DNA of 64,000 nt. It comes from an uncultured Chromatiales bacterium. Lineage in GTDB: Bacteria; Pseudomonadota; Gammaproteobacteria; Poriferisulfidales; Oxydemutatoraceae. This document shows positions 1 to 64,000 of the stretch, in pieces. How positions within the stretch are numbered: the stretch's first letter is position 1; the number at the start of each line of letters is the position of its first letter. The translations under genes were made by a program, and so were the position numbers. The notes under the pieces were generated by a model. It did not search any database. It worked only from the letters and a program-made list of their open reading frames with translations, and had not been told where the DNA came from. The stretch is taken from positions 4,126 to 68,125 of the forward strand of contig CAYFZO010000006.1 in NCBI GenBank assembly GCA_964347615.1, in the 5' to 3' direction.

Positions 1-8
1 AGGCGAGT

Positions 9-458
9 ATGGATTTATCAATGCCGGATTTGCTGAAGAATACCCAATCGAGTGATATTTTCGCGGTCGTCGGCTTACCCGACGTCAAACTCGAAAAGAT
101 CGAAGAGCAAACGGAAGATGGGGATGATCTTTGGCAGGTAACCTTGCACGGCCTGGACGTATTCGACCCCACCACCATGGAGCCTTCCCCCCTGAAAGGC
201 AACGACGTGCCTTGCTGGATGCTAGACACCGATTACGACGGCCAATGCTTCCGCGCCGGTCAAGTATTTTTTCCGCGCACTTCGGCTTGGGATTCAATCC
301 GCCGGGCCGTGCAGGCGGATTTTGACGAAGCCGTGTGGGAACGCCTGCAAAGCGCCGTCAGCGAGCCGTTTGTGGCGGGAGAACAAATCGCCGTCAAAGC
401 CCTTGACGATAGAGGAAACGAACTGATGGTCGTTAAGAAAGTTGCAGACGAGAAATGA
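9..458 (+). CDS. Hypothetical protein. The ORF is open to the window edge, so it may be the 3' end of a longer upstream gene. Its stop overlaps the start of the next gene.
   Basis: ORF in the same orientation as the two downstream genes and coupled to them through an ATGA overlap at 455-458. No stop codon lies between position 3 and the first ATG, so the reading frame may continue upstream of the window. No recognisable catalytic motif. Confidence 0.35.
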   Translation: MDLSMPDLLKNTQSSDIFAVVGLPDVKLEKIEEQTEDGDDLWQVTLHGLDVFDPTTMEPSPLKGNDVPCWMLDTDYDGQCFRAGQVFFPRTSAWDSIRRAVQADFDEAVWERLQSAVSEPFVAGEQIAVKALDDRGNELMVVKKVADEK

Positions 459-2107
459 AAATAACCAAAGTCATCATCCGCAACTTCAAGCGTTTCAGAG
501 ATGAAACTTTCAACCTCGACGGGCACGTCGTTGTCGCCGGTCCAAACAATTCCGGTAAAACAACACTGTTACAGGCAATCGCCACTTGGCATCTGGCACT
601 GACGCGCTGGCGGGAACTGAACAGATATCAACGGCACGGCGGCGTTTACGCAAAGGCGCCGATTGCGAGACAAGCATTTTATTCGGTGCCTTTACGCGCT
701 TTTGACTTGCTGTGGCATCAACGCAGTGCAAACAACAGAATCGAGATAGAGATCACTTTCGACGGCATCCCTGTCCCCGTTGAAATAATCAGCGACTCCA
801 GCGAACAGGTCTTGGTGCGCCCCCTCCAATCCGTGGAGCCGGCGCAACTAAAGAACCCAAGCAACTTCCCCAACCCGGTTTTTGTCCCCGCCATGACCGG
901 CTTGAGTACGGAAGAACCGGTATATCAACAGCCAAAAATCAACCAACTGCTAGGACAAGGAAAGCCCGGCGACGTATTACGCAATCTGCTGGTCGAAACC
1001 CACCAAAACCAAGACGCGTGGGACCGCCTAACAGCGTCATTGAAAAAGATGTTCGACTACGACCTTCTCCCGCCGAATACCGACGGCCCGAACATCATTG
1101 CGGAATATCAACACACCGGCAGCGGGACAAAATACGATATTGCCAACGCCGGCAGCGGCTTTTTGCAAGTGCTGATGCTGCTGACCTTCCTGAACTCCCG
1201 ACAAGGAACCGTACTCTTGCTGGATGAACCCGACGCCCACCTGCACGTGATTCTCCAAGACAGTATTTACAGCGAGCTAAGGCTCGCGGCACAAAAGAGC
1301 AAATCTCAATTGATCATTTCCACCCACTCAGAAGTCATCATAGACACGGTCGACCCGAGAGAACTATGTGTGCTGTTGGGTACTCCCAGAAAGCTGGCAA
1401 GCAACGAAGAAAAAGCCTCGTTGATATTTTCCTTATCCTCGCTTTCCAACTTGGACATCATGCTGGCACTTGAAAAGAAAAAGGTGCTTTATCTGGAAGG
1501 ACACACGGACCTCGACGTGCTGCGCGCGTGGGCTCATATCCTGGAACACCGAGCAGAAAATTTATTGGAGCAGCCGTTTTGGAAGCCCGCCGTATTTGAA
1601 ACCGCACCAGGAGCAAGAGGAATAAAGGCAGAAAATCATTTCGAGGCCCTACTGCTCGTTGAAAAAGAAATCCGCGGCGTACAAGTCATTGACCACGACG
1701 GAAATCCCGATATTCCCGACGGGAATACCGCCTTTGACGGAAAGCTGCTGAAGTTGTGCTGGAGTCGTTATGAGATCGAAAGCTATCTTGTGCATCCCGA
1801 CGTTCTCGCTCGATTCATTGCAGAAACGGTCGGGCCGACGGCGGAAATGGCGAACAGCGAAGCGATGAAAGAACTCATGCACGACTACCTGCCCAAGCAA
1901 GCCGCAGAAAACCCGATGCAGGAACACGGCTATTTCAAAAATACGAAAGCTCGTACCGACGTCTTGCCGCCGATTCTTGACAGGGCCGGACTGCCGGGTT
2001 TTCCTTACACACGTTACGCAGAAATCGCCGAAGTGATGCGGCAGGATGAAATCCACCCTGAGATAACGGAAAAACTGGATGCAATCGCTGACTATCTGGG
2101 ACTGTAA
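455..2107 (+). CDS. OLD-family nuclease (GajA-like): an N-terminal ABC-type ATPase and a C-terminal Toprim domain
   Basis: The N-terminus reads 'IIRNFKRF...VVVAGPNNSGKTTLL' (Walker A). 'LLLDEPDAHLH' is Walker B, followed by the ABC signature/H-loop-like 'ISTHSEVI'. The C-terminus has 'KKVLYLEGHTDLDVL', an E...DxD Toprim-like motif. This layout is typical of OLD/GajA/AriA-type proteins. The stop overlaps the next start. Confidence 0.75.
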   Translation: MKITKVIIRNFKRFRDETFNLDGHVVVAGPNNSGKTTLLQAIATWHLALTRWRELNRYQRHGGVYAKAPIARQAFYSVPLRAFDLLWHQRSANNRIEIEITFDGIPVPVEIISDSSEQVLVRPLQSVEPAQLKNPSNFPNPVFVPAMTGLSTEEPVYQQPKINQLLGQGKPGDVLRNLLVETHQNQDAWDRLTASLKKMFDYDLLPPNTDGPNIIAEYQHTGSGTKYDIANAGSGFLQVLMLLTFLNSRQGTVLLLDEPDAHLHVILQDSIYSELRLAAQKSKSQLIISTHSEVIIDTVDPRELCVLLGTPRKLASNEEKASLIFSLSSLSNLDIMLALEKKKVLYLEGHTDLDVLRAWAHILEHRAENLLEQPFWKPAVFETAPGARGIKAENHFEALLLVEKEIRGVQVIDHDGNPDIPDGNTAFDGKLLKLCWSRYEIESYLVHPDVLARFIAETVGPTAEMANSEAMKELMHDYLPKQAAENPMQEHGYFKNTKARTDVLPPILDRAGLPGFPYTRYAEIAEVMRQDEIHPEITEKLDAIADYLGL

Positions 2108-5100
2108 TGGCCATAAACGAAGTCGAAAACCCGATCATAAACTCGCCCTACCAAGAGCCGGCGGCGCATTGGAAAATTCACGAGCACGAACCGGCGGAAA
2201 AAATCGAGGGGCGCCGAAAACCAACTTATATATACCTGCCGCCGGGAATCCAAATAAGCAGTGAGAACGAACGTGAAGTGGGCTATGAAATAGAACTGCA
2301 ACTGGTCTCCCGGATAAGGGAACGACTCGCGGAATGGCGACCGCTCGCCTTGAACGGAAGCGGCGGTGTTACCCGAACCACGATGGATCTGCTTAACTAC
2401 TGGCGGCGAGACGGAAGAAAACACCCTTTGTTTTTTGCGCAGCTTGAGGCTGCGGAAACAATCATTTTCCTCAAAGAAGCACGCGCGGATTTCTTGCACG
2501 GGATCGACGTTCCTGAGGACGACCCCGGAGAAAACAAGCGGCAGCAGGGGTTCACCGCTTTTCAACGGCTGTGCTGCAGAATGGCAACCGGCTCCGGAAA
2601 AACGACCGTGATGGCCATGCTGGCTGCATGGAACGTGCTGAACAAGGTCAACAACAAGCGGGATCCACGGTTCTCCGACGCCATATTAATCGTTTGCCCG
2701 AATGTGACAATCCGTGACCGACTGGCCGAGCTCGACCCCAAGAGAGGTGAAGCCAGCATTTATCGGACCAGCGACCTCGTCCCGCCCGCGTTCATGCCTC
2801 AATTGGCGCAGGGGCGAGTCCTGACGGTGAATTGGCACGTCTTTGAACCACGCGGCTCCCAACTCGGGAGCAAGGTGGTGAAGACCGGGCAACCCGTGTC
2901 CATCCGAGAGACCGTATTGATTCGCGGTGAAACCACCACCGCGCGCGGCAGACGATACATGACCGAAGACGATCTTAGGCAGAAAGAATCTCTCGGGTTC
3001 TTAACGATTATTCCCGGCTCGGAAAAAAAAGACAAGGACGGCAATCTTGAAAAGGTGGAGATAGAAGCGAAAAAATACGTCGAGTCCGACGCTGCATTGG
3101 TGCAACGTGTCTTGGGAAATGAGCTCGGGACGCGCCGCAAGATCCTGGTATTCAACGACGAGGCGCATCACGCATACCGCCTGCGTGGAGACGACACTGA
3201 AAACACATCAGAAGACGAGCTTATCGGTGATGAAGAGGTAGCAAGAAACTATTACAAGGAAGCCACGGTCTGGGTGGACGGTTTGGACCGAATACATAAA
3301 CTTCGGAACATCAGTTTTTGCGTTGATTTTTCGGCAACGCCGTATTTTCTGGGCAACGCGGGCAAGGACACCAACCGCATATTCCCGTGGACGGTAAGCA
3401 ACTTCGATTTACAAGACGCGATTGAAGCCGGGCTGGTCAAGATTCCTCAACTCGCGGTGCGAGATTCTTCCGGAAGCAACGTCCCGGGATACTTTAATAT
3501 CTGGAAATGGATTTTGCCTCAGCTTACATCTACCGAGCGCGGCGGAAAAAAAGGCGAAGTCAAACCGGAAGCGATTCTCAAATATGCACACACACCGATT
3601 GCCATGCTCGGCGGAATGTGGGAAGCCCTCAGGCAGGAAATGATGAACTCAGACGACCCCCGCCCGCCGGTTTTAATCATTGTCTGTAAAACCCGGAAGC
3701 TGGCGAAAGTCGTGTATGAATGGATAGCCGAAGACCAGCCGCCGAACGCCGCCATTCCGAGTGCGCAGCTGGCCGGACTGCGTAACGACGACGAGCATCA
3801 AAATACGATCTGCGTCTATTCAGACGTGCAAGACGAGATTGAAAGCGGTAACGCCAAGAGCGATGAAAACCGTTGGATGCGCCACACGCTGGACACCATC
3901 GGCAAAAGAGAGTGGCCGACAGACGGTCAGAGGCGACCGCAATACCCCGATGGTTTTGAAGAACTCGCGGAGAAAATGAGGCGCGATAAACACCCGCCGG
4001 GACGGGACGTGCGCTGCATCGTCAGCGTGGGCATGCTCACTGAAGGGTGGGATTGCAACACGGTGACACACATCATCGGCTTGCGCCCGTTCATGTCGCA
4101 ACTTTTGTGCGAGCAAGTGATCGGACGCGGTCTGCGGCGCATTTCTTATGACGTCGGCGAAGACGGGCTGATGAACGAAGAAATCGCCAAGGTGTTCGGC
4201 GTGCCGTTGTCCGCTTTCACCGTTAAAACCTCTAACGGTGGCGGTAAGAAGAAACTGAAGCGCCACCATATTTACGCACTGCCCCAGAAAGAAAACTATG
4301 AGATCCGCTTTCCGCGCGTTGAAGGCTATCGGCAGGTTATCCGAAACCGCCTCGTCTGCGACGTGCAGAAAGTTGCTGAACTAGAAATCGATCCGCAGAA
4401 AATTCCAAAAGAAGTAGAAATGAAAGCAGGGTTATCCAACAACTTTGGTCGTCTTTCTCTTCATGGACCGGGGAAAATCAACCAGGCGGGCTTAGATGAA
4501 TTCCGACAAGAAATGCGGCTGCAACAAAGGTTTTATCAGATGACGACCAGGTTGGCAAAGGATTATTCCCAAAATGAGGGATGCCGATTGCCGGTGGGAA
4601 TTCTGTTTCTTCAACTCTACGAAATCGTACAGGAATATTTTGACGAAAGAGTTGTCGCTATTGAACCTGCAGACAAAAAAGACGCCTTTTTGTCTCCGTA
4701 TTACGGGTACGTGATTGAACGTCTGTTGGAGACCATTCGTCCTGAAGAATCTTCTGGCGAAGCACCTGAGCTGCCACGCTATGAACGCATGAGGGACCAC
4801 GGGTCCACCGCGGAAGTCGATTTCTACACTCGCCGCAAACCTTACTCGGTGTCCAAAAGCCATATAAACGCCGTCGTGCCGGACACCAAGAAGCTTGAGC
4901 AATCAGCTGCGTGGTATCTAGACCGACACCCGAAAGTTTTCTCATTCGCAAAAAATGAAGGAATGGGTTTCGGCATTCCTTATTTGCACGACGGCACGGT
5001 TCACGATTACATGCCTGACTTCCTTGTTCGTCTAGACGGCGAAAACGGCGAAAATCGCTATTTGATTCTTGAGACCAAAGGATACGATGAACTGAAAGAA

Positions 5101-5223
5101 ATCAAACGAAACGCCGCAGAACGTTGGGTCGCCGCGGTTAACGCCGACGGCAAATACGGGCAATGGCACTACGAAATGATTGCCAAAGCCGAAGAAGTAA
5201 ACGGTGTTCTGGATAAGATGTAA
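2107..5223 (+). CDS. SF2 helicase-nuclease of the type III restriction Res-subunit type: a DEAH helicase core with a C-terminal PD-(D/E)xK endonuclease
   Basis: The N-terminus 'NPIINSPYQEP..HW' is characteristic of Res-type proteins. Helicase motifs are present: motif I 'ATGSGKT', motif Ia 'IVCPN', motif II 'FNDEAHH' and motif VI 'QVIGRGLRR'. The C-terminus has 'PDF...RYLILETKG', a PD...ExK nuclease motif. Confidence 0.75.
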   Translation: MAINEVENPIINSPYQEPAAHWKIHEHEPAEKIEGRRKPTYIYLPPGIQISSENEREVGYEIELQLVSRIRERLAEWRPLALNGSGGVTRTTMDLLNYWRRDGRKHPLFFAQLEAAETIIFLKEARADFLHGIDVPEDDPGENKRQQGFTAFQRLCCRMATGSGKTTVMAMLAAWNVLNKVNNKRDPRFSDAILIVCPNVTIRDRLAELDPKRGEASIYRTSDLVPPAFMPQLAQGRVLTVNWHVFEPRGSQLGSKVVKTGQPVSIRETVLIRGETTTARGRRYMTEDDLRQKESLGFLTIIPGSEKKDKDGNLEKVEIEAKKYVESDAALVQRVLGNELGTRRKILVFNDEAHHAYRLRGDDTENTSEDELIGDEEVARNYYKEATVWVDGLDRIHKLRNISFCVDFSATPYFLGNAGKDTNRIFPWTVSNFDLQDAIEAGLVKIPQLAVRDSSGSNVPGYFNIWKWILPQLTSTERGGKKGEVKPEAILKYAHTPIAMLGGMWEALRQEMMNSDDPRPPVLIIVCKTRKLAKVVYEWIAEDQPPNAAIPSAQLAGLRNDDEHQNTICVYSDVQDEIESGNAKSDENRWMRHTLDTIGKREWPTDGQRRPQYPDGFEELAEKMRRDKHPPGRDVRCIVSVGMLTEGWDCNTVTHIIGLRPFMSQLLCEQVIGRGLRRISYDVGEDGLMNEEIAKVFGVPLSAFTVKTSNGGGKKKLKRHHIYALPQKENYEIRFPRVEGYRQVIRNRLVCDVQKVAELEIDPQKIPKEVEMKAGLSNNFGRLSLHGPGKINQAGLDEFRQEMRLQQRFYQMTTRLAKDYSQNEGCRLPVGILFLQLYEIVQEYFDERVVAIEPADKKDAFLSPYYGYVIERLLETIRPEESSGEAPELPRYERMRDHGSTAEVDFYTRRKPYSVSKSHINAVVPDTKKLEQSAAWYLDRHPKVFSFAKNEGMGFGIPYLHDGTVHDYMPDFLVRLDGENGENRYLILETKGYDELKEIKRNAAERWVAAVNADGKYGQWHYEMIAKAEEVNGVLDKM

Positions 5224-5283
5224 CCAATTTCAGTCTTTCCCTTATCTTCTTTATGGTTACGGAGAACCCAAGAAGCAATCACC

Positions 5284-6222
5284 ATGCCAATAACTGATGT
5301 ATTTTCAAAGCGACAGAAGAAGCTTCGTGGGGAAGTTCCTGATGTGTACGTATATGATGATTTGCCACACCCACTTAGGATACAAATTGTCCGAGCCTGG
5401 GAATACTCGCTTAAGCGGCAAGAAGACAGCGGGGATGTTTCTGATTTACTACAAAGAGCTGCTCAAGAAACGATCAGAATCTTGTGTGATGAGTATGGGG
5501 TATTTGAATTGCCTGGAACTGGATACGAATATGAGGATGATTTTTCTAGGCTCTGCAACTTCTTCTTTCAAGAAGAAGATATAGAAAAAGCCCTTGACCC
5601 TGTGGAGCTACTTCCTGATGTTTTTTATCAACGATACCGAGATGAAGAACATTTTACTTCCGACCCGCCTAAACAGTCGTCGGCTAGATTGTTAGAAGAG
5701 CTAAACGCTAGATTCAAGGAGCACGGTGTAGGGTATCGATTTAGTGACGGAAAGATAATTCGTATCAGCTCAGAATTCACTCATTCAGAAATTGTAAAAC
5801 CTGCTTTACAGCTGCTTCATGATCAATCTTATTCCGGTGCTCAAAAAGAATTTTGGAAAGCACACGAGCATTATCGCAAGGGCGACTTCCCAGGAGTGCT
5901 TGTTGAGTGTCATAAAGCTTTCGAGAGTGTTATGAAAGTAATCTGTGAAAAAAGAGGGTGGGATTTCGGAAAAAATCCTAAAGCAAGCAAATTGATTGAA
6001 ACATGTTTCGAAAAAAAGTTAATTCCAGAGTTTTGGAAAAGTCATTATGAGTCATTAGAAAACTTTCTTAAAACCGGTACTCCTACTGCACGCAACAAAT
6101 TAGGCGCCCACGGGAGCGGCTCAACTTCTCCTCCAGTGCCAGATTATCTCGTTGCCTACACGCTACATATAACTGCCTCCACAATCATTTTCCTTGTAGA
6201 AGCAGAAAAAAATCTGTCATGA
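5284..6222 (+). CDS. Hypothetical protein with a C-terminal HEPN-like Rx5H motif (Abi-like candidate)
   Basis: AT-rich ORF sitting in a defence context. 'TARNKLGAHGSG' fits the HEPN Rx4-6H catalytic motif and lies in the C-terminal region. No other family signature was recognised. Confidence 0.4.
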   Translation: MPITDVFSKRQKKLRGEVPDVYVYDDLPHPLRIQIVRAWEYSLKRQEDSGDVSDLLQRAAQETIRILCDEYGVFELPGTGYEYEDDFSRLCNFFFQEEDIEKALDPVELLPDVFYQRYRDEEHFTSDPPKQSSARLLEELNARFKEHGVGYRFSDGKIIRISSEFTHSEIVKPALQLLHDQSYSGAQKEFWKAHEHYRKGDFPGVLVECHKAFESVMKVICEKRGWDFGKNPKASKLIETCFEKKLIPEFWKSHYESLENFLKTGTPTARNKLGAHGSGSTSPPVPDYLVAYTLHITASTIIFLVEAEKNLS

Positions 6223-6237
6223 ACTGATATAAGCCTA

Positions 6238-6531
6238 TTGCTTCTTCTTTTACTTACCCAAGCCAGCCGGCAGCTTTCGACTGCGGCGCCGCGTGGCTCT
6301 CGATTACGCTACAAGCGGGACGCTTCGGCCTCTACTACCCACGGCATGGCCGGTATCAAACGCGACGAGGTGTACCCCGCGCTCGGCATAGACCCCGAGA
6401 AGTATCAGGTGATTTGCGGGTTTGTGCTCGGGGTGTTGGATACGAAAGAGAACCTGAATCAGGACTTTGTCGAGGGCGAGCAGCCGTCGGGACGGGATGC
6501 GCTGGATGTGATTTGGATGAGGGAGGAGTGA
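6238..6531 (+). CDS. Short ORF of uncertain reality between the HEPN-like gene and the distal end of the CRISPR array. It may be a gene remnant.
   Basis: 97-aa ORF with a Leu-run N-terminus and no recognisable motif. It lies in the array trailer region. Confidence 0.15.
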   Translation: MLLLLLTQASRQLSTAAPRGSRLRYKRDASASTTHGMAGIKRDEVYPALGIDPEKYQVICGFVLGVLDTKENLNQDFVEGEQPSGRDALDVIWMREE

Positions 6532-6558
6532 GCATAAGCTTAGTTGAACGGATTTGTA

Positions 6559-8858
6559 TGTGCCAATGAGGCCGGTGCAACGTTGCGCCGGATGTGAAGA
6601 CGCCGATCGTTCTTTACGGTGCGCCTGGCTTGCTTTAATGAAGCCAGCGCAACGGTGCGCCGGATGTGTCAGCGGGGTGTCCATCTCATCGCCGGGCGTG
6701 CCGTCCCTTCAATGAAGCCGCGCAACGTTGCACCGGATATCTCATGCGTCGGCACCTGCTGATCCATGTACCAGTCACTTCAATGAAGCCACCGCAACGT
6801 TACGTCGGATGTTTGGACAACTATAACTTACACTATTTTTTACAAGCTGGCTTCAATGAAGCCGGCGCAATGTTGCGCCAGATTTAGCGGGCGGAGTATC
6901 CGCCGGATCTCGCCCTTCGTACTTCAATGAAGCCGGCGCAATGTTGCGCCGGATGTCCAGCTTCGGGGCGACCTATACCGGCTACAACTTCCCCCTTCAA
7001 TGAAGCCAGCGCAACGTTACGCCGGATTTCTTGGACCGTCAATTTCCGACGCCGAGAGTGCCCCGAGCCTTCAATGAAGCCGGCGCAACGTTACGCCGGA
7101 TTTCACGTACAAACTTTTGCCTGCACCCGGTGCCCCAGTTATCCTTCAATGAAGCCGGCGCAACGTTGCGCCGGATTTGACATTTACCATCACTGACGCT
7201 ACCGGCACGATTACCCTTCAATGAAGCCAGCGCAACGTTGTGCCGGATTTCAAGCTTAGGATAAGCTCTTTTAATCGAGTGCGCTGCCTTCAATGAAGCT
7301 GGCGCAACGTTGCGCCGAATGTGCCTCGTCTGTACAAGGCGTTCTTCGATGGTCAGCCGCTTCAATAAGGCCGGCGCAATATTACGCCGGATGTGTTTCT
7401 TGATTGTTATCGTGTCCCCGACCTTGCCCTCCCTTTAATGAAGCCAGCGCAACATTACGCCGGATGTTTGGACAACTGTAACTTACACTATTTTTACAAG
7501 TTGGCTTCAATGAAGCCGGCGCAACGTTGCGCCGGATTTACCGCAACTCCCTGTAAATCGTCTTGCGCGTCGCCTTGCTTCAATGAAGCCGGCGCAACGT
7601 TGCGCCGGATTTCCAAGCAACTCTCGCGGCCCTGCTCGACGGGCAGGAGCCGCTTCAATGAAGCCGGCGCAACGTTGCGCCGGATTTCCGACGTAAACGG
7701 ATTTGCCCTTGAGTTTTTGGTAGCTTCAATGAAGCCGGCGCAACGTTGCGCCGGATTTCATGTCCTCGGCGAGGACGGCGGATCGAAATGACGGCGCTTC
7801 AATGAAGCCGGCGCAACGTTGCGCCGGATTTGCGTGCACGGACTTGTTGGGTTGGCAAGATTCCTGAGCTTCAATGAAGCCGGCGCAACGTTGCGCCGGA
7901 TTTAGCAGGCCAAGAGAACCTATCGGTCGACCTCGGTATGCTTCAATGAAGCCGGCGCAACGTTGCGCCGGATTTCTCCAGCACCACGCCGAACCACACC
8001 GAGCCTCGGTAGCGCTTCAATGAAGCCGGCGCAACGTTGCGCCGGATTTGAAGATAAACGATCTGAACTGGACATCGATACCCATGCTTCAATGAAGCCG
8101 GCGCAACGTTGCGCCGGATTTCCCTCTTTCCTGACACGTGAAAACCTTGTCATCATTCTGCTTCAATGAAGCCGGCGCAACGTTGCGCCGGATTTTCCCC
8201 GACGTCAACTCCGCTACCGCGTAGATTCCCGGGCTTCAATGAAGCCGGCGCAACGTTGCGCCGGATTTCGCTGTGCCCGCAACGCTCGCTTGCAGTCCCG
8301 CGTTGCGCTTCAATGAAGCCGGCGCAACGTTGCGCCGGATTTCTGGTATAAGCTGCTGCCATGGCTCGTAGGATGCGTAACGCTTCAATGAAGCCGGCGC
8401 AACGTTGCGCCGGATTTGTCGTTGCCGGCGGCGTCATAGGCGGTGAGCTTGTAGCTTCAATGAAGCCGGCGCAACGTTGCGCCGGATTTGGTGGCCGGTG
8501 CGGTTATCCACTGCATCAGGGATGAGCGGCTTCAATGAAGCCGGCGCAACGTTGCGCCGGATTTTGCTCCAGCCCTATCTTGTATTTGATGAGCTCCTGG
8601 CGCTTCAATGAAGCCGGCGCAACGTTGCGCCGGATTTGAGTTCCAGTCTCTCACGGCCTTGAGGGGCAAGGGGGGCTTCAATGAAGCCGGCGCAACGTTG
8701 CGCCGGATTTCCTGTCGTTGTGTCCGTGAGTGACGCCCCTGACGCTCTGCTTCAATGAAGCCGGCGCAACGTTGCGCCGGATTTCATCGCAGCGGCCCGA
8801 GGGGTTACAGCGAGGATCTGGCGCTTCAATGAAGCCGGCGCAACGTTGCGCCGGATTT
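6559..8858 (-). CRISPR. CRISPR array of about 32 repeats of 36 bp with 35-38 bp spacers. The leader is at the high-coordinate end, next to cas2, and the array is transcribed on the minus strand.
   Basis: The repeat GCTTCAATGAAGCCGGCGCAACGTTGCGCCGGATTT recurs with a period of about 73 bp. On the minus strand it reads AAATCCGGCGCAACGTTGCGCCGGCTTCATTGAAGC. It has a perfect internal palindrome, CCGGCGCAACG/CGTTGCGCCGG, and ends in ATTGAAGC, which is the typical 3' handle orientation. Repeats are perfect from about 7,505 to 8,858 and progressively degenerate from 7,433 down to 6,559. Confidence 0.95.
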
Positions 8859-9080
8859 AGCCGCCCCTGATTCCTTTCCACGGCGCGGCTCATTCTGACA
8901 TACTTCGAGACCTGCCACGACACGCTCACGGTTTTCAACTCCTCGGCTGGCGCATCCAGCGCGGTGGTGATTAACTCGTTGCAACGCAAGAGGAAAACTT
9001 GATGCGAGCGCTCGCCGTGATTTGCCCGCCGCTGAAGCCCTCGCGGCGGATGCAGCAACGCGCCCTTCCCTCGGGAACGG
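8859..9080 (-). promoter_or_regulatory. Putative CRISPR leader between the cas2 stop and the first (newest) repeat
   Basis: This unique 222-bp segment lies between the 3' end of cas2 (9,081) and the terminal perfect repeat. It has the same orientation as the cas operon and the array. It is unusually GC-rich for a leader. Confidence 0.45.
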
Positions 9081-9374
9081 CTATACGATGGTCGCTTGTC
9101 GGGTCGGTGCTTCATAGGTCTTTCCCAGACTCTCGACACGCGGGTCAACTTTCTCGGCTGGCCCCAGGTCGAGAATCAAGATGTGATCCTCCGCCGGTTG
9201 AATCAGTTTCTCCAGGCGCGTGAGCATCTCGACGCGCCGCCTGGCCGTCAGCCGGCATTGAAACACCGACAGCTGCAACCAGTAGCCGTATCCTTTCATC
9301 GACTTGAACACCTGCCGCCAGCGTTTCGGTTCGGCGATGTCGTAAGTAACAATGTAAAGATGCTCGTTGGCCAT
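9081..9374 (-). CDS. cas2: Cas2
   Basis: 97-aa protein beginning 'HLYIVTYDIAEPKRWRQVFKSMKGYGYWLQLSVFQC', which is the typical Cas2 N-terminal beta-strand/Asp motif. It lies immediately downstream of cas4-cas1 and next to the array. Confidence 0.9.
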   Translation of the reverse strand: MANEHLYIVTYDIAEPKRWRQVFKSMKGYGYWLQLSVFQCRLTARRRVEMLTRLEKLIQPAEDHILILDLGPAEKVDPRVESLGKTYEAPTRQATIV

Positions 9375-9380
9375 GATACA

Positions 9381-11105
9381 TCACCGCGGAACGTAGTGCG
9401 GGTAAGTCGGAATCTCTCCTTGCAGATGGCGTGCAAGCAGTCGTGTCTGCACTTCGATCAGGCGGCGCATGGAGACACGATAACCGAAAAGCGGATGCGT
9501 TGTTTCCTGTTCCATGCGACGTTCGAAAGCGGCAATGAGCGCCTTGTTCCTGCCGGGCTTCAGCGAACAGGCGGGGCCGTTGAAAACGAAGTCGCTCGGC
9601 TTGACCTCGCCGTTGTTGACGGCTTGGATGACGCAGGAGTCGGCGACAATCGGGCGGAACGGCTCCATCAGGTCAAGCGACAGGGCCGGACGGCCGTGAC
9701 GCGGGCGGTGATAGAAGCCCATGTAGGGGTCGAGCCCCACGGACGAGATCGTCGCGGTGAACGCGCGTACCAGCAGAGCGTAAGCGAGCGACAGCATCGC
9801 ATTCACGGGGTCGGTGGGCGGGCGGCGGTTGCGGGTTGAAAAGGAAAACGTCGCCAGGCCTTCCTTGGCTTCCGTCGAGAGCATGTTCTCAAAACGGGCG
9901 AAGTAAATCGACGCCGCCTCACCTTCCATGCCGAGCAGCTGCTGGGCATCCCGGGCGCGGGACGTCCCCTGAGCGATCTGCTTCAACCGGTTCAGATCCT
10001 CGTTCTTGGCGCTCGTGTCCCGATCGCTTCGCCAGTTCCGCCGCAACATGGTGCGGGAGTTCCTGACTTTCGCCGCGACCAGGTCACGCGAGAAAGCGAG
10101 ACAGCGACGCTCGTCGAAGGCGGTCCGATACTGCGCCTCACGCACGGCGACGTTACCGTTCCCGGTGCTGACGGTGTGCCCGAGAAACCAACCCCCGGTG
10201 GAGAACCACGCCACCGGAATCCCGTCGCGCATCAGCTCGTGCAAGGCGGGCGTGGTCACGGAAATCGGGCCGAACAACGCAACCTGGGAAACCTCGATCA
10301 AGGGAACCTCGACCACTTCCTCCTTGGTCTCGACAACCAGCCGGTCGCCGCTCTTGCGTAAGTACGCGCCGGGCGATTGCACGTAAAGAGGAAGAGCCGG
10401 ATCGTCGGAAGGATTGAGCGGACGCGGCGGATGTCCCTTGCGGAACAGGTTGGTCTCATCCGGCAGACAGATGCCGGCGAGAGAGCAACGAGGACATTTG
10501 GGGCTGTTCTCAAGCGGCGGCGGACGCTTCCCGGAAACGGCGGCGGCGCGCAAACCGGAAATCGCCTCCAGCGTACGGGCGCGCAGCTCATCGCTGAGCG
10601 CAACCGGGACTTTCTCGCGTGAGCCTGCGTACCAGAGCGCTCCCTGCTTCACCTTGTAACCGTTGTCCTCCAGGATCATCGCCTGAGCGCAAACCTGAAC
10701 CCGCTCCGGCTCATACGCACCCGCATCCACGTGGGGCCGCTTGCCCTTCTTGAAGTCCACGGGTATCACGGCGCCTCCATCGGCCTCCACGACGTCCATC
10801 TTGGCGATGACGCCGAGACGTTCGGACGACAGCGTAACGGAACGCGCCTGCGCCATATCTCCATCGAGGTCATCGGGCAGGGGCAGACGCCCCTCTCCCT
10901 TGTCAACCCGGGTATGGGTGCGCTTCCCCTCGGCGGTGTCCCCGCTCTCGGCCCACTCGCCCTCGACCCACTCCAGGTAGGCCAGCCGAGGGCAGTAGAT
11001 CCACTCGTTGATCATCCGCGCAGGCACCAGCGAGGCGTCGGCGTCTGCAGAAGGCGGGGGAATTGCGAGGGAGAATTGGTTGTCGGGGTGTTTCCGTTTA
11101 GACAT
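9381..11105 (-). CDS. cas4-cas1: Cas4-Cas1 fusion protein
   Basis: The N-terminal half has a RecB-like nuclease motif ('EWIYCPRLAYLEW') and a Cys cluster ('CPRCSLAGIC'), which is Cas4-like. The C-terminal half is Cas1-like ('GFYHRPRHGRPALSLDLMEPFRPIVADS'). A Cas4-Cas1 fusion is a hallmark of type I-U/I-G and V-B loci. Confidence 0.88.
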   Translation of the reverse strand: MSKRKHPDNQFSLAIPPPSADADASLVPARMINEWIYCPRLAYLEWVEGEWAESGDTAEGKRTHTRVDKGEGRLPLPDDLDGDMAQARSVTLSSERLGVIAKMDVVEADGGAVIPVDFKKGKRPHVDAGAYEPERVQVCAQAMILEDNGYKVKQGALWYAGSREKVPVALSDELRARTLEAISGLRAAAVSGKRPPPLENSPKCPRCSLAGICLPDETNLFRKGHPPRPLNPSDDPALPLYVQSPGAYLRKSGDRLVVETKEEVVEVPLIEVSQVALFGPISVTTPALHELMRDGIPVAWFSTGGWFLGHTVSTGNGNVAVREAQYRTAFDERRCLAFSRDLVAAKVRNSRTMLRRNWRSDRDTSAKNEDLNRLKQIAQGTSRARDAQQLLGMEGEAASIYFARFENMLSTEAKEGLATFSFSTRNRRPPTDPVNAMLSLAYALLVRAFTATISSVGLDPYMGFYHRPRHGRPALSLDLMEPFRPIVADSCVIQAVNNGEVKPSDFVFNGPACSLKPGRNKALIAAFERRMEQETTHPLFGYRVSMRRLIEVQTRLLARHLQGEIPTYPHYVPR

Positions 11106-11222
11106 ACAGATTTTCTACTACCGTTAAAGCTCCGCCTACAAAGTAAATTTTCAAGGAAGTGAATTTAGGCTAGAAATACCCTCTAGCTGAAATTTGTATG
11201 ACTAACCTGTTAGTAAGATTGG

Positions 11223-13415
11223 TCAACTCACGCCAACAAACAACCCACCACCAAAATGCATTGTTCGGCCCAAAAGAATTGGTCCTTTTACGGCAAGAGA
11301 GAATGTTAAGCGGGCATAGACTTCAAGTCCACCACGAGGACCATGAATAATACGAAGGCACTCTACCTTAGGCTTCGGTAACCCATGGCGACCAAGTTCT
11401 ACAAGTATGTCCTCTGCTACCGCCGTCTCAGGTTTTGTACGCTTGGGGTGACGCGTAGGGCGATAAGGTGTCAAGCTTTCCCAAACTCTTGCTGGGCGAA
11501 AAAGCGGATCTTCGAGGGAAACTGGCATACGGACAAGTTGCAGACGTCCTGCAGAACCAGCACGAAGCTCACTGAACTCTGCTAAAGCATCTTCTAAAAG
11601 CCCCAAGCATTCCTTGTATTCGTCACTCGGTTTATGGTGCTCCATTATGTGAGGGGAAATAACTAGTAGTCGCTGACGAGGCAAATCAGCCAAGAAAGCA
11701 ATATGTCTGTGGTTGCCACCACGCAAGGGAGAGCCATTCATTTTATGGCCTGTGAAGAATGGATGTAAAGAAGCCTGTCCTCTCTTAGCTTGTACCTGAG
11801 CCATAACAGCACGCCGCAAAGCACGGGTCAGAACACTCGGAATTTTCTTTCTCAGCCCGCTAACGATAGCAAAGGCATGTATGCTACAAACCTCATCTTT
11901 ATTCGGGACCATTAACCCAAGTCCCTGAAAACGTCCATCTCCTAGAATAAGCGGCCCTGACACAGGTTTCTGGAAAGTAAGTTTCACATGCCAAAGGGCG
12001 TGCTTCGAAAACCGTGTCCCCACAGCAAATGCTTCAGCTTTTGTTCCCTGAACCGCATAAGGTTCTCGTTGAACCTGTACAGCATTTGGCCTGATATTGA
12101 TATTTGCATGACGAAGCGCCGAAAACACGGCGCGACAAGCAGAATCTTCCTCAAGAATTCGCTCTTTCCCTCCCTTTCTTTCATCAGCCAACTTGTCAGG
12201 ATCAATTCGTCGGCGCTGAATGGGAAGCGCTAGAGGAGTCTCTGAACGCCAAATCGATGCCTCATGATAGTAACGCTCAAACATAGTATGGTTTGTCGCT
12301 GGAACCAACATTGGTAAGGTACCTTTCACTCCATCGGATTTGCTTTCTTCTGCAAGTGGGGAAATTCCATTGAAAGCCCATTCGAGATCATCCACACGAA
12401 GCGGACAATTAGCTGGAATTTCAACGGCAATACGGCGAATTGCTCGATCTCCCTGATATCTAAGTGTCGGAACAGCAAAAACACGAACTCGCCGAAAAGC
12501 ATCAAGACTGCTAGCGTTACGACCGATAAGGAATTTTTCTATAGCCTCCTTTTTATCTGGCAACGAATCAATAAGTTTTTTAGCGGCAAACCGAATCACT
12601 CGCTGAACCAAAAAGCCAGCCTGAGCAGGATCGAAAGATTTTAATTGACTTTTTGTCAGAGAACGTATTTCATAGTGGAGTCGAACTGGCGGAGTGTTGT
12701 AGCGTATTTGCACAAATCTTGGCTGATTCGGAAACATCAATTCAGCTTTTCCTTGATTCGGCGAAGCTCTCAAACGATTAAGAAATGCCTCATAGCGAGA
12801 CTGCAAACTATCAAGCGAACCTTCTGTGGGAGTAGCATAGCCACCTTCCCCTTCCCCTATCGGGCGATAAATTTGGCCGCCGTGCGCCGAAATCATTGCC
12901 GCAGTATCTTCTTCCGTTAAAACTTGGGTCTCTGCCCAAGCAAAATCAACACCTCTCCCAAGTTGATATAAATGATTGGCTATCGCTTTCGTGCAATCCA
13001 TCATTTTTAGATTGTCTGTCTCTTCCCAAAGATAAATAACAGGGATTTCAGAATTGAATAACCACGACTGAGTGCGTTTAATGACTAGTGATTCTTTATA
13101 GGCCTTTTTATAGGCCTCTTTCGCACAGCGCGTGCTTTCTCGCGCGAGCTCTAGCGCAAGCAAGGTATCTAAATCATTATTCGGCATATAAGGATTAGAC
13201 GCTTTCTGTCGTTTAGCAAAGGGGGCTAAAATTGTTGGTGGCTTTTGGCGTTCCAGCCAAAGAAGAGCTTCCCTATCGTTATTATCTATTCTTCGCCCGA
13301 TAGAAGCAGCTGCAACAAATGCCTGAAAGAGCCGTGCAGGAGCAGGTGGCCAATCACCGGATCCGTGGTAGCGCCCCTCGTGAAATCTTATATGAACAGC
13401 AAGATTTTGTAACAT
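11223..13415 (-). CDS. csb2: Csb2-like protein (Cas5/Cas6-family fusion of the GSU0054 group). The Cas8u2/Csx17 alternative is not excluded.
   Basis: The N-terminal motif 'GRYHGSGDWPPAPARLFQAFVAA' resembles the conserved start of GSU0054/Csb2-family proteins, as far as I recall. It sits in the effector-module position between cas7 and cas4-cas1. The assignment rests on memory of the family motif, not a search. Confidence 0.5.
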   Translation of the reverse strand: MLQNLAVHIRFHEGRYHGSGDWPPAPARLFQAFVAAASIGRRIDNNDREALLWLERQKPPTILAPFAKRQKASNPYMPNNDLDTLLALELARESTRCAKEAYKKAYKESLVIKRTQSWLFNSEIPVIYLWEETDNLKMMDCTKAIANHLYQLGRGVDFAWAETQVLTEEDTAAMISAHGGQIYRPIGEGEGGYATPTEGSLDSLQSRYEAFLNRLRASPNQGKAELMFPNQPRFVQIRYNTPPVRLHYEIRSLTKSQLKSFDPAQAGFLVQRVIRFAAKKLIDSLPDKKEAIEKFLIGRNASSLDAFRRVRVFAVPTLRYQGDRAIRRIAVEIPANCPLRVDDLEWAFNGISPLAEESKSDGVKGTLPMLVPATNHTMFERYYHEASIWRSETPLALPIQRRRIDPDKLADERKGGKERILEEDSACRAVFSALRHANINIRPNAVQVQREPYAVQGTKAEAFAVGTRFSKHALWHVKLTFQKPVSGPLILGDGRFQGLGLMVPNKDEVCSIHAFAIVSGLRKKIPSVLTRALRRAVMAQVQAKRGQASLHPFFTGHKMNGSPLRGGNHRHIAFLADLPRQRLLVISPHIMEHHKPSDEYKECLGLLEDALAEFSELRAGSAGRLQLVRMPVSLEDPLFRPARVWESLTPYRPTRHPKRTKPETAVAEDILVELGRHGLPKPKVECLRIIHGPRGGLEVYARLTFSLAVKGPILLGRTMHFGGGLFVGVS

Positions 13416-13423
13416 AATTACGC

Positions 13424-14530
13424 TTATTGCTTATTTTTTTTACCTTTCCCTTTTTTGCTTTTATCCTCTTTTGCTTCCTCTACATCTTTCTTTGCTCGAC
13501 CTTTATCAAATTCAACTGACGGAGCTTTTTTCTCAACTCCAAAAAGTTCAGCTTTTTCTTTTGCGTAACTCAGTGCATCTTGATGAGAAAGGGTGATTTT
13601 TTTTCTTGTCCCATCTCGATAAACAAGTTCGCAAACTTCCTTGTCCTTGTCCTTACAGGCAGAGTCGAGTACTAGTAAACATCCAGACCGCAAAAAACCG
13701 TCGAAAGGCACTGTGGTCGAAACCAATGCAAGTCCTAGAATATAGGTACGAAGTGCGTCTACATTCTCCCCTCTCAAACGACGTAACGCTATCAAGTTTA
13801 AAGTAACGTCACGTCTGATTTCTTCAGCGATTATTCCACCGTGCTTCCCTACTGCGGGTACAGGAACATAACCACGCCGGGCAAGATCTCCCTCCTTCTC
13901 TTTACGCTCTTCTTCCGAAAAAACGCCTAGCTCATCATAGCTCAAAGAAGGAAAATACTGTGCTGACCGAGTAAGCTCGCTCACTCCAAACGCACGAATA
14001 ACCGATTGAACCAAACGAGGAAGTTTTGCCTGAGTATCACGGCTGTCCCAAACACCGAAAACTAGTGAAGTTGGAGCAAGCTTAGCAAGCTTTGTTACAT
14101 CGCCTTCATCCAGCAAGCTCTTAAAAGCAGCTTGTGCTCGTTCCTTAAGATCAGTGCTACGAATAACTGCATCACCTAACCTATGATGCGCCTCTAGAAT
14201 AGAAATAAATTTATCGCCCTCATAAGTAATCTCTATTTGAGGCACGAGATTTCGATATGGAGCTTGTGAGAATATTGGTTCGATTCGATTAGCCTGTGAA
14301 CCTACGCTATCGATAGATGCAACTTTTGTTCCGTCTTCTAGCGTATCAATGTTATAACCAGAATCTTTCCCAGGTGCAGACGCGTAAGTGGCAGGAAAAA
14401 TAGGTGCCCCTCGCCCTTCAACCGGAACTAACATTTGGCGTAAATGGAGTGCAACTGGTGCATTCTCACTATCGACATGCACCCAACTGTCACACTCTAG
14501 GCTCGTATTATTCCTATTTTTAGATGTCAT
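13424..14530 (-). CDS. csb1: Cas7 (Csb1/GSU0053-like)
   Basis: 368-aa protein in the backbone position of a I-U/I-G operon. 'PIFPATYASAPG...GYNID' resembles the Csb1 family. It is translationally coupled, with a 4-bp overlap, to the upstream gene. Confidence 0.55.
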   Translation of the reverse strand: MTSKNRNNTSLECDSWVHVDSENAPVALHLRQMLVPVEGRGAPIFPATYASAPGKDSGYNIDTLEDGTKVASIDSVGSQANRIEPIFSQAPYRNLVPQIEITYEGDKFISILEAHHRLGDAVIRSTDLKERAQAAFKSLLDEGDVTKLAKLAPTSLVFGVWDSRDTQAKLPRLVQSVIRAFGVSELTRSAQYFPSLSYDELGVFSEEERKEKEGDLARRGYVPVPAVGKHGGIIAEEIRRDVTLNLIALRRLRGENVDALRTYILGLALVSTTVPFDGFLRSGCLLVLDSACKDKDKEVCELVYRDGTRKKITLSHQDALSYAKEKAELFGVEKKAPSVEFDKGRAKKDVEEAKEDKSKKGKGKKNKQ

Positions 14531-15426
14531 TTTTTAGTCTCCTCAATAACGGTGGTTATCATGCGTATCTTGCTTCCTTGTCCAGGTTTATCAAGGAGCA
14601 TTCGGAAGCGACGAAGCAGCATACCAGAAATAAATGTTTTTTTTGCACCGAGAGCAGCCCGTAGAAAAACCGGCGGAAAAAGTCGCCCCTTATGCTTATT
14701 CATCGGTACCGCATAACGATACTCTAACCTTTTTACTCGCAGTGGCCTTGCATACCTCATCCCAATTGCGGCAAGCAACTCAACCACAGGGTAGCCGATG
14801 ATACTAATCTTTTTTTCCTGTTTCTTTGGAGTAAAACCAACGTCAATTTGAATATAACTCCTCCGGCAATCAAAGCCAAAGCTATTGGATTGCGGCGTAG
14901 AAAAAGCAAAAGGTTCATCCACTGCAACTTCTTTCCAATGCGACAGTATCAGCTGCTGCGCATCATGAGCAAGCATCGCACCGGGATAGCCGCACATCCC
15001 CGACCAAAATTTTGCTTTATCCCGCCTCGTTTCATCCCCCCAATAGTCAACGCAGATTTTAATATTATCTGCAGATAATTCTATTGGAAGAGTTGCTGGT
15101 TTCGTCGGATTGGGAAAAGGAAAAACGTTTTCTTGCCCGCGTTCTCTTTCCACAACCCATTTATTTTTCCATTTTTTTTGGCTTTCTGAGGTCCAGTTGG
15201 ACGGTTCAAGAACTTTAATTTTGGCATCTTTCAGAAAGCGAAGCGCACTTTCAACAGGGTCTTTATCGCCAGCCGTGCGTAAGCAAAATCGAGTGGCCGG
15301 GAAATCGGACCGATCAAATCCTCCTTCTGTATCACCCATCAGCACATCAGCTATCTCGACCAAACCGAGACAAGCAAAAACCTGACCAGGGTTAAATAAA
15401 TCTACTGGTATTTTTGACTCAGCCAC
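14527..15426 (-). CDS. Cas-associated protein in the large-subunit (Cas8u2/Csx17) position. It is unusually short at 299 aa and its identity is uncertain.
   Basis: Placement between cas3 and cas7, with overlapping stop/start on both sides. No motif recognised. Confidence 0.3.
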   Translation of the reverse strand: MAESKIPVDLFNPGQVFACLGLVEIADVLMGDTEGGFDRSDFPATRFCLRTAGDKDPVESALRFLKDAKIKVLEPSNWTSESQKKWKNKWVVERERGQENVFPFPNPTKPATLPIELSADNIKICVDYWGDETRRDKAKFWSGMCGYPGAMLAHDAQQLILSHWKEVAVDEPFAFSTPQSNSFGFDCRRSYIQIDVGFTPKKQEKKISIIGYPVVELLAAIGMRYARPLRVKRLEYRYAVPMNKHKGRLFPPVFLRAALGAKKTFISGMLLRRFRMLLDKPGQGSKIRMITTVIEETKK

Positions 15427-18136
15427 ATCCTGCCTCTTTCTTTGAAGCTATTTGATCAGCTGAACGTAATAATGCTTCCCACCAAGCGAGCCCCCATGGT
15501 CCCCATCTGTTTTGTAAACGCACATAACGCAGCGCCACTTCAAGTCCCTCATCTTCCAAAGATGAAGGCGGCATCTCATCACAACCTTGTATCGAAATCC
15601 CCGGTCGGGCATTACCATGGTGAGCGGTAATAAGGTGAAGCAAAAGATCCCTGTCCTCTTCATTAGATATGGCCTGAACTTCTGGACAATTCTTCGCAAA
15701 AAGAAAAGAGCCGAACTCATGACGATAACCTGCAAGCGCACGAGGGTTGCCTCGCAACGTCTTTGCATAAGGCCGGCCTTCGAGAGGAGCTGCCATTGCT
15801 TCCTGCCAACGCCGAGCTTTCTTTCCTTCATCATGCAACCGACCAGAAAGGGCCAGCAGGTGAATATATTTTTTCGGCAAGTCCAGCATCTTAGCAATTT
15901 TCTGAGCTTCTTGTTCAACATCAGCAGCGTGGTCAGCTAAAGAAATTGGCTTAGATGAAAGTGATGAGGTTTCATTTTCCCCTTCTTGGGGGGCTTTAAG
16001 AATTTGGGGGGCTTTAAGAATAATACTTAACCAAGAAAGCGGTTCTCCTTCAGTAAAACCTTCGATAAATCTATACGCTTCAAACTCCAAATCGTCTCCA
16101 TGACTCTCACCATCTTTATCCCTAGCTTGAATTTCGAAATCTATATCTTCCCAGCTCTCATCAGCAGTGCTGAAATTCGTACCTGCGCACCGAGTACGTC
16201 GAATTTCGAAATCTATCTCTGCCCAGTTCTCATCAGTGCCAGGCCTGTCAGCGGTCGAGGCAGAATCGTCTGCATCACCACTTAAAAGACCTTCAGGGCT
16301 TAATCCACCAAGATCAGAATGAACAACTAATACCGCTCCCATGAAACTATTTTTAAAATCTTTTTTTTCTTCCTTTTCTTTTTTATTCGTGGGGCTTGCT
16401 AGCTTTAGTAATTCGCCCAGTGTCAACTGTTTCTTGAGCTCATTACGCGTAGTTAGAACATACACTACAACCTCTTTCTTCTTTTCCTCTGAAAAGTCTT
16501 CACTTTTTGATAATACTTTATCTCGTGCTTTGGCTCGCTTACAAAGCCATTCGTGAGCATGGGATGCCTCAGTTTCCAAAATCTCTCTGATGTGCAGCCT
16601 CCCATGGCGAAAAAACGTTTCAACTTCATCACTCTCCACTTTGCCATTCCTCCGTCGAGGCAAGTAAGAGCGCCAAATAATTCGTGTTTGCTGCTCCTCA
16701 CTTTCCGACCAACCATAAAGCCAAGGATGCACTTCCGGACGACCAGTATGTTCCTGAAGTTCAGTCATCGCCCAAGCTTCAATCAGCGGCCGGGTAAGTT
16801 CAGGGTGAAGTGGCGGAGTGGTTGTTGCATCGCGTATTAATTCTGGTTGCGCATTCGAAACTTGCGATAAAGCATCAGGGCCGGCCTGAAAAACTCCATC
16901 CTCTACACAAGGTAGTTTTTTAAGAAGCTCTCTGACCGGTTTAAGAAGTACACCAGAGGGAGTGCTTTTCTCATTTTCATCGCAAACAACAATTTTTGCG
17001 GACCCATCCCCACAGCGATTAACTCGCCCGAGTCTCTGCACCATGCGTTCCCAGGCCACCAGATCCATCACTGCGTGATTAGCGTCAAGATCAACTCCAA
17101 CCTCACCTGCTGAGGTTGCAACAAGAAAAACATTGTCCTTAGGGATTCCGCCTGCTAAAAAACCATGACAACGTAGCTCTTCGTCCGCAATAGTTCGTTC
17201 ATGTACTCGCCGGGCACCAGTAAAAAGAATCACTTTCGTGTCACGCTTTTCACTCTTTTCATGCTTTTCAAGCTTGCTCTTCACTTTCTCCGCAATTTTT
17301 CGGCGGTCACAGTAGATTACACATTTCTGAGCATTGCCATCCATAATCTTAGAAGCTGCATCCACCATCTCATCTACTAGTTTTTCTTTTTCAACAGGGT
17401 GGATTGTCAAACTTTTTGTTGCCGCCATTCGGCGGGCAATTTCTGGGTTTTTACGATCTTCTTGTGAAAGAGAAAATTTTTCACCGTTGGTAGAATTAGT
17501 ATGCGTGGCTGATAAAGCAAGTAGTTGCAGACTTGGTCGTGGCAGTAATTCGGTTCCTTTTAAATCCGACTTAACCACTAGTGAGTCCATTAAAGATTCG
17601 AAAGCTGGCACGAGGTGAGCCTCGTCAAGCACGATAAGCGTATCGACCCCGAGGATGCCTGCGTGCAGAGGACGCATACGCCTTGACACACCGTACCCTT
17701 CAAATAAAAGCCGCGAGCCAATCATATCCACGGTGCCTATGATAATTCCGGGGCGTGCAGGATTCGCTCTCCAGCTCCCGGTATCTATGTGTTGCCCCCT
17801 TAGTTTAGACACCGCTATTCCGTCAGAGAACAGCGAGTTTTTAGAGAATGCTTGTTTCTCAATTATTTGTTGTTCTATGCGCTCAGCTTCAGAACTCGCT
17901 TGATCTACTACCGCACGACGGTTGACCACATACACCAATCTTCGAGGAACATGATTCTTAGCAGCTAGTGCAAGTAGCCAAATGTGTATGACTTTAGTTT
18001 TTCCCAGACCCGTGGGAATATCAACGATTCTTGGGATTTGCCCCTTGCAAAACTCATAATACAGTCTCTCTTGCCAAGGAAAAGGAACAATATCATCTGA
18101 TGCGTTTAGACAACGAAAACCTTCTAGGAAATTCAT
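15419..18136 (-). CDS. cas3: Cas3 helicase with a C-terminal HD nuclease domain (the I-U/I-G arrangement). It contains an internal tandem-repeat insertion.
   Basis: The N-terminal SF2 helicase has motif I 'DIPTGLGKTKV' and motif II 'VLDEAHL'. The C-terminus has 'RLHDEGK...ITAHHG', the HD motif. A C-terminal HD domain is characteristic of I-U/I-G Cas3. Confidence 0.9.
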   Translation of the reverse strand: MNFLEGFRCLNASDDIVPFPWQERLYYEFCKGQIPRIVDIPTGLGKTKVIHIWLLALAAKNHVPRRLVYVVNRRAVVDQASSEAERIEQQIIEKQAFSKNSLFSDGIAVSKLRGQHIDTGSWRANPARPGIIIGTVDMIGSRLLFEGYGVSRRMRPLHAGILGVDTLIVLDEAHLVPAFESLMDSLVVKSDLKGTELLPRPSLQLLALSATHTNSTNGEKFSLSQEDRKNPEIARRMAATKSLTIHPVEKEKLVDEMVDAASKIMDGNAQKCVIYCDRRKIAEKVKSKLEKHEKSEKRDTKVILFTGARRVHERTIADEELRCHGFLAGGIPKDNVFLVATSAGEVGVDLDANHAVMDLVAWERMVQRLGRVNRCGDGSAKIVVCDENEKSTPSGVLLKPVRELLKKLPCVEDGVFQAGPDALSQVSNAQPELIRDATTTPPLHPELTRPLIEAWAMTELQEHTGRPEVHPWLYGWSESEEQQTRIIWRSYLPRRRNGKVESDEVETFFRHGRLHIREILETEASHAHEWLCKRAKARDKVLSKSEDFSEEKKKEVVVYVLTTRNELKKQLTLGELLKLASPTNKKEKEEKKDFKNSFMGAVLVVHSDLGGLSPEGLLSGDADDSASTADRPGTDENWAEIDFEIRRTRCAGTNFSTADESWEDIDFEIQARDKDGESHGDDLEFEAYRFIEGFTEGEPLSWLSIILKAPQILKAPQEGENETSSLSSKPISLADHAADVEQEAQKIAKMLDLPKKYIHLLALSGRLHDEGKKARRWQEAMAAPLEGRPYAKTLRGNPRALAGYRHEFGSFLFAKNCPEVQAISNEEDRDLLLHLITAHHGNARPGISIQGCDEMPPSSLEDEGLEVALRYVRLQNRWGPWGLAWWEALLRSADQIASKKEAGCG

Positions 18137-18305
18137 AGTATAAAGTTAGCCTCACTTATCAATGCCATTAAATTTTTGGGCATTATATACATAAATATGT
18201 ATACCTCACTGGCGTTTACGCCGCCGCGCCTCGCGCACAAGGTAAGGCGTGCGCGGTTCCTAGTGCACCTTGAAAACCAGCGGCACGAGGTAGGATCCGG
18301 GGAGC

Positions 18306-18500
18306 TTACTCTGCATTCACCGCTGCCCATTGCTCCTCATTGAAAAGACAATACATATAGCCGCCCGCAACTGGCCAACAGGGCGTTGTTTCCATATCTA
18401 CCCCGCATTTCATTAACGCTTCCGCCGTTTTCGGATGTACACCAGCACAACCCGTTATGGTAACGAGCGTGACGAAAGAAATAGCTAAAGCTTTTTTCAT
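18306..18500 (-). CDS. Small putative lipoprotein
   Basis: 64-aa protein with an N-terminal signal peptide ending in the lipobox-like 'ITGC'. Confidence 0.35.
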   Translation of the reverse strand: MKKALAISFVTLVTITGCAGVHPKTAEALMKCGVDMETTPCWPVAGGYMYCLFNEEQWAAVNAE

Positions 18501-18517
18501 TTTTATCTCCTTGTTAA

Positions 18518-19141
18518 TTAAAAGGTATGCGCCTTGCCGTCGACAGACATGTAGGCTTCCAACTGAACGCGCGGAGACTTGCCTTTCTGCTTCGCTTCCA
18601 CGCCAGCTCGAGCAAACTTTTTCATTATTTCATTAATCTGCCATTCTTTGTACGGCTGATAGTGTTCTTTCATTGCTTCGATATAGGCCAAGATCCGGTC
18701 GGCGTCGTCTGGCCCGATGCAGCCTTTGTACTCCTTTCGCCTTGCATACCTGTCAACTTTTTCAGCAATGATTTGACTAATCTGCCTCATCAAATCTTTT
18801 CTTTCGCTGTTTCTTTTGGCGTCATGTTCTGCTGTTGCTTTTTCCCGTTGGGCTTCTTTTTCCGCCTTAAGCGAATCAATCAGTTTTGAGCAGCTTGTTA
18901 TATCCATTCCCTCAAGCCAATCCTCTACGGAACCGCGACAATCGGCAGCTGACGCTCCTAGCTTTTGGAATGAATCATCCATTATGTCTGTTGGGTATCC
19001 AGCCTCCTTAAGAAGAGCAAGTGCAAAGTCCACTTGAGCCTCCGTTGCTGGTCGGGTGTCTGCTGACTTCTCTCCAGAGAAAGCCTTAACAATTCCCCAT
19101 CCGATTGCAAGGATTATTACCCAAATTATTAAAGTTTCCAT
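18518..19141 (-). CDS. Membrane-anchored hypothetical protein
   Basis: The N-terminal TM helix is 'LIIWVIILAIGWGIV'. It is followed by a charged, coiled-coil-like region. No family recognised. Confidence 0.4.
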   Translation of the reverse strand: METLIIWVIILAIGWGIVKAFSGEKSADTRPATEAQVDFALALLKEAGYPTDIMDDSFQKLGASAADCRGSVEDWLEGMDITSCSKLIDSLKAEKEAQREKATAEHDAKRNSERKDLMRQISQIIAEKVDRYARRKEYKGCIGPDDADRILAYIEAMKEHYQPYKEWQINEIMKKFARAGVEAKQKGKSPRVQLEAYMSVDGKAHTF

Positions 19142-19159
19142 TTTGTGTTTACCTCTTTA

Positions 19160-19767
19160 TTAAAAGTTGTAATGCACACCGGATATGAATATATTGGCGT
19201 ATCCGTCGACCTTTACCCTACGGTATTGGCCACGGAATCCCCAATGTCCATTAAAGCTGTAGTCGACACCCGCGCCGAACGATACGTCCTCTCCATTCTC
19301 ATCGATACCGATACCTTTTACCCTAACGTCCCAGAACGCCACACCGATAAATCCGAATACCGTGAACTTGTTGAACGGCTGGCGGATATAAACGGTTGGC
19401 ATCCATGCGCGGGAATGCAGCTTGCTTTCAATTCGCCCCACCCCACCCCGAGAATAAAGCCGTAGCGTTTCCAGTCCAACGTATCAAGGTGGGTATAAGG
19501 TAATTCAACGGCTACATACTCGTTGAAAGCATAGCTGCCGTACAGCATATCCGTCAAGGCGTTATCAGCGACGTATTCTTCATCAACGTGCGCATTGTCG
19601 ACACCGAACCCGAAGTAAGGCTGGGATACCGTGATAGGCGACACAAGCAATAGGCTTGCAGCAAGCGCAAGGTTTCTTATTCTTATGTTTTTCAAGGCCT
19701 GACAGAAGCTCATATCGTAATATGACTCCTTAGCTTGGATAAAGACATCGGCGTCGAGCAAATACAT
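19160..19767 (-). pseudogene. Outer-membrane beta-barrel protein gene (OmpW/OmpA-like) disrupted by a frameshift
   Basis: Two overlapping minus-strand ORFs, 19,318..19,767 and 19,160..19,441, lie in different frames. The first has a signal-peptide-like 'NLALAASLLLVSPITVSQPYFGFGVD'. The second ends in '...NIFISGVHYNF', a classic OMP C-terminal beta-strand ending in Phe. Confidence 0.45.
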
Positions 19768-19769
19768 GA

Positions 19770-20927
19770 TTAAACCGGGTATCCCAAACGCCCGCCAAGA
19801 CTTGAAAAAGTCTTTGTGCTCTTTATGTCCAGCATCTTGAACGCATCCCGGTAGAGTGTACGCCCCTCAAGCGTGCTCCCTATCAACGCCCGTGCAAAAC
19901 GAGATCCGACCCGCCGCTCTTCGGTCGAATAAAAATCACCTCCTCCGCTTGCTTTCCTACGTCGCGCCAACACTCCACGCAACTGCCTCATTTTATCTTC
20001 ATAGGCTCTGTCAAACTCTGCGCGCGATACAGCTCTCGCATCCAGGAGCCTCCGCAAAATCACAAGCGTGCTGACTTTGAAATGCTTAGCAAGATCCGAA
20101 ACGGCCTCCAAAGGCTCTTCAGACGGCAAAGCTTGACGCAATTCTTCAAGCGGCACCAACAACTCGGCAGCGACACGGTTACACCACTGTTCGACCGCTT
20201 GCTCAGGTACGGAACTCAACCTGGAGTCCGAAAGCGCCGATTTCCCGAGCCACAGGTGCGCCAATTCATGAGCCAAGGTGAACATCTGGGCGGCTTTGGT
20301 ATCAGCGCCATTGATGAACACCAGCGGAGCAAAGTCATCAACCAGAGCAAATCCGCGGAATTCCTCAGGGTCAAGCTTGCGGTGAGTGTCGTTGCCGACC
20401 ACACCGTTCACCATGACAAGCGCTCCTATCTCATCCGCTTGTTTGATGAACTGTCGAAACGCCTCTTCCCAAGTCGAAAGATCGCGCCGTGCTTCAAGAT
20501 CAAACCTCATTTCCTCGCGCATCCGCGAAGCAGTTTCTTCAATGTCATCTTTGATGTCCGCCGACCCCACAAACTCCCTCGGTTCCTCCCTCTCGGAAAG
20601 GGCAAAATCCCGGTACCAGTCTTGCCGGCGCTGGCAGCGATAAATCGTATCAAGCAAGTCCGGGCTAGGACGGGGCAATTCTCGATTTCCTATCGTCCGG
20701 AAATCCGGAATCGGGATTGGTTCGTCCGGAGGCTCGGGCAAAAACAAATAACCGATTGGCACATGGACGGTCTTGGCAAAACTCTCAAGCTGTTTCAGCG
20801 TAGGCCGTACTTCGCCGTCTTCCCAAGCTTGGATCTTCGGGAACTTTCTCTCCAATCTCTCGCGGTTGCGTCCTGCTCGTTTCCGAGCCCAACGCAACAT
20901 CGAAGGTTCAACTTGAACCCTAGGCAT
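19770..20927 (-). CDS. XRE-family HTH fused to an ImmA/IrrE-family Zn-metallopeptidase
   Basis: An N-terminal HTH region is followed by a 'FTLAHELAHLWLG' HExxH motif. It is a paralogue of the protein at 41,096..42,229. Confidence 0.75.
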   Translation of the reverse strand: MPRVQVEPSMLRWARKRAGRNRERLERKFPKIQAWEDGEVRPTLKQLESFAKTVHVPIGYLFLPEPPDEPIPIPDFRTIGNRELPRPSPDLLDTIYRCQRRQDWYRDFALSEREEPREFVGSADIKDDIEETASRMREEMRFDLEARRDLSTWEEAFRQFIKQADEIGALVMVNGVVGNDTHRKLDPEEFRGFALVDDFAPLVFINGADTKAAQMFTLAHELAHLWLGKSALSDSRLSSVPEQAVEQWCNRVAAELLVPLEELRQALPSEEPLEAVSDLAKHFKVSTLVILRRLLDARAVSRAEFDRAYEDKMRQLRGVLARRRKASGGGDFYSTEERRVGSRFARALIGSTLEGRTLYRDAFKMLDIKSTKTFSSLGGRLGYPV

Positions 20928-21013
20928 ATCGCCTTACCTCTGAGAAAAACAATTTCTGGGGATTACCTGCCAGGCAATCCCAGATTTTCCCACGGCTGGA
21001 GAAACGCGAAAAG

Positions 21014-21790
21014 TCACCCCCCACAAACCTCCGGCATCTCCTTGCTCAGCTCAGCCCCGCCGAGACCCAGCGCTTCCAGCGCCTCGTCCTTGCCCCGCAG
21101 ATAAGCCCGCAGGATCCCACGCGCGGGCACCTCCCCCACCCGGGTGAGTTCGACCTTGGGGTTGTCGAAGAAGTTCTGCAAATACCCGGTCTGGGTGAAC
21201 CGGACGCTCTTCAGTGCCCCGCTCCCGGGATCGCGGCGTATCCTCTTGATCATGTACTGCTGGTTGCCCAGGTCAATGTATTCGTCGTTGGCCAGATAGC
21301 GTCCATACTTGTCGGCCTTCATCTTCTTCCAGCCGGAGGCGAGTCGCTTTCCGTGCAGGCCGTCGTGCAGCCGCGCCAGTCCGCCGCCGCTGTTCCAAAG
21401 TCTCTCGAACAAAGGAAAGACGTAACCGTATTCGGTGCGCTCAGCCCGCTGACAAACCTTGCGGTAGTGAACGTCCGGCTGCCGGATGAATCCGTCCAGC
21501 CGCTCTCTCACCGCTTCGCGGTCCTCCGCCTTGAACACCAACAGCGCCGCCGCGCTTCTCCCCTGCTCAAGCGAAGCAACGCGCTCGACCCAGACGATCA
21601 ACGGCTCGTCCTTGTGAGCCCCGCGATACTCGCCCGCCAAGCCGGCGAACACGTCTCCCGCCCGGTCGCGTTCAGCCCGGTCGCGCTCGGCATGAACGTC
21701 CGCAGCGAAAGCCGCGCACAACGCGAACACCGACGCAGCGCACAGCCGGAACCGCCTTGCGCCCGCCGGCGCGACGCCGGTCGTGGTCAC
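21014..21790 (-). CDS. Putative secreted protein of unknown function
   Basis: A signal-peptide-like stretch, 'RFRLCAASVFALCAAFAADVHA', lies near the N-terminus. The annotated ATG at 21,883 probably over-extends the gene, and a GTG near 21,790 is more plausible. High-GC region. Confidence 0.35.
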   Translation of the reverse strand: MTTTGVAPAGARRFRLCAASVFALCAAFAADVHAERDRAERDRAGDVFAGLAGEYRGAHKDEPLIVWVERVASLEQGRSAAALLVFKAEDREAVRERLDGFIRQPDVHYRKVCQRAERTEYGYVFPLFERLWNSGGGLARLHDGLHGKRLASGWKKMKADKYGRYLANDEYIDLGNQQYMIKRIRRDPGSGALKSVRFTQTGYLQNFFDNPKVELTRVGEVPARGILRAYLRGKDEALEALGLGGAELSKEMPEVCGG

Positions 21791-21821
21791 GCCCGAACCT
21801 CGTCCGTTGGCCGACGGGTCG

Positions 21822-22136
21822 TCACGACTTCTCCGCCGTCTCTTCCTTGAGAAACTCGACGTGGAAACGCACGGGTCGGTCAATCCGCAGGTAGTGTTTC
21901 ATCGTCGGCTCGACAACGCCGGCGACGCCGGGGCGCAATTCGTGCGCTTCCTCCTCAGGCTCGACGATGTGATACGTCAGGCTGCCTTCGGTCACGACAA
22001 TCCTGCCCCACACCCCGGGCTTGGTCGTGTGTGCCTTGAGGATGTTCGCGGGCGCGGTGTCCTGGTCGAACTGCGGCGACCGCTTATAGAAAACGACGTT
22101 GTCCGGAATCCGTTTCATCTTCCCTCCCTTGGTCAA
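21822..22136 (-). CDS. DUF1971-like small protein (resembles the N-terminal domain of TehB)
   Basis: 'KAHTTKPGVWGRIVVTEGSLTYHI' resembles DUF1971, from memory. Low certainty. Confidence 0.35.
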   Translation of the reverse strand: MTKGGKMKRIPDNVVFYKRSPQFDQDTAPANILKAHTTKPGVWGRIVVTEGSLTYHIVEPEEEAHELRPGVAGVVEPTMKHYLRIDRPVRFHVEFLKEETAEKS

Positions 22137-22330
22137 ATTGGGTCAACCTGGGCCAGCCCGGGCCGACCCGCTCATTCTATAGCGCAAGCGCCGGAACGAA
22201 GCCTGCGCCCGTACAACCGCCCGGGAAAACAAGCGCCGGCGCAGGAATACGTCCCGGACGCGCCTACGCCTAGGCGTCTGAGGTCTCGCCACCCCACCGC
22301 CGACTTACGCTAGACTAACAGCAGCTAGCT

Positions 22331-23476
22331 TTGCTCATATCCGCTTGGAGAACCGCCCGAATGACCGACCGACGCGCCAGCGATTATTTCACCGCCCGCG
22401 GCCTCAGAAGCACGACGCCCAAGACGCTGAACAAAGCGTTGCGGGTGGCGCTGGAAAGCATGGAAACATTGGTACGCGACGACGCAGCGGGTTTGGCGCG
22501 CGAAGAGCAAGCGGCGTTGCAGGCAGGCAGTTCAAGACTTGACCCCAAACCGGGAGTAGACTCGCGCACCGAAACCGCGGTCAAACACGCGGCGGTTGGC
22601 AAGCGAAGATTCACAACCAAAGCGGCGAGCAAATTTCTCAGCTCAGCCGCAAGCCACGTACGACATTTGAGAAACAAAACCGCGGTCAAATACGCGGCGG
22701 TTGACAAGCGAAGATTCATGACCAAGGCGGCGAGTAAACGTCTCGACCCAGCCGCAAGCCACATGCAGCATTTGAGAGACGAAACCGCGGTCAAACGCGC
22801 GGCGGTTGGCAAGCGAAGATTCACGACCAAGGCGGCGAGCGAACTTCTCGGCTCAGCCGCAAGCCGCGTACAGCGTCGGAAAAACATCCGAATAACCGCC
22901 CGACCCGCCAGCGACCGCTTCATCACCGCCCACAACCTCAGAAGCACGACGCCCAAGACGCTGAACAAAGCGTTGCGGGTGGTGCTGGAAAGTATGGAGC
23001 CGTTGGCGTACGGCGACGCGGCAGATTTGACGCACAAAGAGCAAGCGGTGTTGCGGGGAGGCGGTTTGAGACTTGACCCCGAGCCGGGAACAGACCCGCG
23101 TACCGAAGCCGCGGTCAAATACGCGGCGATTGTCAAGCGAAGCCTCACGACCAAAGCGGCGAGCGAACGTCTCGGCTTGACCGCAAGCCACGTGCAGCAG
23201 ATGACTGCCGACCGCTCGCTTTACAGTTTCTTGATTTCCGACGTCCGCTACATCCCTGATTTCCAGTTCACCGGCGACGGGTTGGTACCCAATATCGCGC
23301 AAGTGAACAAAGCACTGCCGCCGCACATGCATCCCGTCGGCGTGTACAACTGGTTTCATCTCCCCAATGCGGACTTGTTTCCCGACGGCGACGCGGACAA
23401 CCCCGTCAGCCCTCTGGAATGGCTGTGTGACGGACATGACCCGGCGGTAGCGGTAACTCTCGCGCAAGGCTTGTAG
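22331..23476 (+). CDS. Xre/MbcA/ParS-like antitoxin partner of a RES toxin. It has a highly repetitive N-terminal region.
   Basis: The C-terminus, 'WFHLPNADLFPDGDADNPVSPLEWLCDGHDPAVAVTL', matches the DUF2384 toxin-binding domain pattern (W..PN..L.G..P.E.L..G....V..L). A RES-domain gene lies immediately downstream. The N-terminus contains an about 190-bp block duplicated at 22,370 and 22,905, plus three to four tandem units of about 105 bp (22,560-22,900 and about 23,100). Confidence 0.5.
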   Translation: MLISAWRTARMTDRRASDYFTARGLRSTTPKTLNKALRVALESMETLVRDDAAGLAREEQAALQAGSSRLDPKPGVDSRTETAVKHAAVGKRRFTTKAASKFLSSAASHVRHLRNKTAVKYAAVDKRRFMTKAASKRLDPAASHMQHLRDETAVKRAAVGKRRFTTKAASELLGSAASRVQRRKNIRITARPASDRFITAHNLRSTTPKTLNKALRVVLESMEPLAYGDAADLTHKEQAVLRGGGLRLDPEPGTDPRTEAAVKYAAIVKRSLTTKAASERLGLTASHVQQMTADRSLYSFLISDVRYIPDFQFTGDGLVPNIAQVNKALPPHMHPVGVYNWFHLPNADLFPDGDADNPVSPLEWLCDGHDPAVAVTLAQGL

Positions 23477-23482
23477 ACCTCG

Positions 23483-24132
23483 GTGGCAAAGCCGCCGAAT
23501 TCCCCGGACCCGCAACGGCTGCGGGGGCTTGCGCCGAGCCTTATAACCGTCGCGCCCAGCACCTGCGTCCATCGCATCTACCGAGGCGGGGGGGATTACC
23601 CTGTCCTGTGGAATGCGTTCCGGCATCACGGCCCAACCACCACCGCCAGATTCGATCACCATCTGCGCGACGCCGATAACAAGCCGCAACCGCAAGCGCG
23701 CGGCATCCTGTATCTTGCCAGCGACGTTCCGACCGCCGTGGCCGAAGTCTTTCAGGCAACCCGCACCTTCGACCCCAGCGAAGATTGCCGCTGGCTGGTG
23801 TCGTTCGAGATTGCCCATCAGTTGACCGATCGATTAGCATTGCTGAACTTGACCGACACCTTCCCCCTGCAGGCCGGCGGCTCGATGAAGCTCATCAACG
23901 GCCCGACCCTCGACGCGCAAAACTGTCACGCGGCTTTTACGACGCCTACAAACAAATTCACGGGCTTTACTATCCGTCGTCGCTGACCAACCGTCCTGTA
24001 ATAGCGCTGTATGAGCGGGCACCGGCGGCGGCGTTCCCGCCCTCCCCGCACTTCAACCGCCCCCTCAACGACCCGTTGCTCATCGAGCCGATGAGAAACT
24101 TCTGCCGCGATATCGGCTACGACTTCGTCTAA
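23483..24132 (+). pseudogene. RES-domain toxin gene, split by a frameshift near 23,940
   Basis: The ORF at 23,483..23,986 carries the N-terminal RES motifs ('VHRIYRGGGD...HHG...RF...ILYLASDVPTAVAEV'). The C-terminal RES segment ('YKQIHGLYYPSSLTNRPVIALY') is in another frame, in the ORF at 23,785..24,132. Confidence 0.5.
23858..24132. repeat. Left copy of a segmental duplication covering the RES 3' end. The duplication continues into the anti-sigma paralogue. The right copy is at 25,013..25,291.
   Basis: About 275 bp are near-identical between 23,858-24,132 and 25,013-25,291. The similarity continues at about 90% identity through 24,133-24,700 versus 25,292-25,860. Confidence 0.85.
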
Positions 24133-24184
24133 GCGTCGCGCAAACGCCCGCGGCGCACGGCGGCACCAACCGCGCGCACTTCCC

Positions 24185-24700
24185 CTACCGCGACACCATC
24201 GCAAACAGCAGGCCGCGTTCCTGCCACAGCCGCACTTTAAGCCATTGAGAGTGCAGCGTCAGCGGCACGGCGCCGCGCAGGACATCGGGAACCCCGCGGT
24301 GGACGCTAGGATTGTAGGGAATCTGATACACGGTGTGCATCCCTCCATGGTTGTCGTGCATCCGCAGTTGCGCCGCCGCCTTGCCTTGGATCTTGCAGAC
24401 GCGACCGCCGGTCACCTGCCACGGCTTGTTCCTAATCCACAAGGGTTCGGTCAGGTTGACTGGCAGCGGTTTGAAGAATTCGCGCATCTCGTCCATGTCG
24501 CCTGGTCCCACCTCATGCAATTCTAAATTGAAAGGGTTAGTTGCAAGCGTTTCCAACTCGATGTGGTTGGTTGCGACTTCATCGGCGATATACTGGTGGG
24601 CATCGCCGGCGAAAGTGCTGAAATAGTCGAAGATGTCGAGGCTGTCGCTGATTATGCCGAACGCTACCCCCAGTCCAATGAGCGCGTTAAGGCCAGGCAT
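24185..24700 (-). CDS. Truncated paralogue of the anti-sigma factor C-terminal (periplasmic) domain
   Basis: About 75% identical in protein sequence to the C-terminal 130 aa of the ORF at 25,345..25,980 ('ADEVATNH...GKAAAQLRMHD...LWQERGLLFA'). It lacks the N-terminal cytoplasmic anti-sigma region. Confidence 0.4.
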   Translation of the reverse strand: MPGLNALIGLGVAFGIISDSLDIFDYFSTFAGDAHQYIADEVATNHIELETLATNPFNLELHEVGPGDMDEMREFFKPLPVNLTEPLWIRNKPWQVTGGRVCKIQGKAAAQLRMHDNHGGMHTVYQIPYNPSVHRGVPDVLRGAVPLTLHSQWLKVRLWQERGLLFAMVSR

Positions 24701-25012
24701 GAGGCAACAAGAACGCGAAAGCGTCGTACTGCATCGCCGCCACTGCGACCGCGACGATGAGAGTGTAAAAAATGTGGCATATCTCCATGTAAATAATTAT
24801 ATCAAGCAAACCACAACCTACTGGAAGAAAAAAATACTTATTAAACAAAAGGTTATAAGGGGTTGCGCAATCCCCGACCCTATTAGTGTCCTTTTGAAGC
24901 CGATTGGCAAGCGGGCGAAATACGAAAACTGCAAGCCGACCGTCGAGAAATTGAGGCGCAAATGGCGACTGATGCCGAGGAAGCCCAAGCCGTGATTCGT
25001 AGATTTATGTAT

Positions 25013-25291
25013 ATAATTCCTTTCCCCTGCAGGCCGGCGGCTCGATGAAGCTCATCAACGGCCCGACCCTCGACGCGCAAAACTGTCACGCGGCTTTTAC
25101 GACGCCTACAAACAAATTCACGGGCTTTACTATCCGTCGTCGCTGACCAACCGTCCTGTAATAGCGCTGTATGAGCGGGCACCGGCGGCGGCGTTCCCGC
25201 CCTCCCCGCACTTCAACCGCCCCCTCAACGACCCGTTGCTCATCGAGCCGATGAGAAACTTCTGCCGCGATATCGGCTACGACTTCGTCTA
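25013..25291. repeat. Right copy of the RES 3'-end segment (partial gene fragment)
   Basis: See the entry at 23,858..24,132. It is preceded by an about 310-bp AT-rich unique segment (24,700-25,012). Confidence 0.85.
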
Positions 25292-25344
25292 AGCCCCGCG
25301 CAAACGCCTACGCCGCACGACAGCACCAACCGCGCGCGCTCCCC

Positions 25345-25980
25345 CTACCGCGACACCGTCGCAAACAGCAGGCCGCGTTCCTGCCACAGCCGCACTTCAA
25401 GCCCCTGGGAGTACAGCGTCAGCGGCACGGCACCGCGCAGGACGTCGGGAACCTCGCGGTGGGCACCGGGGTCGTAGGGAACCTGATACACGGTCTGCAC
25501 GCCCCCGCGGTCGTCGTGCATCCGCAGTTGCGCCGCCGCCTTGCCCTGGATCGTGCAGAAGCGACCGCCGATCATCCGCCACGGCGTATTCTCAAGCCGC
25601 GAGGATTCGATCAGGCTGAAGTTCAGCGGCTCGAAGAATCGGCGCACCGCGACCACGTCGTCCGACTGCACTTCAAGCGATTTCAACTTGAGGTGGTTGG
25701 TTGCGACTTCATCGGCGATACGCTGGTGGACGTCGGCGGTGAACGGTGCGAAGGCGCCGTACTGCATCGCCGCCAGCGCGACCGCGACGATCGAGACGGC
25801 GGCGGCGATACCCCAGTAGACCCGCACGCCGCGCGGCACCGCAACGCCGGCGTGCGCGCGCCCGGCGGTCTTGTCGGCCCGGGCGGCGAGTGCGTTCAGC
25901 TGCGCGAAGCGCCGCGCGGGCAGACGCTTGCCTTCGAGCAGCCGCGCGACCGCCTGCTTCATCGGCTCGCGCGCGCTCAC
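25345..25980 (-). CDS. Anti-sigma factor (single TM, periplasmic C-terminal domain), coupled to the ECF sigma factor
   Basis: Its start overlaps the sigma-factor stop (25,977-25,980). The TM helix is 'VYWGIAAAVSIVAVALAAM'. The N-terminal region is Ala/Arg-rich and cytoplasmic. Confidence 0.5.
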   Translation of the reverse strand: MSAREPMKQAVARLLEGKRLPARRFAQLNALAARADKTAGRAHAGVAVPRGVRVYWGIAAAVSIVAVALAAMQYGAFAPFTADVHQRIADEVATNHLKLKSLEVQSDDVVAVRRFFEPLNFSLIESSRLENTPWRMIGGRFCTIQGKAAAQLRMHDDRGGVQTVYQVPYDPGAHREVPDVLRGAVPLTLYSQGLEVRLWQERGLLFATVSR

Positions 25981-26441
25981 GCCGCCCCCTCGGTCTGCGC
26001 CGACACCCGCTTGCGCATGCGCGAGATGCGCGACAACACCGTCCCGCGGGGCAGTTCAAGCCACTGCGCGACCTCGCTCGTGGTGTAGCCTTCCACCGCC
26101 CACAGGAACAGGATCTCGCGGTCGGTCGGGTCGAAACCCGCCCACAGCGCTTCAAGCGTGTCGCGGTCGACCATCACCTGTTCGAGCGTCGCGACGTCGA
26201 AGTCGAGATGCTTGCCGTCGTCGAAAGGCTCGGCTTGGACGCGCCGGCGGCGACGCCAGTCGTCGATGAACCGGTTGCGGATGATCCTCATCATGTAAAA
26301 CTTGCTGATCTCGGCGACGCCGCGTCCCGAAGCCAGGTATCTCTCAAGCGCGTCCTGCAACAGGTCGCACGCCGCGTCGTCGTCGCCGGTCAGCGAACAG
26401 CAGTAGCGATACAGCTGGTCGAACAGCGCTTGGTCGAGCAT
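25977..26441 (-). CDS. ECF (sigma-70 family) RNA polymerase sigma factor
   Basis: Region 2 reads 'DLLQDALERYL...FYMMRIIRNRFIDDWRRRRR'. Region 4 reads 'REILFLWAVEGYTTSEVAQWLELPRGTVLSRISRMRKRV'. Confidence 0.8.
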   Translation of the reverse strand: MLDQALFDQLYRYCCSLTGDDDAACDLLQDALERYLASGRGVAEISKFYMMRIIRNRFIDDWRRRRRVQAEPFDDGKHLDFDVATLEQVMVDRDTLEALWAGFDPTDREILFLWAVEGYTTSEVAQWLELPRGTVLSRISRMRKRVSAQTEGAA

Positions 26442-26442
26442 C

Positions 26443-27285
26443 TCAACGCGGGGTTTCGGGGTCGGGATGGTCGGGGGCGAGACGGAACGCGCTCACCCAG
26501 CCCTTTTCGACCAGGGGCGGCAACGCCCGGTCGAGCCGCGCAAAGCGCCGCGACAAGACCCCGAGCGGCGCGCCTTTGATAATGTCCCCGAGCAGGCGGT
26601 AGGTCGTGCGCGAACAGCGCGCGACGGCCGGACGCAACCGGTCGCGGTGAACGCACAGCCGCTCGCCGCCGGCAGGCCACCCCGCGGGATACGCGCGCGT
26701 GCGCCAGATCGAAAGCAGCGGGTAATCCGAAGACACCAGCGACAGCGCACGGCTTGCCTGCAACGTGATCCGCGGGCGGTCGCGCTCGTCGACCCGCGAG
26801 AACGCCTCGAAGTCGAACCGCGCATCGTCCTCGGCGTAATGCGCGTCGTGATAGCAACGCTCCAGCCGCGCGAGGTCGGGCAGACAGGCGAGACGACGGT
26901 CGGCGCGGTTGTCGGGTTCTTCGCAATAGCGGCGCAGGAAGTCGGCGAACTGCCCGCCGTAATGATTGAGGTCGACACGGCGGCTCGGGTGGAGCCGCAC
27001 GTAGCCCGCCGCGACGCCGGAAAACCGCGCGTCGCCGAGCAGCTGCGCGCACACCGGGTAAACCTCGCGCAACGCACGGATCAAGGCGCCGCGGAAGTTG
27101 CGCCGATAGACCGCGACGCTTTGCGCCCCCGACAGACCGCCCGCGGGAAGCACCTGCGCGACCAGCGCGTCGCCGCCTTCGAGCATCGCCCGCCTGAAGT
27201 TCTCCTGCAACGATTGCAAATCCACGACGTCCGCCTCTCCGCCCCGCGCGTTCAGACTACACCACCCCGCCGGCGGCGTTGTCAA
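26443..27285 (-). CDS. DUF2063-family protein (BufC/MbnC-like partner of an MNIO enzyme)
   Basis: It sits immediately downstream of, and overlapping, a DUF692 gene. The size and the conserved operon context (DUF2282-DUF692-DUF2063) fit. Confidence 0.65.
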   Translation of the reverse strand: MTTPPAGWCSLNARGGEADVVDLQSLQENFRRAMLEGGDALVAQVLPAGGLSGAQSVAVYRRNFRGALIRALREVYPVCAQLLGDARFSGVAAGYVRLHPSRRVDLNHYGGQFADFLRRYCEEPDNRADRRLACLPDLARLERCYHDAHYAEDDARFDFEAFSRVDERDRPRITLQASRALSLVSSDYPLLSIWRTRAYPAGWPAGGERLCVHRDRLRPAVARCSRTTYRLLGDIIKGAPLGVLSRRFARLDRALPPLVEKGWVSAFRLAPDHPDPETPR

Positions 27286-28204
27286 CGCGCAAGCCTTGCG
27301 CCGACGGCGTACGGTCCGAGCAGGCGTTCAAGGCGGGCGACGGGCGCGACGCGGCGGCGATGATCCGCCGCGCCTTGTCCGCCTCGCCGAGCAGGGTTCC
27401 GAACGCGGGCAACGCGTTGTCCCATTCGATCAGCACCGGCACGTCGCGGCGCCTTGCGACGAACGTCTCGAACAACCGCCACACCGGGTCGGCGACCGGG
27501 TGGTCGTGCGCGTCGAGCAGGAAGTCGCCGCAATCCTGAAACCCGCCCAGATGCACTTCGCGCACCCGTTCGAGCGGCAGACGTTCGAACACGTCCGAGA
27601 CCCGCCAGCCGTGGTTGCGCACGTTGACGTGCCAGTTGTTGAGGTCGAGCAGGACGTCGCAGTCGGCGCGCGCGACGACCGCGGCGAGGAAATCCATCTC
27701 GTCCATCGTCGAATGCCTGTAGGTGAGATAACTCGACACGTTCTCGATCAGGATGCGCTGGCCGAGGAAGTCCTGCGCCTCGCGGATCTTGAGCGCGACG
27801 CACTCGACCGCCTCCTCGGTGAACGGCAAAGGCAACAGGTCGTGCATCGGCGCGGCGCCGACCGAGGTGAAGCACAGGTGATCCGAAATCCACAGCGCCT
27901 CGAAACGCCCGGCCAGACGCTTGACCGAGGCGAGGTAATCGTAATCGAGCGAGCCGACCGAGCCGAGCGACATGCCGACGCAATGCAGCGCCAGCGGGTA
28001 GTCGCGGCGCACCATCTCAAGGCCGTGCAACGCCGGGCCGCCCGGGGAGAGATAGTTGTCGGCGAGCGCCTCGAACCAGCCGAGCGCCGGCTTGTCGCGC
28101 AGGACGTCGGCGACGTGCGCCTCGCGCAGACCCACGCCGACCAACGCGACGGCGTCGTCAGGCCGCTGCTCGTGCGCGGGAAACCGTGGCATGGACGTCG
28201 GCAT
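27257..28204 (-). CDS. DUF692/MNIO (multinuclear non-haem iron oxidase, MbnB/BufB-like) enzyme. The true start is probably internal, at 28,204 or 28,192.
   Basis: 'VGVGLREAHVADV', '...HCVGMSLGS...', 'ENVSSY' and 'LLDLNNWHV' resemble the xylose-isomerase-like TIM barrel of DUF692. The annotated 535-aa ORF is an upstream over-extension in GC-rich DNA. Met221 and Met226 give a protein of about 315 aa. Confidence 0.7.
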   Translation of the reverse strand: MPTSMPRFPAHEQRPDDAVALVGVGLREAHVADVLRDKPALGWFEALADNYLSPGGPALHGLEMVRRDYPLALHCVGMSLGSVGSLDYDYLASVKRLAGRFEALWISDHLCFTSVGAAPMHDLLPLPFTEEAVECVALKIREAQDFLGQRILIENVSSYLTYRHSTMDEMDFLAAVVARADCDVLLDLNNWHVNVRNHGWRVSDVFERLPLERVREVHLGGFQDCGDFLLDAHDHPVADPVWRLFETFVARRRDVPVLIEWDNALPAFGTLLGEADKARRIIAAASRPSPALNACSDRTPSAQGLRVDNAAGGVV

Positions 28205-28508
28205 CGGATCGGGCTTTCGTTGCGGAGTTGCGTTGCGGGCTTTCATTCGGAATGCTGCACCGCGCGCCGGCATTGCACGATGCACAGGCGCTTTGCCGTC
28301 CCGGCTCGGGCGACGCGAGGAACGAACGGGGGGCGGCTTGGGCGCAAAGGTTTCACTTCCGCGCACCCCGCACGACGCACGGGTGTTTTGCCGTCCCGGC
28401 CCGGGCGACGCGAGGAACGGACGGGGGGCGGCGCGACGTGGGCGTCGTGCAAGATGCCCCGCTTCACCGCGCCCCGTCCGCCGTCTCGCGGCACCGTCTC
28501 GCAACGGA

Positions 28509-28799
28509 TTACTTCGCGGGCTTGGTCGCGGCGACCATGCCGCCAGTGATCTTCTCGCAAGTCCCTTTCGGCACATAGACCCACTCGTTGTCGTCGTTGT
28601 CGCGGGTCGCCTGCCCGGCGCAACCGTGCTTGCCGTCCAAAGCGCCGCAATCGTTCTTGCCGGCTTTGGCCACACCCGCACACTTCTCCCACGTCTTGGG
28701 CGCATCGGGCACCGCCGCTTGCGCGCCGCCCATGAGCATCGCACCCGCCGCGAGGACGCCTGCGACCGTCGAGTTGATGAGTGTTCTTGTTTTGTCCAT
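28509..28799 (-). CDS. DUF2282-family Cys-containing secreted precursor peptide (bufferin-like RiPP precursor)
   Basis: The signal peptide is '[23 protein letters not shown]'. It is followed by the Cys-rich '[25 protein letters not shown]'. The gene lies directly upstream of the DUF692 and DUF2063 genes on the same strand. Confidence 0.65.
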
Positions 28800-29140
28800 T
28801 GGTTTTCTCCTGTGATTGGTCGTTGATGATGCAGGGTCCGTGAGATCAGAGACCCCGGTGACAAAGACGAATCGGAGGGCCGTTTGATTGCGCGGGGTGG
28901 GGAGGATTAAGAAAATTTTGGCATACGAAAAGAAAAATTCCAGCTCCCCGTCAAAGCCCAGTCAATCAAACGACAGATCCCTGTTCCTTATCCCCTACTG
29001 AATGGTCTGATACAATCGCGCCATGCGACCAGATAAAAACATCATAGCCGCAAATTAAGTTGAGAAGTTGAGGGTGCTGTCAGAAAGCAGGAGAACTTTC
29101 GGTCGCTTCACCAAGCAATGAAAAACTGGAACTTCACATA

Positions 29141-30430
29141 ATGGCAAAAATAGAAGGGTTCCGCATAAAAAACTTCAGGGTGCTGCAAGACGTTACTCTC
29201 GGCAGACTGTGGAACCAACGAGAGGTTAAACCCCTTAGCCCCCTAACAGCGGTTATCGGTAAAAACGGTGTCGGAAAAAGCAACTTGTTTGACGCATTTG
29301 GGTTTTTAGCTGATTGTTTAAAGCTTGGTGTTGAAGAAGCCTGTGATGCTCGAGGGCGTGGTGGCTTTGAAAAGATATTGAGCCGAGGAAAAGAAGGACC
29401 GATTGAATTCGTAGTCTATTACAAAGAAAGCGGAAACTCGCGGCCGATTACTTACGAGCTATCCGTTGATCTTGACGGTACCGGCCGCCCTTACGTTTCC
29501 AAAGAACACCTCCGACAACGGCGCACAGGAGAAAAATATGGTCAGCCACTTTCGTTTCTCGCGCTTAATGACGGAAAAGGCATTGCGTGGAAAGGCGACC
29601 AAGGAGGGTTTTCAATAGATGAAGAGCAGGCAAGAAGCAATTTGGTTTTAGCGCATATTAAAAAAAGCCGCGGAATTAGAGAAGAACCTAAAGATACGGA
29701 AGACGTGGAATTGTCAGACAACAGAGAACTAGGCATTACCACGCTCGGCTCCCTAAAGCAGCATCCGAGAATTTCCGCCTTTCGAAAATTCATTCAGAGC
29801 TGGCACCTCAGCTATTTTACGCCGGATGCGGCACGTAGCCTTCCGCTTGCGGGCCCGCAAAAACATCTTAATGCTCACGGCGATAACCTTGGAAACGTGG
29901 TGCAGTTTATGGAACGTGAACACCCCGGGAAATTTCAGAATATCTTAGACCGCATCGCCAAGAAAATACCGGGAATAGACAAAATCGACACGGAAAAAAC
30001 CGAAGATAACCGCATACTTCTTCGATTCAACGACAAAGGGTTTGATGATCCGTTTTACGCTCAGCAAATGTCCGATGGAACACTGAAGATATTTACATAT
30101 CTGCTGATGCTTGAACACCCGGAACCGCCGCCGTTTCTTTGCATCGAGGAACCGGAAAACGGCTTGTATCACAAGCTGCTTGAAACGCTTGCTCAGGAGT
30201 TCAGAGAGCACGCCACCGGTCACGGAAGCAGGTCTCAGATTTTTGTTACAACGCACCAGCCTTACTTTGTTAACGCTCTGGAGCCAGAAGAGGTATGGGT
30301 GCTGGAAAAAAACGCCAGCGGATTCTCCGACGTCAAGCGCGCGAGTGACGATGAAACCGTGAAGAACATGGTGTCGGAAGGACTGCCCTTAGGGGGACTT
30401 TGGTACAGTGATTATTTAGATGCGAGGTAG
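29141..30430 (+). CDS. ABC-type AAA ATPase (AAA_15/AAA_21-like; OLD/AriA/AbiL-type defence ATPase)
   Basis: 'RIKNFRVL' is an SMC-like N-terminal strand. Walker A is 'VIGKNGVGKSNL', Walker B/D-loop is 'LCIEEPENGLYHKL', and the H-loop is 'VTTHQP'. Confidence 0.75.
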   Translation: MAKIEGFRIKNFRVLQDVTLGRLWNQREVKPLSPLTAVIGKNGVGKSNLFDAFGFLADCLKLGVEEACDARGRGGFEKILSRGKEGPIEFVVYYKESGNSRPITYELSVDLDGTGRPYVSKEHLRQRRTGEKYGQPLSFLALNDGKGIAWKGDQGGFSIDEEQARSNLVLAHIKKSRGIREEPKDTEDVELSDNRELGITTLGSLKQHPRISAFRKFIQSWHLSYFTPDAARSLPLAGPQKHLNAHGDNLGNVVQFMEREHPGKFQNILDRIAKKIPGIDKIDTEKTEDNRILLRFNDKGFDDPFYAQQMSDGTLKIFTYLLMLEHPEPPPFLCIEEPENGLYHKLLETLAQEFREHATGHGSRSQIFVTTHQPYFVNALEPEEVWVLEKNASGFSDVKRASDDETVKNMVSEGLPLGGLWYSDYLDAR

Positions 30431-31097
30431 CTTAATGCGTCTTGAGGTATTAGTTGAAGACCAATCAGGGCAAAAAATGCTTGAGATTCTTATCCCTAAA
30501 ATTGTTGGTGACGAACACACTTTCCGAGTTCATGCCTATAAAGGAATTGGCAACATCCCAAAAAATGTAGATAAGATACCTACCGCTAAAAATCGTTTGC
30601 TTCTTAATAACCTTTCAAGGTTGCTTAAGGGACATGGAAAAACTTTTCTCCAAAGCGGTAACTACCAAAAATGTTGCGTGGTCGTAGTTTGCGACTTAGA
30701 TGAAAAATGTTTAAAAGAATTCCGCAGGCAACTTCTTCAGGTTCTCAACAGGTGCACACATAAACCAAGAACTCAGTTTTGCATAGCTATAAAAGAAAGC
30801 GAAGCCTGGTTCCTGGGGGATACCCCAGCCGTCAAATCCGCATATCCAAGGGCAAGAGATAGGGTGCTTGACAAATTCCAACGTGATTTTATCTCTGGCA
30901 CTTGGGATTCTCTTGCCGACGCTGTCTTCCCCGGTGGCGCCAGAAAACTCCAAAATCAAGGGTGGCAGGCGATTGGCGCAGAAAAAATGAAGTGGGCTGA
31001 AAAAATCACGCCATATATGAAAGTAGACGACAATAAATCTTCCAGCTTTTGTTATTTCCGAGACAAAATGAGACAGATTCTTCAAACCAGCAATTAA
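30420..31097 (+). CDS. Toprim-like partner protein (DUF4276-like) of the preceding ATPase
   Basis: It overlaps the ATPase stop. 'RLEVLVEDQSG' is an acidic E..E.D motif and 'VVVCDLDE' is a DxD motif, in the spacing expected of a Toprim/OLD-type nuclease domain. The family name is from memory only. Confidence 0.5.
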   Translation: MRGSLMRLEVLVEDQSGQKMLEILIPKIVGDEHTFRVHAYKGIGNIPKNVDKIPTAKNRLLLNNLSRLLKGHGKTFLQSGNYQKCCVVVVCDLDEKCLKEFRRQLLQVLNRCTHKPRTQFCIAIKESEAWFLGDTPAVKSAYPRARDRVLDKFQRDFISGTWDSLADAVFPGGARKLQNQGWQAIGAEKMKWAEKITPYMKVDDNKSSSFCYFRDKMRQILQTSN

Positions 31098-31260
31098 TTT
31101 CCCCTCACCCAATCAACTTAACGTCCGCCCCCTATTCCGCGTCAGGGCGGCAACCGTATAACCGTCAAGTGTCTCAAGGAACCGCTTGGCGGCTCCACTC
31201 AGGATGCCCTCGAGCCGGCATCCGAGCATCGGTGCAGCCCACCACGTCAAGCGTGTTTTC
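31090..31260. repeat. Left copy of an imperfect direct repeat of about 170 bp (about 85% identity) bracketing the 20-kb module. The right copy is at 51,025..51,195.
   Basis: The core 'CGTATAACCGTC.AGT.TCTCAAGGAACCGCTTG.CGGC...GAGCCGGCATCCGAGCATCGGTGCAG' is shared by both copies. The minus-strand translations of both copies are homologous: APMLGCRLEGILSGAAKRFLETLDGYT versus APMLGCRLKGVLNEAVKRFLEILDGYT. Confidence 0.8.
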
Positions 31261-31370
31261 CGTGAGCTACTCGGCGTTTTCGCCCGCGCCGGCTGCTGAT
31301 GAGAGACGCCTTTACACTGAGGGCAGGCTTACGGGATAATCGCCGCAATTCAGAAAACACGGAGACAACG

Positions 31371-31883
31371 ATGGTTACAGAATGGACACGAAACGACGTT
31401 TGGCAGAATATGCTGGATGCGGAACGGCTTGTTCGATACTACGAAGTGATTTTAGATCGGTGCCAACGTAATTACATGCTGCCTCGTTTTATCCTGCTTC
31501 TCGGAATGACGGGCGTATTGATATCTTTGCTGGAATTGGTTCCGGAAGGTTACAAAGACGCCATCCAAGCCGTCTCTAGCGTCATGGTGATCGCGGCACT
31601 TGCTTGGGACTCTCATGCCAACTACGCAGGAAAGGCGCTGGTATTACAGCAGGTCAGCGTTGAATGCATCAAACTGCAAGTCGAATGGCGGGTGCTGTGG
31701 AACGCCATCGAGACTCATACCATTGAAGACGAGAAAGCGCGGGAAAAAAACGCTTGCTTAAGTCGCAGGATCGCTGCTGTAACCGTACGCCCCGGAGATG
31801 CCGGTGTCCGGGAAGACCGAAAACTCAACCGGAAGTGCGCCAGGGATGCATATAAAGTGATGGCGGGGCGGTATGCGGTGTAA
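31371..31883 (+). CDS. Small 2-TM membrane protein, a candidate SLATT-like effector
   Basis: An N-terminal helix is followed by two hydrophobic helices, 'FILLLGMTGVLISLLELV' and 'VSSVMVIAALAW', and then a helical tail. It lies 45 bp upstream of the SNF2 gene on the same strand. The start was chosen at the internal Met (31,371), which has a GGAGA ribosome-binding site. Confidence 0.35.
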   Translation: MVTEWTRNDVWQNMLDAERLVRYYEVILDRCQRNYMLPRFILLLGMTGVLISLLELVPEGYKDAIQAVSSVMVIAALAWDSHANYAGKALVLQQVSVECIKLQVEWRVLWNAIETHTIEDEKAREKNACLSRRIAAVTVRPGDAGVREDRKLNRKCARDAYKVMAGRYAV

Positions 31884-31928
31884 ATTAATTGGTTGCCATA
31901 ATAAGAAGCTCTATGGCCCAACTTTACA

Positions 31929-34900
31929 ATGAACAACGACGTCCCTCGCCCCGGAATGATTGCGACAGTTCGCAACCGGCGTGGTGTAATTGCCTCTGTT
32001 GAACCTTTTGACGGCCAAACTGGACGTATTCACCTTGTCGACATAGAGTACAAGGACAACTACGCGCCGGATACGGAACGCATCCTATGGGAACGTGAAC
32101 CTAACCGAGATCTTCTTGAACCGACCGCATTACCCGACCCAACTCAAGACCCCATGCCTCCGAAAGAGTTCGACGCGCTTTTACGCGCCGCTCGATGGAC
32201 GGCTCTTTCCCCATACCTCGACCCTGATGGTGACGGCCCCTTAGATCGAGAACCAATTTCAAGTCCATTCCACGGTGGCGTACGAGTGGAAGACTATCAG
32301 CTCGTCCCATTATTAAAAGCTCTCCGCATGCCTCGCGTGAGCTTGTTGATTGCCGACGACGTCGGGCTTGGCAAAACCGTTGAAGCAGGGCTGATTTTGA
32401 CCGAACTTCTTCTCCGACGTCGTATCCGACGCATTCTAGTCCTCACACCCGCGTCTCTGCGTCAGCAATGGCAGGATGAGCTCTGGGAGAAATTCTCACT
32501 TCGATTCAAAATTATCGATCGCAGCTCAACGGAAAAATTGCGCCGAGACCGAGGAATAGATGCAAATCCATGGCGATCATTCGACCGCATCGTTGCCTCC
32601 TACCATTATTTACGTCAACCCGACGTACGCGAACAATTTTTATCAGCATGTCATACCCCGGAAAATTCACCACACCTACCGTGGGACTTGCTGATAGTGG
32701 ACGAATGTCACAACTTGATGCCGTCATCGTTTGGAGAAGACAGCGAGCTTTGCAAAACGCTCGGTTTGGTCGCACCACGGTTTGAACACCGGCTGTTTCT
32801 TTCGGCGACTCCACACAACGGCCACACGCGTTCGTTCACCGGGCTGCTGGAAATGCTTGACCCGGTGCGCTTCACCCGCACCCACGAAATGAAACCTGCC
32901 ATGCGTGGACGAATCAACGACATAATGATTCGTCGGCTAAAACGCCAGATTAACGCTGGCAGTGCAACACCAAGATTTTGTACCCGGCATCCGCCCAAAT
33001 CTTTGGAACTCAACACAGATCCGCGCGAATCTGCCCTTTCCGAGGCTTTCGATGCCTTTCGCAGCGCTATTCGTAATCTCATCACGGAAGGAACAAAGCA
33101 GCGCCGCCGCGCTGGAATTTTTGCGGTCGAAATTCTCGGCAAACGGCTGCTCTCCTGCCCTACAACGTTTGCTGAATCTTGGAGCCGGACAAGACGGGGG
33201 TTTCGCGAACAGGATGTCTCAGATGAAACGGAATTGGCAGCCGCCGAACGGTCATTGCGTCAGGAAACCGGCGATGACAGAGAAACAGAAAAGCGCGAAG
33301 CCAATGCTGCTGCAACTATAGGTGCATGGCTTAAGAATTTTTCTGACGACGTCAAGGATGAGATCAACCGCATCGAAAAAGCGATTGATGAGCTAGGCTT
33401 TGATCTCAATGCCTCTATTGTTGAACAAACGCCTTGTGTTGACGTGCGCTTCGACACGCTTGTCTCGTTAATCGAAAATCTCCTGCGGAAGAAAAATAAG
33501 TTCCGCGATGACGAACGCTTAATCGTCTTTACAGAATACAAAACCACGCTCGATTACGTCGCTCGACGCCTGCGCGAAAAATACCCTGCCGAACGAATTT
33601 TGACGCTGTTTGGGGCCGGTGGACAGGAGGGTATGGATGAAAGCGAACGTGAAAACGTCAAAGCGGCTTTCAACAATCCGGGTTCACCTGTACGCGTTCT
33701 TATTGCGACCGACGCTGCGTCGGAGGGACTCAACCTGCACCAGACGGCACGATATTTGCTGCATTACGACTGCCCATGGAACCCGTCACGCTTGGAACAA
33801 CGCAACGGCCGCCTTGATCGTTACGGTCAAGCCCGTGACGTGACCGTGCATCACTTTGTCAGCAGTACAGATCCTGATTTGCGCTTTATTGATTGCGTTA
33901 TTCGTAAAGCAGATGAAATTCGAGAAGACCTTGGTTCCGTCAACGAAGTTTTTGACCGTGCAACTTATCGCCGCCTGATTCAAGGGGAAGATGCAGAATC
34001 AGTGAAAACAGATATGTATGCAGGGCTTGACGCCGCCCAAGAAAGCTCGGCTATTGAAGCCGACGAAACGGCCACGATAAAAAACGAAGCAGCGTCTGAT
34101 GATGCGTTGCTTGACGCAATGTCTAAAGAGATCGACTTAGATAGTTATGCACTCGGCGATACGCTTGAAGCGGCAATGATCTCATCGAGTGGTCGAAGGC
34201 CTCAACTCGAAGTCGGTGAGGAGCCGGGATGTTATCGCGTGACAAACCCGGAACTCCCCCACTGGCGTGACATTATTGATGAAACTGTACGCCGTCCATC
34301 ACTTCATGCCGCCCGCGGACCAATGCCGCAACTCGCATTTGACACTAAACAATTCATTAAGCCACTCGGATCTTTGAGTGTTTTTCTACCACGGAAAGAA
34401 GTCTTGCTTATCCACCTTGCACATCCGCTGATGCAACGTGCTCTCAGTCTCCTTACACAATGTCGCTATCCCGGTAACCGCCAAGTTTCACGATGGACGG
34501 TACGCCGAGGTGACGGAGAAATCCCAAAAGATGCTGATGCAGCCATTTTATTTAGTATTGAAGAAATTGCCGTAAATGAATTGCGCGAAACGTTTCATCG
34601 CTGGGTACGCACCGTGGTATTTCCCGTTCAGAATGGAATCCTTGGTGAACCGCTTCCACATATTCCGGCACACAGCTTTCGTGGAGCATCTGTAACGAAA
34701 AATCAAAGCGAACAAAAACAGGCAGGAGAAATCCTTGAGGAGGTTAATGGCTCACTGAGGAAATGGCTGGAACAACACCAGAAAGAACTTACCGACTCTC
34801 TCCAAAATCAACTTGAGAGTGACGGTAAAGCGGCTCGTGGACTTGAAGAGAATCGGTACAAGCAGCGGCAAGGAGAACTATCAAAACTAATCGAAGAAAC

Positions 34901-35186
34901 GACAATAGCAAAACTTACTCGAGAAATTAAGCAACTTCAAGAAAGGCTGCGGCAAAGAAAACTTTTAGATGAAGCCGAGAAAATTATGGAGATTGAACGC
35001 TCTATCAAGAAAAAAGAAGAAGAAATAGAACGTCGCCGTTCTTATTACAAAGAGATCAAAAATCAATTGAAGCGCGAACATGAACGGACTCTTAAACATC
35101 TCCTTCCTAAACGCTTTGCAATGTCAGGCAACGCTCAAGTATTCCCTGTCACAGTTGAAATTCGTTTCCCGGAACAGCAGCCTTGA
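31929..35186 (+). CDS. SNF2-family helicase (DISARM DrmD-like)
   Basis: 'DYQLVPLLKAL...LIADDVGLGKTVEAG' and 'LIVDECHNL' (DExH) are the N-terminal motifs. 'ATDAASEGLNLHQTARYLLHYDCPWNPSRLEQRNGRLDRYGQ' is the SNF2 C-terminal helicase signature. The gene is translationally coupled to the downstream methyltransferase. Confidence 0.85.
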   Translation: MNNDVPRPGMIATVRNRRGVIASVEPFDGQTGRIHLVDIEYKDNYAPDTERILWEREPNRDLLEPTALPDPTQDPMPPKEFDALLRAARWTALSPYLDPDGDGPLDREPISSPFHGGVRVEDYQLVPLLKALRMPRVSLLIADDVGLGKTVEAGLILTELLLRRRIRRILVLTPASLRQQWQDELWEKFSLRFKIIDRSSTEKLRRDRGIDANPWRSFDRIVASYHYLRQPDVREQFLSACHTPENSPHLPWDLLIVDECHNLMPSSFGEDSELCKTLGLVAPRFEHRLFLSATPHNGHTRSFTGLLEMLDPVRFTRTHEMKPAMRGRINDIMIRRLKRQINAGSATPRFCTRHPPKSLELNTDPRESALSEAFDAFRSAIRNLITEGTKQRRRAGIFAVEILGKRLLSCPTTFAESWSRTRRGFREQDVSDETELAAAERSLRQETGDDRETEKREANAAATIGAWLKNFSDDVKDEINRIEKAIDELGFDLNASIVEQTPCVDVRFDTLVSLIENLLRKKNKFRDDERLIVFTEYKTTLDYVARRLREKYPAERILTLFGAGGQEGMDESERENVKAAFNNPGSPVRVLIATDAASEGLNLHQTARYLLHYDCPWNPSRLEQRNGRLDRYGQARDVTVHHFVSSTDPDLRFIDCVIRKADEIREDLGSVNEVFDRATYRRLIQGEDAESVKTDMYAGLDAAQESSAIEADETATIKNEAASDDALLDAMSKEIDLDSYALGDTLEAAMISSSGRRPQLEVGEEPGCYRVTNPELPHWRDIIDETVRRPSLHAARGPMPQLAFDTKQFIKPLGSLSVFLPRKEVLLIHLAHPLMQRALSLLTQCRYPGNRQVSRWTVRRGDGEIPKDADAAILFSIEEIAVNELRETFHRWVRTVVFPVQNGILGEPLPHIPAHSFRGASVTKNQSEQKQAGEILEEVNGSLRKWLEQHQKELTDSLQNQLESDGKAARGLEENRYKQRQGELSKLIEETTIAKLTREIKQLQERLRQRKLLDEAEKIMEIERSIKKKEEEIERRRSYYKEIKNQLKREHERTLKHLLPKRFAMSGNAQVFPVTVEIRFPEQQP

Positions 35187-38100
35187 GTACAGAACAGACC
35201 AATGCCGATCTACCTGGATGGGATTCACTACGCCATGGTGGACTGTTGTTCGATGTTGCTCGGCTTAAAACACTTACCGAATTTATCCCCCCACGATTAA
35301 ACGAATACGTTGAACAGCAGCTACGCCACCAGGGAAGCTCTATATTGAACGAAACCGGCGACACCTCAACTTTCGTTACTTTCGTTTTAGAGCAAGTCTG
35401 CGGACTCGATGGTTCAACCGGCACTTGGTTACGCGGCAACAACGTTCCATCATCTTGGGGACGACGGGCGATTACCGGCGAGACCGTTAAACCTCGTCAT
35501 CTGTGGCAAGGACAACACGACGCGTTGCTACCAATATTCATAGACGACAAAAAACGCATCGGCATCGGCAAAGGACGTCGCACCATTAGCCAAGTGCTTG
35601 GTTGGCTTCGCGCTGGCAACAACCAACTTGCATTAATAACCAACGGTCGCCAATGGCGACTGCTGTTTGCCGGCCTCGACTATGACGCTTGGTGCGAATG
35701 GGATATGGATATGTGGTTTGAGGAGGGTGGGCTCTCGCCGCAAGTAACAGCACTGCGCACCTTGCTCAATTTTGAACTTTGGACTCCGAAATCCGAAGAC
35801 GCTCCACCACTCCTATTACAAGCGATTCGAGATACACGCAAAGGCCAAGCGGAACTCTCAGAGGAACTCGGCGAACAAGTGCGTAAAGCAGTCGAAAAGT
35901 TAATTCAAGGTCACAGCGAAGCACTTCGAGAGTACCACGATTCCGTTGCTCCTGCAGATATTTACCGTGCTGCTTGCCGCGTAGTAATGCGGCTCATAGT
36001 GATCTTGTTCGCCGAATCTCGGGACCTGCTACCTCGAGAAAATGCTCTTTACCACGGTAGCTACGGACTGAATGGACTGTTCGACCAACTCGAACACAGT
36101 GCCCACCATGGCGCGGACCTCGCGAACAGCTGGGCTGCATGGCCCCGCATACTGGCTCTGTTCAACTTAGTGCGGCAAGGATCTCATCACCCCGACTTAC
36201 CAGTAACAGCTTACGGTGGAAAGCTTTTCGCAACTGGGCGCCCAGATCCAGCGGATAGAGCATCCAAAGCAATCGATATCTTTGAACGCGAGAATCAAAG
36301 TGCATTATTTTCCGATCGAGACGTTCACAAGATGCTGAGATTGCTTACCCGCACGACCATCAGCATCCGCCAAGGACGTGGTGTGAGGAGGAGTAAGGCA
36401 CCGGTAGATTTTTCCGATCTCTCGTCTGAATACATCGGCATTCTCTACGAAGGATTATTAGACTATGAGCTTAAGACTGCTCCTGACGACGATTCGGTGG
36501 TCTTTCTGACCGTCGGCAATCGGCCAGCACTTCCACTATCGCGTTTGGAAAAAATGGAAGACGGTGCTATCAGAACCCTTTTTAAGTCTCTCAAGAAAAA
36601 GAAAGCGGTTACAGATGACGATACTTCCGAAGATAGCGAGCAAGAGAGCAAAGACGTCGAGCTGGAAAGTAAGGTTGACGAATTGTCTTTCGATGCCAAT
36701 GATGTAACGCTCTATGATAAAAATGACCAATTAGATATATCTCGGGCAGAAGCATGGGCACGTCGTGCCGTGCAAGTAGCGAAGCTAGTAAAAAAACCAC
36801 TTGTCGCGCGAGTTGTCCTACCAGGCGAATGGTATCTAGTCCGCTGGGGCGGCACTCGAAAAGGCTCTGGAAGCTTCTACACTCGACCGGGACTTGCTGT
36901 GCCAACCGTACAACGCACCCTACGCCCGCTTGCCTATGACCCACCTCCAAAAGCCAATGGAGCGCCAGATACAGCAGCGCGTGCGGAAAGTTGGATTCCG
37001 AAACTGCCGGAACAAATTCTAGACGTTAAAACATGCGACCCCGCCTGTGGATCAGGCACCTTTCCACTGGCAGCGTTACGCTTCCTCACCGATGCTTTAT
37101 ACAAATCTCTTCAACGTCATGAACGCATCAAGCGAGACGGTGAACGTTCGGTGATACGGTTACTACGCCTTCACCATGATAAAAATTCAACAACGGCTGG
37201 TGAATCTCCTTTCCACGAAGAACTTATTCCCTGCCCCCCGGACGACGGCGACTTTGAACCTCGATTAAAGGCGGTATTGCGCCGTCACGTAGTAGAGCGC
37301 TGTATCTACGCTGTAGATCTCGATCCGCTTGCCGTAGAGCTGTGTCAGCTGTCTCTGTGGATTGAAACAATGAACCGTGAACTGCCGTTCGGCTTCCTGG
37401 ATCACAAAATAAAGTGCGGCGACGCGCTACTCGGGGCATGGTTCGACCAGTTTCAACACTATCCTGTTATGGCTTGGAAAAACCGCGAGGGGGGCGATAA
37501 AAATCATTCAGAAGGCGTCCATTTTGAGAAAAACGTTCGTACGAAAAAAATCAAGGATTTTGTCAAAGATAAACTGACACCGGATCTAAAACTCTTTCTG
37601 CGAGGCCGCGATCTATTTCAGGAAGATACACTTGAAATAGCAACAACCGCTCACAAAGAATCACTTTCTGTGTTGGAGAAGATGCACAAAATGTCGGTGC
37701 AGGATACAGAGGAACGAGCGAGAATCTACCACCAGAACTTTTTGGGCAGAAAAGCATGGAGCCAAATCAAAGATGCAATGGATCTTTGGTGCGCTTGCTG
37801 GTTCTGGCCGGTAGACAAGATTGAACAGGCGCCTTTACCAAGTAACTTCGCCAAGCCACCAGGCGAGACGCTCGCTGTCGCTAAACAAACAGCGAATAAA
37901 ATGCGATTCTTCCACTGGGAACTGGAATTTCCAGACGTGTTCCAAGAGCAAGGAGCAGGCTTTAGCGCGATTTTAGGTAACCCCCCGTGGGATGCTCCAA
38001 AGCCTATCTCCAAGGAGTTTTTTTCAGATATTGACCCTCTCTACCGTACCTATGGCAAACAGGAAGCTTTGCAATATCAATCCCGCTGCTTCAAAGACGG

Positions 38101-40558
38101 TGATGCCGTTGAACGTCGCTGGCTCGATGACAATGCCGATTTCCGTGCCCGGGCAAACTTTTTCAGATACGTCCGGGGACCGTTCGGTGATCCAGAAGAA
38201 ACCACCGACGGTAAAAACAGATTTGTGGTTATCCGAGGCAAAACCAATCAGGACCTACATGAAAATTGGCGGCAAGCGCGCAACCACACTGTTAGCTTCA
38301 GCGATCCGAAACATCCATTCCGTCATCAAGGCTCGGCGGATATCAATCTCTATAAACTATTCCTCGAATCTGCCCATGCCTTGTTGGGATTTGGCGGAAG
38401 GTTGGGGTTCATCGTTCCTTCAGGGGTATATTCAGATGACGGAACACAGGCGCTTCGAAAGCTTTTTCTTGACAATTGCCGATGGGAGTGGCTGTTTGGC
38501 ATTGTAAACCGTGAAAACATTTTCCCCATTCATAAAAACTACAAATTCAACCCCGTAATCATTGAAAAAGGCGGAAACACGGAAGCAATCCAAACTGCTT
38601 TCATGCAACGCAATCTCGAAAACTGGGAAAATGCCGAGAGCATCTCTATTTCTTACCCTCAAACGTGGATAAAGCAGTTCAGCCCTAAAAATCGAACTTT
38701 CGTGGAAATTCAATCACAACGTAATTTGGAAATTTTGGAAAAGATATACAACCACAGCATTCTACTAGGTGATAACAGTTCCTCTGGATGGGGCGTTCGT
38801 TACTTTCGTGAATTCGATCAGACAAACGACTCAGAACTCTTCCCACCTCGCCCAGAGTGGGAGAATAAAGGGTATAGACCCGACGAGTACAACCGCTGGT
38901 TGCGAGGCGACTGGCAGCCGATTGAAAACCTCTTGGAGTCTTTAGATATTAATCCAGCCCAGGCCGAACCAGCAGAATTAGAACTTGAAGAGTGGTTGCT
39001 TCACGAGACAAGTTCAGAACGTCAAAAAACCGAAGTCCGACTCGTACGCGGCTATTTGCTCAGACCCGGCGACGTCGCCAGGACCGTTTGGAGTCTACGC
39101 TGCGCGCAGCCACCCTACGACAAACTGCCAATTCCGCGTTCGAAAGTACCTGCTGGAATAATTCTCTCACGAGAGGGTGATACCTATATCCACGTGGATA
39201 AAATCGAAGATATAGCCCTCCCACTTTACGTGGGAAAGATGATTTACGTCGGTGATTGGAACGCATCCACGATTCAGTTAAACGAGTTGAAACAACACAG
39301 CCCCAATCCTGAATACCTTTTAGGTATAAAAGACCTCCGACATAACCGCCAAACAAACAACCGCATCGTTTTCCGTGATGTATCACATGCAACCAATGAA
39401 CGTAGCTTCGTAGCGACTCTCATCCCTGGATTATTTCCCTGCGGGAACAAATTGCCGATACTAAGCTTGCCACCCTACAACCCTGTTCAAAGTCTTGAAT
39501 TAATCAATGCTTTGGTAAGTTTCGGATTCGACTGGGTTGTTCGACAGCGTTTCGCTGGAAATAGCCTCAATTGGCACATTGTCGAACCTTGCCCAGTGCC
39601 GCGCCCGGGTACTAGCACCAACAGAACGATAACGCAGTTGGCAAGGTTATTACTCGGAAACATTCTCTTTTCAAGCGACTGGCTGCAACTTTCGAATCTG
39701 GTTTCGCAGCCTCATTTTTACCCGTGTACTTTCAAAGAAAGGCTTCGTATTACTATTATGCTTGACGCAGTAATGACCGCCACCATGGGGCTTTCGGGGT
39801 CGGATTTTCGACGTATCCTGGCAGGGTGTGATTACCCGGCTGGGAACATCATTGACAAGCAACTAAAAGGTTTCTGGCGCGTGGACAAAGACAAAGCCCC
39901 TGAGCTCCGCCAAACTGTCCTGTCTCTAGTTGCTTTCCAAGACCTCGAAGAGCGAATTAAAGCAGCCAATAACAACGTGGAAAAGGGGATTGATTCTTTT
40001 CTTGCACAAAATCACGGCGAAGGGTGGATGCTGCCGGAAACGTTACGCCTTGCCGACTACGGCCTCGGCCATGACAATCGCGCGAAACAACCACAACCCG
40101 TCGCCAGCCGTCTCCCCGGCCCGCGCTTCTACGATTGGCAACTCGCTCAAAGCCCCAAAGAAGCTTGGCAAGAATGTCATCTCCACGCCCGAAATTTACT
40201 CGGCGCCGATGGTTACGCCCAACACGTTCTGAAACTGATTGAACAACGCGTCTCTAACGATGAAGAGTTTCTTGACCTTCTAACGCTACCGTTTGTGCGT
40301 GATTTCATGAACGAGGATGGTTACACGACGACTATAATCAAACTTCGGGCAAAAAAAATCCTAGACGAGACCGCCTACACCCAACTTCTCGATCATCTTC
40401 GAGCACGTAACCTCTTGGACGAAGTCCGTTATCGTCGCCAACGTGAACGTATTACTTCCACGCCGGAACAGGAGCCTCTGCCGAGAGTAGCCGAGCTCCC
40501 GGCAGACTACGATACCGAAACGCCCTCAAAAGAGAATCAAACAAAGATGTTCGAATAG
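35183..40558 (+). CDS. Giant (1,791-aa) gamma-class N6-adenine DNA methyltransferase (DrmMI/PglX-like) with large N- and C-terminal extensions of unknown function
   Basis: Motif I is 'DPACGSGTFPLAALRFL' at about residue 617. 'IYAVDLDPLAVELCQLSLWIE' follows. Motif IV, 'ILGNPPWD' (NPPW), is at about residue 931. The TTG start overlaps the SNF2 stop. Confidence 0.8.
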   Translation: MSTEQTNADLPGWDSLRHGGLLFDVARLKTLTEFIPPRLNEYVEQQLRHQGSSILNETGDTSTFVTFVLEQVCGLDGSTGTWLRGNNVPSSWGRRAITGETVKPRHLWQGQHDALLPIFIDDKKRIGIGKGRRTISQVLGWLRAGNNQLALITNGRQWRLLFAGLDYDAWCEWDMDMWFEEGGLSPQVTALRTLLNFELWTPKSEDAPPLLLQAIRDTRKGQAELSEELGEQVRKAVEKLIQGHSEALREYHDSVAPADIYRAACRVVMRLIVILFAESRDLLPRENALYHGSYGLNGLFDQLEHSAHHGADLANSWAAWPRILALFNLVRQGSHHPDLPVTAYGGKLFATGRPDPADRASKAIDIFERENQSALFSDRDVHKMLRLLTRTTISIRQGRGVRRSKAPVDFSDLSSEYIGILYEGLLDYELKTAPDDDSVVFLTVGNRPALPLSRLEKMEDGAIRTLFKSLKKKKAVTDDDTSEDSEQESKDVELESKVDELSFDANDVTLYDKNDQLDISRAEAWARRAVQVAKLVKKPLVARVVLPGEWYLVRWGGTRKGSGSFYTRPGLAVPTVQRTLRPLAYDPPPKANGAPDTAARAESWIPKLPEQILDVKTCDPACGSGTFPLAALRFLTDALYKSLQRHERIKRDGERSVIRLLRLHHDKNSTTAGESPFHEELIPCPPDDGDFEPRLKAVLRRHVVERCIYAVDLDPLAVELCQLSLWIETMNRELPFGFLDHKIKCGDALLGAWFDQFQHYPVMAWKNREGGDKNHSEGVHFEKNVRTKKIKDFVKDKLTPDLKLFLRGRDLFQEDTLEIATTAHKESLSVLEKMHKMSVQDTEERARIYHQNFLGRKAWSQIKDAMDLWCACWFWPVDKIEQAPLPSNFAKPPGETLAVAKQTANKMRFFHWELEFPDVFQEQGAGFSAILGNPPWDAPKPISKEFFSDIDPLYRTYGKQEALQYQSRCFKDGDAVERRWLDDNADFRARANFFRYVRGPFGDPEETTDGKNRFVVIRGKTNQDLHENWRQARNHTVSFSDPKHPFRHQGSADINLYKLFLESAHALLGFGGRLGFIVPSGVYSDDGTQALRKLFLDNCRWEWLFGIVNRENIFPIHKNYKFNPVIIEKGGNTEAIQTAFMQRNLENWENAESISISYPQTWIKQFSPKNRTFVEIQSQRNLEILEKIYNHSILLGDNSSSGWGVRYFREFDQTNDSELFPPRPEWENKGYRPDEYNRWLRGDWQPIENLLESLDINPAQAEPAELELEEWLLHETSSERQKTEVRLVRGYLLRPGDVARTVWSLRCAQPPYDKLPIPRSKVPAGIILSREGDTYIHVDKIEDIALPLYVGKMIYVGDWNASTIQLNELKQHSPNPEYLLGIKDLRHNRQTNNRIVFRDVSHATNERSFVATLIPGLFPCGNKLPILSLPPYNPVQSLELINALVSFGFDWVVRQRFAGNSLNWHIVEPCPVPRPGTSTNRTITQLARLLLGNILFSSDWLQLSNLVSQPHFYPCTFKERLRITIMLDAVMTATMGLSGSDFRRILAGCDYPAGNIIDKQLKGFWRVDKDKAPELRQTVLSLVAFQDLEERIKAANNNVEKGIDSFLAQNHGEGWMLPETLRLADYGLGHDNRAKQPQPVASRLPGPRFYDWQLAQSPKEAWQECHLHARNLLGADGYAQHVLKLIEQRVSNDEEFLDLLTLPFVRDFMNEDGYTTTIIKLRAKKILDETAYTQLLDHLRARNLLDEVRYRRQRERITSTPEQEPLPRVAELPADYDTETPSKENQTKMFE

Positions 40559-40596
40559 ATAGAAAGCCAAGAGATCAGATGAAGCTGTTTCGGAAC

Positions 40597-41112
40597 CTAA
40601 CCACCAATCTCTCTGGTGAATCGATTAATTATATCTTCGTTGATGTGCGTAGGGCTAGATTCATGCATTTGGTTAGCAACCGCCAAAGCAGTATGCTGCG
40701 TAAGAACACCAGCAGTAACCAAATCCACCATTAGGGTAAGCCCGAAACGAGTTTTGACGCGATGTTTTTCGCAAAGTCGCTGAAGTGCTCTATCGTTTGT
40801 GACGCACGTCCATCCTCTTTCTTTACAGGTAACGAGGCAAAGGCGGTCATTAAATGAAACGTTTGACTCGACTTCTCCAGCTGCAAGCATTTGTTCTGTC
40901 TCAACTTCGACGACCTCGATACCATAACGACGACACTGAGACACTGATACTCCTCGGACCTCGTCGAGCACGTGCGTCAAAACGGCTATTTGCCCTACGG
41001 ACTGAGTTACGAGTTTTAGAACCTCTAGCTTGGAATCACGGTAGTCTATAAGAACGTCCGCATCCGCAAGAAGCCCAGTTTGTAAGGCCCCGCGTTCAAT
41101 TTGTCCACTCAC
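40597..41112 (-). CDS. PIN-like nuclease-fold protein (DUF4411-like), partner of the HTH-ImmA regulator
   Basis: The N-terminus 'LLADADVLIDY' is a PIN-like first-Asp strand. Further acidic residues follow ('THVLDEVRG', 'VTNDRAL'). Its start overlaps the upstream HTH-ImmA stop. The ImmA-plus-DUF4411 pairing is a recurring defence-island dyad (from memory). Confidence 0.45.
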   Translation of the reverse strand: MSGQIERGALQTGLLADADVLIDYRDSKLEVLKLVTQSVGQIAVLTHVLDEVRGVSVSQCRRYGIEVVEVETEQMLAAGEVESNVSFNDRLCLVTCKERGWTCVTNDRALQRLCEKHRVKTRFGLTLMVDLVTAGVLTQHTALAVANQMHESSPTHINEDIINRFTREIGG

Positions 41113-42229
41113 GCGCCTGTTTCCTCATCTCCTCTCGAGTAATCCTCAATATTTCGGCAGCGCGCCCAAGCGAAATATGCTGCTTCTCGACCGCCCTCCG
41201 CACGAGACGCGATAGGCGATTCTCAACGAAATCGTTATAGGAAAGACCTTCTGGTTCTTCAGATCGGCGCCAGCTCCAAGCAAATTCTCCCGCTTCCAGA
41301 GCGAAAGGCTCGTCGACCTTGCGGAGGGTTTTGCCAAAGCGAGCACGATGCTGCCGTTGAAACGTACGCCAAATTTCAGATTCTGCGCGCTCCGATTCCA
41401 CCAAGCGGTAAAGAACTGTCTTATAACTTACTCGGAAAATTCTCTTGACTTTAAGGACACGAATCAAAAGCGGATGTCCATAAGTTTCATTCCATTCACT
41501 GTTAAATGCTTCCTCCGGCATTAGAAACTCACTTGCGAACGCATCTGCTTCACGTTCTGTATCTGCAGAAAGATCGGTCTCATCACGTTGATACTCCCCA
41601 GGGTGAAGCAATAGATGTCCCAACTCATGTGCTGCGGTAAATATCCAACGCTCCACCGATATTCGGTCCCACCTATTGACAACAATCGCTGGCCCGCCAT
41701 CTTGTTCCCCAGCGCTCAACCCAAAGAAAGAATCCCGCTTTTTGTCCAGAAGCAAGAGTTTTACTCCATTTTTCTCAAGTAATCCACAGATGTCCCGCAC
41801 CGGTTCCTTAGGCCCTAACTCAGCAATCTCACGTACTTTTTGGGCAGCACTTTCAGGTCCTGCACTACGAAAAATCTCAGGGTTAAATTTGAATGGACAC
41901 TGCTCGCCCAGGCTGACTTCCAGACTCTTATAGTCATCCAGCCATTTTGAAACTTCCGCCAAAATTTGCTCTCTCCCATGCACTTGGGTCTTGGCGCGAA
42001 ACCGTACACTCTTGAGAGGACGTACGGGAGTCACGAGAACACCGACCGGAACCGCCAGCGCCTTTGCCAACGCAGTAAGTGTTCCCTCCCGCGGGATGAC
42101 TACACCCCGCTCAATCTTGCCAAGCGCCACCCGTGAAAGCCCCGCCTTATCGGCAAGCTGTTCCTGAGTCAGCTCCCGATCCAAGCGTAACCGCGCTACG
42201 TTTGCGGCAATCCCCGCTCTGTCTTCCAT
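41096..42229 (-). CDS. XRE-family HTH fused to an ImmA/IrrE-family Zn-metallopeptidase
   Basis: The HTH is 'LTQEQLADKAGLSRVALGKIERG'. The HExxH motif is 'FTAAHELGHLLLH'. It is divergently oriented from the Ubl operon. Confidence 0.8.
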   Translation of the reverse strand: MEDRAGIAANVARLRLDRELTQEQLADKAGLSRVALGKIERGVVIPREGTLTALAKALAVPVGVLVTPVRPLKSVRFRAKTQVHGREQILAEVSKWLDDYKSLEVSLGEQCPFKFNPEIFRSAGPESAAQKVREIAELGPKEPVRDICGLLEKNGVKLLLLDKKRDSFFGLSAGEQDGGPAIVVNRWDRISVERWIFTAAHELGHLLLHPGEYQRDETDLSADTEREADAFASEFLMPEEAFNSEWNETYGHPLLIRVLKVKRIFRVSYKTVLYRLVESERAESEIWRTFQRQHRARFGKTLRKVDEPFALEAGEFAWSWRRSEEPEGLSYNDFVENRLSRLVRRAVEKQHISLGRAAEILRITREEMRKQAREWTN

Positions 42230-42252
42230 CTTCGAACTTCGAAAAGCGCCCC

Positions 42253-42281
42253 TTGACAGGCGTTCACCAGTAAGGTATCAT
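42253..42281 (+). promoter_or_regulatory. Candidate sigma-70 promoter for the Ubl/E2/JAB/E1/helicase operon, with TTCGAA repeats immediately upstream
   Basis: The sequence is TTGACA, 17 nt, TATCAT (42,253-42,258 and 42,276-42,281). It lies in the divergent intergenic region between the HTH-ImmA gene and the Ubl gene. 'CTTCGAACTTCGAA' at 42,229-42,246 is a possible operator. Confidence 0.4.
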
Positions 42282-42406
42282 ATCTCCCGAAGTTGTCAAT
42301 ATGAATACTTTCAGATTGGCAGCTATAGGGCCGAACGCTTGGCTGATTGCCGTTTTGCTGTCAGCAGGCTTCGGGATTATACAACAAGCACGGGAGGGAC
42401 CAGATA

Positions 42407-42658
42407 ATGGTTGATCCAGACAAAGTAATCCTCGAAATTGCGGCACCGAAAGGGCTGTTCAAAGGGGAGTTCGAAAAAACTGTTACCGTTCAACAGGTAA
42501 TCGACGCAGTTATAGAAAAACAACAATTGCAGCGCGGCGATGTTTTTGAGCTGTTTTATAAAGGTAAGCAGCTTGAACCAGTAAAACAAACGCTGGCTGA
42601 GTTTAATCTTGCAGGAGTAGTTCAGCTCGAGCTCGTTGCTACCGGTCAAGGAGTATAG
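42407..42658 (+). CDS. Small ubiquitin-like (beta-grasp) protein
   Basis: 83 aa with a GGGAGGGA ribosome-binding site. It is the first gene of an operon that also encodes E2-like, JAB/MPN and E1-like proteins. The C-terminus reads '...LELVATGQGV'. Confidence 0.5.
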   Translation: MVDPDKVILEIAAPKGLFKGEFEKTVTVQQVIDAVIEKQQLQRGDVFELFYKGKQLEPVKQTLAEFNLAGVVQLELVATGQGV

Positions 42659-42664
42659 CGATCC

Positions 42665-43123
42665 ATGGCAACGGTATCTGAGTTGATTCTCGGTGAAGAG
42701 TTCGGTCATTTGCGCGAGATAGCCGAAGCTCGTAACTGGCCTCTCAGTCAAGTCAACAAGCGTACATTTAAGCTCACGCTTACAGCACGTGATGATGCCC
42801 GCTTCAGCTTATTGGTTAGCTGCAGCGATTACCCGCAAAAACCACCGGCTTGGCACTGGTGTAATCCTGAAACGGATGCTCTGGACCAAAAAAGCGATAC
42901 GCCGAAAGGGACTGGAGGATATTTTGACCAGTCGGGTTGCATTTGTGCGCCTTGGAACAGGCTCGCCTATCAGCAAGAGAACCCTGAAGGCCCTCACCCA
43001 GATTGGAATCTTGTGAACTGGAGGACAAATGATTGGACAAAAGGATGCACCACGCTGTCCGCAATGGCGTCACGTATCGCGGTCGAACTCATGAGCGATC
43101 GTTACCGAGGCCGGGAAATCTGA
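42665..43123 (+). CDS. E2-like (UBC-fold) candidate conjugating protein
   Basis: 152-aa protein lying between the Ubl and JAB genes. 'QSGCICAPWN' is a candidate catalytic Cys loop. The assignment is mainly by operon context. Confidence 0.35.
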   Translation: MATVSELILGEEFGHLREIAEARNWPLSQVNKRTFKLTLTARDDARFSLLVSCSDYPQKPPAWHWCNPETDALDQKSDTPKGTGGYFDQSGCICAPWNRLAYQQENPEGPHPDWNLVNWRTNDWTKGCTTLSAMASRIAVELMSDRYRGREI

Positions 43124-43128
43124 GATAA

Positions 43129-43650
43129 ATGCTTGAACGAATAAAAAAGTTGTTTTTTCGTAAACGAGTTTTCAAACCTGGTCCGCCAGAACCACCTAGA
43201 TTGATTTTAGCTCAATCCAGTGTGACTGCTCTACGGTCTTGCATGAAACCGGAAATTCGAAAAAAACACGAAAGTATCGCTTACCTTCTGGGTCAGACTA
43301 ACTCTACGACAACTTTGGTTGTGAGTGTAATCCGACCTCAGGCCCAAACCACACCGGGGAGCTTCAAGGTCGAGTCCGTAGCAATGATACGAATTATGCG
43401 TGCAGCTGTCCGTCTTGGACTTCAGGTAGTTGGACAAATACATACCCATCCTAGGAAAGCATTTCACAGCGAAGGAGACGAGGAAGGAGCACGTATTGCC
43501 TATAGCGGCTACGCTTCGATCGTGTTGCCTGATTATGGGCGACGCCTCCCCTCGTTCAAAGGAGCAGTTGCCTACATGTTCCAGACTAACAGCGGCTTTA
43601 TACCAATCGCTCCAGATTGCTTCGTGATCGTGCCGGGAAAAACATCGTGA
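43129..43650 (+). CDS. JAB/MPN+ (JAMM) metalloprotease / deubiquitinase-like
   Basis: The JAMM motif is 'GQIHTHPRKAFHSEGDEEG' (H-x-H-x7-S-x2-D). An upstream Glu lies in 'FKVESVAMIR'. Confidence 0.7.
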   Translation: MLERIKKLFFRKRVFKPGPPEPPRLILAQSSVTALRSCMKPEIRKKHESIAYLLGQTNSTTTLVVSVIRPQAQTTPGSFKVESVAMIRIMRAAVRLGLQVVGQIHTHPRKAFHSEGDEEGARIAYSGYASIVLPDYGRRLPSFKGAVAYMFQTNSGFIPIAPDCFVIVPGKTS

Positions 43651-44996
43651 ACGGGGAAGACTGGAGAAGGGAACGTGACAGTCGTTCCTTGCTCTATGCG
43701 GGGCGAGTACTCGACCGTAATCGGTGGGTGTCGCTGTGTCCTGATCCACGTTACGTGTCGCGTTACGATGGGCAAGTGGCGCTTCTGACCGCGGCGAATC
43801 TCCTTGGTCGAATGACCCCCAGTATTGCGTTGGATATTCCTGATTCAATCCCCATCGTTGATTCTCTACCTAATGCCGGGAAGAACTTGCGTGACGTGTT
43901 GCTTGACCAGCTTCATGAAGCAGATCCTTCTGGGAGTTTCTGTCGCCGCTCATATAAACCGGATGACTACATCATCAGATTCGGTAAGACCGGCGGCGTC
44001 AATACAGTGCACGGGTCGGGCTGGAAAATGTACTGCGGCCCAAGCCCATCACCTTTGGCAGAAACCGAAACGGTAAATCCAATTGGCCCAGCAATGGCTT
44101 CTATTCTTGCTGTAAGTGAAGCTTTCCGAACAAATCTTACTTCACCTCCCGGACAATACACTTTCGATGCTCTAACTTGGACTTCTGACGTAAAAGATGA
44201 AAGTGATGCTCCACTTCCTACTCAGTCGAAGCTCGGAGAAGTTTGGGTTGTTGGTACTGGCTCAGTTGGAACAGCGGTACTCTATTTTTTGAGCCTTGCT
44301 ACACGGAATTTTTCCGCGGTTCTTTTCGACATGGATATAGTCGAAATTCACAATCTGGATCGATCTCCTATATTCACGAGTAACGATGCGGATAATAAAA
44401 CAAACAAAGCAATAGCGACAAAAAGATATCTAAACCAAGTAGGAGTTTCTAACGTCAAAGCCGAACCACACGCCCTTGATGAATCCGATATCTGGAAAAA
44501 CCGTCAGCCAGGTACCCCCGACGTTTTAGTCCCGACCGCAAACGAGCGTAATGTGCGTTCCCTTATCGAAAGTTACTTTCCGCCAATCCAAGTTTACGGA
44601 ACCACGGGGCAGAACGGACAAGCCACAATGATTCGTCATATTCCCCCGCATGATCCATGTTCGCTTTGCCTATTTCCTGACACTGACCACGCACCAACGA
44701 GTTGCGCGATCGGTAAAGTTGAGAATGAAAGTAATGAAAAGAAAATTGATGCGGCGCTCCCTTTTCTATCCTTTGCTGCAGGAGCAATGGCCGTCGCCGA
44801 AATTCTAAAACTCAGCCTGCCTGATTATCCAGCCAATAGAAGTAACCGAACAATCTTGTACACAGGCTGTCCACCCCGTTTCACATCTGGACAATTATCT
44901 TTCAGAGATGGTTGCCCATGCCGGCAACGTAACTACGACCTTTATCGAAAAATAACCGAGAACACCTGCTTTTCCCACTTGATGCGTTTCTCATGA
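43617..44996 (+). CDS. E1-like ThiF/MoeB-family activating enzyme
   Basis: The Rossmann nucleotide-binding motif is 'VWVVGTGSVGTAVLYFL', with 'FDMDIVEIHNLDRS' after it. A C-terminal Cys pair lies in 'PHDPCSLCLFPDTDH...SCAIG'. Its start overlaps the JAB gene. Confidence 0.7.
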   Translation: MLRDRAGKNIVNGEDWRRERDSRSLLYAGRVLDRNRWVSLCPDPRYVSRYDGQVALLTAANLLGRMTPSIALDIPDSIPIVDSLPNAGKNLRDVLLDQLHEADPSGSFCRRSYKPDDYIIRFGKTGGVNTVHGSGWKMYCGPSPSPLAETETVNPIGPAMASILAVSEAFRTNLTSPPGQYTFDALTWTSDVKDESDAPLPTQSKLGEVWVVGTGSVGTAVLYFLSLATRNFSAVLFDMDIVEIHNLDRSPIFTSNDADNKTNKAIATKRYLNQVGVSNVKAEPHALDESDIWKNRQPGTPDVLVPTANERNVRSLIESYFPPIQVYGTTGQNGQATMIRHIPPHDPCSLCLFPDTDHAPTSCAIGKVENESNEKKIDAALPFLSFAAGAMAVAEILKLSLPDYPANRSNRTILYTGCPPRFTSGQLSFRDGCPCRQRNYDLYRKITENTCFSHLMRFS

Positions 44997-45027
44997 TTTC
45001 GTAGTTTAGGCACTCAATCGGCCAACA

Positions 45028-48000
45028 ATGTATTATCGGCTGGTTTGGAACTTTCAAAGTGCTGTATTTCCAATGGCTTTAAACCCCATCGCTTACACGG
45101 AAAGCGTCGTCCGTAGTTTTCTGCGTTACCAACTTACGGCGTACCCTTTCGCTGACCAAAGATTGCACGAACAGATGTGCAAATTGCTGTCTCTTAACGA
45201 AACTCGTCAGTCTCCCCTCCTCAAAGGCCCCTACGTCAGCTTATCGCGCTCATTCCGGCAAGGCGCTTCAGTCGCGTCTTTAGTGAAAGAAAGGCTGCTA
45301 CACCCTCACTTACAACAACGTATTCGCAACGAAGTTACACATCTCTATAGTCATCAAGAAAAAGCGATCCGTGCTATTGCGAAGAAGCAGACAACCCTCG
45401 TATCCACCGGAACCGGTTCAGGCAAAACCGAATGCTTCCTCTATCCCATCATTAGCCAATGCCTGAAACTCAGGGATGAAAAAGCATCCCCCGGTATTAG
45501 CGCGGTCATTGTCTATCCGATGAACGCATTGGCGGAAGATCAGCTCATGCGATTACGCGGCCTGTTGGCAGGCACTGGAATTCCATTTGGGATTTATGTA
45601 GGCAAGACACCTGAGAATGAAGCCGATGTGACTGGCGTTAAATTGCATGATGGGGCGTCACGGGATGATTACGAAACCCGGCTGAAACGAGCACAACAAG
45701 AAAGCAGCGGCGAGACGGTTTATCCAGCAGAAGAGGTTTGTTCACGGGAGGTTATGCGCACAGAAGGCAAACAGCCACGAATTCTCTTAACCAACGTGAA
45801 GCAGCTTGAGCTGCTGCTGACGCGGCAGATAGATATTCAACTGTTCGCTAATGCTCGACTGGATTTTCTGGTATTCGATGAGGCTCATACGTTCACTGGG
45901 GCGCTAGGAGCGGAAACAGCCTGCCTAATCCGGCGCCTGCGTGCATTCTGTGACATCAATATAAACCACACTACATGCGTCGCTACCTCAGCAACGATCG
46001 TTGATAAGGAAGAGCCTGACGCCGCCCGAAAATTCGCCGCACGATTTTTCGGCGTTCCACGCGAAGCAGTAACTACAGTTAATGAAGACTACGAAAAAGA
46101 CGTTTGGGAAGAGCCACGGTTTGTTCCCACTGCTCCCCCTGAAAAAGCTGCCGATATTCTCAGCAACTGTATTGAGGCAGTTGAAGACGAAGACAATTCA
46201 AACGCTGAAAAAATAGAGGCAATCTATCGTGCGTTAACCGGCGAGGGCCTGCCCGAAAGAAACTGGCCGGAAGCCCTGCACAATGCTATGTCTCGCAATG
46301 ATCTGGTTTTTCGCTTGAACGAGGAGCTCCATACCCCGAGGGAGCTGGCGGAATTACCAGCAGCACTTGAACGGCATATCGACCGCCCTGTAGCTGAGGA
46401 AGAAATTCTTGCTTGGCTGACGTTAGGGGCGGCAGCACGCAAGCAAGGTCGACCTTTATTACGCCCCATCGTACATAACTTCGTACGCGGCATCAGCGGC
46501 GCCGTGGTGACATTTCCTAAAGATATGAATAGCCCGAAGCTATGGCTCGCTGCAAAAGACGAGGGTGAGATTGAACCTGACACGTCTGAAGATAAACATG
46601 CGCATTTTCCTGTAACGACCTGTACTACTTGTGGACAGCACTACTTCATTGCGTTCCTAAAAGACTTCTCTTTCACCGGAAACGTGCCTGAGGGCGGTGA
46701 AACCAGCTCCACCGGCCCTTGGTGGTCTTCGAAAGAAGAAACTTTGGGTGGTAAACGCGTTGTTCTAGTAGACAAATTGATTGGAGAAAGTGACGAAGAC
46801 GAGGACACGTCTCCTCATGCGAAGATGGCACCACTCTATTTCTGTCGCCGATGCGGAACAGCACACCTTGAAACACAGTCACGATGCCTTTGCTGTGGAT
46901 ATGAAAATGGTACGGTTCAGCTGCACGCAGTCCGCCAGAAGGAAAAAAATCCTGGCAAACTGGCCAGCTGCCTTTCTTGTGGTTCTACCAGTCGTCGACT
47001 CGGCGGGGATTACCGCGAACCAGCCCGGCCCGTGCGTGCAGTTAACGTGGCGGACGTGCACGTTCTCACCCAAGACATGGTGCACCACGCAGAACGACGT
47101 CGTCTGCTCGTATTCTGCGATAACCGGCAGGACGCGGCATTTCAAGCTGGCTGGATGAAAGACCGCGCCCGACGTTTCAGGTTACGAGCGTTAATGATGG
47201 AAAACATCAAAAAAAGCGCGTGCTCCGTAGGCGATTTGGCCGGGCATCTCGATAAGTTAATGGAAAAAGATGAAACCCTTTCACGAGCGTTGCTTCCTGA
47301 GGTATGGCGCGTTGCACGTCGAGAAGACAGCGGTACCCGCCACCAACAGGAACGCTACAAGTTTCTTCGCTTCCAAGTATTGCGCGAAGTTACACTGCCG
47401 TCACGACAAGCGGTTGGTCTCGAGCCATGGGGCCGCATGAAAATCGAATACACGGGGCTCGACGCGGTGCTACCATGGATTCAGAAGCATGCTCATTCCC
47501 TAAGCCTCCCCCCAGATGGCTTGCGGGAAGGCGTCGCAAGCGTACTCGACTACTTGAGACGAAGAGGGGTGCTGTATGACCCTGAGAATGAGATATTTAC
47601 GAAATACTGGGGAAAAGGAGACCTTGAGATCCAGCGTGGGTACTTACCCGACTCTATTCGACCCAACTCCACCAAGCTACAGCGCCAAGCAGATGAAAAA
47701 CGGGAAGTAATTATTCAATGGATAAGCGACAGGGGCAGCCCAACGGTACCCCAAATCGTCAAGAAATGGGGGGCAGAGAAAAACGCAATCAAACCACTTT
47801 TGGAAAGCTTGTTTCAATTCTTAAAGGAAAACAAACTACTAGTGCCTGTACGACTTAAAGGTTACAAAGGCCGCGCGCTCCCAAAGGTACACGGCGTCTA
47901 CCAAGTAAATAGCGACAAATTACTGTTGACTCCGAACAAAGGCATGAGACGTTGTCGTAGCTGTCGCCGCACTACCACTCGGAACTTACCTTACGACCAC

Positions 48001-51000
48001 TGCCCTGCCCGGAATTGCAACGGAACTTTGGAATGGGTGCCGGAAGATCCAGACAACTATGATTTGCATCTGCTCGATAGCGCATACGAAATGCTGCGTC
48101 CGGAAGAACACACTGCTATGGTCCCATCTGAGGACCGCGAACGTTTTGAGAACTTGTTTAAGGGTGAATCAGAGGCAGTAAATTGTCTGGTGTGTACCCC
48201 AACGTTGGAACTAGGAATTGATATCGGGCGACTCGACTCAGTCCTGATGCGCAACGTACCCCCGTTGCCGGCAAATTATTGGCAGCGCGCCGGACGCGCC
48301 GGACGGCGACATCGCATGGCGGTGAATGTCACCTATTGCCGACCAGTCTCACACGACCGTGCCTACTTCTCAGAGCCGCCTAAATTGCTGGCAGGCAGGA
48401 TTGACCCTCCGGCATTTAATCTAAGAAACGAAGTGATGGTCGAAAAACACGTTCACGCAATAATCATCGCCTCTTTGTATCGCTATTGTCATGATAACGC
48501 TAGACCAGAAGCGGAACGTAACACGATACAGGAAACTTTGCTCAATTGTTTTCCCTCGTTTATCTCGCCTTATCTATTCGATGACAATGAAGAAGTACGG
48601 ACAACGCTGTTCGGCTTCACTTCCTTACGCGATTTAGTTCAGGAAAACTATCAAGCATTGGTCACCGACGTGCAACGTGTGTTTGAGCAAGGATGGCCAG
48701 AGACGGATGCCGACGTTGTAACCCAAGAAGCTCTTTCTGCCTACGTCGCCAAATTCGCCGATAACTTGGAAAACGTCGTCAAACGTTTGCAGCGCCGTCT
48801 GCGTTGGGCTATGAACCAGATTCAGCGCCTCAATAATCACCGTCAGAGCCAGGGAACGCTTTCCCGTGAGGATGAAACGCTATTCCGCCGTTGCGACAAT
48901 CTGGTAAAACGACTAAAAGGCACGAGCTGGAGACGACGAAGCCGAGCGGAAGGGCACTACGACTCGAACACGTTCAGCGTGCTCTCAGCGGAGGGATTCC
49001 TGCCGGGTTACGGCCTGGAAGTCGGCTCGATAAGAGGTGAAGCGGAAATTCCACCCTGGCTCCCCGGAGCTAAGAGTTTTTCTTTACCTCGACCGCCTGC
49101 AATCGCTCTACGTGAATACGTTCCTGGCAATCTCATCTATGCCAACGGACAACGTTTTGTCGCGCGTCACTTTCGCCGCGAGGCAGGCGAGGAATATTCA
49201 GAGATGCCGTGCTACGAAGTATCAATTGACCACCAAGCCGTTAAGCCCGTTAGTTTAAATGCACCCTCGTCATTAGGCGGATACGTCCTCCAAACAATAT
49301 CCGTCTGTGATACGGACTTAATTCATACTTCACACATATCCGACGAAGAAGAATTTCGGTTTCAATTAGGCTTAGCTATTTACGGATTGGAAATCAAGCA
49401 GCACAACGGCGGAATCTCATATCGTTGGGGAGAAAAAACCATGCAACATCGCCGTGGAGTACATATACAACTTGTCAACGTAGGGGCTTTGCTCGCCATC
49501 CGCAAAGGAGAAATTGGTTATCCTGTCTGCACGGTATGCGGCCAAAGTATCTCCCCTATTTCCTCTGACAGACAGCACCAAGAGTTTGTTAAAGATCACA
49601 AGGAACGTTGTGGACGTGAGCCAAAATCTATCGGTTTCTATACCAACGTAGTTGCCGACGCGCTTTCGCTGCCTGAGTGTGACAACTTGGAAATCGCGTA
49701 CAGCGTCTTAGAGTCTTTGCGCTTCGCCGCTACTAGAGTACTTGACATGCATACGGAAGACTTGCAGGTGCTTGTTATAGGACACGTTGAACGAGACGGC
49801 GTAGATGCTTTGTTATGGGATCCAATGCCTGGTGGATCCGGGCTGCTTGACCGCGTGTGTGAACGCTTTGATGAAATCGTGCAAGCAGCTAAAGAAATCG
49901 TTAGTGATTGTCCCGCAGTATGTGACTCATCCTGCATAGATTGCCTTCAGACGTTCCGCAACGCTTATTACCATGAGCACCTCAATCGCCATACAGCCCA
50001 AACACGATTGGAAGAATGGGGAGAACAGCTGGTACGCCGTCACGATATTCCACCGTTGCAACAAAACATTGCCTCCAGCAAAAATGCAATGCCGGTTAAC
50101 GAGGCAGAAACCAAGCTGCGGCACCTGCTACTCGCCGCTGGATTTGACGAAGGCATCCGAGACGAACAGATTCAGTTAGATCGAGCAATAGGAACTACAA
50201 CACCTGACGTAATCTACCGAACGGAAACCGATGGAACAGACGAAGGTGTATGTATTTATTTGGACGGATTGAGTGCACATATCCATGGCAACCCAAAAAC
50301 CGCTGAGAAAGACAGGGAAATCCGGGATTGGTTACGCAATAGAGGATATGAGGTCATTGAAATCACCGCTAACCAGTTAGACGATGAAGATGCAATGACA
50401 CGTCACTTTCGCCGCCTCGCAAGATATTTGCAGATGCCAGATACATTAAGCCGGCTGCGTGATGATCACTCGTGGTTTCGCCAATCTAAAAAGGCATCAG
50501 TTTCTCCTTTGCGATTGGTTACACCGACACCTGAAACGCGTTATGTCACCTGCGTGCCTCTAGTCCCCTTGCAGATTGCCGCAGGGACGTTTGGCGATCC
50601 CAATGCCGCTCCCGACGAATCCGAATGGCAGTGGGTAAAACTTAACTCAGTACGCACGCTGCGCCCTGGAATGTTTGTTGCTGCCGTAACTGGAAAATCT
50701 ATGGAGCCAAAAATACCCGATGGCTCATACTGCCTTTTTTCCGGCCCTGTCACTGGGACGCGGCAAGAAAAAATCGTGCTTGCTCAAATGCACGACACGA
50801 TTGACCCTGAAACCGGGGCCAGGTTTACTGTAAAACGCTATCGGAGCACGAAAGGGGAAAACGACGATGGCTGGCGACACATCAAAATCACCCTTGAACC
50901 TATTAACCCTGACTATCAACCGATTGAGTTAGCGACGGATAACGAGAACTCCGTCACAGTAGCCGCGGAACTGGTTAGCGTTCTTGGCCAAGACGCTCCT

Positions 51001-51024
51001 GTAGATGATACGGATTCTCTCTAA
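45028..51024 (+). CDS. Giant (1,998-aa) multidomain protein. Domains in order: DEAD/DEAH SF2 helicase with multiple Zn-ribbon insertions, a DUF1998 (MrfA/DrmA-B)-like region, a DUF559/Vsr-like nuclease-fold region, and a C-terminal LexA/S24 peptidase domain.
   Basis: Motif I 'VSTGTGSGKTECF' is at about residue 126, motif II 'VFDEAHTF' at about 281, and motif VI 'QRAGRAGRR' at about 1,086. CxxC pairs are present ('CTTCGQ', 'CRRCG...CLCCG', 'CLSCG', 'CRSCRR...CPARNC', 'CTVCGQ...C'). 'GVCIYLDGLSAHIHGNP...EIRDW...YEVIEI' is at about residue 1,740. The C-terminus reads 'PLVPLQIAAGTFGDP' followed by 'TGKSMEPKIPDGSY...KR', the S24 Ser/Lys dyad. Confidence 0.8.
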   Translation: MYYRLVWNFQSAVFPMALNPIAYTESVVRSFLRYQLTAYPFADQRLHEQMCKLLSLNETRQSPLLKGPYVSLSRSFRQGASVASLVKERLLHPHLQQRIRNEVTHLYSHQEKAIRAIAKKQTTLVSTGTGSGKTECFLYPIISQCLKLRDEKASPGISAVIVYPMNALAEDQLMRLRGLLAGTGIPFGIYVGKTPENEADVTGVKLHDGASRDDYETRLKRAQQESSGETVYPAEEVCSREVMRTEGKQPRILLTNVKQLELLLTRQIDIQLFANARLDFLVFDEAHTFTGALGAETACLIRRLRAFCDININHTTCVATSATIVDKEEPDAARKFAARFFGVPREAVTTVNEDYEKDVWEEPRFVPTAPPEKAADILSNCIEAVEDEDNSNAEKIEAIYRALTGEGLPERNWPEALHNAMSRNDLVFRLNEELHTPRELAELPAALERHIDRPVAEEEILAWLTLGAAARKQGRPLLRPIVHNFVRGISGAVVTFPKDMNSPKLWLAAKDEGEIEPDTSEDKHAHFPVTTCTTCGQHYFIAFLKDFSFTGNVPEGGETSSTGPWWSSKEETLGGKRVVLVDKLIGESDEDEDTSPHAKMAPLYFCRRCGTAHLETQSRCLCCGYENGTVQLHAVRQKEKNPGKLASCLSCGSTSRRLGGDYREPARPVRAVNVADVHVLTQDMVHHAERRRLLVFCDNRQDAAFQAGWMKDRARRFRLRALMMENIKKSACSVGDLAGHLDKLMEKDETLSRALLPEVWRVARREDSGTRHQQERYKFLRFQVLREVTLPSRQAVGLEPWGRMKIEYTGLDAVLPWIQKHAHSLSLPPDGLREGVASVLDYLRRRGVLYDPENEIFTKYWGKGDLEIQRGYLPDSIRPNSTKLQRQADEKREVIIQWISDRGSPTVPQIVKKWGAEKNAIKPLLESLFQFLKENKLLVPVRLKGYKGRALPKVHGVYQVNSDKLLLTPNKGMRRCRSCRRTTTRNLPYDHCPARNCNGTLEWVPEDPDNYDLHLLDSAYEMLRPEEHTAMVPSEDRERFENLFKGESEAVNCLVCTPTLELGIDIGRLDSVLMRNVPPLPANYWQRAGRAGRRHRMAVNVTYCRPVSHDRAYFSEPPKLLAGRIDPPAFNLRNEVMVEKHVHAIIIASLYRYCHDNARPEAERNTIQETLLNCFPSFISPYLFDDNEEVRTTLFGFTSLRDLVQENYQALVTDVQRVFEQGWPETDADVVTQEALSAYVAKFADNLENVVKRLQRRLRWAMNQIQRLNNHRQSQGTLSREDETLFRRCDNLVKRLKGTSWRRRSRAEGHYDSNTFSVLSAEGFLPGYGLEVGSIRGEAEIPPWLPGAKSFSLPRPPAIALREYVPGNLIYANGQRFVARHFRREAGEEYSEMPCYEVSIDHQAVKPVSLNAPSSLGGYVLQTISVCDTDLIHTSHISDEEEFRFQLGLAIYGLEIKQHNGGISYRWGEKTMQHRRGVHIQLVNVGALLAIRKGEIGYPVCTVCGQSISPISSDRQHQEFVKDHKERCGREPKSIGFYTNVVADALSLPECDNLEIAYSVLESLRFAATRVLDMHTEDLQVLVIGHVERDGVDALLWDPMPGGSGLLDRVCERFDEIVQAAKEIVSDCPAVCDSSCIDCLQTFRNAYYHEHLNRHTAQTRLEEWGEQLVRRHDIPPLQQNIASSKNAMPVNEAETKLRHLLLAAGFDEGIRDEQIQLDRAIGTTTPDVIYRTETDGTDEGVCIYLDGLSAHIHGNPKTAEKDREIRDWLRNRGYEVIEITANQLDDEDAMTRHFRRLARYLQMPDTLSRLRDDHSWFRQSKKASVSPLRLVTPTPETRYVTCVPLVPLQIAAGTFGDPNAAPDESEWQWVKLNSVRTLRPGMFVAAVTGKSMEPKIPDGSYCLFSGPVTGTRQEKIVLAQMHDTIDPETGARFTVKRYRSTKGENDDGWRHIKITLEPINPDYQPIELATDNENSVTVAAELVSVLGQDAPVDDTDSL

Positions 51025-51195
51025 CCCCCTCACCTATCAGCTTCAACACCCACTCCCTATTCCACGTCAGATCGGCAATCGTATAACCGTCGAGTATCTC
51101 AAGGAACCGCTTGACGGCCTCATTCAGGACGCCCTTGAGCCGGCATCCGAGCATCGGTGCAGTCCGCCGCGTCACGAGCGTCTCGTGCAATCAGC
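51025..51195. repeat. Right copy of the imperfect direct repeat of about 170 bp (see 31,090..31,260)
   Basis: It overlaps the last codons of the giant helicase gene. It carries an intact start of a minus-strand ORF fragment (50,975..51,190, 'MHETLVTRRTAPMLGCRLKGVLNEAVKRFLEILDGY...'). Confidence 0.8.
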
Positions 51196-51295
51196 CCCCG
51201 GTCTATCCTTAATCGCGCAACGTTGGCGGCAATCGGTGTTTTGCTTGTCATCTGGCGCAACAATTATCCGCTGATTTCAGTTCACTTTTCGCGCG

Positions 51296-52492
51296 TTACA
51301 GCAAATACTTAGAGATATCTACATTGTCACAACCTGATTTTGCCTTCATAAACCACTTATCGCCATCCTTAGAAATCCAAATATGCCAAAACGGTCGGTC
51401 AGGCTTTTCTGTTTGGTGCACTTTCTCAAGTAACAGAAGAAAATCAGAGCGCGGTATAGCAAACAGCGTCTTCACACTGCCGCACCCTAATATGAAATAA
51501 GATTCCTCCACCTCTTCCAAAAACGCTTTGTGTCGTGCGCGAGGTGTAAACCAAAAACTTTCGCCCTGAAACTGTTTTGATACTTTGCAGATTACACCAT
51601 ATTTGCGGTCAGACGATGACCAAACGGCTCTCGTCCGACGAACAAGCCTAGACGGAAAATTCTTTTTTTCTTCAAAACGAGCAAGACATTCCTCGTGAAA
51701 AGAAGCAGGTTTACCACCTTTTCTCGAAGACTCACTTTCTGCATCAGGCTCCTCTTCTTCCACGTCTGTAACCACTTCCGCATCAAGCTCCTCTTCTTCC
51801 ACGTCTGTAACCACTGAAAGAAGCAAATCTGAGATTTTGTCAAGCTTCGTGAACTCTTCAGGAATCAATACACTTCTTACCTTAGAAAAAACAGACTCAT
51901 CCTCCATTTTTTCCTTCAACTCCGCAAGCGCCAGTAACGAGGACACGCTGATCAAACGCATATCCCAGGCATAGCGTGATCCTCGTATCTGACTTTCCAA
52001 ACTATCCGTTTCGTCTCTGCCTACCACCAGTAAGAAAGAAATATCTTCCTTGCTAAAGCTTTTTTCTTTAGAGATGAGATCATCCCGATAACGAGCAAGA
52101 GTTTCGAGATTTAAGTTGTACACGTCGGTTGTCTTTACTTCGACGATAATTGATTCTCCACTCGACAATTTCCATAAACCATCATACCCCACCTCGTTTC
52201 TCACTCCCCGGTATCTCCCGTTCTCAACTTCAAAGTCCAGTCGCCGACCCACTTCGTTGATTATGTCTTGCAATGCAAATCCTAAGTTTACGTGCTTTTG
52301 CACCGGCAATAGACAACACTCTTCCGCATACTCTTTGAGTTTGGCGAGAGGGATGATTTGAAGGAACTCCCGAAACTCTTGGGATGTTCCGTTGTTGTCT
52401 GCGAGTTTGCCGTCGCCGGCAATCCCAATAACTGGTGGAAGGCGTTTCCCCTCCAACGCGCCTTCGTTCCAAAGATCAACTAGTCGCAGCAT
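51296..52492 (-). CDS. Protein with an N-terminal Mrr-like PD-(D/E)xK nuclease motif and an internal acidic tandem repeat
   Basis: 'VGYDGLWKL...ESIIVEVKTTD' is a D...ExK motif, Mrr_cat-like. A duplicated 'VVTDVEEEE(L/P)DAE' tandem repeat lies in the middle. The C-terminal domain is unknown. Confidence 0.4.
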   Translation of the reverse strand: MLRLVDLWNEGALEGKRLPPVIGIAGDGKLADNNGTSQEFREFLQIIPLAKLKEYAEECCLLPVQKHVNLGFALQDIINEVGRRLDFEVENGRYRGVRNEVGYDGLWKLSSGESIIVEVKTTDVYNLNLETLARYRDDLISKEKSFSKEDISFLLVVGRDETDSLESQIRGSRYAWDMRLISVSSLLALAELKEKMEDESVFSKVRSVLIPEEFTKLDKISDLLLSVVTDVEEEELDAEVVTDVEEEEPDAESESSRKGGKPASFHEECLARFEEKKNFPSRLVRRTRAVWSSSDRKYGVICKVSKQFQGESFWFTPRARHKAFLEEVEESYFILGCGSVKTLFAIPRSDFLLLLEKVHQTEKPDRPFWHIWISKDGDKWFMKAKSGCDNVDISKYLL

Positions 52493-52756
52493 CTTTCCTC
52501 CTGAATGTCACCAACGGACTGGCACTGGCTCTACGAGAACCAAGCGAAAAACAGAAATGGTGTCCGCGGCACTGAAAATATTAATGTGCAAAGCCGTAAT
52601 CCCAATCACTGTTTAAGCCAGCAATCCGTATCATAACAATGGTAGCACTCCCCCGAAATCGAGCGCGAGATACATCGGCACGCAAAGCGATAAATCGGTG
52701 CGCTTGGTCGGTTGCATCTCAGGCTCGGGGCTTCGGGCCGGTCGAATCGGTCGGCG

Positions 52757-53554
52757 TCATTCTTCCAGCGCGCGCAGCCATTGCTGCAACATGCGCCCTC
52801 CGTTGGCTTCGCCTCGTTCGCCCCATTCGGCGGCGTCGCGGCGCAGCTCGTCGAGGTTCGCGTTCACCTGGTCGAGTTCGCTGATGTGTCCGACCAGCCA
52901 GCGTTCCTGCGCTTGCGCGCCGACTTCGGCGTGGAACTGCAACGCAAGCACGTGGCGGCCTGCGGCGAACGCCTGATGAGGGCACAGCGCGGTCGAGGCG
53001 AGGTTCTCGGCGCCGGCGGGCAGGTCGAACGTCTCGCCGTGCCAGTGCAGCACCGGCGTCGTCAGGTGCGCGAGCGGGCTTTGCCGTCCGGCCTCGGTCA
53101 GGTTCAGCGACGACCAACCGATTTCCTTTTGCGCCATCGGATACACGCGCGCGCCCATGACCCTGGCGATGAGTTGTGCGCCGAGACACACACCGATCGT
53201 CGGCTTGTTGTTTTCGACGCGGTGCTCGATCAGCGCGAGTTCGTCGTTGAGGAAAGGAAAGCGGTGCACGTCGTTGGCGCTGATCGGCCCGCCCATGACG
53301 ACGAGCAACGCCGCGTCGCGCGCGGGCGAGAGGTCGCCGGTCGCCGCGTCAACGTGTTCGCAATGAATGCCCGTGTCCTTGAGCGTCGCACCGAAACCGC
53401 CGATGGTTTCGAACGGGACGTGGGTTACGACAACGGCGTTCATCAGGGCGGGCGGGTGTCTCGGTGCTCGGGCTTGCGGCGGGTCGGCGCATTCTATGCC
53501 ATGGTCATGCGGCGCCGCGTCGTGTTCGAGTCGAGGAACAACGGCACGAGCCAA
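52757..53554 (-). CDS. Class I glutamine amidotransferase-like protein
   Basis: 'IGVCLGAQLIARVMGARV' is the GATase1 Cys-containing nucleophile elbow. The N-terminus 'VVVTHVPFETIGGFG' also fits. Confidence 0.65.
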   Translation of the reverse strand: MARAVVPRLEHDAAPHDHGIECADPPQARAPRHPPALMNAVVVTHVPFETIGGFGATLKDTGIHCEHVDAATGDLSPARDAALLVVMGGPISANDVHRFPFLNDELALIEHRVENNKPTIGVCLGAQLIARVMGARVYPMAQKEIGWSSLNLTEAGRQSPLAHLTTPVLHWHGETFDLPAGAENLASTALCPHQAFAAGRHVLALQFHAEVGAQAQERWLVGHISELDQVNANLDELRRDAAEWGERGEANGGRMLQQWLRALEE

Positions 53555-54111
53555 GCGATCGCCAGGACGACGCCCGCGACCAGGAATCCGCGTCCCAGCC
53601 AGATCTGGTCACCGAGCAGATAGTTGTTGCACAACCGTTCGGGCGAGACCAGGTAGAGCCAGCCGAGGCGGAAAAGCATGCTGATGAACTCGATCTTGAC
53701 GACGCCGCGCGCAATCGGGTGCAGACGCTGCCAGCTCCACGCGAGCGGCATCCCGACGAGGAGCACCAGGGAGACGTATTTGGCGAACGCGACGGCGGGG
53801 TCGGTCAAGGATGCGTCAAGCCAGCGCGGAATCATCCAGAACGCGAGGGCGAACGTCGCAACCAGGATGCCCGGGATGCCGCAGGCGTTGAACGGCGTAA
53901 GCACGCGCAAGAGGTACGGCTCGACTCGCGCGCCGAGGATCACGCCGACGGCGACCAGCAGGGGAATCTCGACCAGCACGTGTCCGGTCATCGTCGCTTC
54001 GAGCGCGGCGCCGACCGGGGTCAACGTGATCGCCAGCCACGCGACGACGGCCGCCGCCGCAAGGATCAGCGAGCGGGGGCGGTGGATGGTCAGCCCTGTG
54101 AAATCCGCCAT
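53494..54111 (-). CDS. Polytopic membrane protein, possibly a caa3/ba3 oxidase assembly factor (CtaG-like)
   Basis: Multiple TM helices. It lies in an operon with SCO1 and the oxidase subunits. The family assignment is uncertain. Confidence 0.35.
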   Translation of the reverse strand: MADFTGLTIHRPRSLILAAAAVVAWLAITLTPVGAALEATMTGHVLVEIPLLVAVGVILGARVEPYLLRVLTPFNACGIPGILVATFALAFWMIPRWLDASLTDPAVAFAKYVSLVLLVGMPLAWSWQRLHPIARGVVKIEFISMLFRLGWLYLVSPERLCNNYLLGDQIWLGRGFLVAGVVLAIAWLVPLFLDSNTTRRRMTMA

Positions 54112-54818
54112 TCGATCGCCTCCAGCAACGCGCCGCGGTCGTCGACGTCGTAAATGCCGACGACTTGCCCGCGGTGCGCGAGATAAACCGCGGTGTTGTG
54201 CACGAAGCCGACGTCGGGTTCGGGAATCACGACGACGCCGAGCTGATCGAGCACGGCTTCAAGGTCGCGGTCGTCTTCAAACCGTGCGGCGTTCCATGAG
54301 GTCTCGTCCGCCGAGAACCGCGACAGGTAACGCGCCAGTTGATCCGGCCCGTCGCGGGCGGGATCGAAAGTGAGGCTCAGCAGTTGCACCTTGTCCTGCA
54401 GCCCGAGGTCGGCGAGATCGCGCTGCAAGCGGCGGAACGCGGCGCCCATCGCAAGGCAGGCGCCGGGGCAGTGGGTATAGATGAAGTCGATCAGCACGAC
54501 CGGACGGTCGAGATCCGCGAGCGACAGCTTGCGTTCGTGCGCGTCGAGCAACGGCGCGGGCGGCAACGGCCTGGGGTGTTCGATCACCGCGAGGCGTCTT
54601 GCGCTTTCGGACGTCCACGCGGCACCGCCGTCGGTGCCGATCCACAGTGCCGACAACCCGGCACCGAGCACGACAATCGCCGTGGCCAGCGAAAGCAGCC
54701 GGCGGTTCATGCCGTCCTGGCGTGCTTGAGGCCGGTCAGGAACCTGACGGTGAAGACCGCGGTCGCGAGCACGATCAGCACGGCGACGACGGCCGCGGGC
54801 TGGCTGAGCCCGATCCAT
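54090..54818 (-). CDS. SCO1/SenC copper chaperone (thioredoxin fold)
   Basis: 'VLIDFIYTHCPGACLAMG' contains the SCO1 CxxxC motif. An N-terminal TM helix is present. Confidence 0.75.
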   Translation of the reverse strand: MDRAQPARGRRRRADRARDRGLHRQVPDRPQARQDGMNRRLLSLATAIVVLGAGLSALWIGTDGGAAWTSESARRLAVIEHPRPLPPAPLLDAHERKLSLADLDRPVVLIDFIYTHCPGACLAMGAAFRRLQRDLADLGLQDKVQLLSLTFDPARDGPDQLARYLSRFSADETSWNAARFEDDRDLEAVLDQLGVVVIPEPDVGFVHNTAVYLAHRGQVVGIYDVDDRGALLEAIEWRISQG

Positions 54819-56152
54819 TCAGGCAGATGCTGTGCCCAGCGGCGCGGCACCGATTGGTAGCCGCTGACCAGGAAGCTGAACGAGAACGCGATGCCGCCGA
54901 CGGTGAACAGCCAGAACGCACCGGTATCGATCGGCTTCGAGGCTTTGTCCCGGCCGACCATGTAGTACATGAACGCAAAGATCATCGCCACCAGGCCGAC
55001 GAGCAGGTAGGTGTGGAAGTGTCCCGGCACCCACATCGTGTTGTGCATCACGTGGTTGACCGTGATCGTCCCGTCGATGACCGCGGGAATCACGCCGACC
55101 GCCCAGCCGAACACCGACAGGAACAAGAGCCGCGAGACGACGTCCCATTGCATCCCGGAGCGATACACCAGGGTAAGTGCGCCGAACGCGGTCACCAGGA
55201 GAATCGGGAAGCCGCTGAGATAGGAAATCACCTGCCCGAGGACCAACGCCCAGGTGGGCATGGCGAAGTCCATCAGCAAGTGGTGCGGGTACACGATCAG
55301 CACCATGATCGTCGAGGCGGTCCACGCGGCGAGAAAGATCTTGCTGACTTTCCACGGACGGCCGGCGTATTCCGGCAGGATGGCGTACACCGCGATGACC
55401 GCCTGATAGATCGTCGCGTTGATGAAGACGTGGCCGAAGAAGTAGATCAGGTTCTTGGCGAGCAGCGCGTCAACCGCGAACTGCGGCATGAAAAGGTTCA
55501 CGAGCATCAGCACCAGCACCACCGCGGCACCGAGGATGCCGGCGACGTTGACGATCAGCACCATCGTCGAGGCGACCACCGCGGGCGGCGGCGGCTCGTC
55601 GGTGCTCGACCCGAACAGTTGCGGCCAGCCGAGCCCTTTCGCGAGCGAGCCGTATCTCCCGATGATGGCGCGGGCGACGTCCAGGTAAAGCAGCAGGAAC
55701 CCGACCCCGATGGACAGGATGCCGAGCATGTAGGACGCGGCGCCCGCCGTGCCCCAAGCGCCCATGCCGTGCGAGGGCAGCGGGAACAGGAACGTCCAGG
55801 CACCGGCGAAGCCGCCGAGAAAGATGCCGCCGAGCACCAGCACGACGCCGAGCAGGAAGAACCCGAGGTTCGCCCACAGGATCGCGGTGGTGAGCTCGAC
55901 GTGGCGGCGCAGGAAGTACCACAGCACGGCGCTGCCCGCGAGACCCGAGACGCCGACCATCCCCGCGCCGTGGGCGGTCATGATCTGATAGAAGACGCCG
56001 GGGCTCACGCCGAACCACGCCGCCTGCCCCGCCCGCAGCACGAGACCGAAGACCATCAGCAACAGGTAAACCACGGCGGTGACGCCGAGGTAGGTCAGGA
56101 CGCCCGCCCTGGCGTCGGGTTGAATCGGCGAAACGCCGGTGCCTGTGCTCAT
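54707..56152 (-). CDS. Haem-copper oxidase subunit I (short, B-type/ba3-like)
   Basis: Three elements occur in the canonical order: 'YFFGHVFINA', then 'VYPHHLL', then 'NTMWVPGHFHTY'. About 12 TM helices. Confidence 0.75.
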   Translation of the reverse strand: MSTGTGVSPIQPDARAGVLTYLGVTAVVYLLLMVFGLVLRAGQAAWFGVSPGVFYQIMTAHGAGMVGVSGLAGSAVLWYFLRRHVELTTAILWANLGFFLLGVVLVLGGIFLGGFAGAWTFLFPLPSHGMGAWGTAGAASYMLGILSIGVGFLLLYLDVARAIIGRYGSLAKGLGWPQLFGSSTDEPPPPAVVASTMVLIVNVAGILGAAVVLVLMLVNLFMPQFAVDALLAKNLIYFFGHVFINATIYQAVIAVYAILPEYAGRPWKVSKIFLAAWTASTIMVLIVYPHHLLMDFAMPTWALVLGQVISYLSGFPILLVTAFGALTLVYRSGMQWDVVSRLLFLSVFGWAVGVIPAVIDGTITVNHVMHNTMWVPGHFHTYLLVGLVAMIFAFMYYMVGRDKASKPIDTGAFWLFTVGGIAFSFSFLVSGYQSVPRRWAQHLPEWIGLSQPAAVVAVLIVLATAVFTVRFLTGLKHARTA

Positions 56153-56172
56153 GATCCGCCTCCTCCTTCAGG

Positions 56173-56757
56173 TCACGGGGTTACGGTGAACTCGCTGATC
56201 ATCACGTGGTGGGCGAGCCCGCAATACTCAAGGCACATCAGCTTGTAAGCGCCGGGCCGGTCGAACTTCAGCTCGAGCGAGTTGGTGTAGCCGGGCATCG
56301 CCTGAGTCTGCCCGATCAGGCGCATGTCGGGGTCATAGACGCCGAGGCCGTGGTTGACGTCGGCGGTGGTGACGTGGAAGACGACCGTGTCGCCGGCTTT
56401 CGCGCGTTGGCTGCTCAGCTCCCAGTACCATTGATGTCCCTTGACGTCGATCGCGACGGCATCGTCCGAGACCTTTCCTCGGGTCGCCGCGTAAGGCAGG
56501 TCCAGCGTGGTGACGATCGTGATGAGGACGCCCGCGACCAGCAGCACCCAGAACAGCTTGGAACGGAAAGCACCGGCTTTCGCCTGCGTCGGCGCGTATT
56601 CGTCGGCGCGGCGGCCGGCGTTGAGAGCGACAAAGATGAAGATCGCCGAGACAATCGCCATGAGTACGGCGGTCAATATAAACACGGTGTCGTGAATCAT
56701 AAGCCATCTCCTTGAGGCCCCGCCCGGCGAGCGGTTGACTACGTACTCGGGATACAT
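56173..56757 (-). CDS. Cytochrome c oxidase subunit II (CuA cupredoxin domain)
   Basis: An N-terminal TM helix is present. The CuA site is 'CLEYCGLAHHVM' (C-x-E-x-C-G-x2-H-x2-M). Confidence 0.8.
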   Translation of the reverse strand: MYPEYVVNRSPGGASRRWLMIHDTVFILTAVLMAIVSAIFIFVALNAGRRADEYAPTQAKAGAFRSKLFWVLLVAGVLITIVTTLDLPYAATRGKVSDDAVAIDVKGHQWYWELSSQRAKAGDTVVFHVTTADVNHGLGVYDPDMRLIGQTQAMPGYTNSLELKFDRPGAYKLMCLEYCGLAHHVMISEFTVTP

Positions 56758-56948
56758 AGTTAATTACGACCGCGGCGGAATGTCAATCTCGGCGGCGACG
56801 GCTTGCGTCCCGCGCGAGCGCGGCGTTCAGGACGGGCAAACGCGACGTCCCTAAGACCGGGCAGCTCAAAAGCGCACCCGGCTTTCTCGTCACGGCGCAA
56901 CCGACGCGGCGGGGCGACGCAAGCAACCGCGCTATAATCCACGCCGCC

Positions 56949-57836
56949 ATGGGCATCGACATCAGCAGCATCAAACGCGTCGCTCTGGCAATCAAGCCGA
57001 ACGAGGCGCGGGCGCTCGAATTGGCCGCAACGCTGACCGACTACCTGCTCGAACGTTTCGACGCGGTCGTCGCGGACAAGGAGTCCGCCGCCGCCGTCGG
57101 CAGCGAACGATTGACCGCGGTCGAAAAGGACGAGATCGGCGCCGCCTGCGATCTCGCCGTCGTGCTCGGCGGCGACGGCACTTTCCTCAGCGCGGCACGC
57201 GCCATGGCGCGGCACGGCGTGCCGATCGTCGGCGTCAACCTCGGGCGGCTGGGCTTCCTCACCGAAATCCCGCCCGAGGACATGCTCGCCCAGCTCGACC
57301 GCGTCCTCAGCGGCGATCACCACGTCGAGGAACGCACGATGATCGGCGTCACCTACCTCCGCGACGGGAACGCGTCGAGCCGCCAGGACGCGTGCAACGA
57401 CCTGACGCTCAAGCACAAGGACTCGGTGCGCATGATCGAAGTGGACACTTCAGTTGACGGCGTGTTCCTGAACACGGTGTGGTCGGACGGGCTGATCGTC
57501 TCGACGCCGACCGGCTCGACCGGCTACGCGCTGTCGAGCGGCGGGCCGATTGTCGAACCCACGCTCGACGCGTTGCTGCTGGTGCCGATCTGTCCGCACA
57601 CGCTGAGTTACCGCCCGTTGATCGTCAAGCCCGGCAAGCCGATCGAAATCCGCTACACCCGGCACAACAACGACGCCGGACTCGCCTCGGTCGACGGGCA
57701 AATCAACCAGGTGCTCAACCCCGGCGACGCGGTGATCGTCGAAACGCTGCCCTACAAGCTGCAACTGATCCAGCCGTCAAACCACGATTACCTGCGCACG
57801 CTGCGGACCAAGCTGCGTTGGAGCGAAAGGCTGTAA
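56949..57836 (+). CDS. nadK: NAD+ kinase
   Basis: 'VVLGGDGTFLSAAR' is the GGDG motif. 'NDLTL', 'DGLIVSTPTGSTGYALSSGGPIV' and the conserved nadK-recN adjacency also fit. Confidence 0.9.
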   Translation: MGIDISSIKRVALAIKPNEARALELAATLTDYLLERFDAVVADKESAAAVGSERLTAVEKDEIGAACDLAVVLGGDGTFLSAARAMARHGVPIVGVNLGRLGFLTEIPPEDMLAQLDRVLSGDHHVEERTMIGVTYLRDGNASSRQDACNDLTLKHKDSVRMIEVDTSVDGVFLNTVWSDGLIVSTPTGSTGYALSSGGPIVEPTLDALLLVPICPHTLSYRPLIVKPGKPIEIRYTRHNNDAGLASVDGQINQVLNPGDAVIVETLPYKLQLIQPSNHDYLRTLRTKLRWSERL

Positions 57837-57882
57837 GCCGTCCGGCGGTTCCCGACGAGTTCGCGGCGGGGAGTGAAATCCC

Positions 57883-59550
57883 ATGTTGAAATCGCTGGCG
57901 GTCGAGAATTTCACCATCATCGAAAAGGCGCATCTCGAATTCAGTGCCGGCATGACCACGATCACCGGTGAAACCGGCGCGGGCAAGTCGATCCTGATCG
58001 ACGCGCTCGGGCTCGCGCTCGGGCGGCGCGCGCAATCCCACTACCTGAACGCCGACGCCAAGCTGTCGGTGACGCTCGAGGTCGAGCCGGTCAATCTGCC
58101 GGACGTCGTCGCGTGGCTCGAAGAGCACGACCTTGCAAGCGGCGAGGAATGCATCCTGCGGCGCACCCTCGCCCGGGACGGTCGCTCGCGCGCGTTCATC
58201 AACGGCGCGCAGGTGCCGATTGCGCAGATGCAGTCGTTGAGCGCGCGGCTCATCGAGATCGTCGGGCAGAACTCGCAACAGCCGTTGATGCACCCCGGCG
58301 GACATCTCGATATTCTCGACGCGCAATGCAACCACGACGACGCACTGGAGGCGCTCAGGACGGTACACCGCGAGTGGAGCGCGACGTCGCGGAAGCTGAA
58401 GGCGCGGCTTCAGCAAAGCAGCGAGATCGAAGACCGCGTCGCGCTGCTGAACTACCAGCTCAAGGAGCTCGATGAATTCGCGCCCGAGGACGGCGAGTTC
58501 GAGCGGGTCGATCAGGCGCACCGGCGCCTGTCGAAGAAAGAGTTGCTGCGCGAGGAGGCGCACCGGGCGCTGGCCTTGCTCGACCAGACCGAATCGAGCG
58601 ACGCTTCGGCGCAGATCGCCGCCGCCGCGCGTTCGTTGCGCGCGCTGGCCGACGCCGACCCGGGGCTTGCGACCGCAAGCGAACAGCTCGACGCCGCGCT
58701 CGACCACGTGCAGACCGCGAGCCGTGAAATCCGCGACTGCCTCGAGCGCGTCGAGGTCAGCGAGGAGGAATACCAGGCGTTGGAGAAGCGCCTGCGCGGC
58801 TATCTCGACCTGTCGCACAAATACAAGACCAAGCCGGAGGCGCTCGTCGAGTTCCGACGCGGCCTGAGAAAGACGCTCGACGAGACCGAGAGTCCCGAGG
58901 CGAACCCCGAAGCGATGCAACGCCGGCTCGACGAGCTGAAAGCCCGTTACGCAACGCTCGCCGGCAAGGTCGGCAAACGCCGCAGGGCGACGGCCACCGC
59001 GCTATGCAAGGAGGTGACGAGCACCCTCGAGGATCTCAACATGCAAGGCGCCGAATTCAGCGTCGAGTTCAAACCCAACGACGACGACGCACCGAGCGCC
59101 CACGGCGGCGAGCAAGCCGAGTTCTTCGTGCGCACCAACGCGGGGCAGCCGCCCGGCCCGCTCGCGCGGATCGCGTCGGGCGGCGAGCTGTCGCGCGTCA
59201 GCTTGGCGATACAGGCGGCGTTCGCGGCGAAAAACCCGGTGCCGACGCTGGTTTTCGACGAGGTGGACGCGGGGGTCGGCGGCAAGACCGCCGAATTGGT
59301 CGGCAAGCTGCTGAAGAAAATCAGCGCGGGCGCCCAAGTATTCTGCGTCACCCATCTGCCGCAAGTCGCGGCCCAGGCCGACCATCACTTCCGGGTGGAC
59401 AAGCAGGAACGCGACGGGCGCACGCGGGTAGGCGTCGCCGCGTTGTCGCCGGAGCAGCGCCGCGGCGAAATCGCGCGGATGATGGCGGGTGCCGAAATCA
59501 CCGAGAAGTCGCTTGCGCACGCGGGCGAGATGCTGAACCCGCGGGGATGA
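57883..59550 (+). CDS. recN: DNA repair protein RecN
   Basis: 'LAVENFTIIEKAHLEFSAGMTTITGETGAGKSILIDAL' is the N-terminal Walker A of RecN. An SMC-like coiled coil follows. The C-terminus has 'GGELSRVSLAI' and 'LVFDEVDAGVGG'. Confidence 0.9.
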   Translation: MLKSLAVENFTIIEKAHLEFSAGMTTITGETGAGKSILIDALGLALGRRAQSHYLNADAKLSVTLEVEPVNLPDVVAWLEEHDLASGEECILRRTLARDGRSRAFINGAQVPIAQMQSLSARLIEIVGQNSQQPLMHPGGHLDILDAQCNHDDALEALRTVHREWSATSRKLKARLQQSSEIEDRVALLNYQLKELDEFAPEDGEFERVDQAHRRLSKKELLREEAHRALALLDQTESSDASAQIAAAARSLRALADADPGLATASEQLDAALDHVQTASREIRDCLERVEVSEEEYQALEKRLRGYLDLSHKYKTKPEALVEFRRGLRKTLDETESPEANPEAMQRRLDELKARYATLAGKVGKRRRATATALCKEVTSTLEDLNMQGAEFSVEFKPNDDDAPSAHGGEQAEFFVRTNAGQPPGPLARIASGGELSRVSLAIQAAFAAKNPVPTLVFDEVDAGVGGKTAELVGKLLKKISAGAQVFCVTHLPQVAAQADHHFRVDKQERDGRTRVGVAALSPEQRRGEIARMMAGAEITEKSLAHAGEMLNPRG

Positions 59551-59587
59551 GCCGCGACCGCTTTCCGGCGGCGGCAAGGCGGAAAAC

Positions 59588-60043
59588 CTACTTGAGATCC
59601 TTGTGGTCTTCCCGGCGGTCTTCCCGGCAGTCTTCCCGGTTACAGTCCACGTACATCGTCAGTTCGTGGTCGGCGATCGAAAAGCCGTTGCTCTTCGCAA
59701 CCTCGCGCTGGCGCTGCTCGATCGTCTCGTCCATGAACTCGGTGATCTTGCCGCAGCGGATGCACACCATGTGGTCGTGGTGATGCCCTCGGTCGAGCTC
59801 GAACACCGCGGTATTGCCTTCGAAGTGATGGCGGATCACCAGCCCTGCCGCCTCGAACTGGGTAAGCACGCGGTACACCGTCGCAAGCCCGATTTCCTCT
59901 CCCGCCTCGAGCAGTTTCCGGTAGAGGCTGTCGGCGGTGACGTGGTGGACGTCGGCGCGCTCCAGCAGCTCGAGGATTTTCATCCTCGGCAATGTCACCT
60001 TGAGCCCGGCGGCTTTCAGGTTCTGGTGTTCGGAGGCGCCCAT
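59588..60043 (-). CDS. fur: Ferric uptake regulator Fur
   Basis: 'LKVTLPRMKILELLE...HVTADSLYRKL...IGLATVYRVLTQFEAAGLV...HHHDHMVCIRCGKI...' is the Fur winged-helix plus HHxH/CxxC metal sites. The start was set at the internal Met ('MGASEHQ'). The ORF track over-extends the gene in GC-rich DNA. Confidence 0.85.
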   Translation of the reverse strand: MGASEHQNLKAAGLKVTLPRMKILELLERADVHHVTADSLYRKLLEAGEEIGLATVYRVLTQFEAAGLVIRHHFEGNTAVFELDRGHHHDHMVCIRCGKITEFMDETIEQRQREVAKSNGFSIADHELTMYVDCNREDCREDRREDHKDLK

Positions 60044-60651
60044 AAAATCGCAACCGTCGGCTTGATCGACGCAGCTTCGGTTTCGTCCCGATATTAACAC
60101 CAGCGGCGTACATTTCTCAACGCCGCGCGGGAAGCGATACAATCCGCAACGACCAAGCGTTCGCGCACGATGGAAACAACCGGGACTCACAGACACCAAT
60201 CCGCCGACGACCGACGATCCGCCGGGCGGTGAAGCGACGGCGGCCCGGAAGCAGAGAACCTGGGAGCAGTAAAAGTACGGGAGCCATGACAATCCGCGCA
60301 AGACGTGAAAGCACGCCGCCCGAACCGTTGTCGGTTGCGTCCCGGAACCATACCCGGAGCGAAGCGGTTGCACCGCCCGGCCGGCGCGTGCGGATTCGTA
60401 CGGCGCCGCTTCGCCGGAGAATTTCGCGGGCGACGTCGTCGCGTGTCTCACGGCACAAGTCGGGGCAAGCCGCGGCAAGCCCGGAACGGCGGCACCGCAA
60501 CCACCGCCCCGCGCCGCCGGCTGCAAGACCGTCGGGACTTTTGCGGAACGGGGCTTGCGGACGCGGCGGCAGGCCGTCCGCCGGTGAAGCGTTTGACGGA
60601 GGCAAAACGCCTCACAAAACATCCCACAAAATATCTCAGGGGTTCACGTAC

Positions 60652-61197
60652 ATGAACTCCAGGACAACGCCCTCGACGGGCGCCGCCGCATCGATGCGCA
60701 CCCCGAATCAGGTTTCGGCCCGGGTTTCGGCCCAGGTTTCAAGCCGGGTTTCAGGCACAGCCCGGAGCCTGTTCTTGGCTTTGGCGTTGGCGCCGCTGCT
60801 CGCGGGCTGTACCACGAAGTCCGACTTCAAGGAAAGCGGCGAATTCTTCAAGAAGATTTTCAGGAAAGAGACTTATTCACTGTATCGCCCCGATATTCAA
60901 CAGGGCAACACCGTGGACCCGGCCAAGCTCGCCCAGCTCAAGCTCGGCATGAGCAAGAAACAGGCACGCTACTTGCTGGGCAATCCGATCGCCGAAAACG
61001 TATTTCACAGGAACCGCTGGGTCTACACCTACTACCTGATACCGGGCAGGGGAGAACGGCGACGTTATCAGCTGGTGTTGTTCTTCAGCGAAAATCGACT
61101 GTACAAAATCCGGAAATCGAAAGAGATCGCGGAACTTGAGAGAAAGCCGCGCAAGAAGAGCAAGCCGCGACGAAGCAAGCGCGAAGACGGAAGCTAA
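60652..61197 (+). CDS. bamE: Outer membrane assembly lipoprotein BamE (SmpA/OmlA family)
   Basis: A signal peptide plus lipobox ('LLAGCTT') is present. 'VDPAKLAQLKLGMSKKQARYLLGNPIA...FHRNRWVYTYY' fits BamE. The upstream part of the ORF-track entry is an over-extension. Confidence 0.7.
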   Translation: MNSRTTPSTGAAASMRTPNQVSARVSAQVSSRVSGTARSLFLALALAPLLAGCTTKSDFKESGEFFKKIFRKETYSLYRPDIQQGNTVDPAKLAQLKLGMSKKQARYLLGNPIAENVFHRNRWVYTYYLIPGRGERRRYQLVLFFSENRLYKIRKSKEIAELERKPRKKSKPRRSKREDGS

Positions 61198-61228
61198 GCC
61201 GGAAGCTGGCCGGGATCTGGGCCGGGAG

Positions 61229-61525
61229 CTAAGCGTCGCGCGCCGCGCGACGGCGACGCGCTTCCATCGGGGCGCGCTTGAGCGGGCGGTAGATCTCGAT
61301 GCGGTCGCCGTCGGCGGGCACCGCGTCGAACCCGACCTGCTCGCCGAAGATGCCGACCCCGCCCTTGCCGCCCGCGGGATCGACCTCCGGCGGACATTGC
61401 GTCAGGATCCCCGAGCGGCGGACGATGCCGGCGACGGTCTCGCCGGGACGCGCGCGCAACTTGATCGACACCCGGTAGCCGCGTTCGGCGTACACCACCT
61501 CGACCTTGATCGCGCCGGCTGTCAC
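61229..61525 (-). CDS. rnfH: RnfH-family ubiquitin-like protein (UPF0125; RatB-like)
   Basis: 'IKVEVVYA...SGIL...EVDPAGG.VGIFG...DGDRIEIYRPL' fits RnfH. It is adjacent to ratA, as in the conserved smpB-ratA-rnfH-bamE neighbourhood. Confidence 0.7.
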   Translation of the reverse strand: MTAGAIKVEVVYAERGYRVSIKLRARPGETVAGIVRRSGILTQCPPEVDPAGGKGGVGIFGEQVGFDAVPADGDRIEIYRPLKRAPMEARRRRAARDA

Positions 61526-61959
61526 GCCCGCCCGTACACTTCACCGGCGCGCTCGGCGAAAGCCTCCACCAAGGACGACGCCACCCGCTCGAACACCGGC
61601 TTGAGCAAGCCCGCGTAGACGCGGTTGGAGAAATCAAAGTCCAGCCTCAGCTCGACCGTGCAGCCGCCGCCCTCAAGCGACGCGAACGTCCATTTGCCCC
61701 TGAGGTGCTTGAACGGACCCGCGGCGAGCTCCATCTCGATCGAACTCGGCGGCACGTTGCGGTTGAGCGTGGTCAGCGACAAGCCCACGCCTTTGTGCTT
61801 CAGGTGCAGGGTTGCGCGCGTGCGCCCGCGGTCTTCGCCTTCTATCGACGATCCGTCGCACCACGGCAGGAAGTTCTGGTACGCGGCGACGTCGCTGACC
61901 AGCGCGTACATCTGGTCGCAGGAGTACGCCGTCGTCGCCCGCCGCAGGATTGCCGCCAT
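61522..61959 (-). CDS. ratA: SRPBCC-fold protein RatA/PasT (Coq10-like)
   Basis: 145-aa protein with 'YSCDQMYALVSDVAAYQNFLPWC' at the N-terminus. Conserved position between smpB and rnfH. Confidence 0.7.
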   Translation of the reverse strand: MAAILRRATTAYSCDQMYALVSDVAAYQNFLPWCDGSSIEGEDRGRTRATLHLKHKGVGLSLTTLNRNVPPSSIEMELAAGPFKHLRGKWTFASLEGGGCTVELRLDFDFSNRVYAGLLKPVFERVASSLVEAFAERAGEVYGRA

Positions 61960-61962
61960 ACC

Positions 61963-63321
61963 TCAAAACGGCCACACGAGGCTGACGAAGACCGCGCCGA
62001 TGGCGATCGGGCTCAGATAGCGCAGCATGAAACGCCACAGGCGGTAAAAACCCTCGTTCCTGATGTTGAGTTCCTCGCGCAACACGAAAGCGGGCAGCTT
62101 CCAGCCCCCGTACAGCGCAATCAGGATGCCGCCGAACGGCAGCAGGACGTTCGCCGTCAGGTAATCGAACGAGTCGAACACGGTGCGCCCGAACACCGTC
62201 CAATTTTCCGCGTCGCTGAAGGAAAACACCGTGCCGAGACCGAGCAGCCAAGCGACGAAGCCGATGATCCACGCCGCCCCGCCCCGCCCGATGCGCCAGT
62301 TGTCGGTCAACCACGACAGCCCCGGCTCGATCAAGGACACCGCCGAGGTCCACGCCGCGACAAACAGCAGGAAAAAGAACACCGCGCCCAGCACCTCACC
62401 CCCCGGGATGCCCCCGAACACCAACGGCAGGGTCTGGAACACCAACCCCGCCCCCTGCCCGGGTTCGAGGCCGTAGTGAAACACCAGGGAAAACACGATC
62501 AGCCCGGCGACGATTGCGACCAGCGAGTCCAACGCGGCGATGACGAAAGCCGTGCGCACGATCGGGACCTGAGCCGGCAGGTATGAACCGTACACCATGA
62601 TCGCGCCCAAGCCGATGCTCAAGGAGAAGAACGCCTGACCCAACGCCGCGAGCACGCCGGCGCCGGTGAGTTTCGAGAAGTCGAACACGAACATGTACTC
62701 GACAGCGGCGTCGAACCCGGTCTTGACCGCCACGTACGCCAAAAGCACCACAAGCAGGATAAACAGCACCGGCATCATAAACTTCACCGCTTTCTCGAGA
62801 CCGGATTTTATGTTCCACCCCATCACGCTCGAGGTGAAGACGATGAAGAGCGTGTGCCAAGCGAGCAATTTCTCGGTGCTGCCCGTGAGGTCCGAAAAGA
62901 TATGCGCGACGCCTTCCACCGTCGCCCGCTCGAAAGTGCCGGCGCCGGTGCGGAAAAAATACGCCATCGTCCAACCCGCGATGACGCTGTAGTAAGACAG
63001 GATCATCAGCGCCGCGCCCACGCCCATGAGGCCGACCCCTTTCCACGCGCGGTGCACGCCGAATTCCGCGGACAATCGTTGCATCGCGTGCACCGGGCTG
63101 CCGCACCCCCGACGCCCGATCAGGATCTCGCTGGTCATGATCGGCAAGATCAGCACCACCGCGAGCAAGTAAACCAAGATGAACGCGCCGCCGCCGTGCT
63201 GACCGGTGACGTAGGGGAACTTCCAGATGTTGCCGAGTCCGACCGCCGAGCCGGTCGCCGCCAGAATGAACACCCATTGCGACGACCACTGGCTGCGGAC
63301 GTTTTGACTCAGCGTAGACAT
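61963..63321 (-). CDS. Sodium-dependent transporter of the NSS (SNF) family
   Basis: 'ILAATGSAVGLGNIWKFPYVTGQHGGGAFILVY' is the NSS signature in TM1. About 12 TM helices. Confidence 0.85.
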   Translation of the reverse strand: MSTLSQNVRSQWSSQWVFILAATGSAVGLGNIWKFPYVTGQHGGGAFILVYLLAVVLILPIMTSEILIGRRGCGSPVHAMQRLSAEFGVHRAWKGVGLMGVGAALMILSYYSVIAGWTMAYFFRTGAGTFERATVEGVAHIFSDLTGSTEKLLAWHTLFIVFTSSVMGWNIKSGLEKAVKFMMPVLFILLVVLLAYVAVKTGFDAAVEYMFVFDFSKLTGAGVLAALGQAFFSLSIGLGAIMVYGSYLPAQVPIVRTAFVIAALDSLVAIVAGLIVFSLVFHYGLEPGQGAGLVFQTLPLVFGGIPGGEVLGAVFFFLLFVAAWTSAVSLIEPGLSWLTDNWRIGRGGAAWIIGFVAWLLGLGTVFSFSDAENWTVFGRTVFDSFDYLTANVLLPFGGILIALYGGWKLPAFVLREELNIRNEGFYRLWRFMLRYLSPIAIGAVFVSLVWPF

Positions 63322-63389
63322 GGACGGAAAGTTTTCATCGCCCGTCGCAGCCCGGCGGGCGCGCTTATAATAGCAGACGTTCGGGAGAA

Positions 63390-63857
63390 GTGACGATGAA
63401 AAACACCGACAGCCTCATCGCCGACAACCCTCAGGCGCGACGCAACTATTTCATTGAAGACCGGTTTGAAGCGGGGCTTGCGCTGGAGGGGTGGGAAGTC
63501 AAGAGCCTGCGGCAGAAACGCCTGCAGCTGAAGGAGGGGTACGCCTACGTCAAGGACGGCGAGGTATGGCTGCTCGGCGCGCACATCAGCCCCCTGCCCT
63601 CGTCCAATGCCCACCCCGAACCCGTGCCGTCCCGGACCCGCAAACTGCTGCTCAACAAGACCGAGATCAGGCGCCTGATCGGCGCGGTCGAGCGCAAGGG
63701 CTATACCCTGGTGCCGCTGAAGGCATACTGGAAGAACAACCGCGCGAAAGTCGAAATCGGCGTCGGCAAGGGCAAGCACGTGCACGACCGGCGCGACGCG
63801 GAAAAACGACGCGATTGGCAAAGGGAAAAACGCCGCTTGCTCAAACAATCGGCGTAG
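63390..63857 (+). CDS. smpB: SsrA-binding protein SmpB
   Basis: '[29 protein letters not shown]' and '...GAHISPL...' fit SmpB. The K/R-rich C-terminal tail is typical. Confidence 0.9.
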   Translation: [155 protein letters not shown]

Positions 63858-64000
63858 ACGCGGGCGAAGCGCGCTTTACGCGTCGCAGGAATACGCGCCG
63901 TCGGCGTAGCCTTTCTCCCGGACGTGCTGCATCGCCTTGTCCACGCACTCGTTGTAGGTGCCGAACTTGCCGATCATCTCGGTCTTCGCTCCCGGCCCCT

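What the first reader, a model, noticed from the sequence alone, without database searches (positions are those of the whole stretch)
50480..51024. C-terminal LexA/S24 peptidase domain, with a LexA-like Ala-Gly cleavage motif, fused to the giant helicase
The last about 180 aa contain the S24 Ser/Lys dyad context 'TGKSMEPKIPDGSYCLF...TVKRY'. Some 60 aa upstream, 'VPLVPLQIAAGTFGDP' closely mirrors the LexA self-cleavage region 'PLVGRVAAGEPLLA'. The Ala-Gly bond sits at codons 50,581-50,586. This suggests RecA*-stimulated or otherwise autocatalytic removal of the C-terminal domain. That would be a DNA-damage or ssDNA-sensing switch built into a defence helicase-nuclease. S24 domains are known on repressors (LexA, CI) and UmuD. 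I am not aware of one fused to a helicase of this type.
Basis: partly seen in the sequence, partly recalled or inferred. Interest (0 to 1): 0.9.

Follow-up and report, generated by a model that had tools for sequence, protein, structure and literature searches.

The report
Self-cleaving LexA-like module on defence helicase
The last ~170 residues of a 2,000-residue anti-phage helicase-nuclease form an intact LexA-type self-cutting protease domain with its own Ala-Gly cut site; the same module sits on many unrelated restriction enzymes, pointing to a widespread, undescribed proteolytic switch on bacterial DNA-cutting defences.

Summary

The helicase is not Druantia. [quoted passage not shown] A PIN/HTH-M78 pair and a Bil ubiquitin-like operon are inserted between the methylase and the helicase.

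More than 100 protein clusters and at least 42 species genomes carry the same fusion. The same S24 subfamily (about 60% identical) also caps Type I HsdR/HsdS, Type ISP, MmeI-like, ResIII, PLD, HNH and Schlafen-type defence proteins. AAG, Ser and Lys are at least 97% conserved and decay together in rare members. Clean S24-less variants exist.

I found no description in the searched literature, including the 2025 YprA-family survey.

Self-cleavage is strongly implied but untested. I favour a damage-triggered off-switch (built-in restriction alleviation by exposing an ...AA-COOH end) over activation. The trigger and direction remain open, because LexA's RecA-contact acidic patch is not conserved.

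The parts
45073..51024 (+). Gene for the YprA-like (DruE-like) helicase + Vsr nuclease + S24 module. The longest ORF starts at 45028; the probable start is M16 at 45073.
   Evidence: PADLOC DruE1 3e-118 and DruE3 9e-108. P0121 is 100% identical and 1983 aa long.
45340..45903 (+). SF2 helicase RecA1 region (DEAD/ResIII), residues 105-292.
   Evidence: Pfam DEAD 2.8e-21 and ResIII 6.5e-7.
48115..48309 (+). Helicase_C (RecA2), residues 1030-1094.
   Evidence: Pfam 4.1e-11.
49717..49947 (+). MZB/DUF1998 zinc-binding domain, residues 1564-1640. This is the hallmark of YprA-family helicases.
   Evidence: Pfam PF09369 4.8e-9.
50092..50496 (+). Vsr-type PD-(D/E)xK nuclease domain, residues 1689-1823 ('...PDVIYR...CIYLDGLSAHIHGN...EVIEI...SWF').
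50500..50571 (+). Conserved pre-cleavage segment of the module, residues 1825-1848 ('LRLVTPTPETRYVTCVPLVPL'). It would stay on the enzyme after cleavage.
   Evidence: Counts among 325 modules: P1833 288, R1838 273, Y1839 266, C1842 285, P1844 325, L1848 314.
50581..50586 (+). Predicted scissile bond A1852|G1853 in 'PLQIAA|GTFGDP'.
   Evidence: Aligned to LexA A84-G85. Counts among 325 modules: A1851 321, A1852 322, G1853 317.
50584..50988 (+). S24 catalytic core, residues 1853-1987. This is the fragment predicted to be released.
50698..50700 (+). Nucleophile Ser1891 (G-K-S-M-E-P).
   Evidence: Equivalent to LexA S119. Conserved in 323 of 325 modules.
50833..50835 (+). General base Lys1936 (T-V-K-R-Y).
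   Evidence: Equivalent to LexA K156. Conserved in 321 of 325 modules; the other 4 have Arg.
50797..50820 (+). Subfamily-specific 8-residue insertion (T1924-A1931, near-invariant D-P-[ED]-T-G). It sits where LexA has its RecA-contacting acidic patch.
   Evidence: HHalign gap. Conservation. RecA contacts from PMC9926225.
31929..35186 (+). BrxHII/DrmD-like SNF2 helicase, an ARMADA partner.
   Evidence: PADLOC DrmD 8e-202 and BrxHII 1.9e-70.
35183..40558 (+). PglX-like / type IIG methyltransferase, an ARMADA partner.
   Evidence: PADLOC REase_MTase_IIG E=0 and DrmMI 2e-126. Pfam Eco57I in the same gene of L005.
40597..42229 (-). PIN protein (40597-41112) and HTH + M78 metallopeptidase (41096-42229). 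This is a CapH/CapP-like regulator pair, and is cargo inserted inside the ARMADA locus.
   Evidence: Pfam PIN, HTH_3 and Peptidase_M78. PADLOC RmrA 3e-38 and capP 1.5e-18.
42347..44996 (+). BilA (Ubl), BilB (E2), BilC (JAB) and BilD (E1) operon, immediately upstream of the helicase gene on the same strand.
   Evidence: PADLOC BilB, BilC and BilD. Pfam ubiquitin (weak), Prok-JAB and ThiF. Promoter-like site at 42253-42281.

Best explanation
What it is (shown). Residues ~1825-1998 of an ARMADA-type YprA helicase / Vsr nuclease form a complete LexA/UmuD-type S24 autoprotease module. The module has a cleavage-site strand with A1852|G1853, the nucleophile S1891 and the general base K1936, arranged in cis exactly as in LexA.

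The module belongs to a distinct, highly conserved S24 subfamily. This subfamily is not found on repressors. It occurs as a portable C-terminal cap on many unrelated DNA-acting defence proteins.

How it most likely works (inferred).
1. The domain cuts its own chain intramolecularly at A1852|G1853 when it is pushed into the cleavable conformation. The most likely trigger is RecA-ssDNA filaments, that is, DNA damage or stalled replication.
2. This releases the 146-residue S24 core. The ~1,850-residue helicase-nuclease is left ending in ...PLQIAA-COOH.
3. I favour the view that cleavage switches the enzyme OFF. The new Ala-Ala C-terminus resembles the ClpXP degron exposed on LexA(1-84) and the ssrA tag. 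Alternatively or in addition, loss of the S24 dimerisation surface could disable the enzyme.
4. Either route would remove or disable the nuclease while the chromosome carries unmodified or damaged DNA. This would be a cis-encoded form of restriction alleviation.

Confidence by step:
- about 0.9 that it is a genuine, catalytically competent self-cleaving S24 module;
- about 0.55 that RecA* is the trigger;
- about 0.45 that the outcome is inactivation rather than activation.
For: Identity:
- Pfam S24 39.2 bits against a cut-off of 23.3.
- HHalign to LexA 94%, with AG, Ser and Lys in register.
- AF2 pLDDT 88.6.

Selection on catalysis:
- AAG, Ser and Lys are kept in at least 97% of 325 modules and in at least 90% of 58 modules that are under 60% identical to each other.
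- In rare decayed members the features are lost together. P0206 has lost AG, with S>A and K>R. P0158 has AG>AT and K>R.

Modularity:
- Family members at 70% identity end cleanly after the Vsr domain and lack the module.
- The same module (60-62% core identity) caps HsdR, HsdS, Type ISP, MmeI/Eco57I-like, ResIII, PLD-helicase, UvrD-like, Schlafen-helicase and MTase-HNH proteins.

Arguments for the off-switch:
- Most partners are modification-linked translocating restriction enzymes. Here the partner is ARMADA, with a PglX-like methylase.
- Proteolytic restriction alleviation after DNA damage or hypomethylation is established for such enzymes: EcoKI HsdR with ClpXP (PMC4231737, PMC11109961) and PAO1 HsdR with Lon (10.1101/2024.10.21.619520).
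- Fusion to HsdS, which has no nuclease site to occlude, fits a stability or assembly switch better than active-site autoinhibition.
- P2 Ala is near-invariant (321/325), although lambda CI (VQA|G) and UmuD (VQC|G) show that catalysis does not need it. LexA(1-84), ending in ...VAA, is a ClpXP substrate. These last two points rest on my own knowledge.

RecA plausibility: the LexA pocket residues F111, L113 and V153, which receive the RecA L2 loop (PMC9926225), align with conserved hydrophobic residues F1883, A1885 and F/Y1933.
Against: - No cleavage experiment exists for any member.
- LexA's acidic patch D150/D151/E152, which contacts RecA K232/R243/K245, aligns with H/R1922, D1923 and R1932. 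An 8-residue insertion with near-invariant DPETG sits at that position. A second insertion carries the near-invariant W1949 and H1951. The co-protease surface therefore differs from LexA's and the trigger may not be RecA*.
- The degron idea rests on analogy only.
- Some partners (Schlafen-type helicase, UvrD-like helicase, PLD and HNH proteins) are not obviously modification-dependent and would be better served by an activating switch.
- The C-terminal position of the module is dictated by S24 topology, so it does not discriminate between models.
- I could not inspect the model coordinates to check the distance between the Ala-Gly bond and the Ser.
Confidence: 0.45

Rival explanations
1. ON switch. 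The S24 domain keeps the helicase-nuclease autoinhibited. RecA*/ssDNA generated by phage replication or DNA damage triggers self-cleavage. Removal of the domain then unleashes the Vsr nuclease.
For: The evidence for a competent self-cleaving module is the same as for the main explanation. Protease-triggered activation is common in defence systems, and UmuD is an S24 protein activated by cleavage (own knowledge). Related DruE helicases act on ssDNA-containing replication intermediates (PMC13192584). Partners such as Schlafen-type and UvrD-like helicases and PLD or HNH proteins lack an obvious methylation-based self/non-self rule and would need activation.
Against: Natural S24-less variants at 70% identity would then be constitutively active. 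Most partners are restriction enzymes that already work without activation. Fusion to HsdS, which has no nuclease, is hard to explain by autoinhibition of an active site.
Confidence: 0.25
2. Self-cleavage occurs but is triggered by something other than RecA*. Candidates are a phage protein, another host co-protease or a DNA structure that docks on the subfamily-specific insertions. Either functional direction is possible.
For: The LexA acidic RecA-contact patch is not conserved. Two insertions carry invariant residues: DPETG at 1926-1930, and W1949 with H1951. Core identity of about 60% across unrelated host enzymes implies a strongly constrained partner surface. RecA-independent LexA-like proteins are known (IrvR, PMC7101444, listed).
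Against: All well-studied S24 autoproteases with an Ala/Cys-Gly site respond to RecA*. The hydrophobic pocket residues that receive RecA L2 are retained. RecA is itself a highly conserved partner, which would explain the constraint across phyla.
Confidence: 0.2
3. There is no regulated cleavage. The S24 fold serves only as a dimerisation or scaffold domain, as LexA, CI and UmuD C-domains dimerise. Alternatively, the protein self-processes constitutively during maturation.
For: S24 C-domains are dimerisation modules (PMC9926225). DruE works as a dimer (PMC13192584). Many translocating restriction enzymes need two enzyme molecules to cut (own knowledge).
Against: A pure scaffold would not keep the scissile AAG, Ser and Lys at 97% or more, nor lose them together in decayed copies. 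Constitutive processing would make the domain pointless, yet it is conserved in at least 595 species genomes.
Confidence: 0.08
4. Artefact: a chance motif, a mis-assembled chimera or a decaying pseudogene tail.
For: Some database relatives are fragments or split genes: L002-L004 have three ORFs, L001 is a remnant and P0020 is an internal deletion.
Against: The window ORF is uninterrupted and identical to independently assembled copies. At least 42 species representatives carry an uninterrupted ORF of 1900 aa or more with the same C-terminus. The profile and fold matches are significant.
Confidence: 0.02

Closest known systems
LexA / UmuD / lambda CI (MEROPS S24 self-cleaving proteins)
   Different: The N-terminal passenger is a ~1,820-residue helicase-nuclease rather than a DNA-binding domain or a short UmuD arm. 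There are two subfamily-specific insertions. LexA's RecA-contacting acidic patch is not conserved. There is an extra conserved pre-cleavage segment, LRLVxP...RYVTCVP. Sequence similarity to solved S24 proteins is weak (E 0.1-0.9 by profile).
ARMADA defence systems (YprA-like helicase + BrxHII-like helicase + PglX-like methylase; Bell et al., bioRxiv 10.1101/2025.09.15.676423)
   Same: YprA-family helicase with MZB/DUF1998 and a C-terminal Vsr nuclease. A BrxHII/DrmD-like SNF2 helicase and a PglX-like methylase lie upstream on the same strand. This is the 'reversed' type I-like order.
   Different: The description of ARMADA YprA proteins does not mention an S24 domain in the text or in the 3 supplement files held as text. 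Here 4.5 kb of cargo (PIN/HTH-M78 plus the Bil operon) separates the methylase from the helicase gene.
Druantia DruE
   Same: The best PADLOC matches are DruE1 and DruE3 (3e-118 and 9e-108). It is a giant SF2 helicase with DUF1998 and a C-terminal nuclease.
   Different: No DruA-D, DruH or DruM partners are present. The nuclease is Vsr-type, whereas DruE type III has PLD domains. The matches are fragmented into 3-4 stretches.
Proteolytic restriction alleviation (EcoKI HsdR/ClpXP; P. aeruginosa HsdR/Lon)
   Same: Post-translational, proteolysis-based control of a translocating restriction subunit to prevent self-attack after DNA damage or hypomethylation (PMC4231737; PMC11109961; 10.1101/2024.10.21.619520). 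The S24 module also occurs on HsdR and HsdS proteins.
   Different: In those systems the protease acts in trans and recognises stalled translocating complexes. Here the protease would be built into the enzyme and gated by a LexA-like conformational switch. The link is an inference.
CapH/CapP and related HTH + M78 regulators of defence operons
   Same: A DNA-damage/ssDNA-responsive protease controls a defence system. A fused HTH-M78 gene lies in this same island (41096-42229).
   Different: CapP is a metallopeptidase that cleaves a separate repressor, so control is transcriptional. The S24 module is a serine autoprotease acting on the effector polypeptide itself.

Membership tests
Peptidase S24 (LexA/UmuD/CI type autoproteases) | Significant match to the family profile | tested here: met
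   PF00717 E=6.4e-10, 39.2 bits against a gathering score of 23.3. HHalign against LexA gives 94% probability and E=1.2e-7.
Peptidase S24 (LexA/UmuD/CI type autoproteases) | S24 beta-fold | tested here: met
Peptidase S24 (LexA/UmuD/CI type autoproteases) | Ser nucleophile and Lys general base in the conserved motifs | tested here: met
   S1891 aligns with S119 and K1936 with K156. They are conserved in 323 and 321 of 325 modules.
Peptidase S24 (LexA/UmuD/CI type autoproteases) | Ala-Gly (or Cys-Gly) scissile bond in a cleavage-site region N-terminal to the core | tested here: met
   A1852-G1853 aligns with A84-G85. It lies 38 residues before the Ser. A and G are conserved in 322 and 317 of 325 modules.
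Peptidase S24 (LexA/UmuD/CI type autoproteases) | Demonstrated self-cleavage | not testable with these tools
   This needs biochemistry. Indirect support comes from the co-decay of AG, Ser and Lys in P0206 and P0158.
Peptidase S24 (LexA/UmuD/CI type autoproteases) | RecA* co-protease dependence (LexA determinants: F111/L113/V153 pocket and D150-E152 acidic patch) | tested here: inconclusive
   The pocket equivalents F1883, A1885 and F/Y1933 are conserved. The acidic patch aligns with H/R1922, D1923 and R1932, with an 8-residue insertion at that position.
LexA repressor (orthologue) | N-terminal winged-helix DNA-binding domain, ~200 aa protein | tested here: not met
   The region N-terminal to the module is a helicase-nuclease of about 1,820 residues. 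No member of the subfamily shows a repressor architecture.
ARMADA defence system | YprA-family helicase with DUF1998/MZB and a C-terminal Vsr-type nuclease | tested here: met
ARMADA defence system | [quoted passage not shown] | tested here: met
   31929-35186 hits DrmD/BrxHII and 35183-40558 hits REase_MTase_IIG/DrmMI. The same pair lies upstream of relatives L006 and L008. In the window, 4.5 kb of cargo separates the pair from the helicase gene.
ARMADA defence system | BrxA-like insertion after RecA1; placement in the ARMADA clade of the YprA tree | not tested
   No structure of the N-terminal part was predicted and no tree with the published representatives was built.
Druantia | DruE together with DruA-D, DruM/F/G or DruH | tested here: not met
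   PADLOC scan of nine neighbouring ORFs found no Dru partner. The DruE hits reflect shared YprA ancestry.

The most novel reading that the evidence does not exclude
A single, highly conserved LexA-like autoprotease cassette is a portable post-translational switch that bacteria across many phyla have bolted onto the C-termini of unrelated DNA-targeting immune enzymes. These include Type I, ISP and IIG restriction enzymes, ARMADA helicase-nucleases, and PLD, HNH and Schlafen-type helicases. The cassette would wire these enzymes directly to the RecA/SOS damage signal. Self-cleavage at AA|G would expose a LexA/ssrA-like ...AA-COOH degron and so provide a built-in, general mechanism of restriction alleviation and autoimmunity control. 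Under the alternative reading, it would license the nuclease instead.
Probability: 0.35. Interest if true: 0.85.

Novelty: new variant of a known kind. Interest (0 to 1): 0.76.

Why it matters
How large nucleases of bacterial immunity avoid destroying their own chromosome after DNA damage or loss of methylation is known only for a few Type I enzymes, where trans-acting ClpXP or Lon is used.

A cis-encoded LexA-type self-cleaving module would be a general, portable solution. It is found on ARMADA helicases and on at least a dozen other defence architectures, in at least 595 species genomes. It would be the first case of the SOS-type S24 switch acting on an effector enzyme rather than on a repressor or UmuD.

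It is directly testable with point mutants and standard LexA cleavage assays. A cultured carrier exists (Syntrophus buswellii DM-2).

It also adds an unreported domain to the recently defined ARMADA family, and offers a compact conditional-cleavage tag for engineering.

Tried and rejected
1. phmmer of the C-terminal 214 aa against PDB sequences found nothing. A family profile found only weak LexA/UmuD hits, E 0.1-0.9. The identification therefore rests on Pfam, HHalign and fold comparison.
2. Druantia membership is rejected. No Dru partner genes are present, and the locus matches ARMADA.
3. 'Stand-alone' S24 proteins of 160-330 aa from the first homologue search looked like a separate family. 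They turned out to be gene fragments, split genes or deletion remnants of the same helicase, or of HsdR and Type ISP proteins.
4. The idea that Bil and the helicase form one conserved system is rejected. Other genomes carry different cargo at the same position.
5. A LexA-identical RecA interface is not supported, because the acidic patch is not conserved.
6. Nine literature searches and reading of the YprA-family, Druantia III and modularity-network papers found no mention of S24 on defence enzymes. The library lacks most subscription-journal papers, so absence is not proof.
7. tblastn of the module against PLSDB plasmids gave one weak hit at 37% identity. The module is essentially absent from sequenced plasmids.
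8. I could not measure the Ala-Gly to Ser distance or the inter-domain contacts, because model coordinates are not exposed.
9. The organism of the window was not identified.

Full report
**1. The observation**

The flagged interval lies at the 3' end of ORF 45028..51024 (+), which is 1998 aa long. An identical protein in public assemblies, P0121, starts at Met16, so the true start is probably nt 45073. All residue numbers below count from 45028.

- 'QIAAGTFGDP' begins at residue 1849.
- A1852-G1853 = nt 50581-50586.
- Ser1891 in TGKSMEP = nt 50698.
- Lys1936 in TVKRY = nt 50833.

One detail is wrong. The Ala-Gly bond is 38 residues upstream of the Ser, not about 60. In LexA the distance is 34.

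**2. Is it a real S24 domain?**

- Pfam Peptidase_S24 scores 39.2 bits (E=6.4e-10, gathering score 23.3) on the last 214 aa, and is also significant on the whole protein.
- Plain sequence search against PDB found nothing. A family profile found only weak LexA/UmuD hits. The subfamily is therefore divergent.
- A profile-profile comparison with E. coli LexA gives 94% probability and E=1.2e-7. The comparison aligns A1852-G1853 with A84-G85, S1891 with S119 and K1936 with K156.
- An AlphaFold2 model of residues 1689-1998, built with a 150-sequence alignment, has mean pLDDT 88.6 and pTM 0.75.
- The 11 best Foldseek PDB matches for the model are all LexA, lambda CI or UmuD.

The C-terminus of the protein therefore reads: Vsr nuclease (1689-1823), then a conserved linker and cleavage-site region (1825-1858), then the S24 core (to about 1987), then a variable tail.

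**3. What the giant protein is**

PADLOC's best hits are DruE models (3e-118 and 9e-108, in several fragments). No Druantia partner gene is present.

Upstream on the same strand lie two genes:
- a BrxHII/DrmD-like SNF2 helicase at 31929-35186;
- a PglX-like type IIG methyltransferase at 35183-40558.

This trio, with a YprA-family helicase bearing a C-terminal Vsr nuclease, is the recently defined ARMADA system. It appears here in the 'reversed' order that Bell et al. describe (bioRxiv 10.1101/2025.09.15.676423).

About 4.5 kb of other genes lies between the methylase and the helicase:
- a PIN protein and an HTH + M78 peptidase on the minus strand (CapH/CapP- and RmrA-like);
- a four-gene Bil ubiquitin-like operon.

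Related genomes carry different cargo at this position. L006 has RelB/YafQ and an IS element. L007 has a Prok-E2_A operon. L008 has an AAA_15/21 gene. Bil is therefore a passenger and not a partner of the helicase.

**4. The fusion is a family trait**

- A whole-protein search returned more than 100 clusters of about 1,970-2,030 aa at 64-78% identity. Nearly all carry PF00717. JGI auto-annotates some as 'YprA (DUF1998)/LexA'.
The 80 best are all Vsr+S24 C-termini. They come from Acidobacteriota, Binatia, Gemmatimonadota, Planctomycetota, Desulfobacterota, Cyanobacteria, Actinomycetota and others.
- In 42 of these 80 loci the ORF is uninterrupted and at least 1,900 aa long. One is the cultured Syntrophus buswellii DM-2 (L044, 1,980 aa).
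- Six family members at about 70% identity lack the core. Five end cleanly after the Vsr domain ('...DRSWF...'). One (P0186) stops two residues after the predicted cleavage site.

The module is therefore an optional add-on that has been lost within the clade.

**5. The module is portable**

Searches with the S24 part alone found the same subfamily on other proteins: 45-65% identity, with 126 clusters (at 50% identity) below E=1e-30. It sits at the C-terminus of these partners:
- Type ISP enzymes;
- MmeI/Eco57I-like type IIG enzymes;
- Type I HsdR and HsdS;
- ResIII helicases with and without a PLD domain;
- a UvrD-like helicase;
- a Schlafen-type helicase;
- a methyltransferase-HNH protein.

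None has a repressor architecture.

Mean core identity between host architectures is nearly as high as within the ARMADA family:

| Comparison | Mean core identity |
|---|---|
| Within ARMADA | 67% |
| ARMADA vs HsdR | 62% |
| ARMADA vs Type ISP | 60% |
| HsdR vs Type ISP | 71% (maximum 86%) |

This points to recent shuffling, a strongly constrained partner surface, or both.

**6. Is catalysis under selection?**

Conservation among 325 full-coverage modules:

| Residue | Conserved in |
|---|---|
| A1851 | 321 |
| A1852 | 322 |
| G1853 | 317 |
| S1891 | 323 |
| K1936 | 321 (the other 4 have Arg) |

In 58 modules that are under 60% identical to each other, the same positions stay at 90% or more.

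The rare exceptions lose several features together. P0206 has no AG, S>A and K>R. P0158 has AG>AT and K>R. This is what one expects if the three features serve one function, namely self-cleavage.

**7. Mechanism**

*Shown.* The module has every sequence and fold feature of a cis-acting S24 autoprotease.

*Inferred.* It cuts A1852|G1853. This releases a 146-residue core and leaves the helicase-nuclease ending in ...PLQIAA.

*The trigger.*
- By analogy the trigger is RecA-ssDNA. The LexA pocket that receives RecA loop L2 (F111, L113, V153; PMC9926225) aligns with conserved F1883, A1885 and F/Y1933.
- However, LexA's acidic patch D150-E152 aligns with H/R1922, D1923 and R1932.
- An 8-residue insertion with near-invariant D-P-[ED]-T-G sits at that position. 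A second insertion carries the near-invariant W1949 and H1951.
- RecA dependence therefore cannot be assumed.

*The direction.* I favour an off-switch, for four reasons.
- Most partners are modification-linked translocating restriction enzymes that need no activation. They are known to need proteolytic restriction alleviation after damage or hypomethylation: EcoKI with ClpXP (PMC4231737, PMC11109961) and PAO1 with Lon (10.1101/2024.10.21.619520).
- Fusion to HsdS, which has no nuclease site, fits a stability or assembly switch.
- The residue before the scissile Ala is itself almost invariably Ala. CI (VQA|G) and UmuD (VQC|G) show that catalysis does not need this. LexA(1-84), ending in ...VAA, and the ssrA tag, ending in ...LAA, are ClpXP degrons (own knowledge).
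- S24-less variants end before this motif.

**8. Novelty**

S24 autoproteases and ARMADA are both known. An S24 module on an effector enzyme, and its spread over many defence architectures, is not described in anything I could search. The sources checked include:
- the dedicated YprA-family survey, both its text and the 3 supplement files held as text;
- the 2026 Druantia papers;
- a modularity-network study;
- further literature searches.

The library omits most subscription-journal papers, so this absence is not proof. I classify the finding as a new variant of a known kind. It is of high interest because it is widespread, mechanistically suggestive and immediately testable.

Noticed in passing
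window 6994-8858 and 9381-18136 (-): A type I-U/I-G-like CRISPR-Cas locus: Cas4-Cas1 fusion (9381-11105), Cas_GSU0054 (11223-13415), Cas_GSU0053 (13424-14530) and Cas3 (15419-18136). Next to it is a CRISPR array with a ~36-nt repeat, GCTTCAATGAAGCCGGCGCAACGTTGCGCCGGATTT, and a period of ~73.
   Followed up: partly
window 455-6222: An AAA_15/AAA_21 ATPase (455-2107) plus a 1038-aa ResIII-like protein (2107-5223), which looks like a Gabija-like pair. It is followed by an AbiJ_NTD4 + DUF7014 protein (5284-6222). The whole window is one long defence island.
   Followed up: no
window 29141-31097: An AAA_21 ATPase (429 aa) plus a DUF4276 protein (225 aa), directly upstream of the ARMADA genes. This is probably another two-gene defence module.
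   Followed up: no
window 40597-44996; L001, L007: The gap between the ARMADA methylase and helicase genes is a cargo hotspot. The window holds PIN + HTH-M78 and a BilABCD operon. L007 holds the same PIN + HTH-M78 pair with a Prok-E2_A operon. L006 holds RelB/YafQ and an IS element. L008 holds an AAA_15/21 gene. The PIN + HTH-M78 pair recurs next to this helicase family.
   Followed up: partly
window 42253-42281: A near-consensus sigma-70-type promoter (TTGACA-17-TATCAT, 11 of 12 matches). It lies in the divergent gap between the HTH-M78 gene and BilA. No convincing terminator separates BilD from the helicase gene, so the helicase may be co-transcribed with Bil under the HTH-M78 regulator.
   Followed up: no
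P0186 (relative, 1837 aa): A 70%-identical family member ends at ...CVPLIPLHAARR, two residues past the predicted scissile Ala-Ala. It could be a genomically 'pre-cleaved' allele or a coincidental truncation.
   Followed up: no
L001 10001-10972; L002-L004; P0020: Decayed copies of the gene. L001 holds a stand-alone Vsr+S24 remnant beside the same PIN/HTH-M78 pair. L002-L004 hold a copy split into three ORFs, seen in three assemblies. P0020 is an in-frame internal deletion joining the first ~70 aa to the last ~230 aa.
   Followed up: partly
window 50500-50571 (residues 1825-1848): The segment LRLVxPxxxRYVTCVPLVPL just before the cleavage site is as conserved as the catalytic core. Beyond 'LPLVGRV' it has no LexA counterpart. 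It would remain on the enzyme after cleavage, and could be a docking or degron element.
   Followed up: partly
window 57883-59550: A RecN-like SMC_N ATPase (555 aa) lies about 7 kb downstream, next to NAD kinase and Fur. RecN is a typical SOS gene, so the host probably has a RecA/SOS system. The organism itself was not identified.
   Followed up: no
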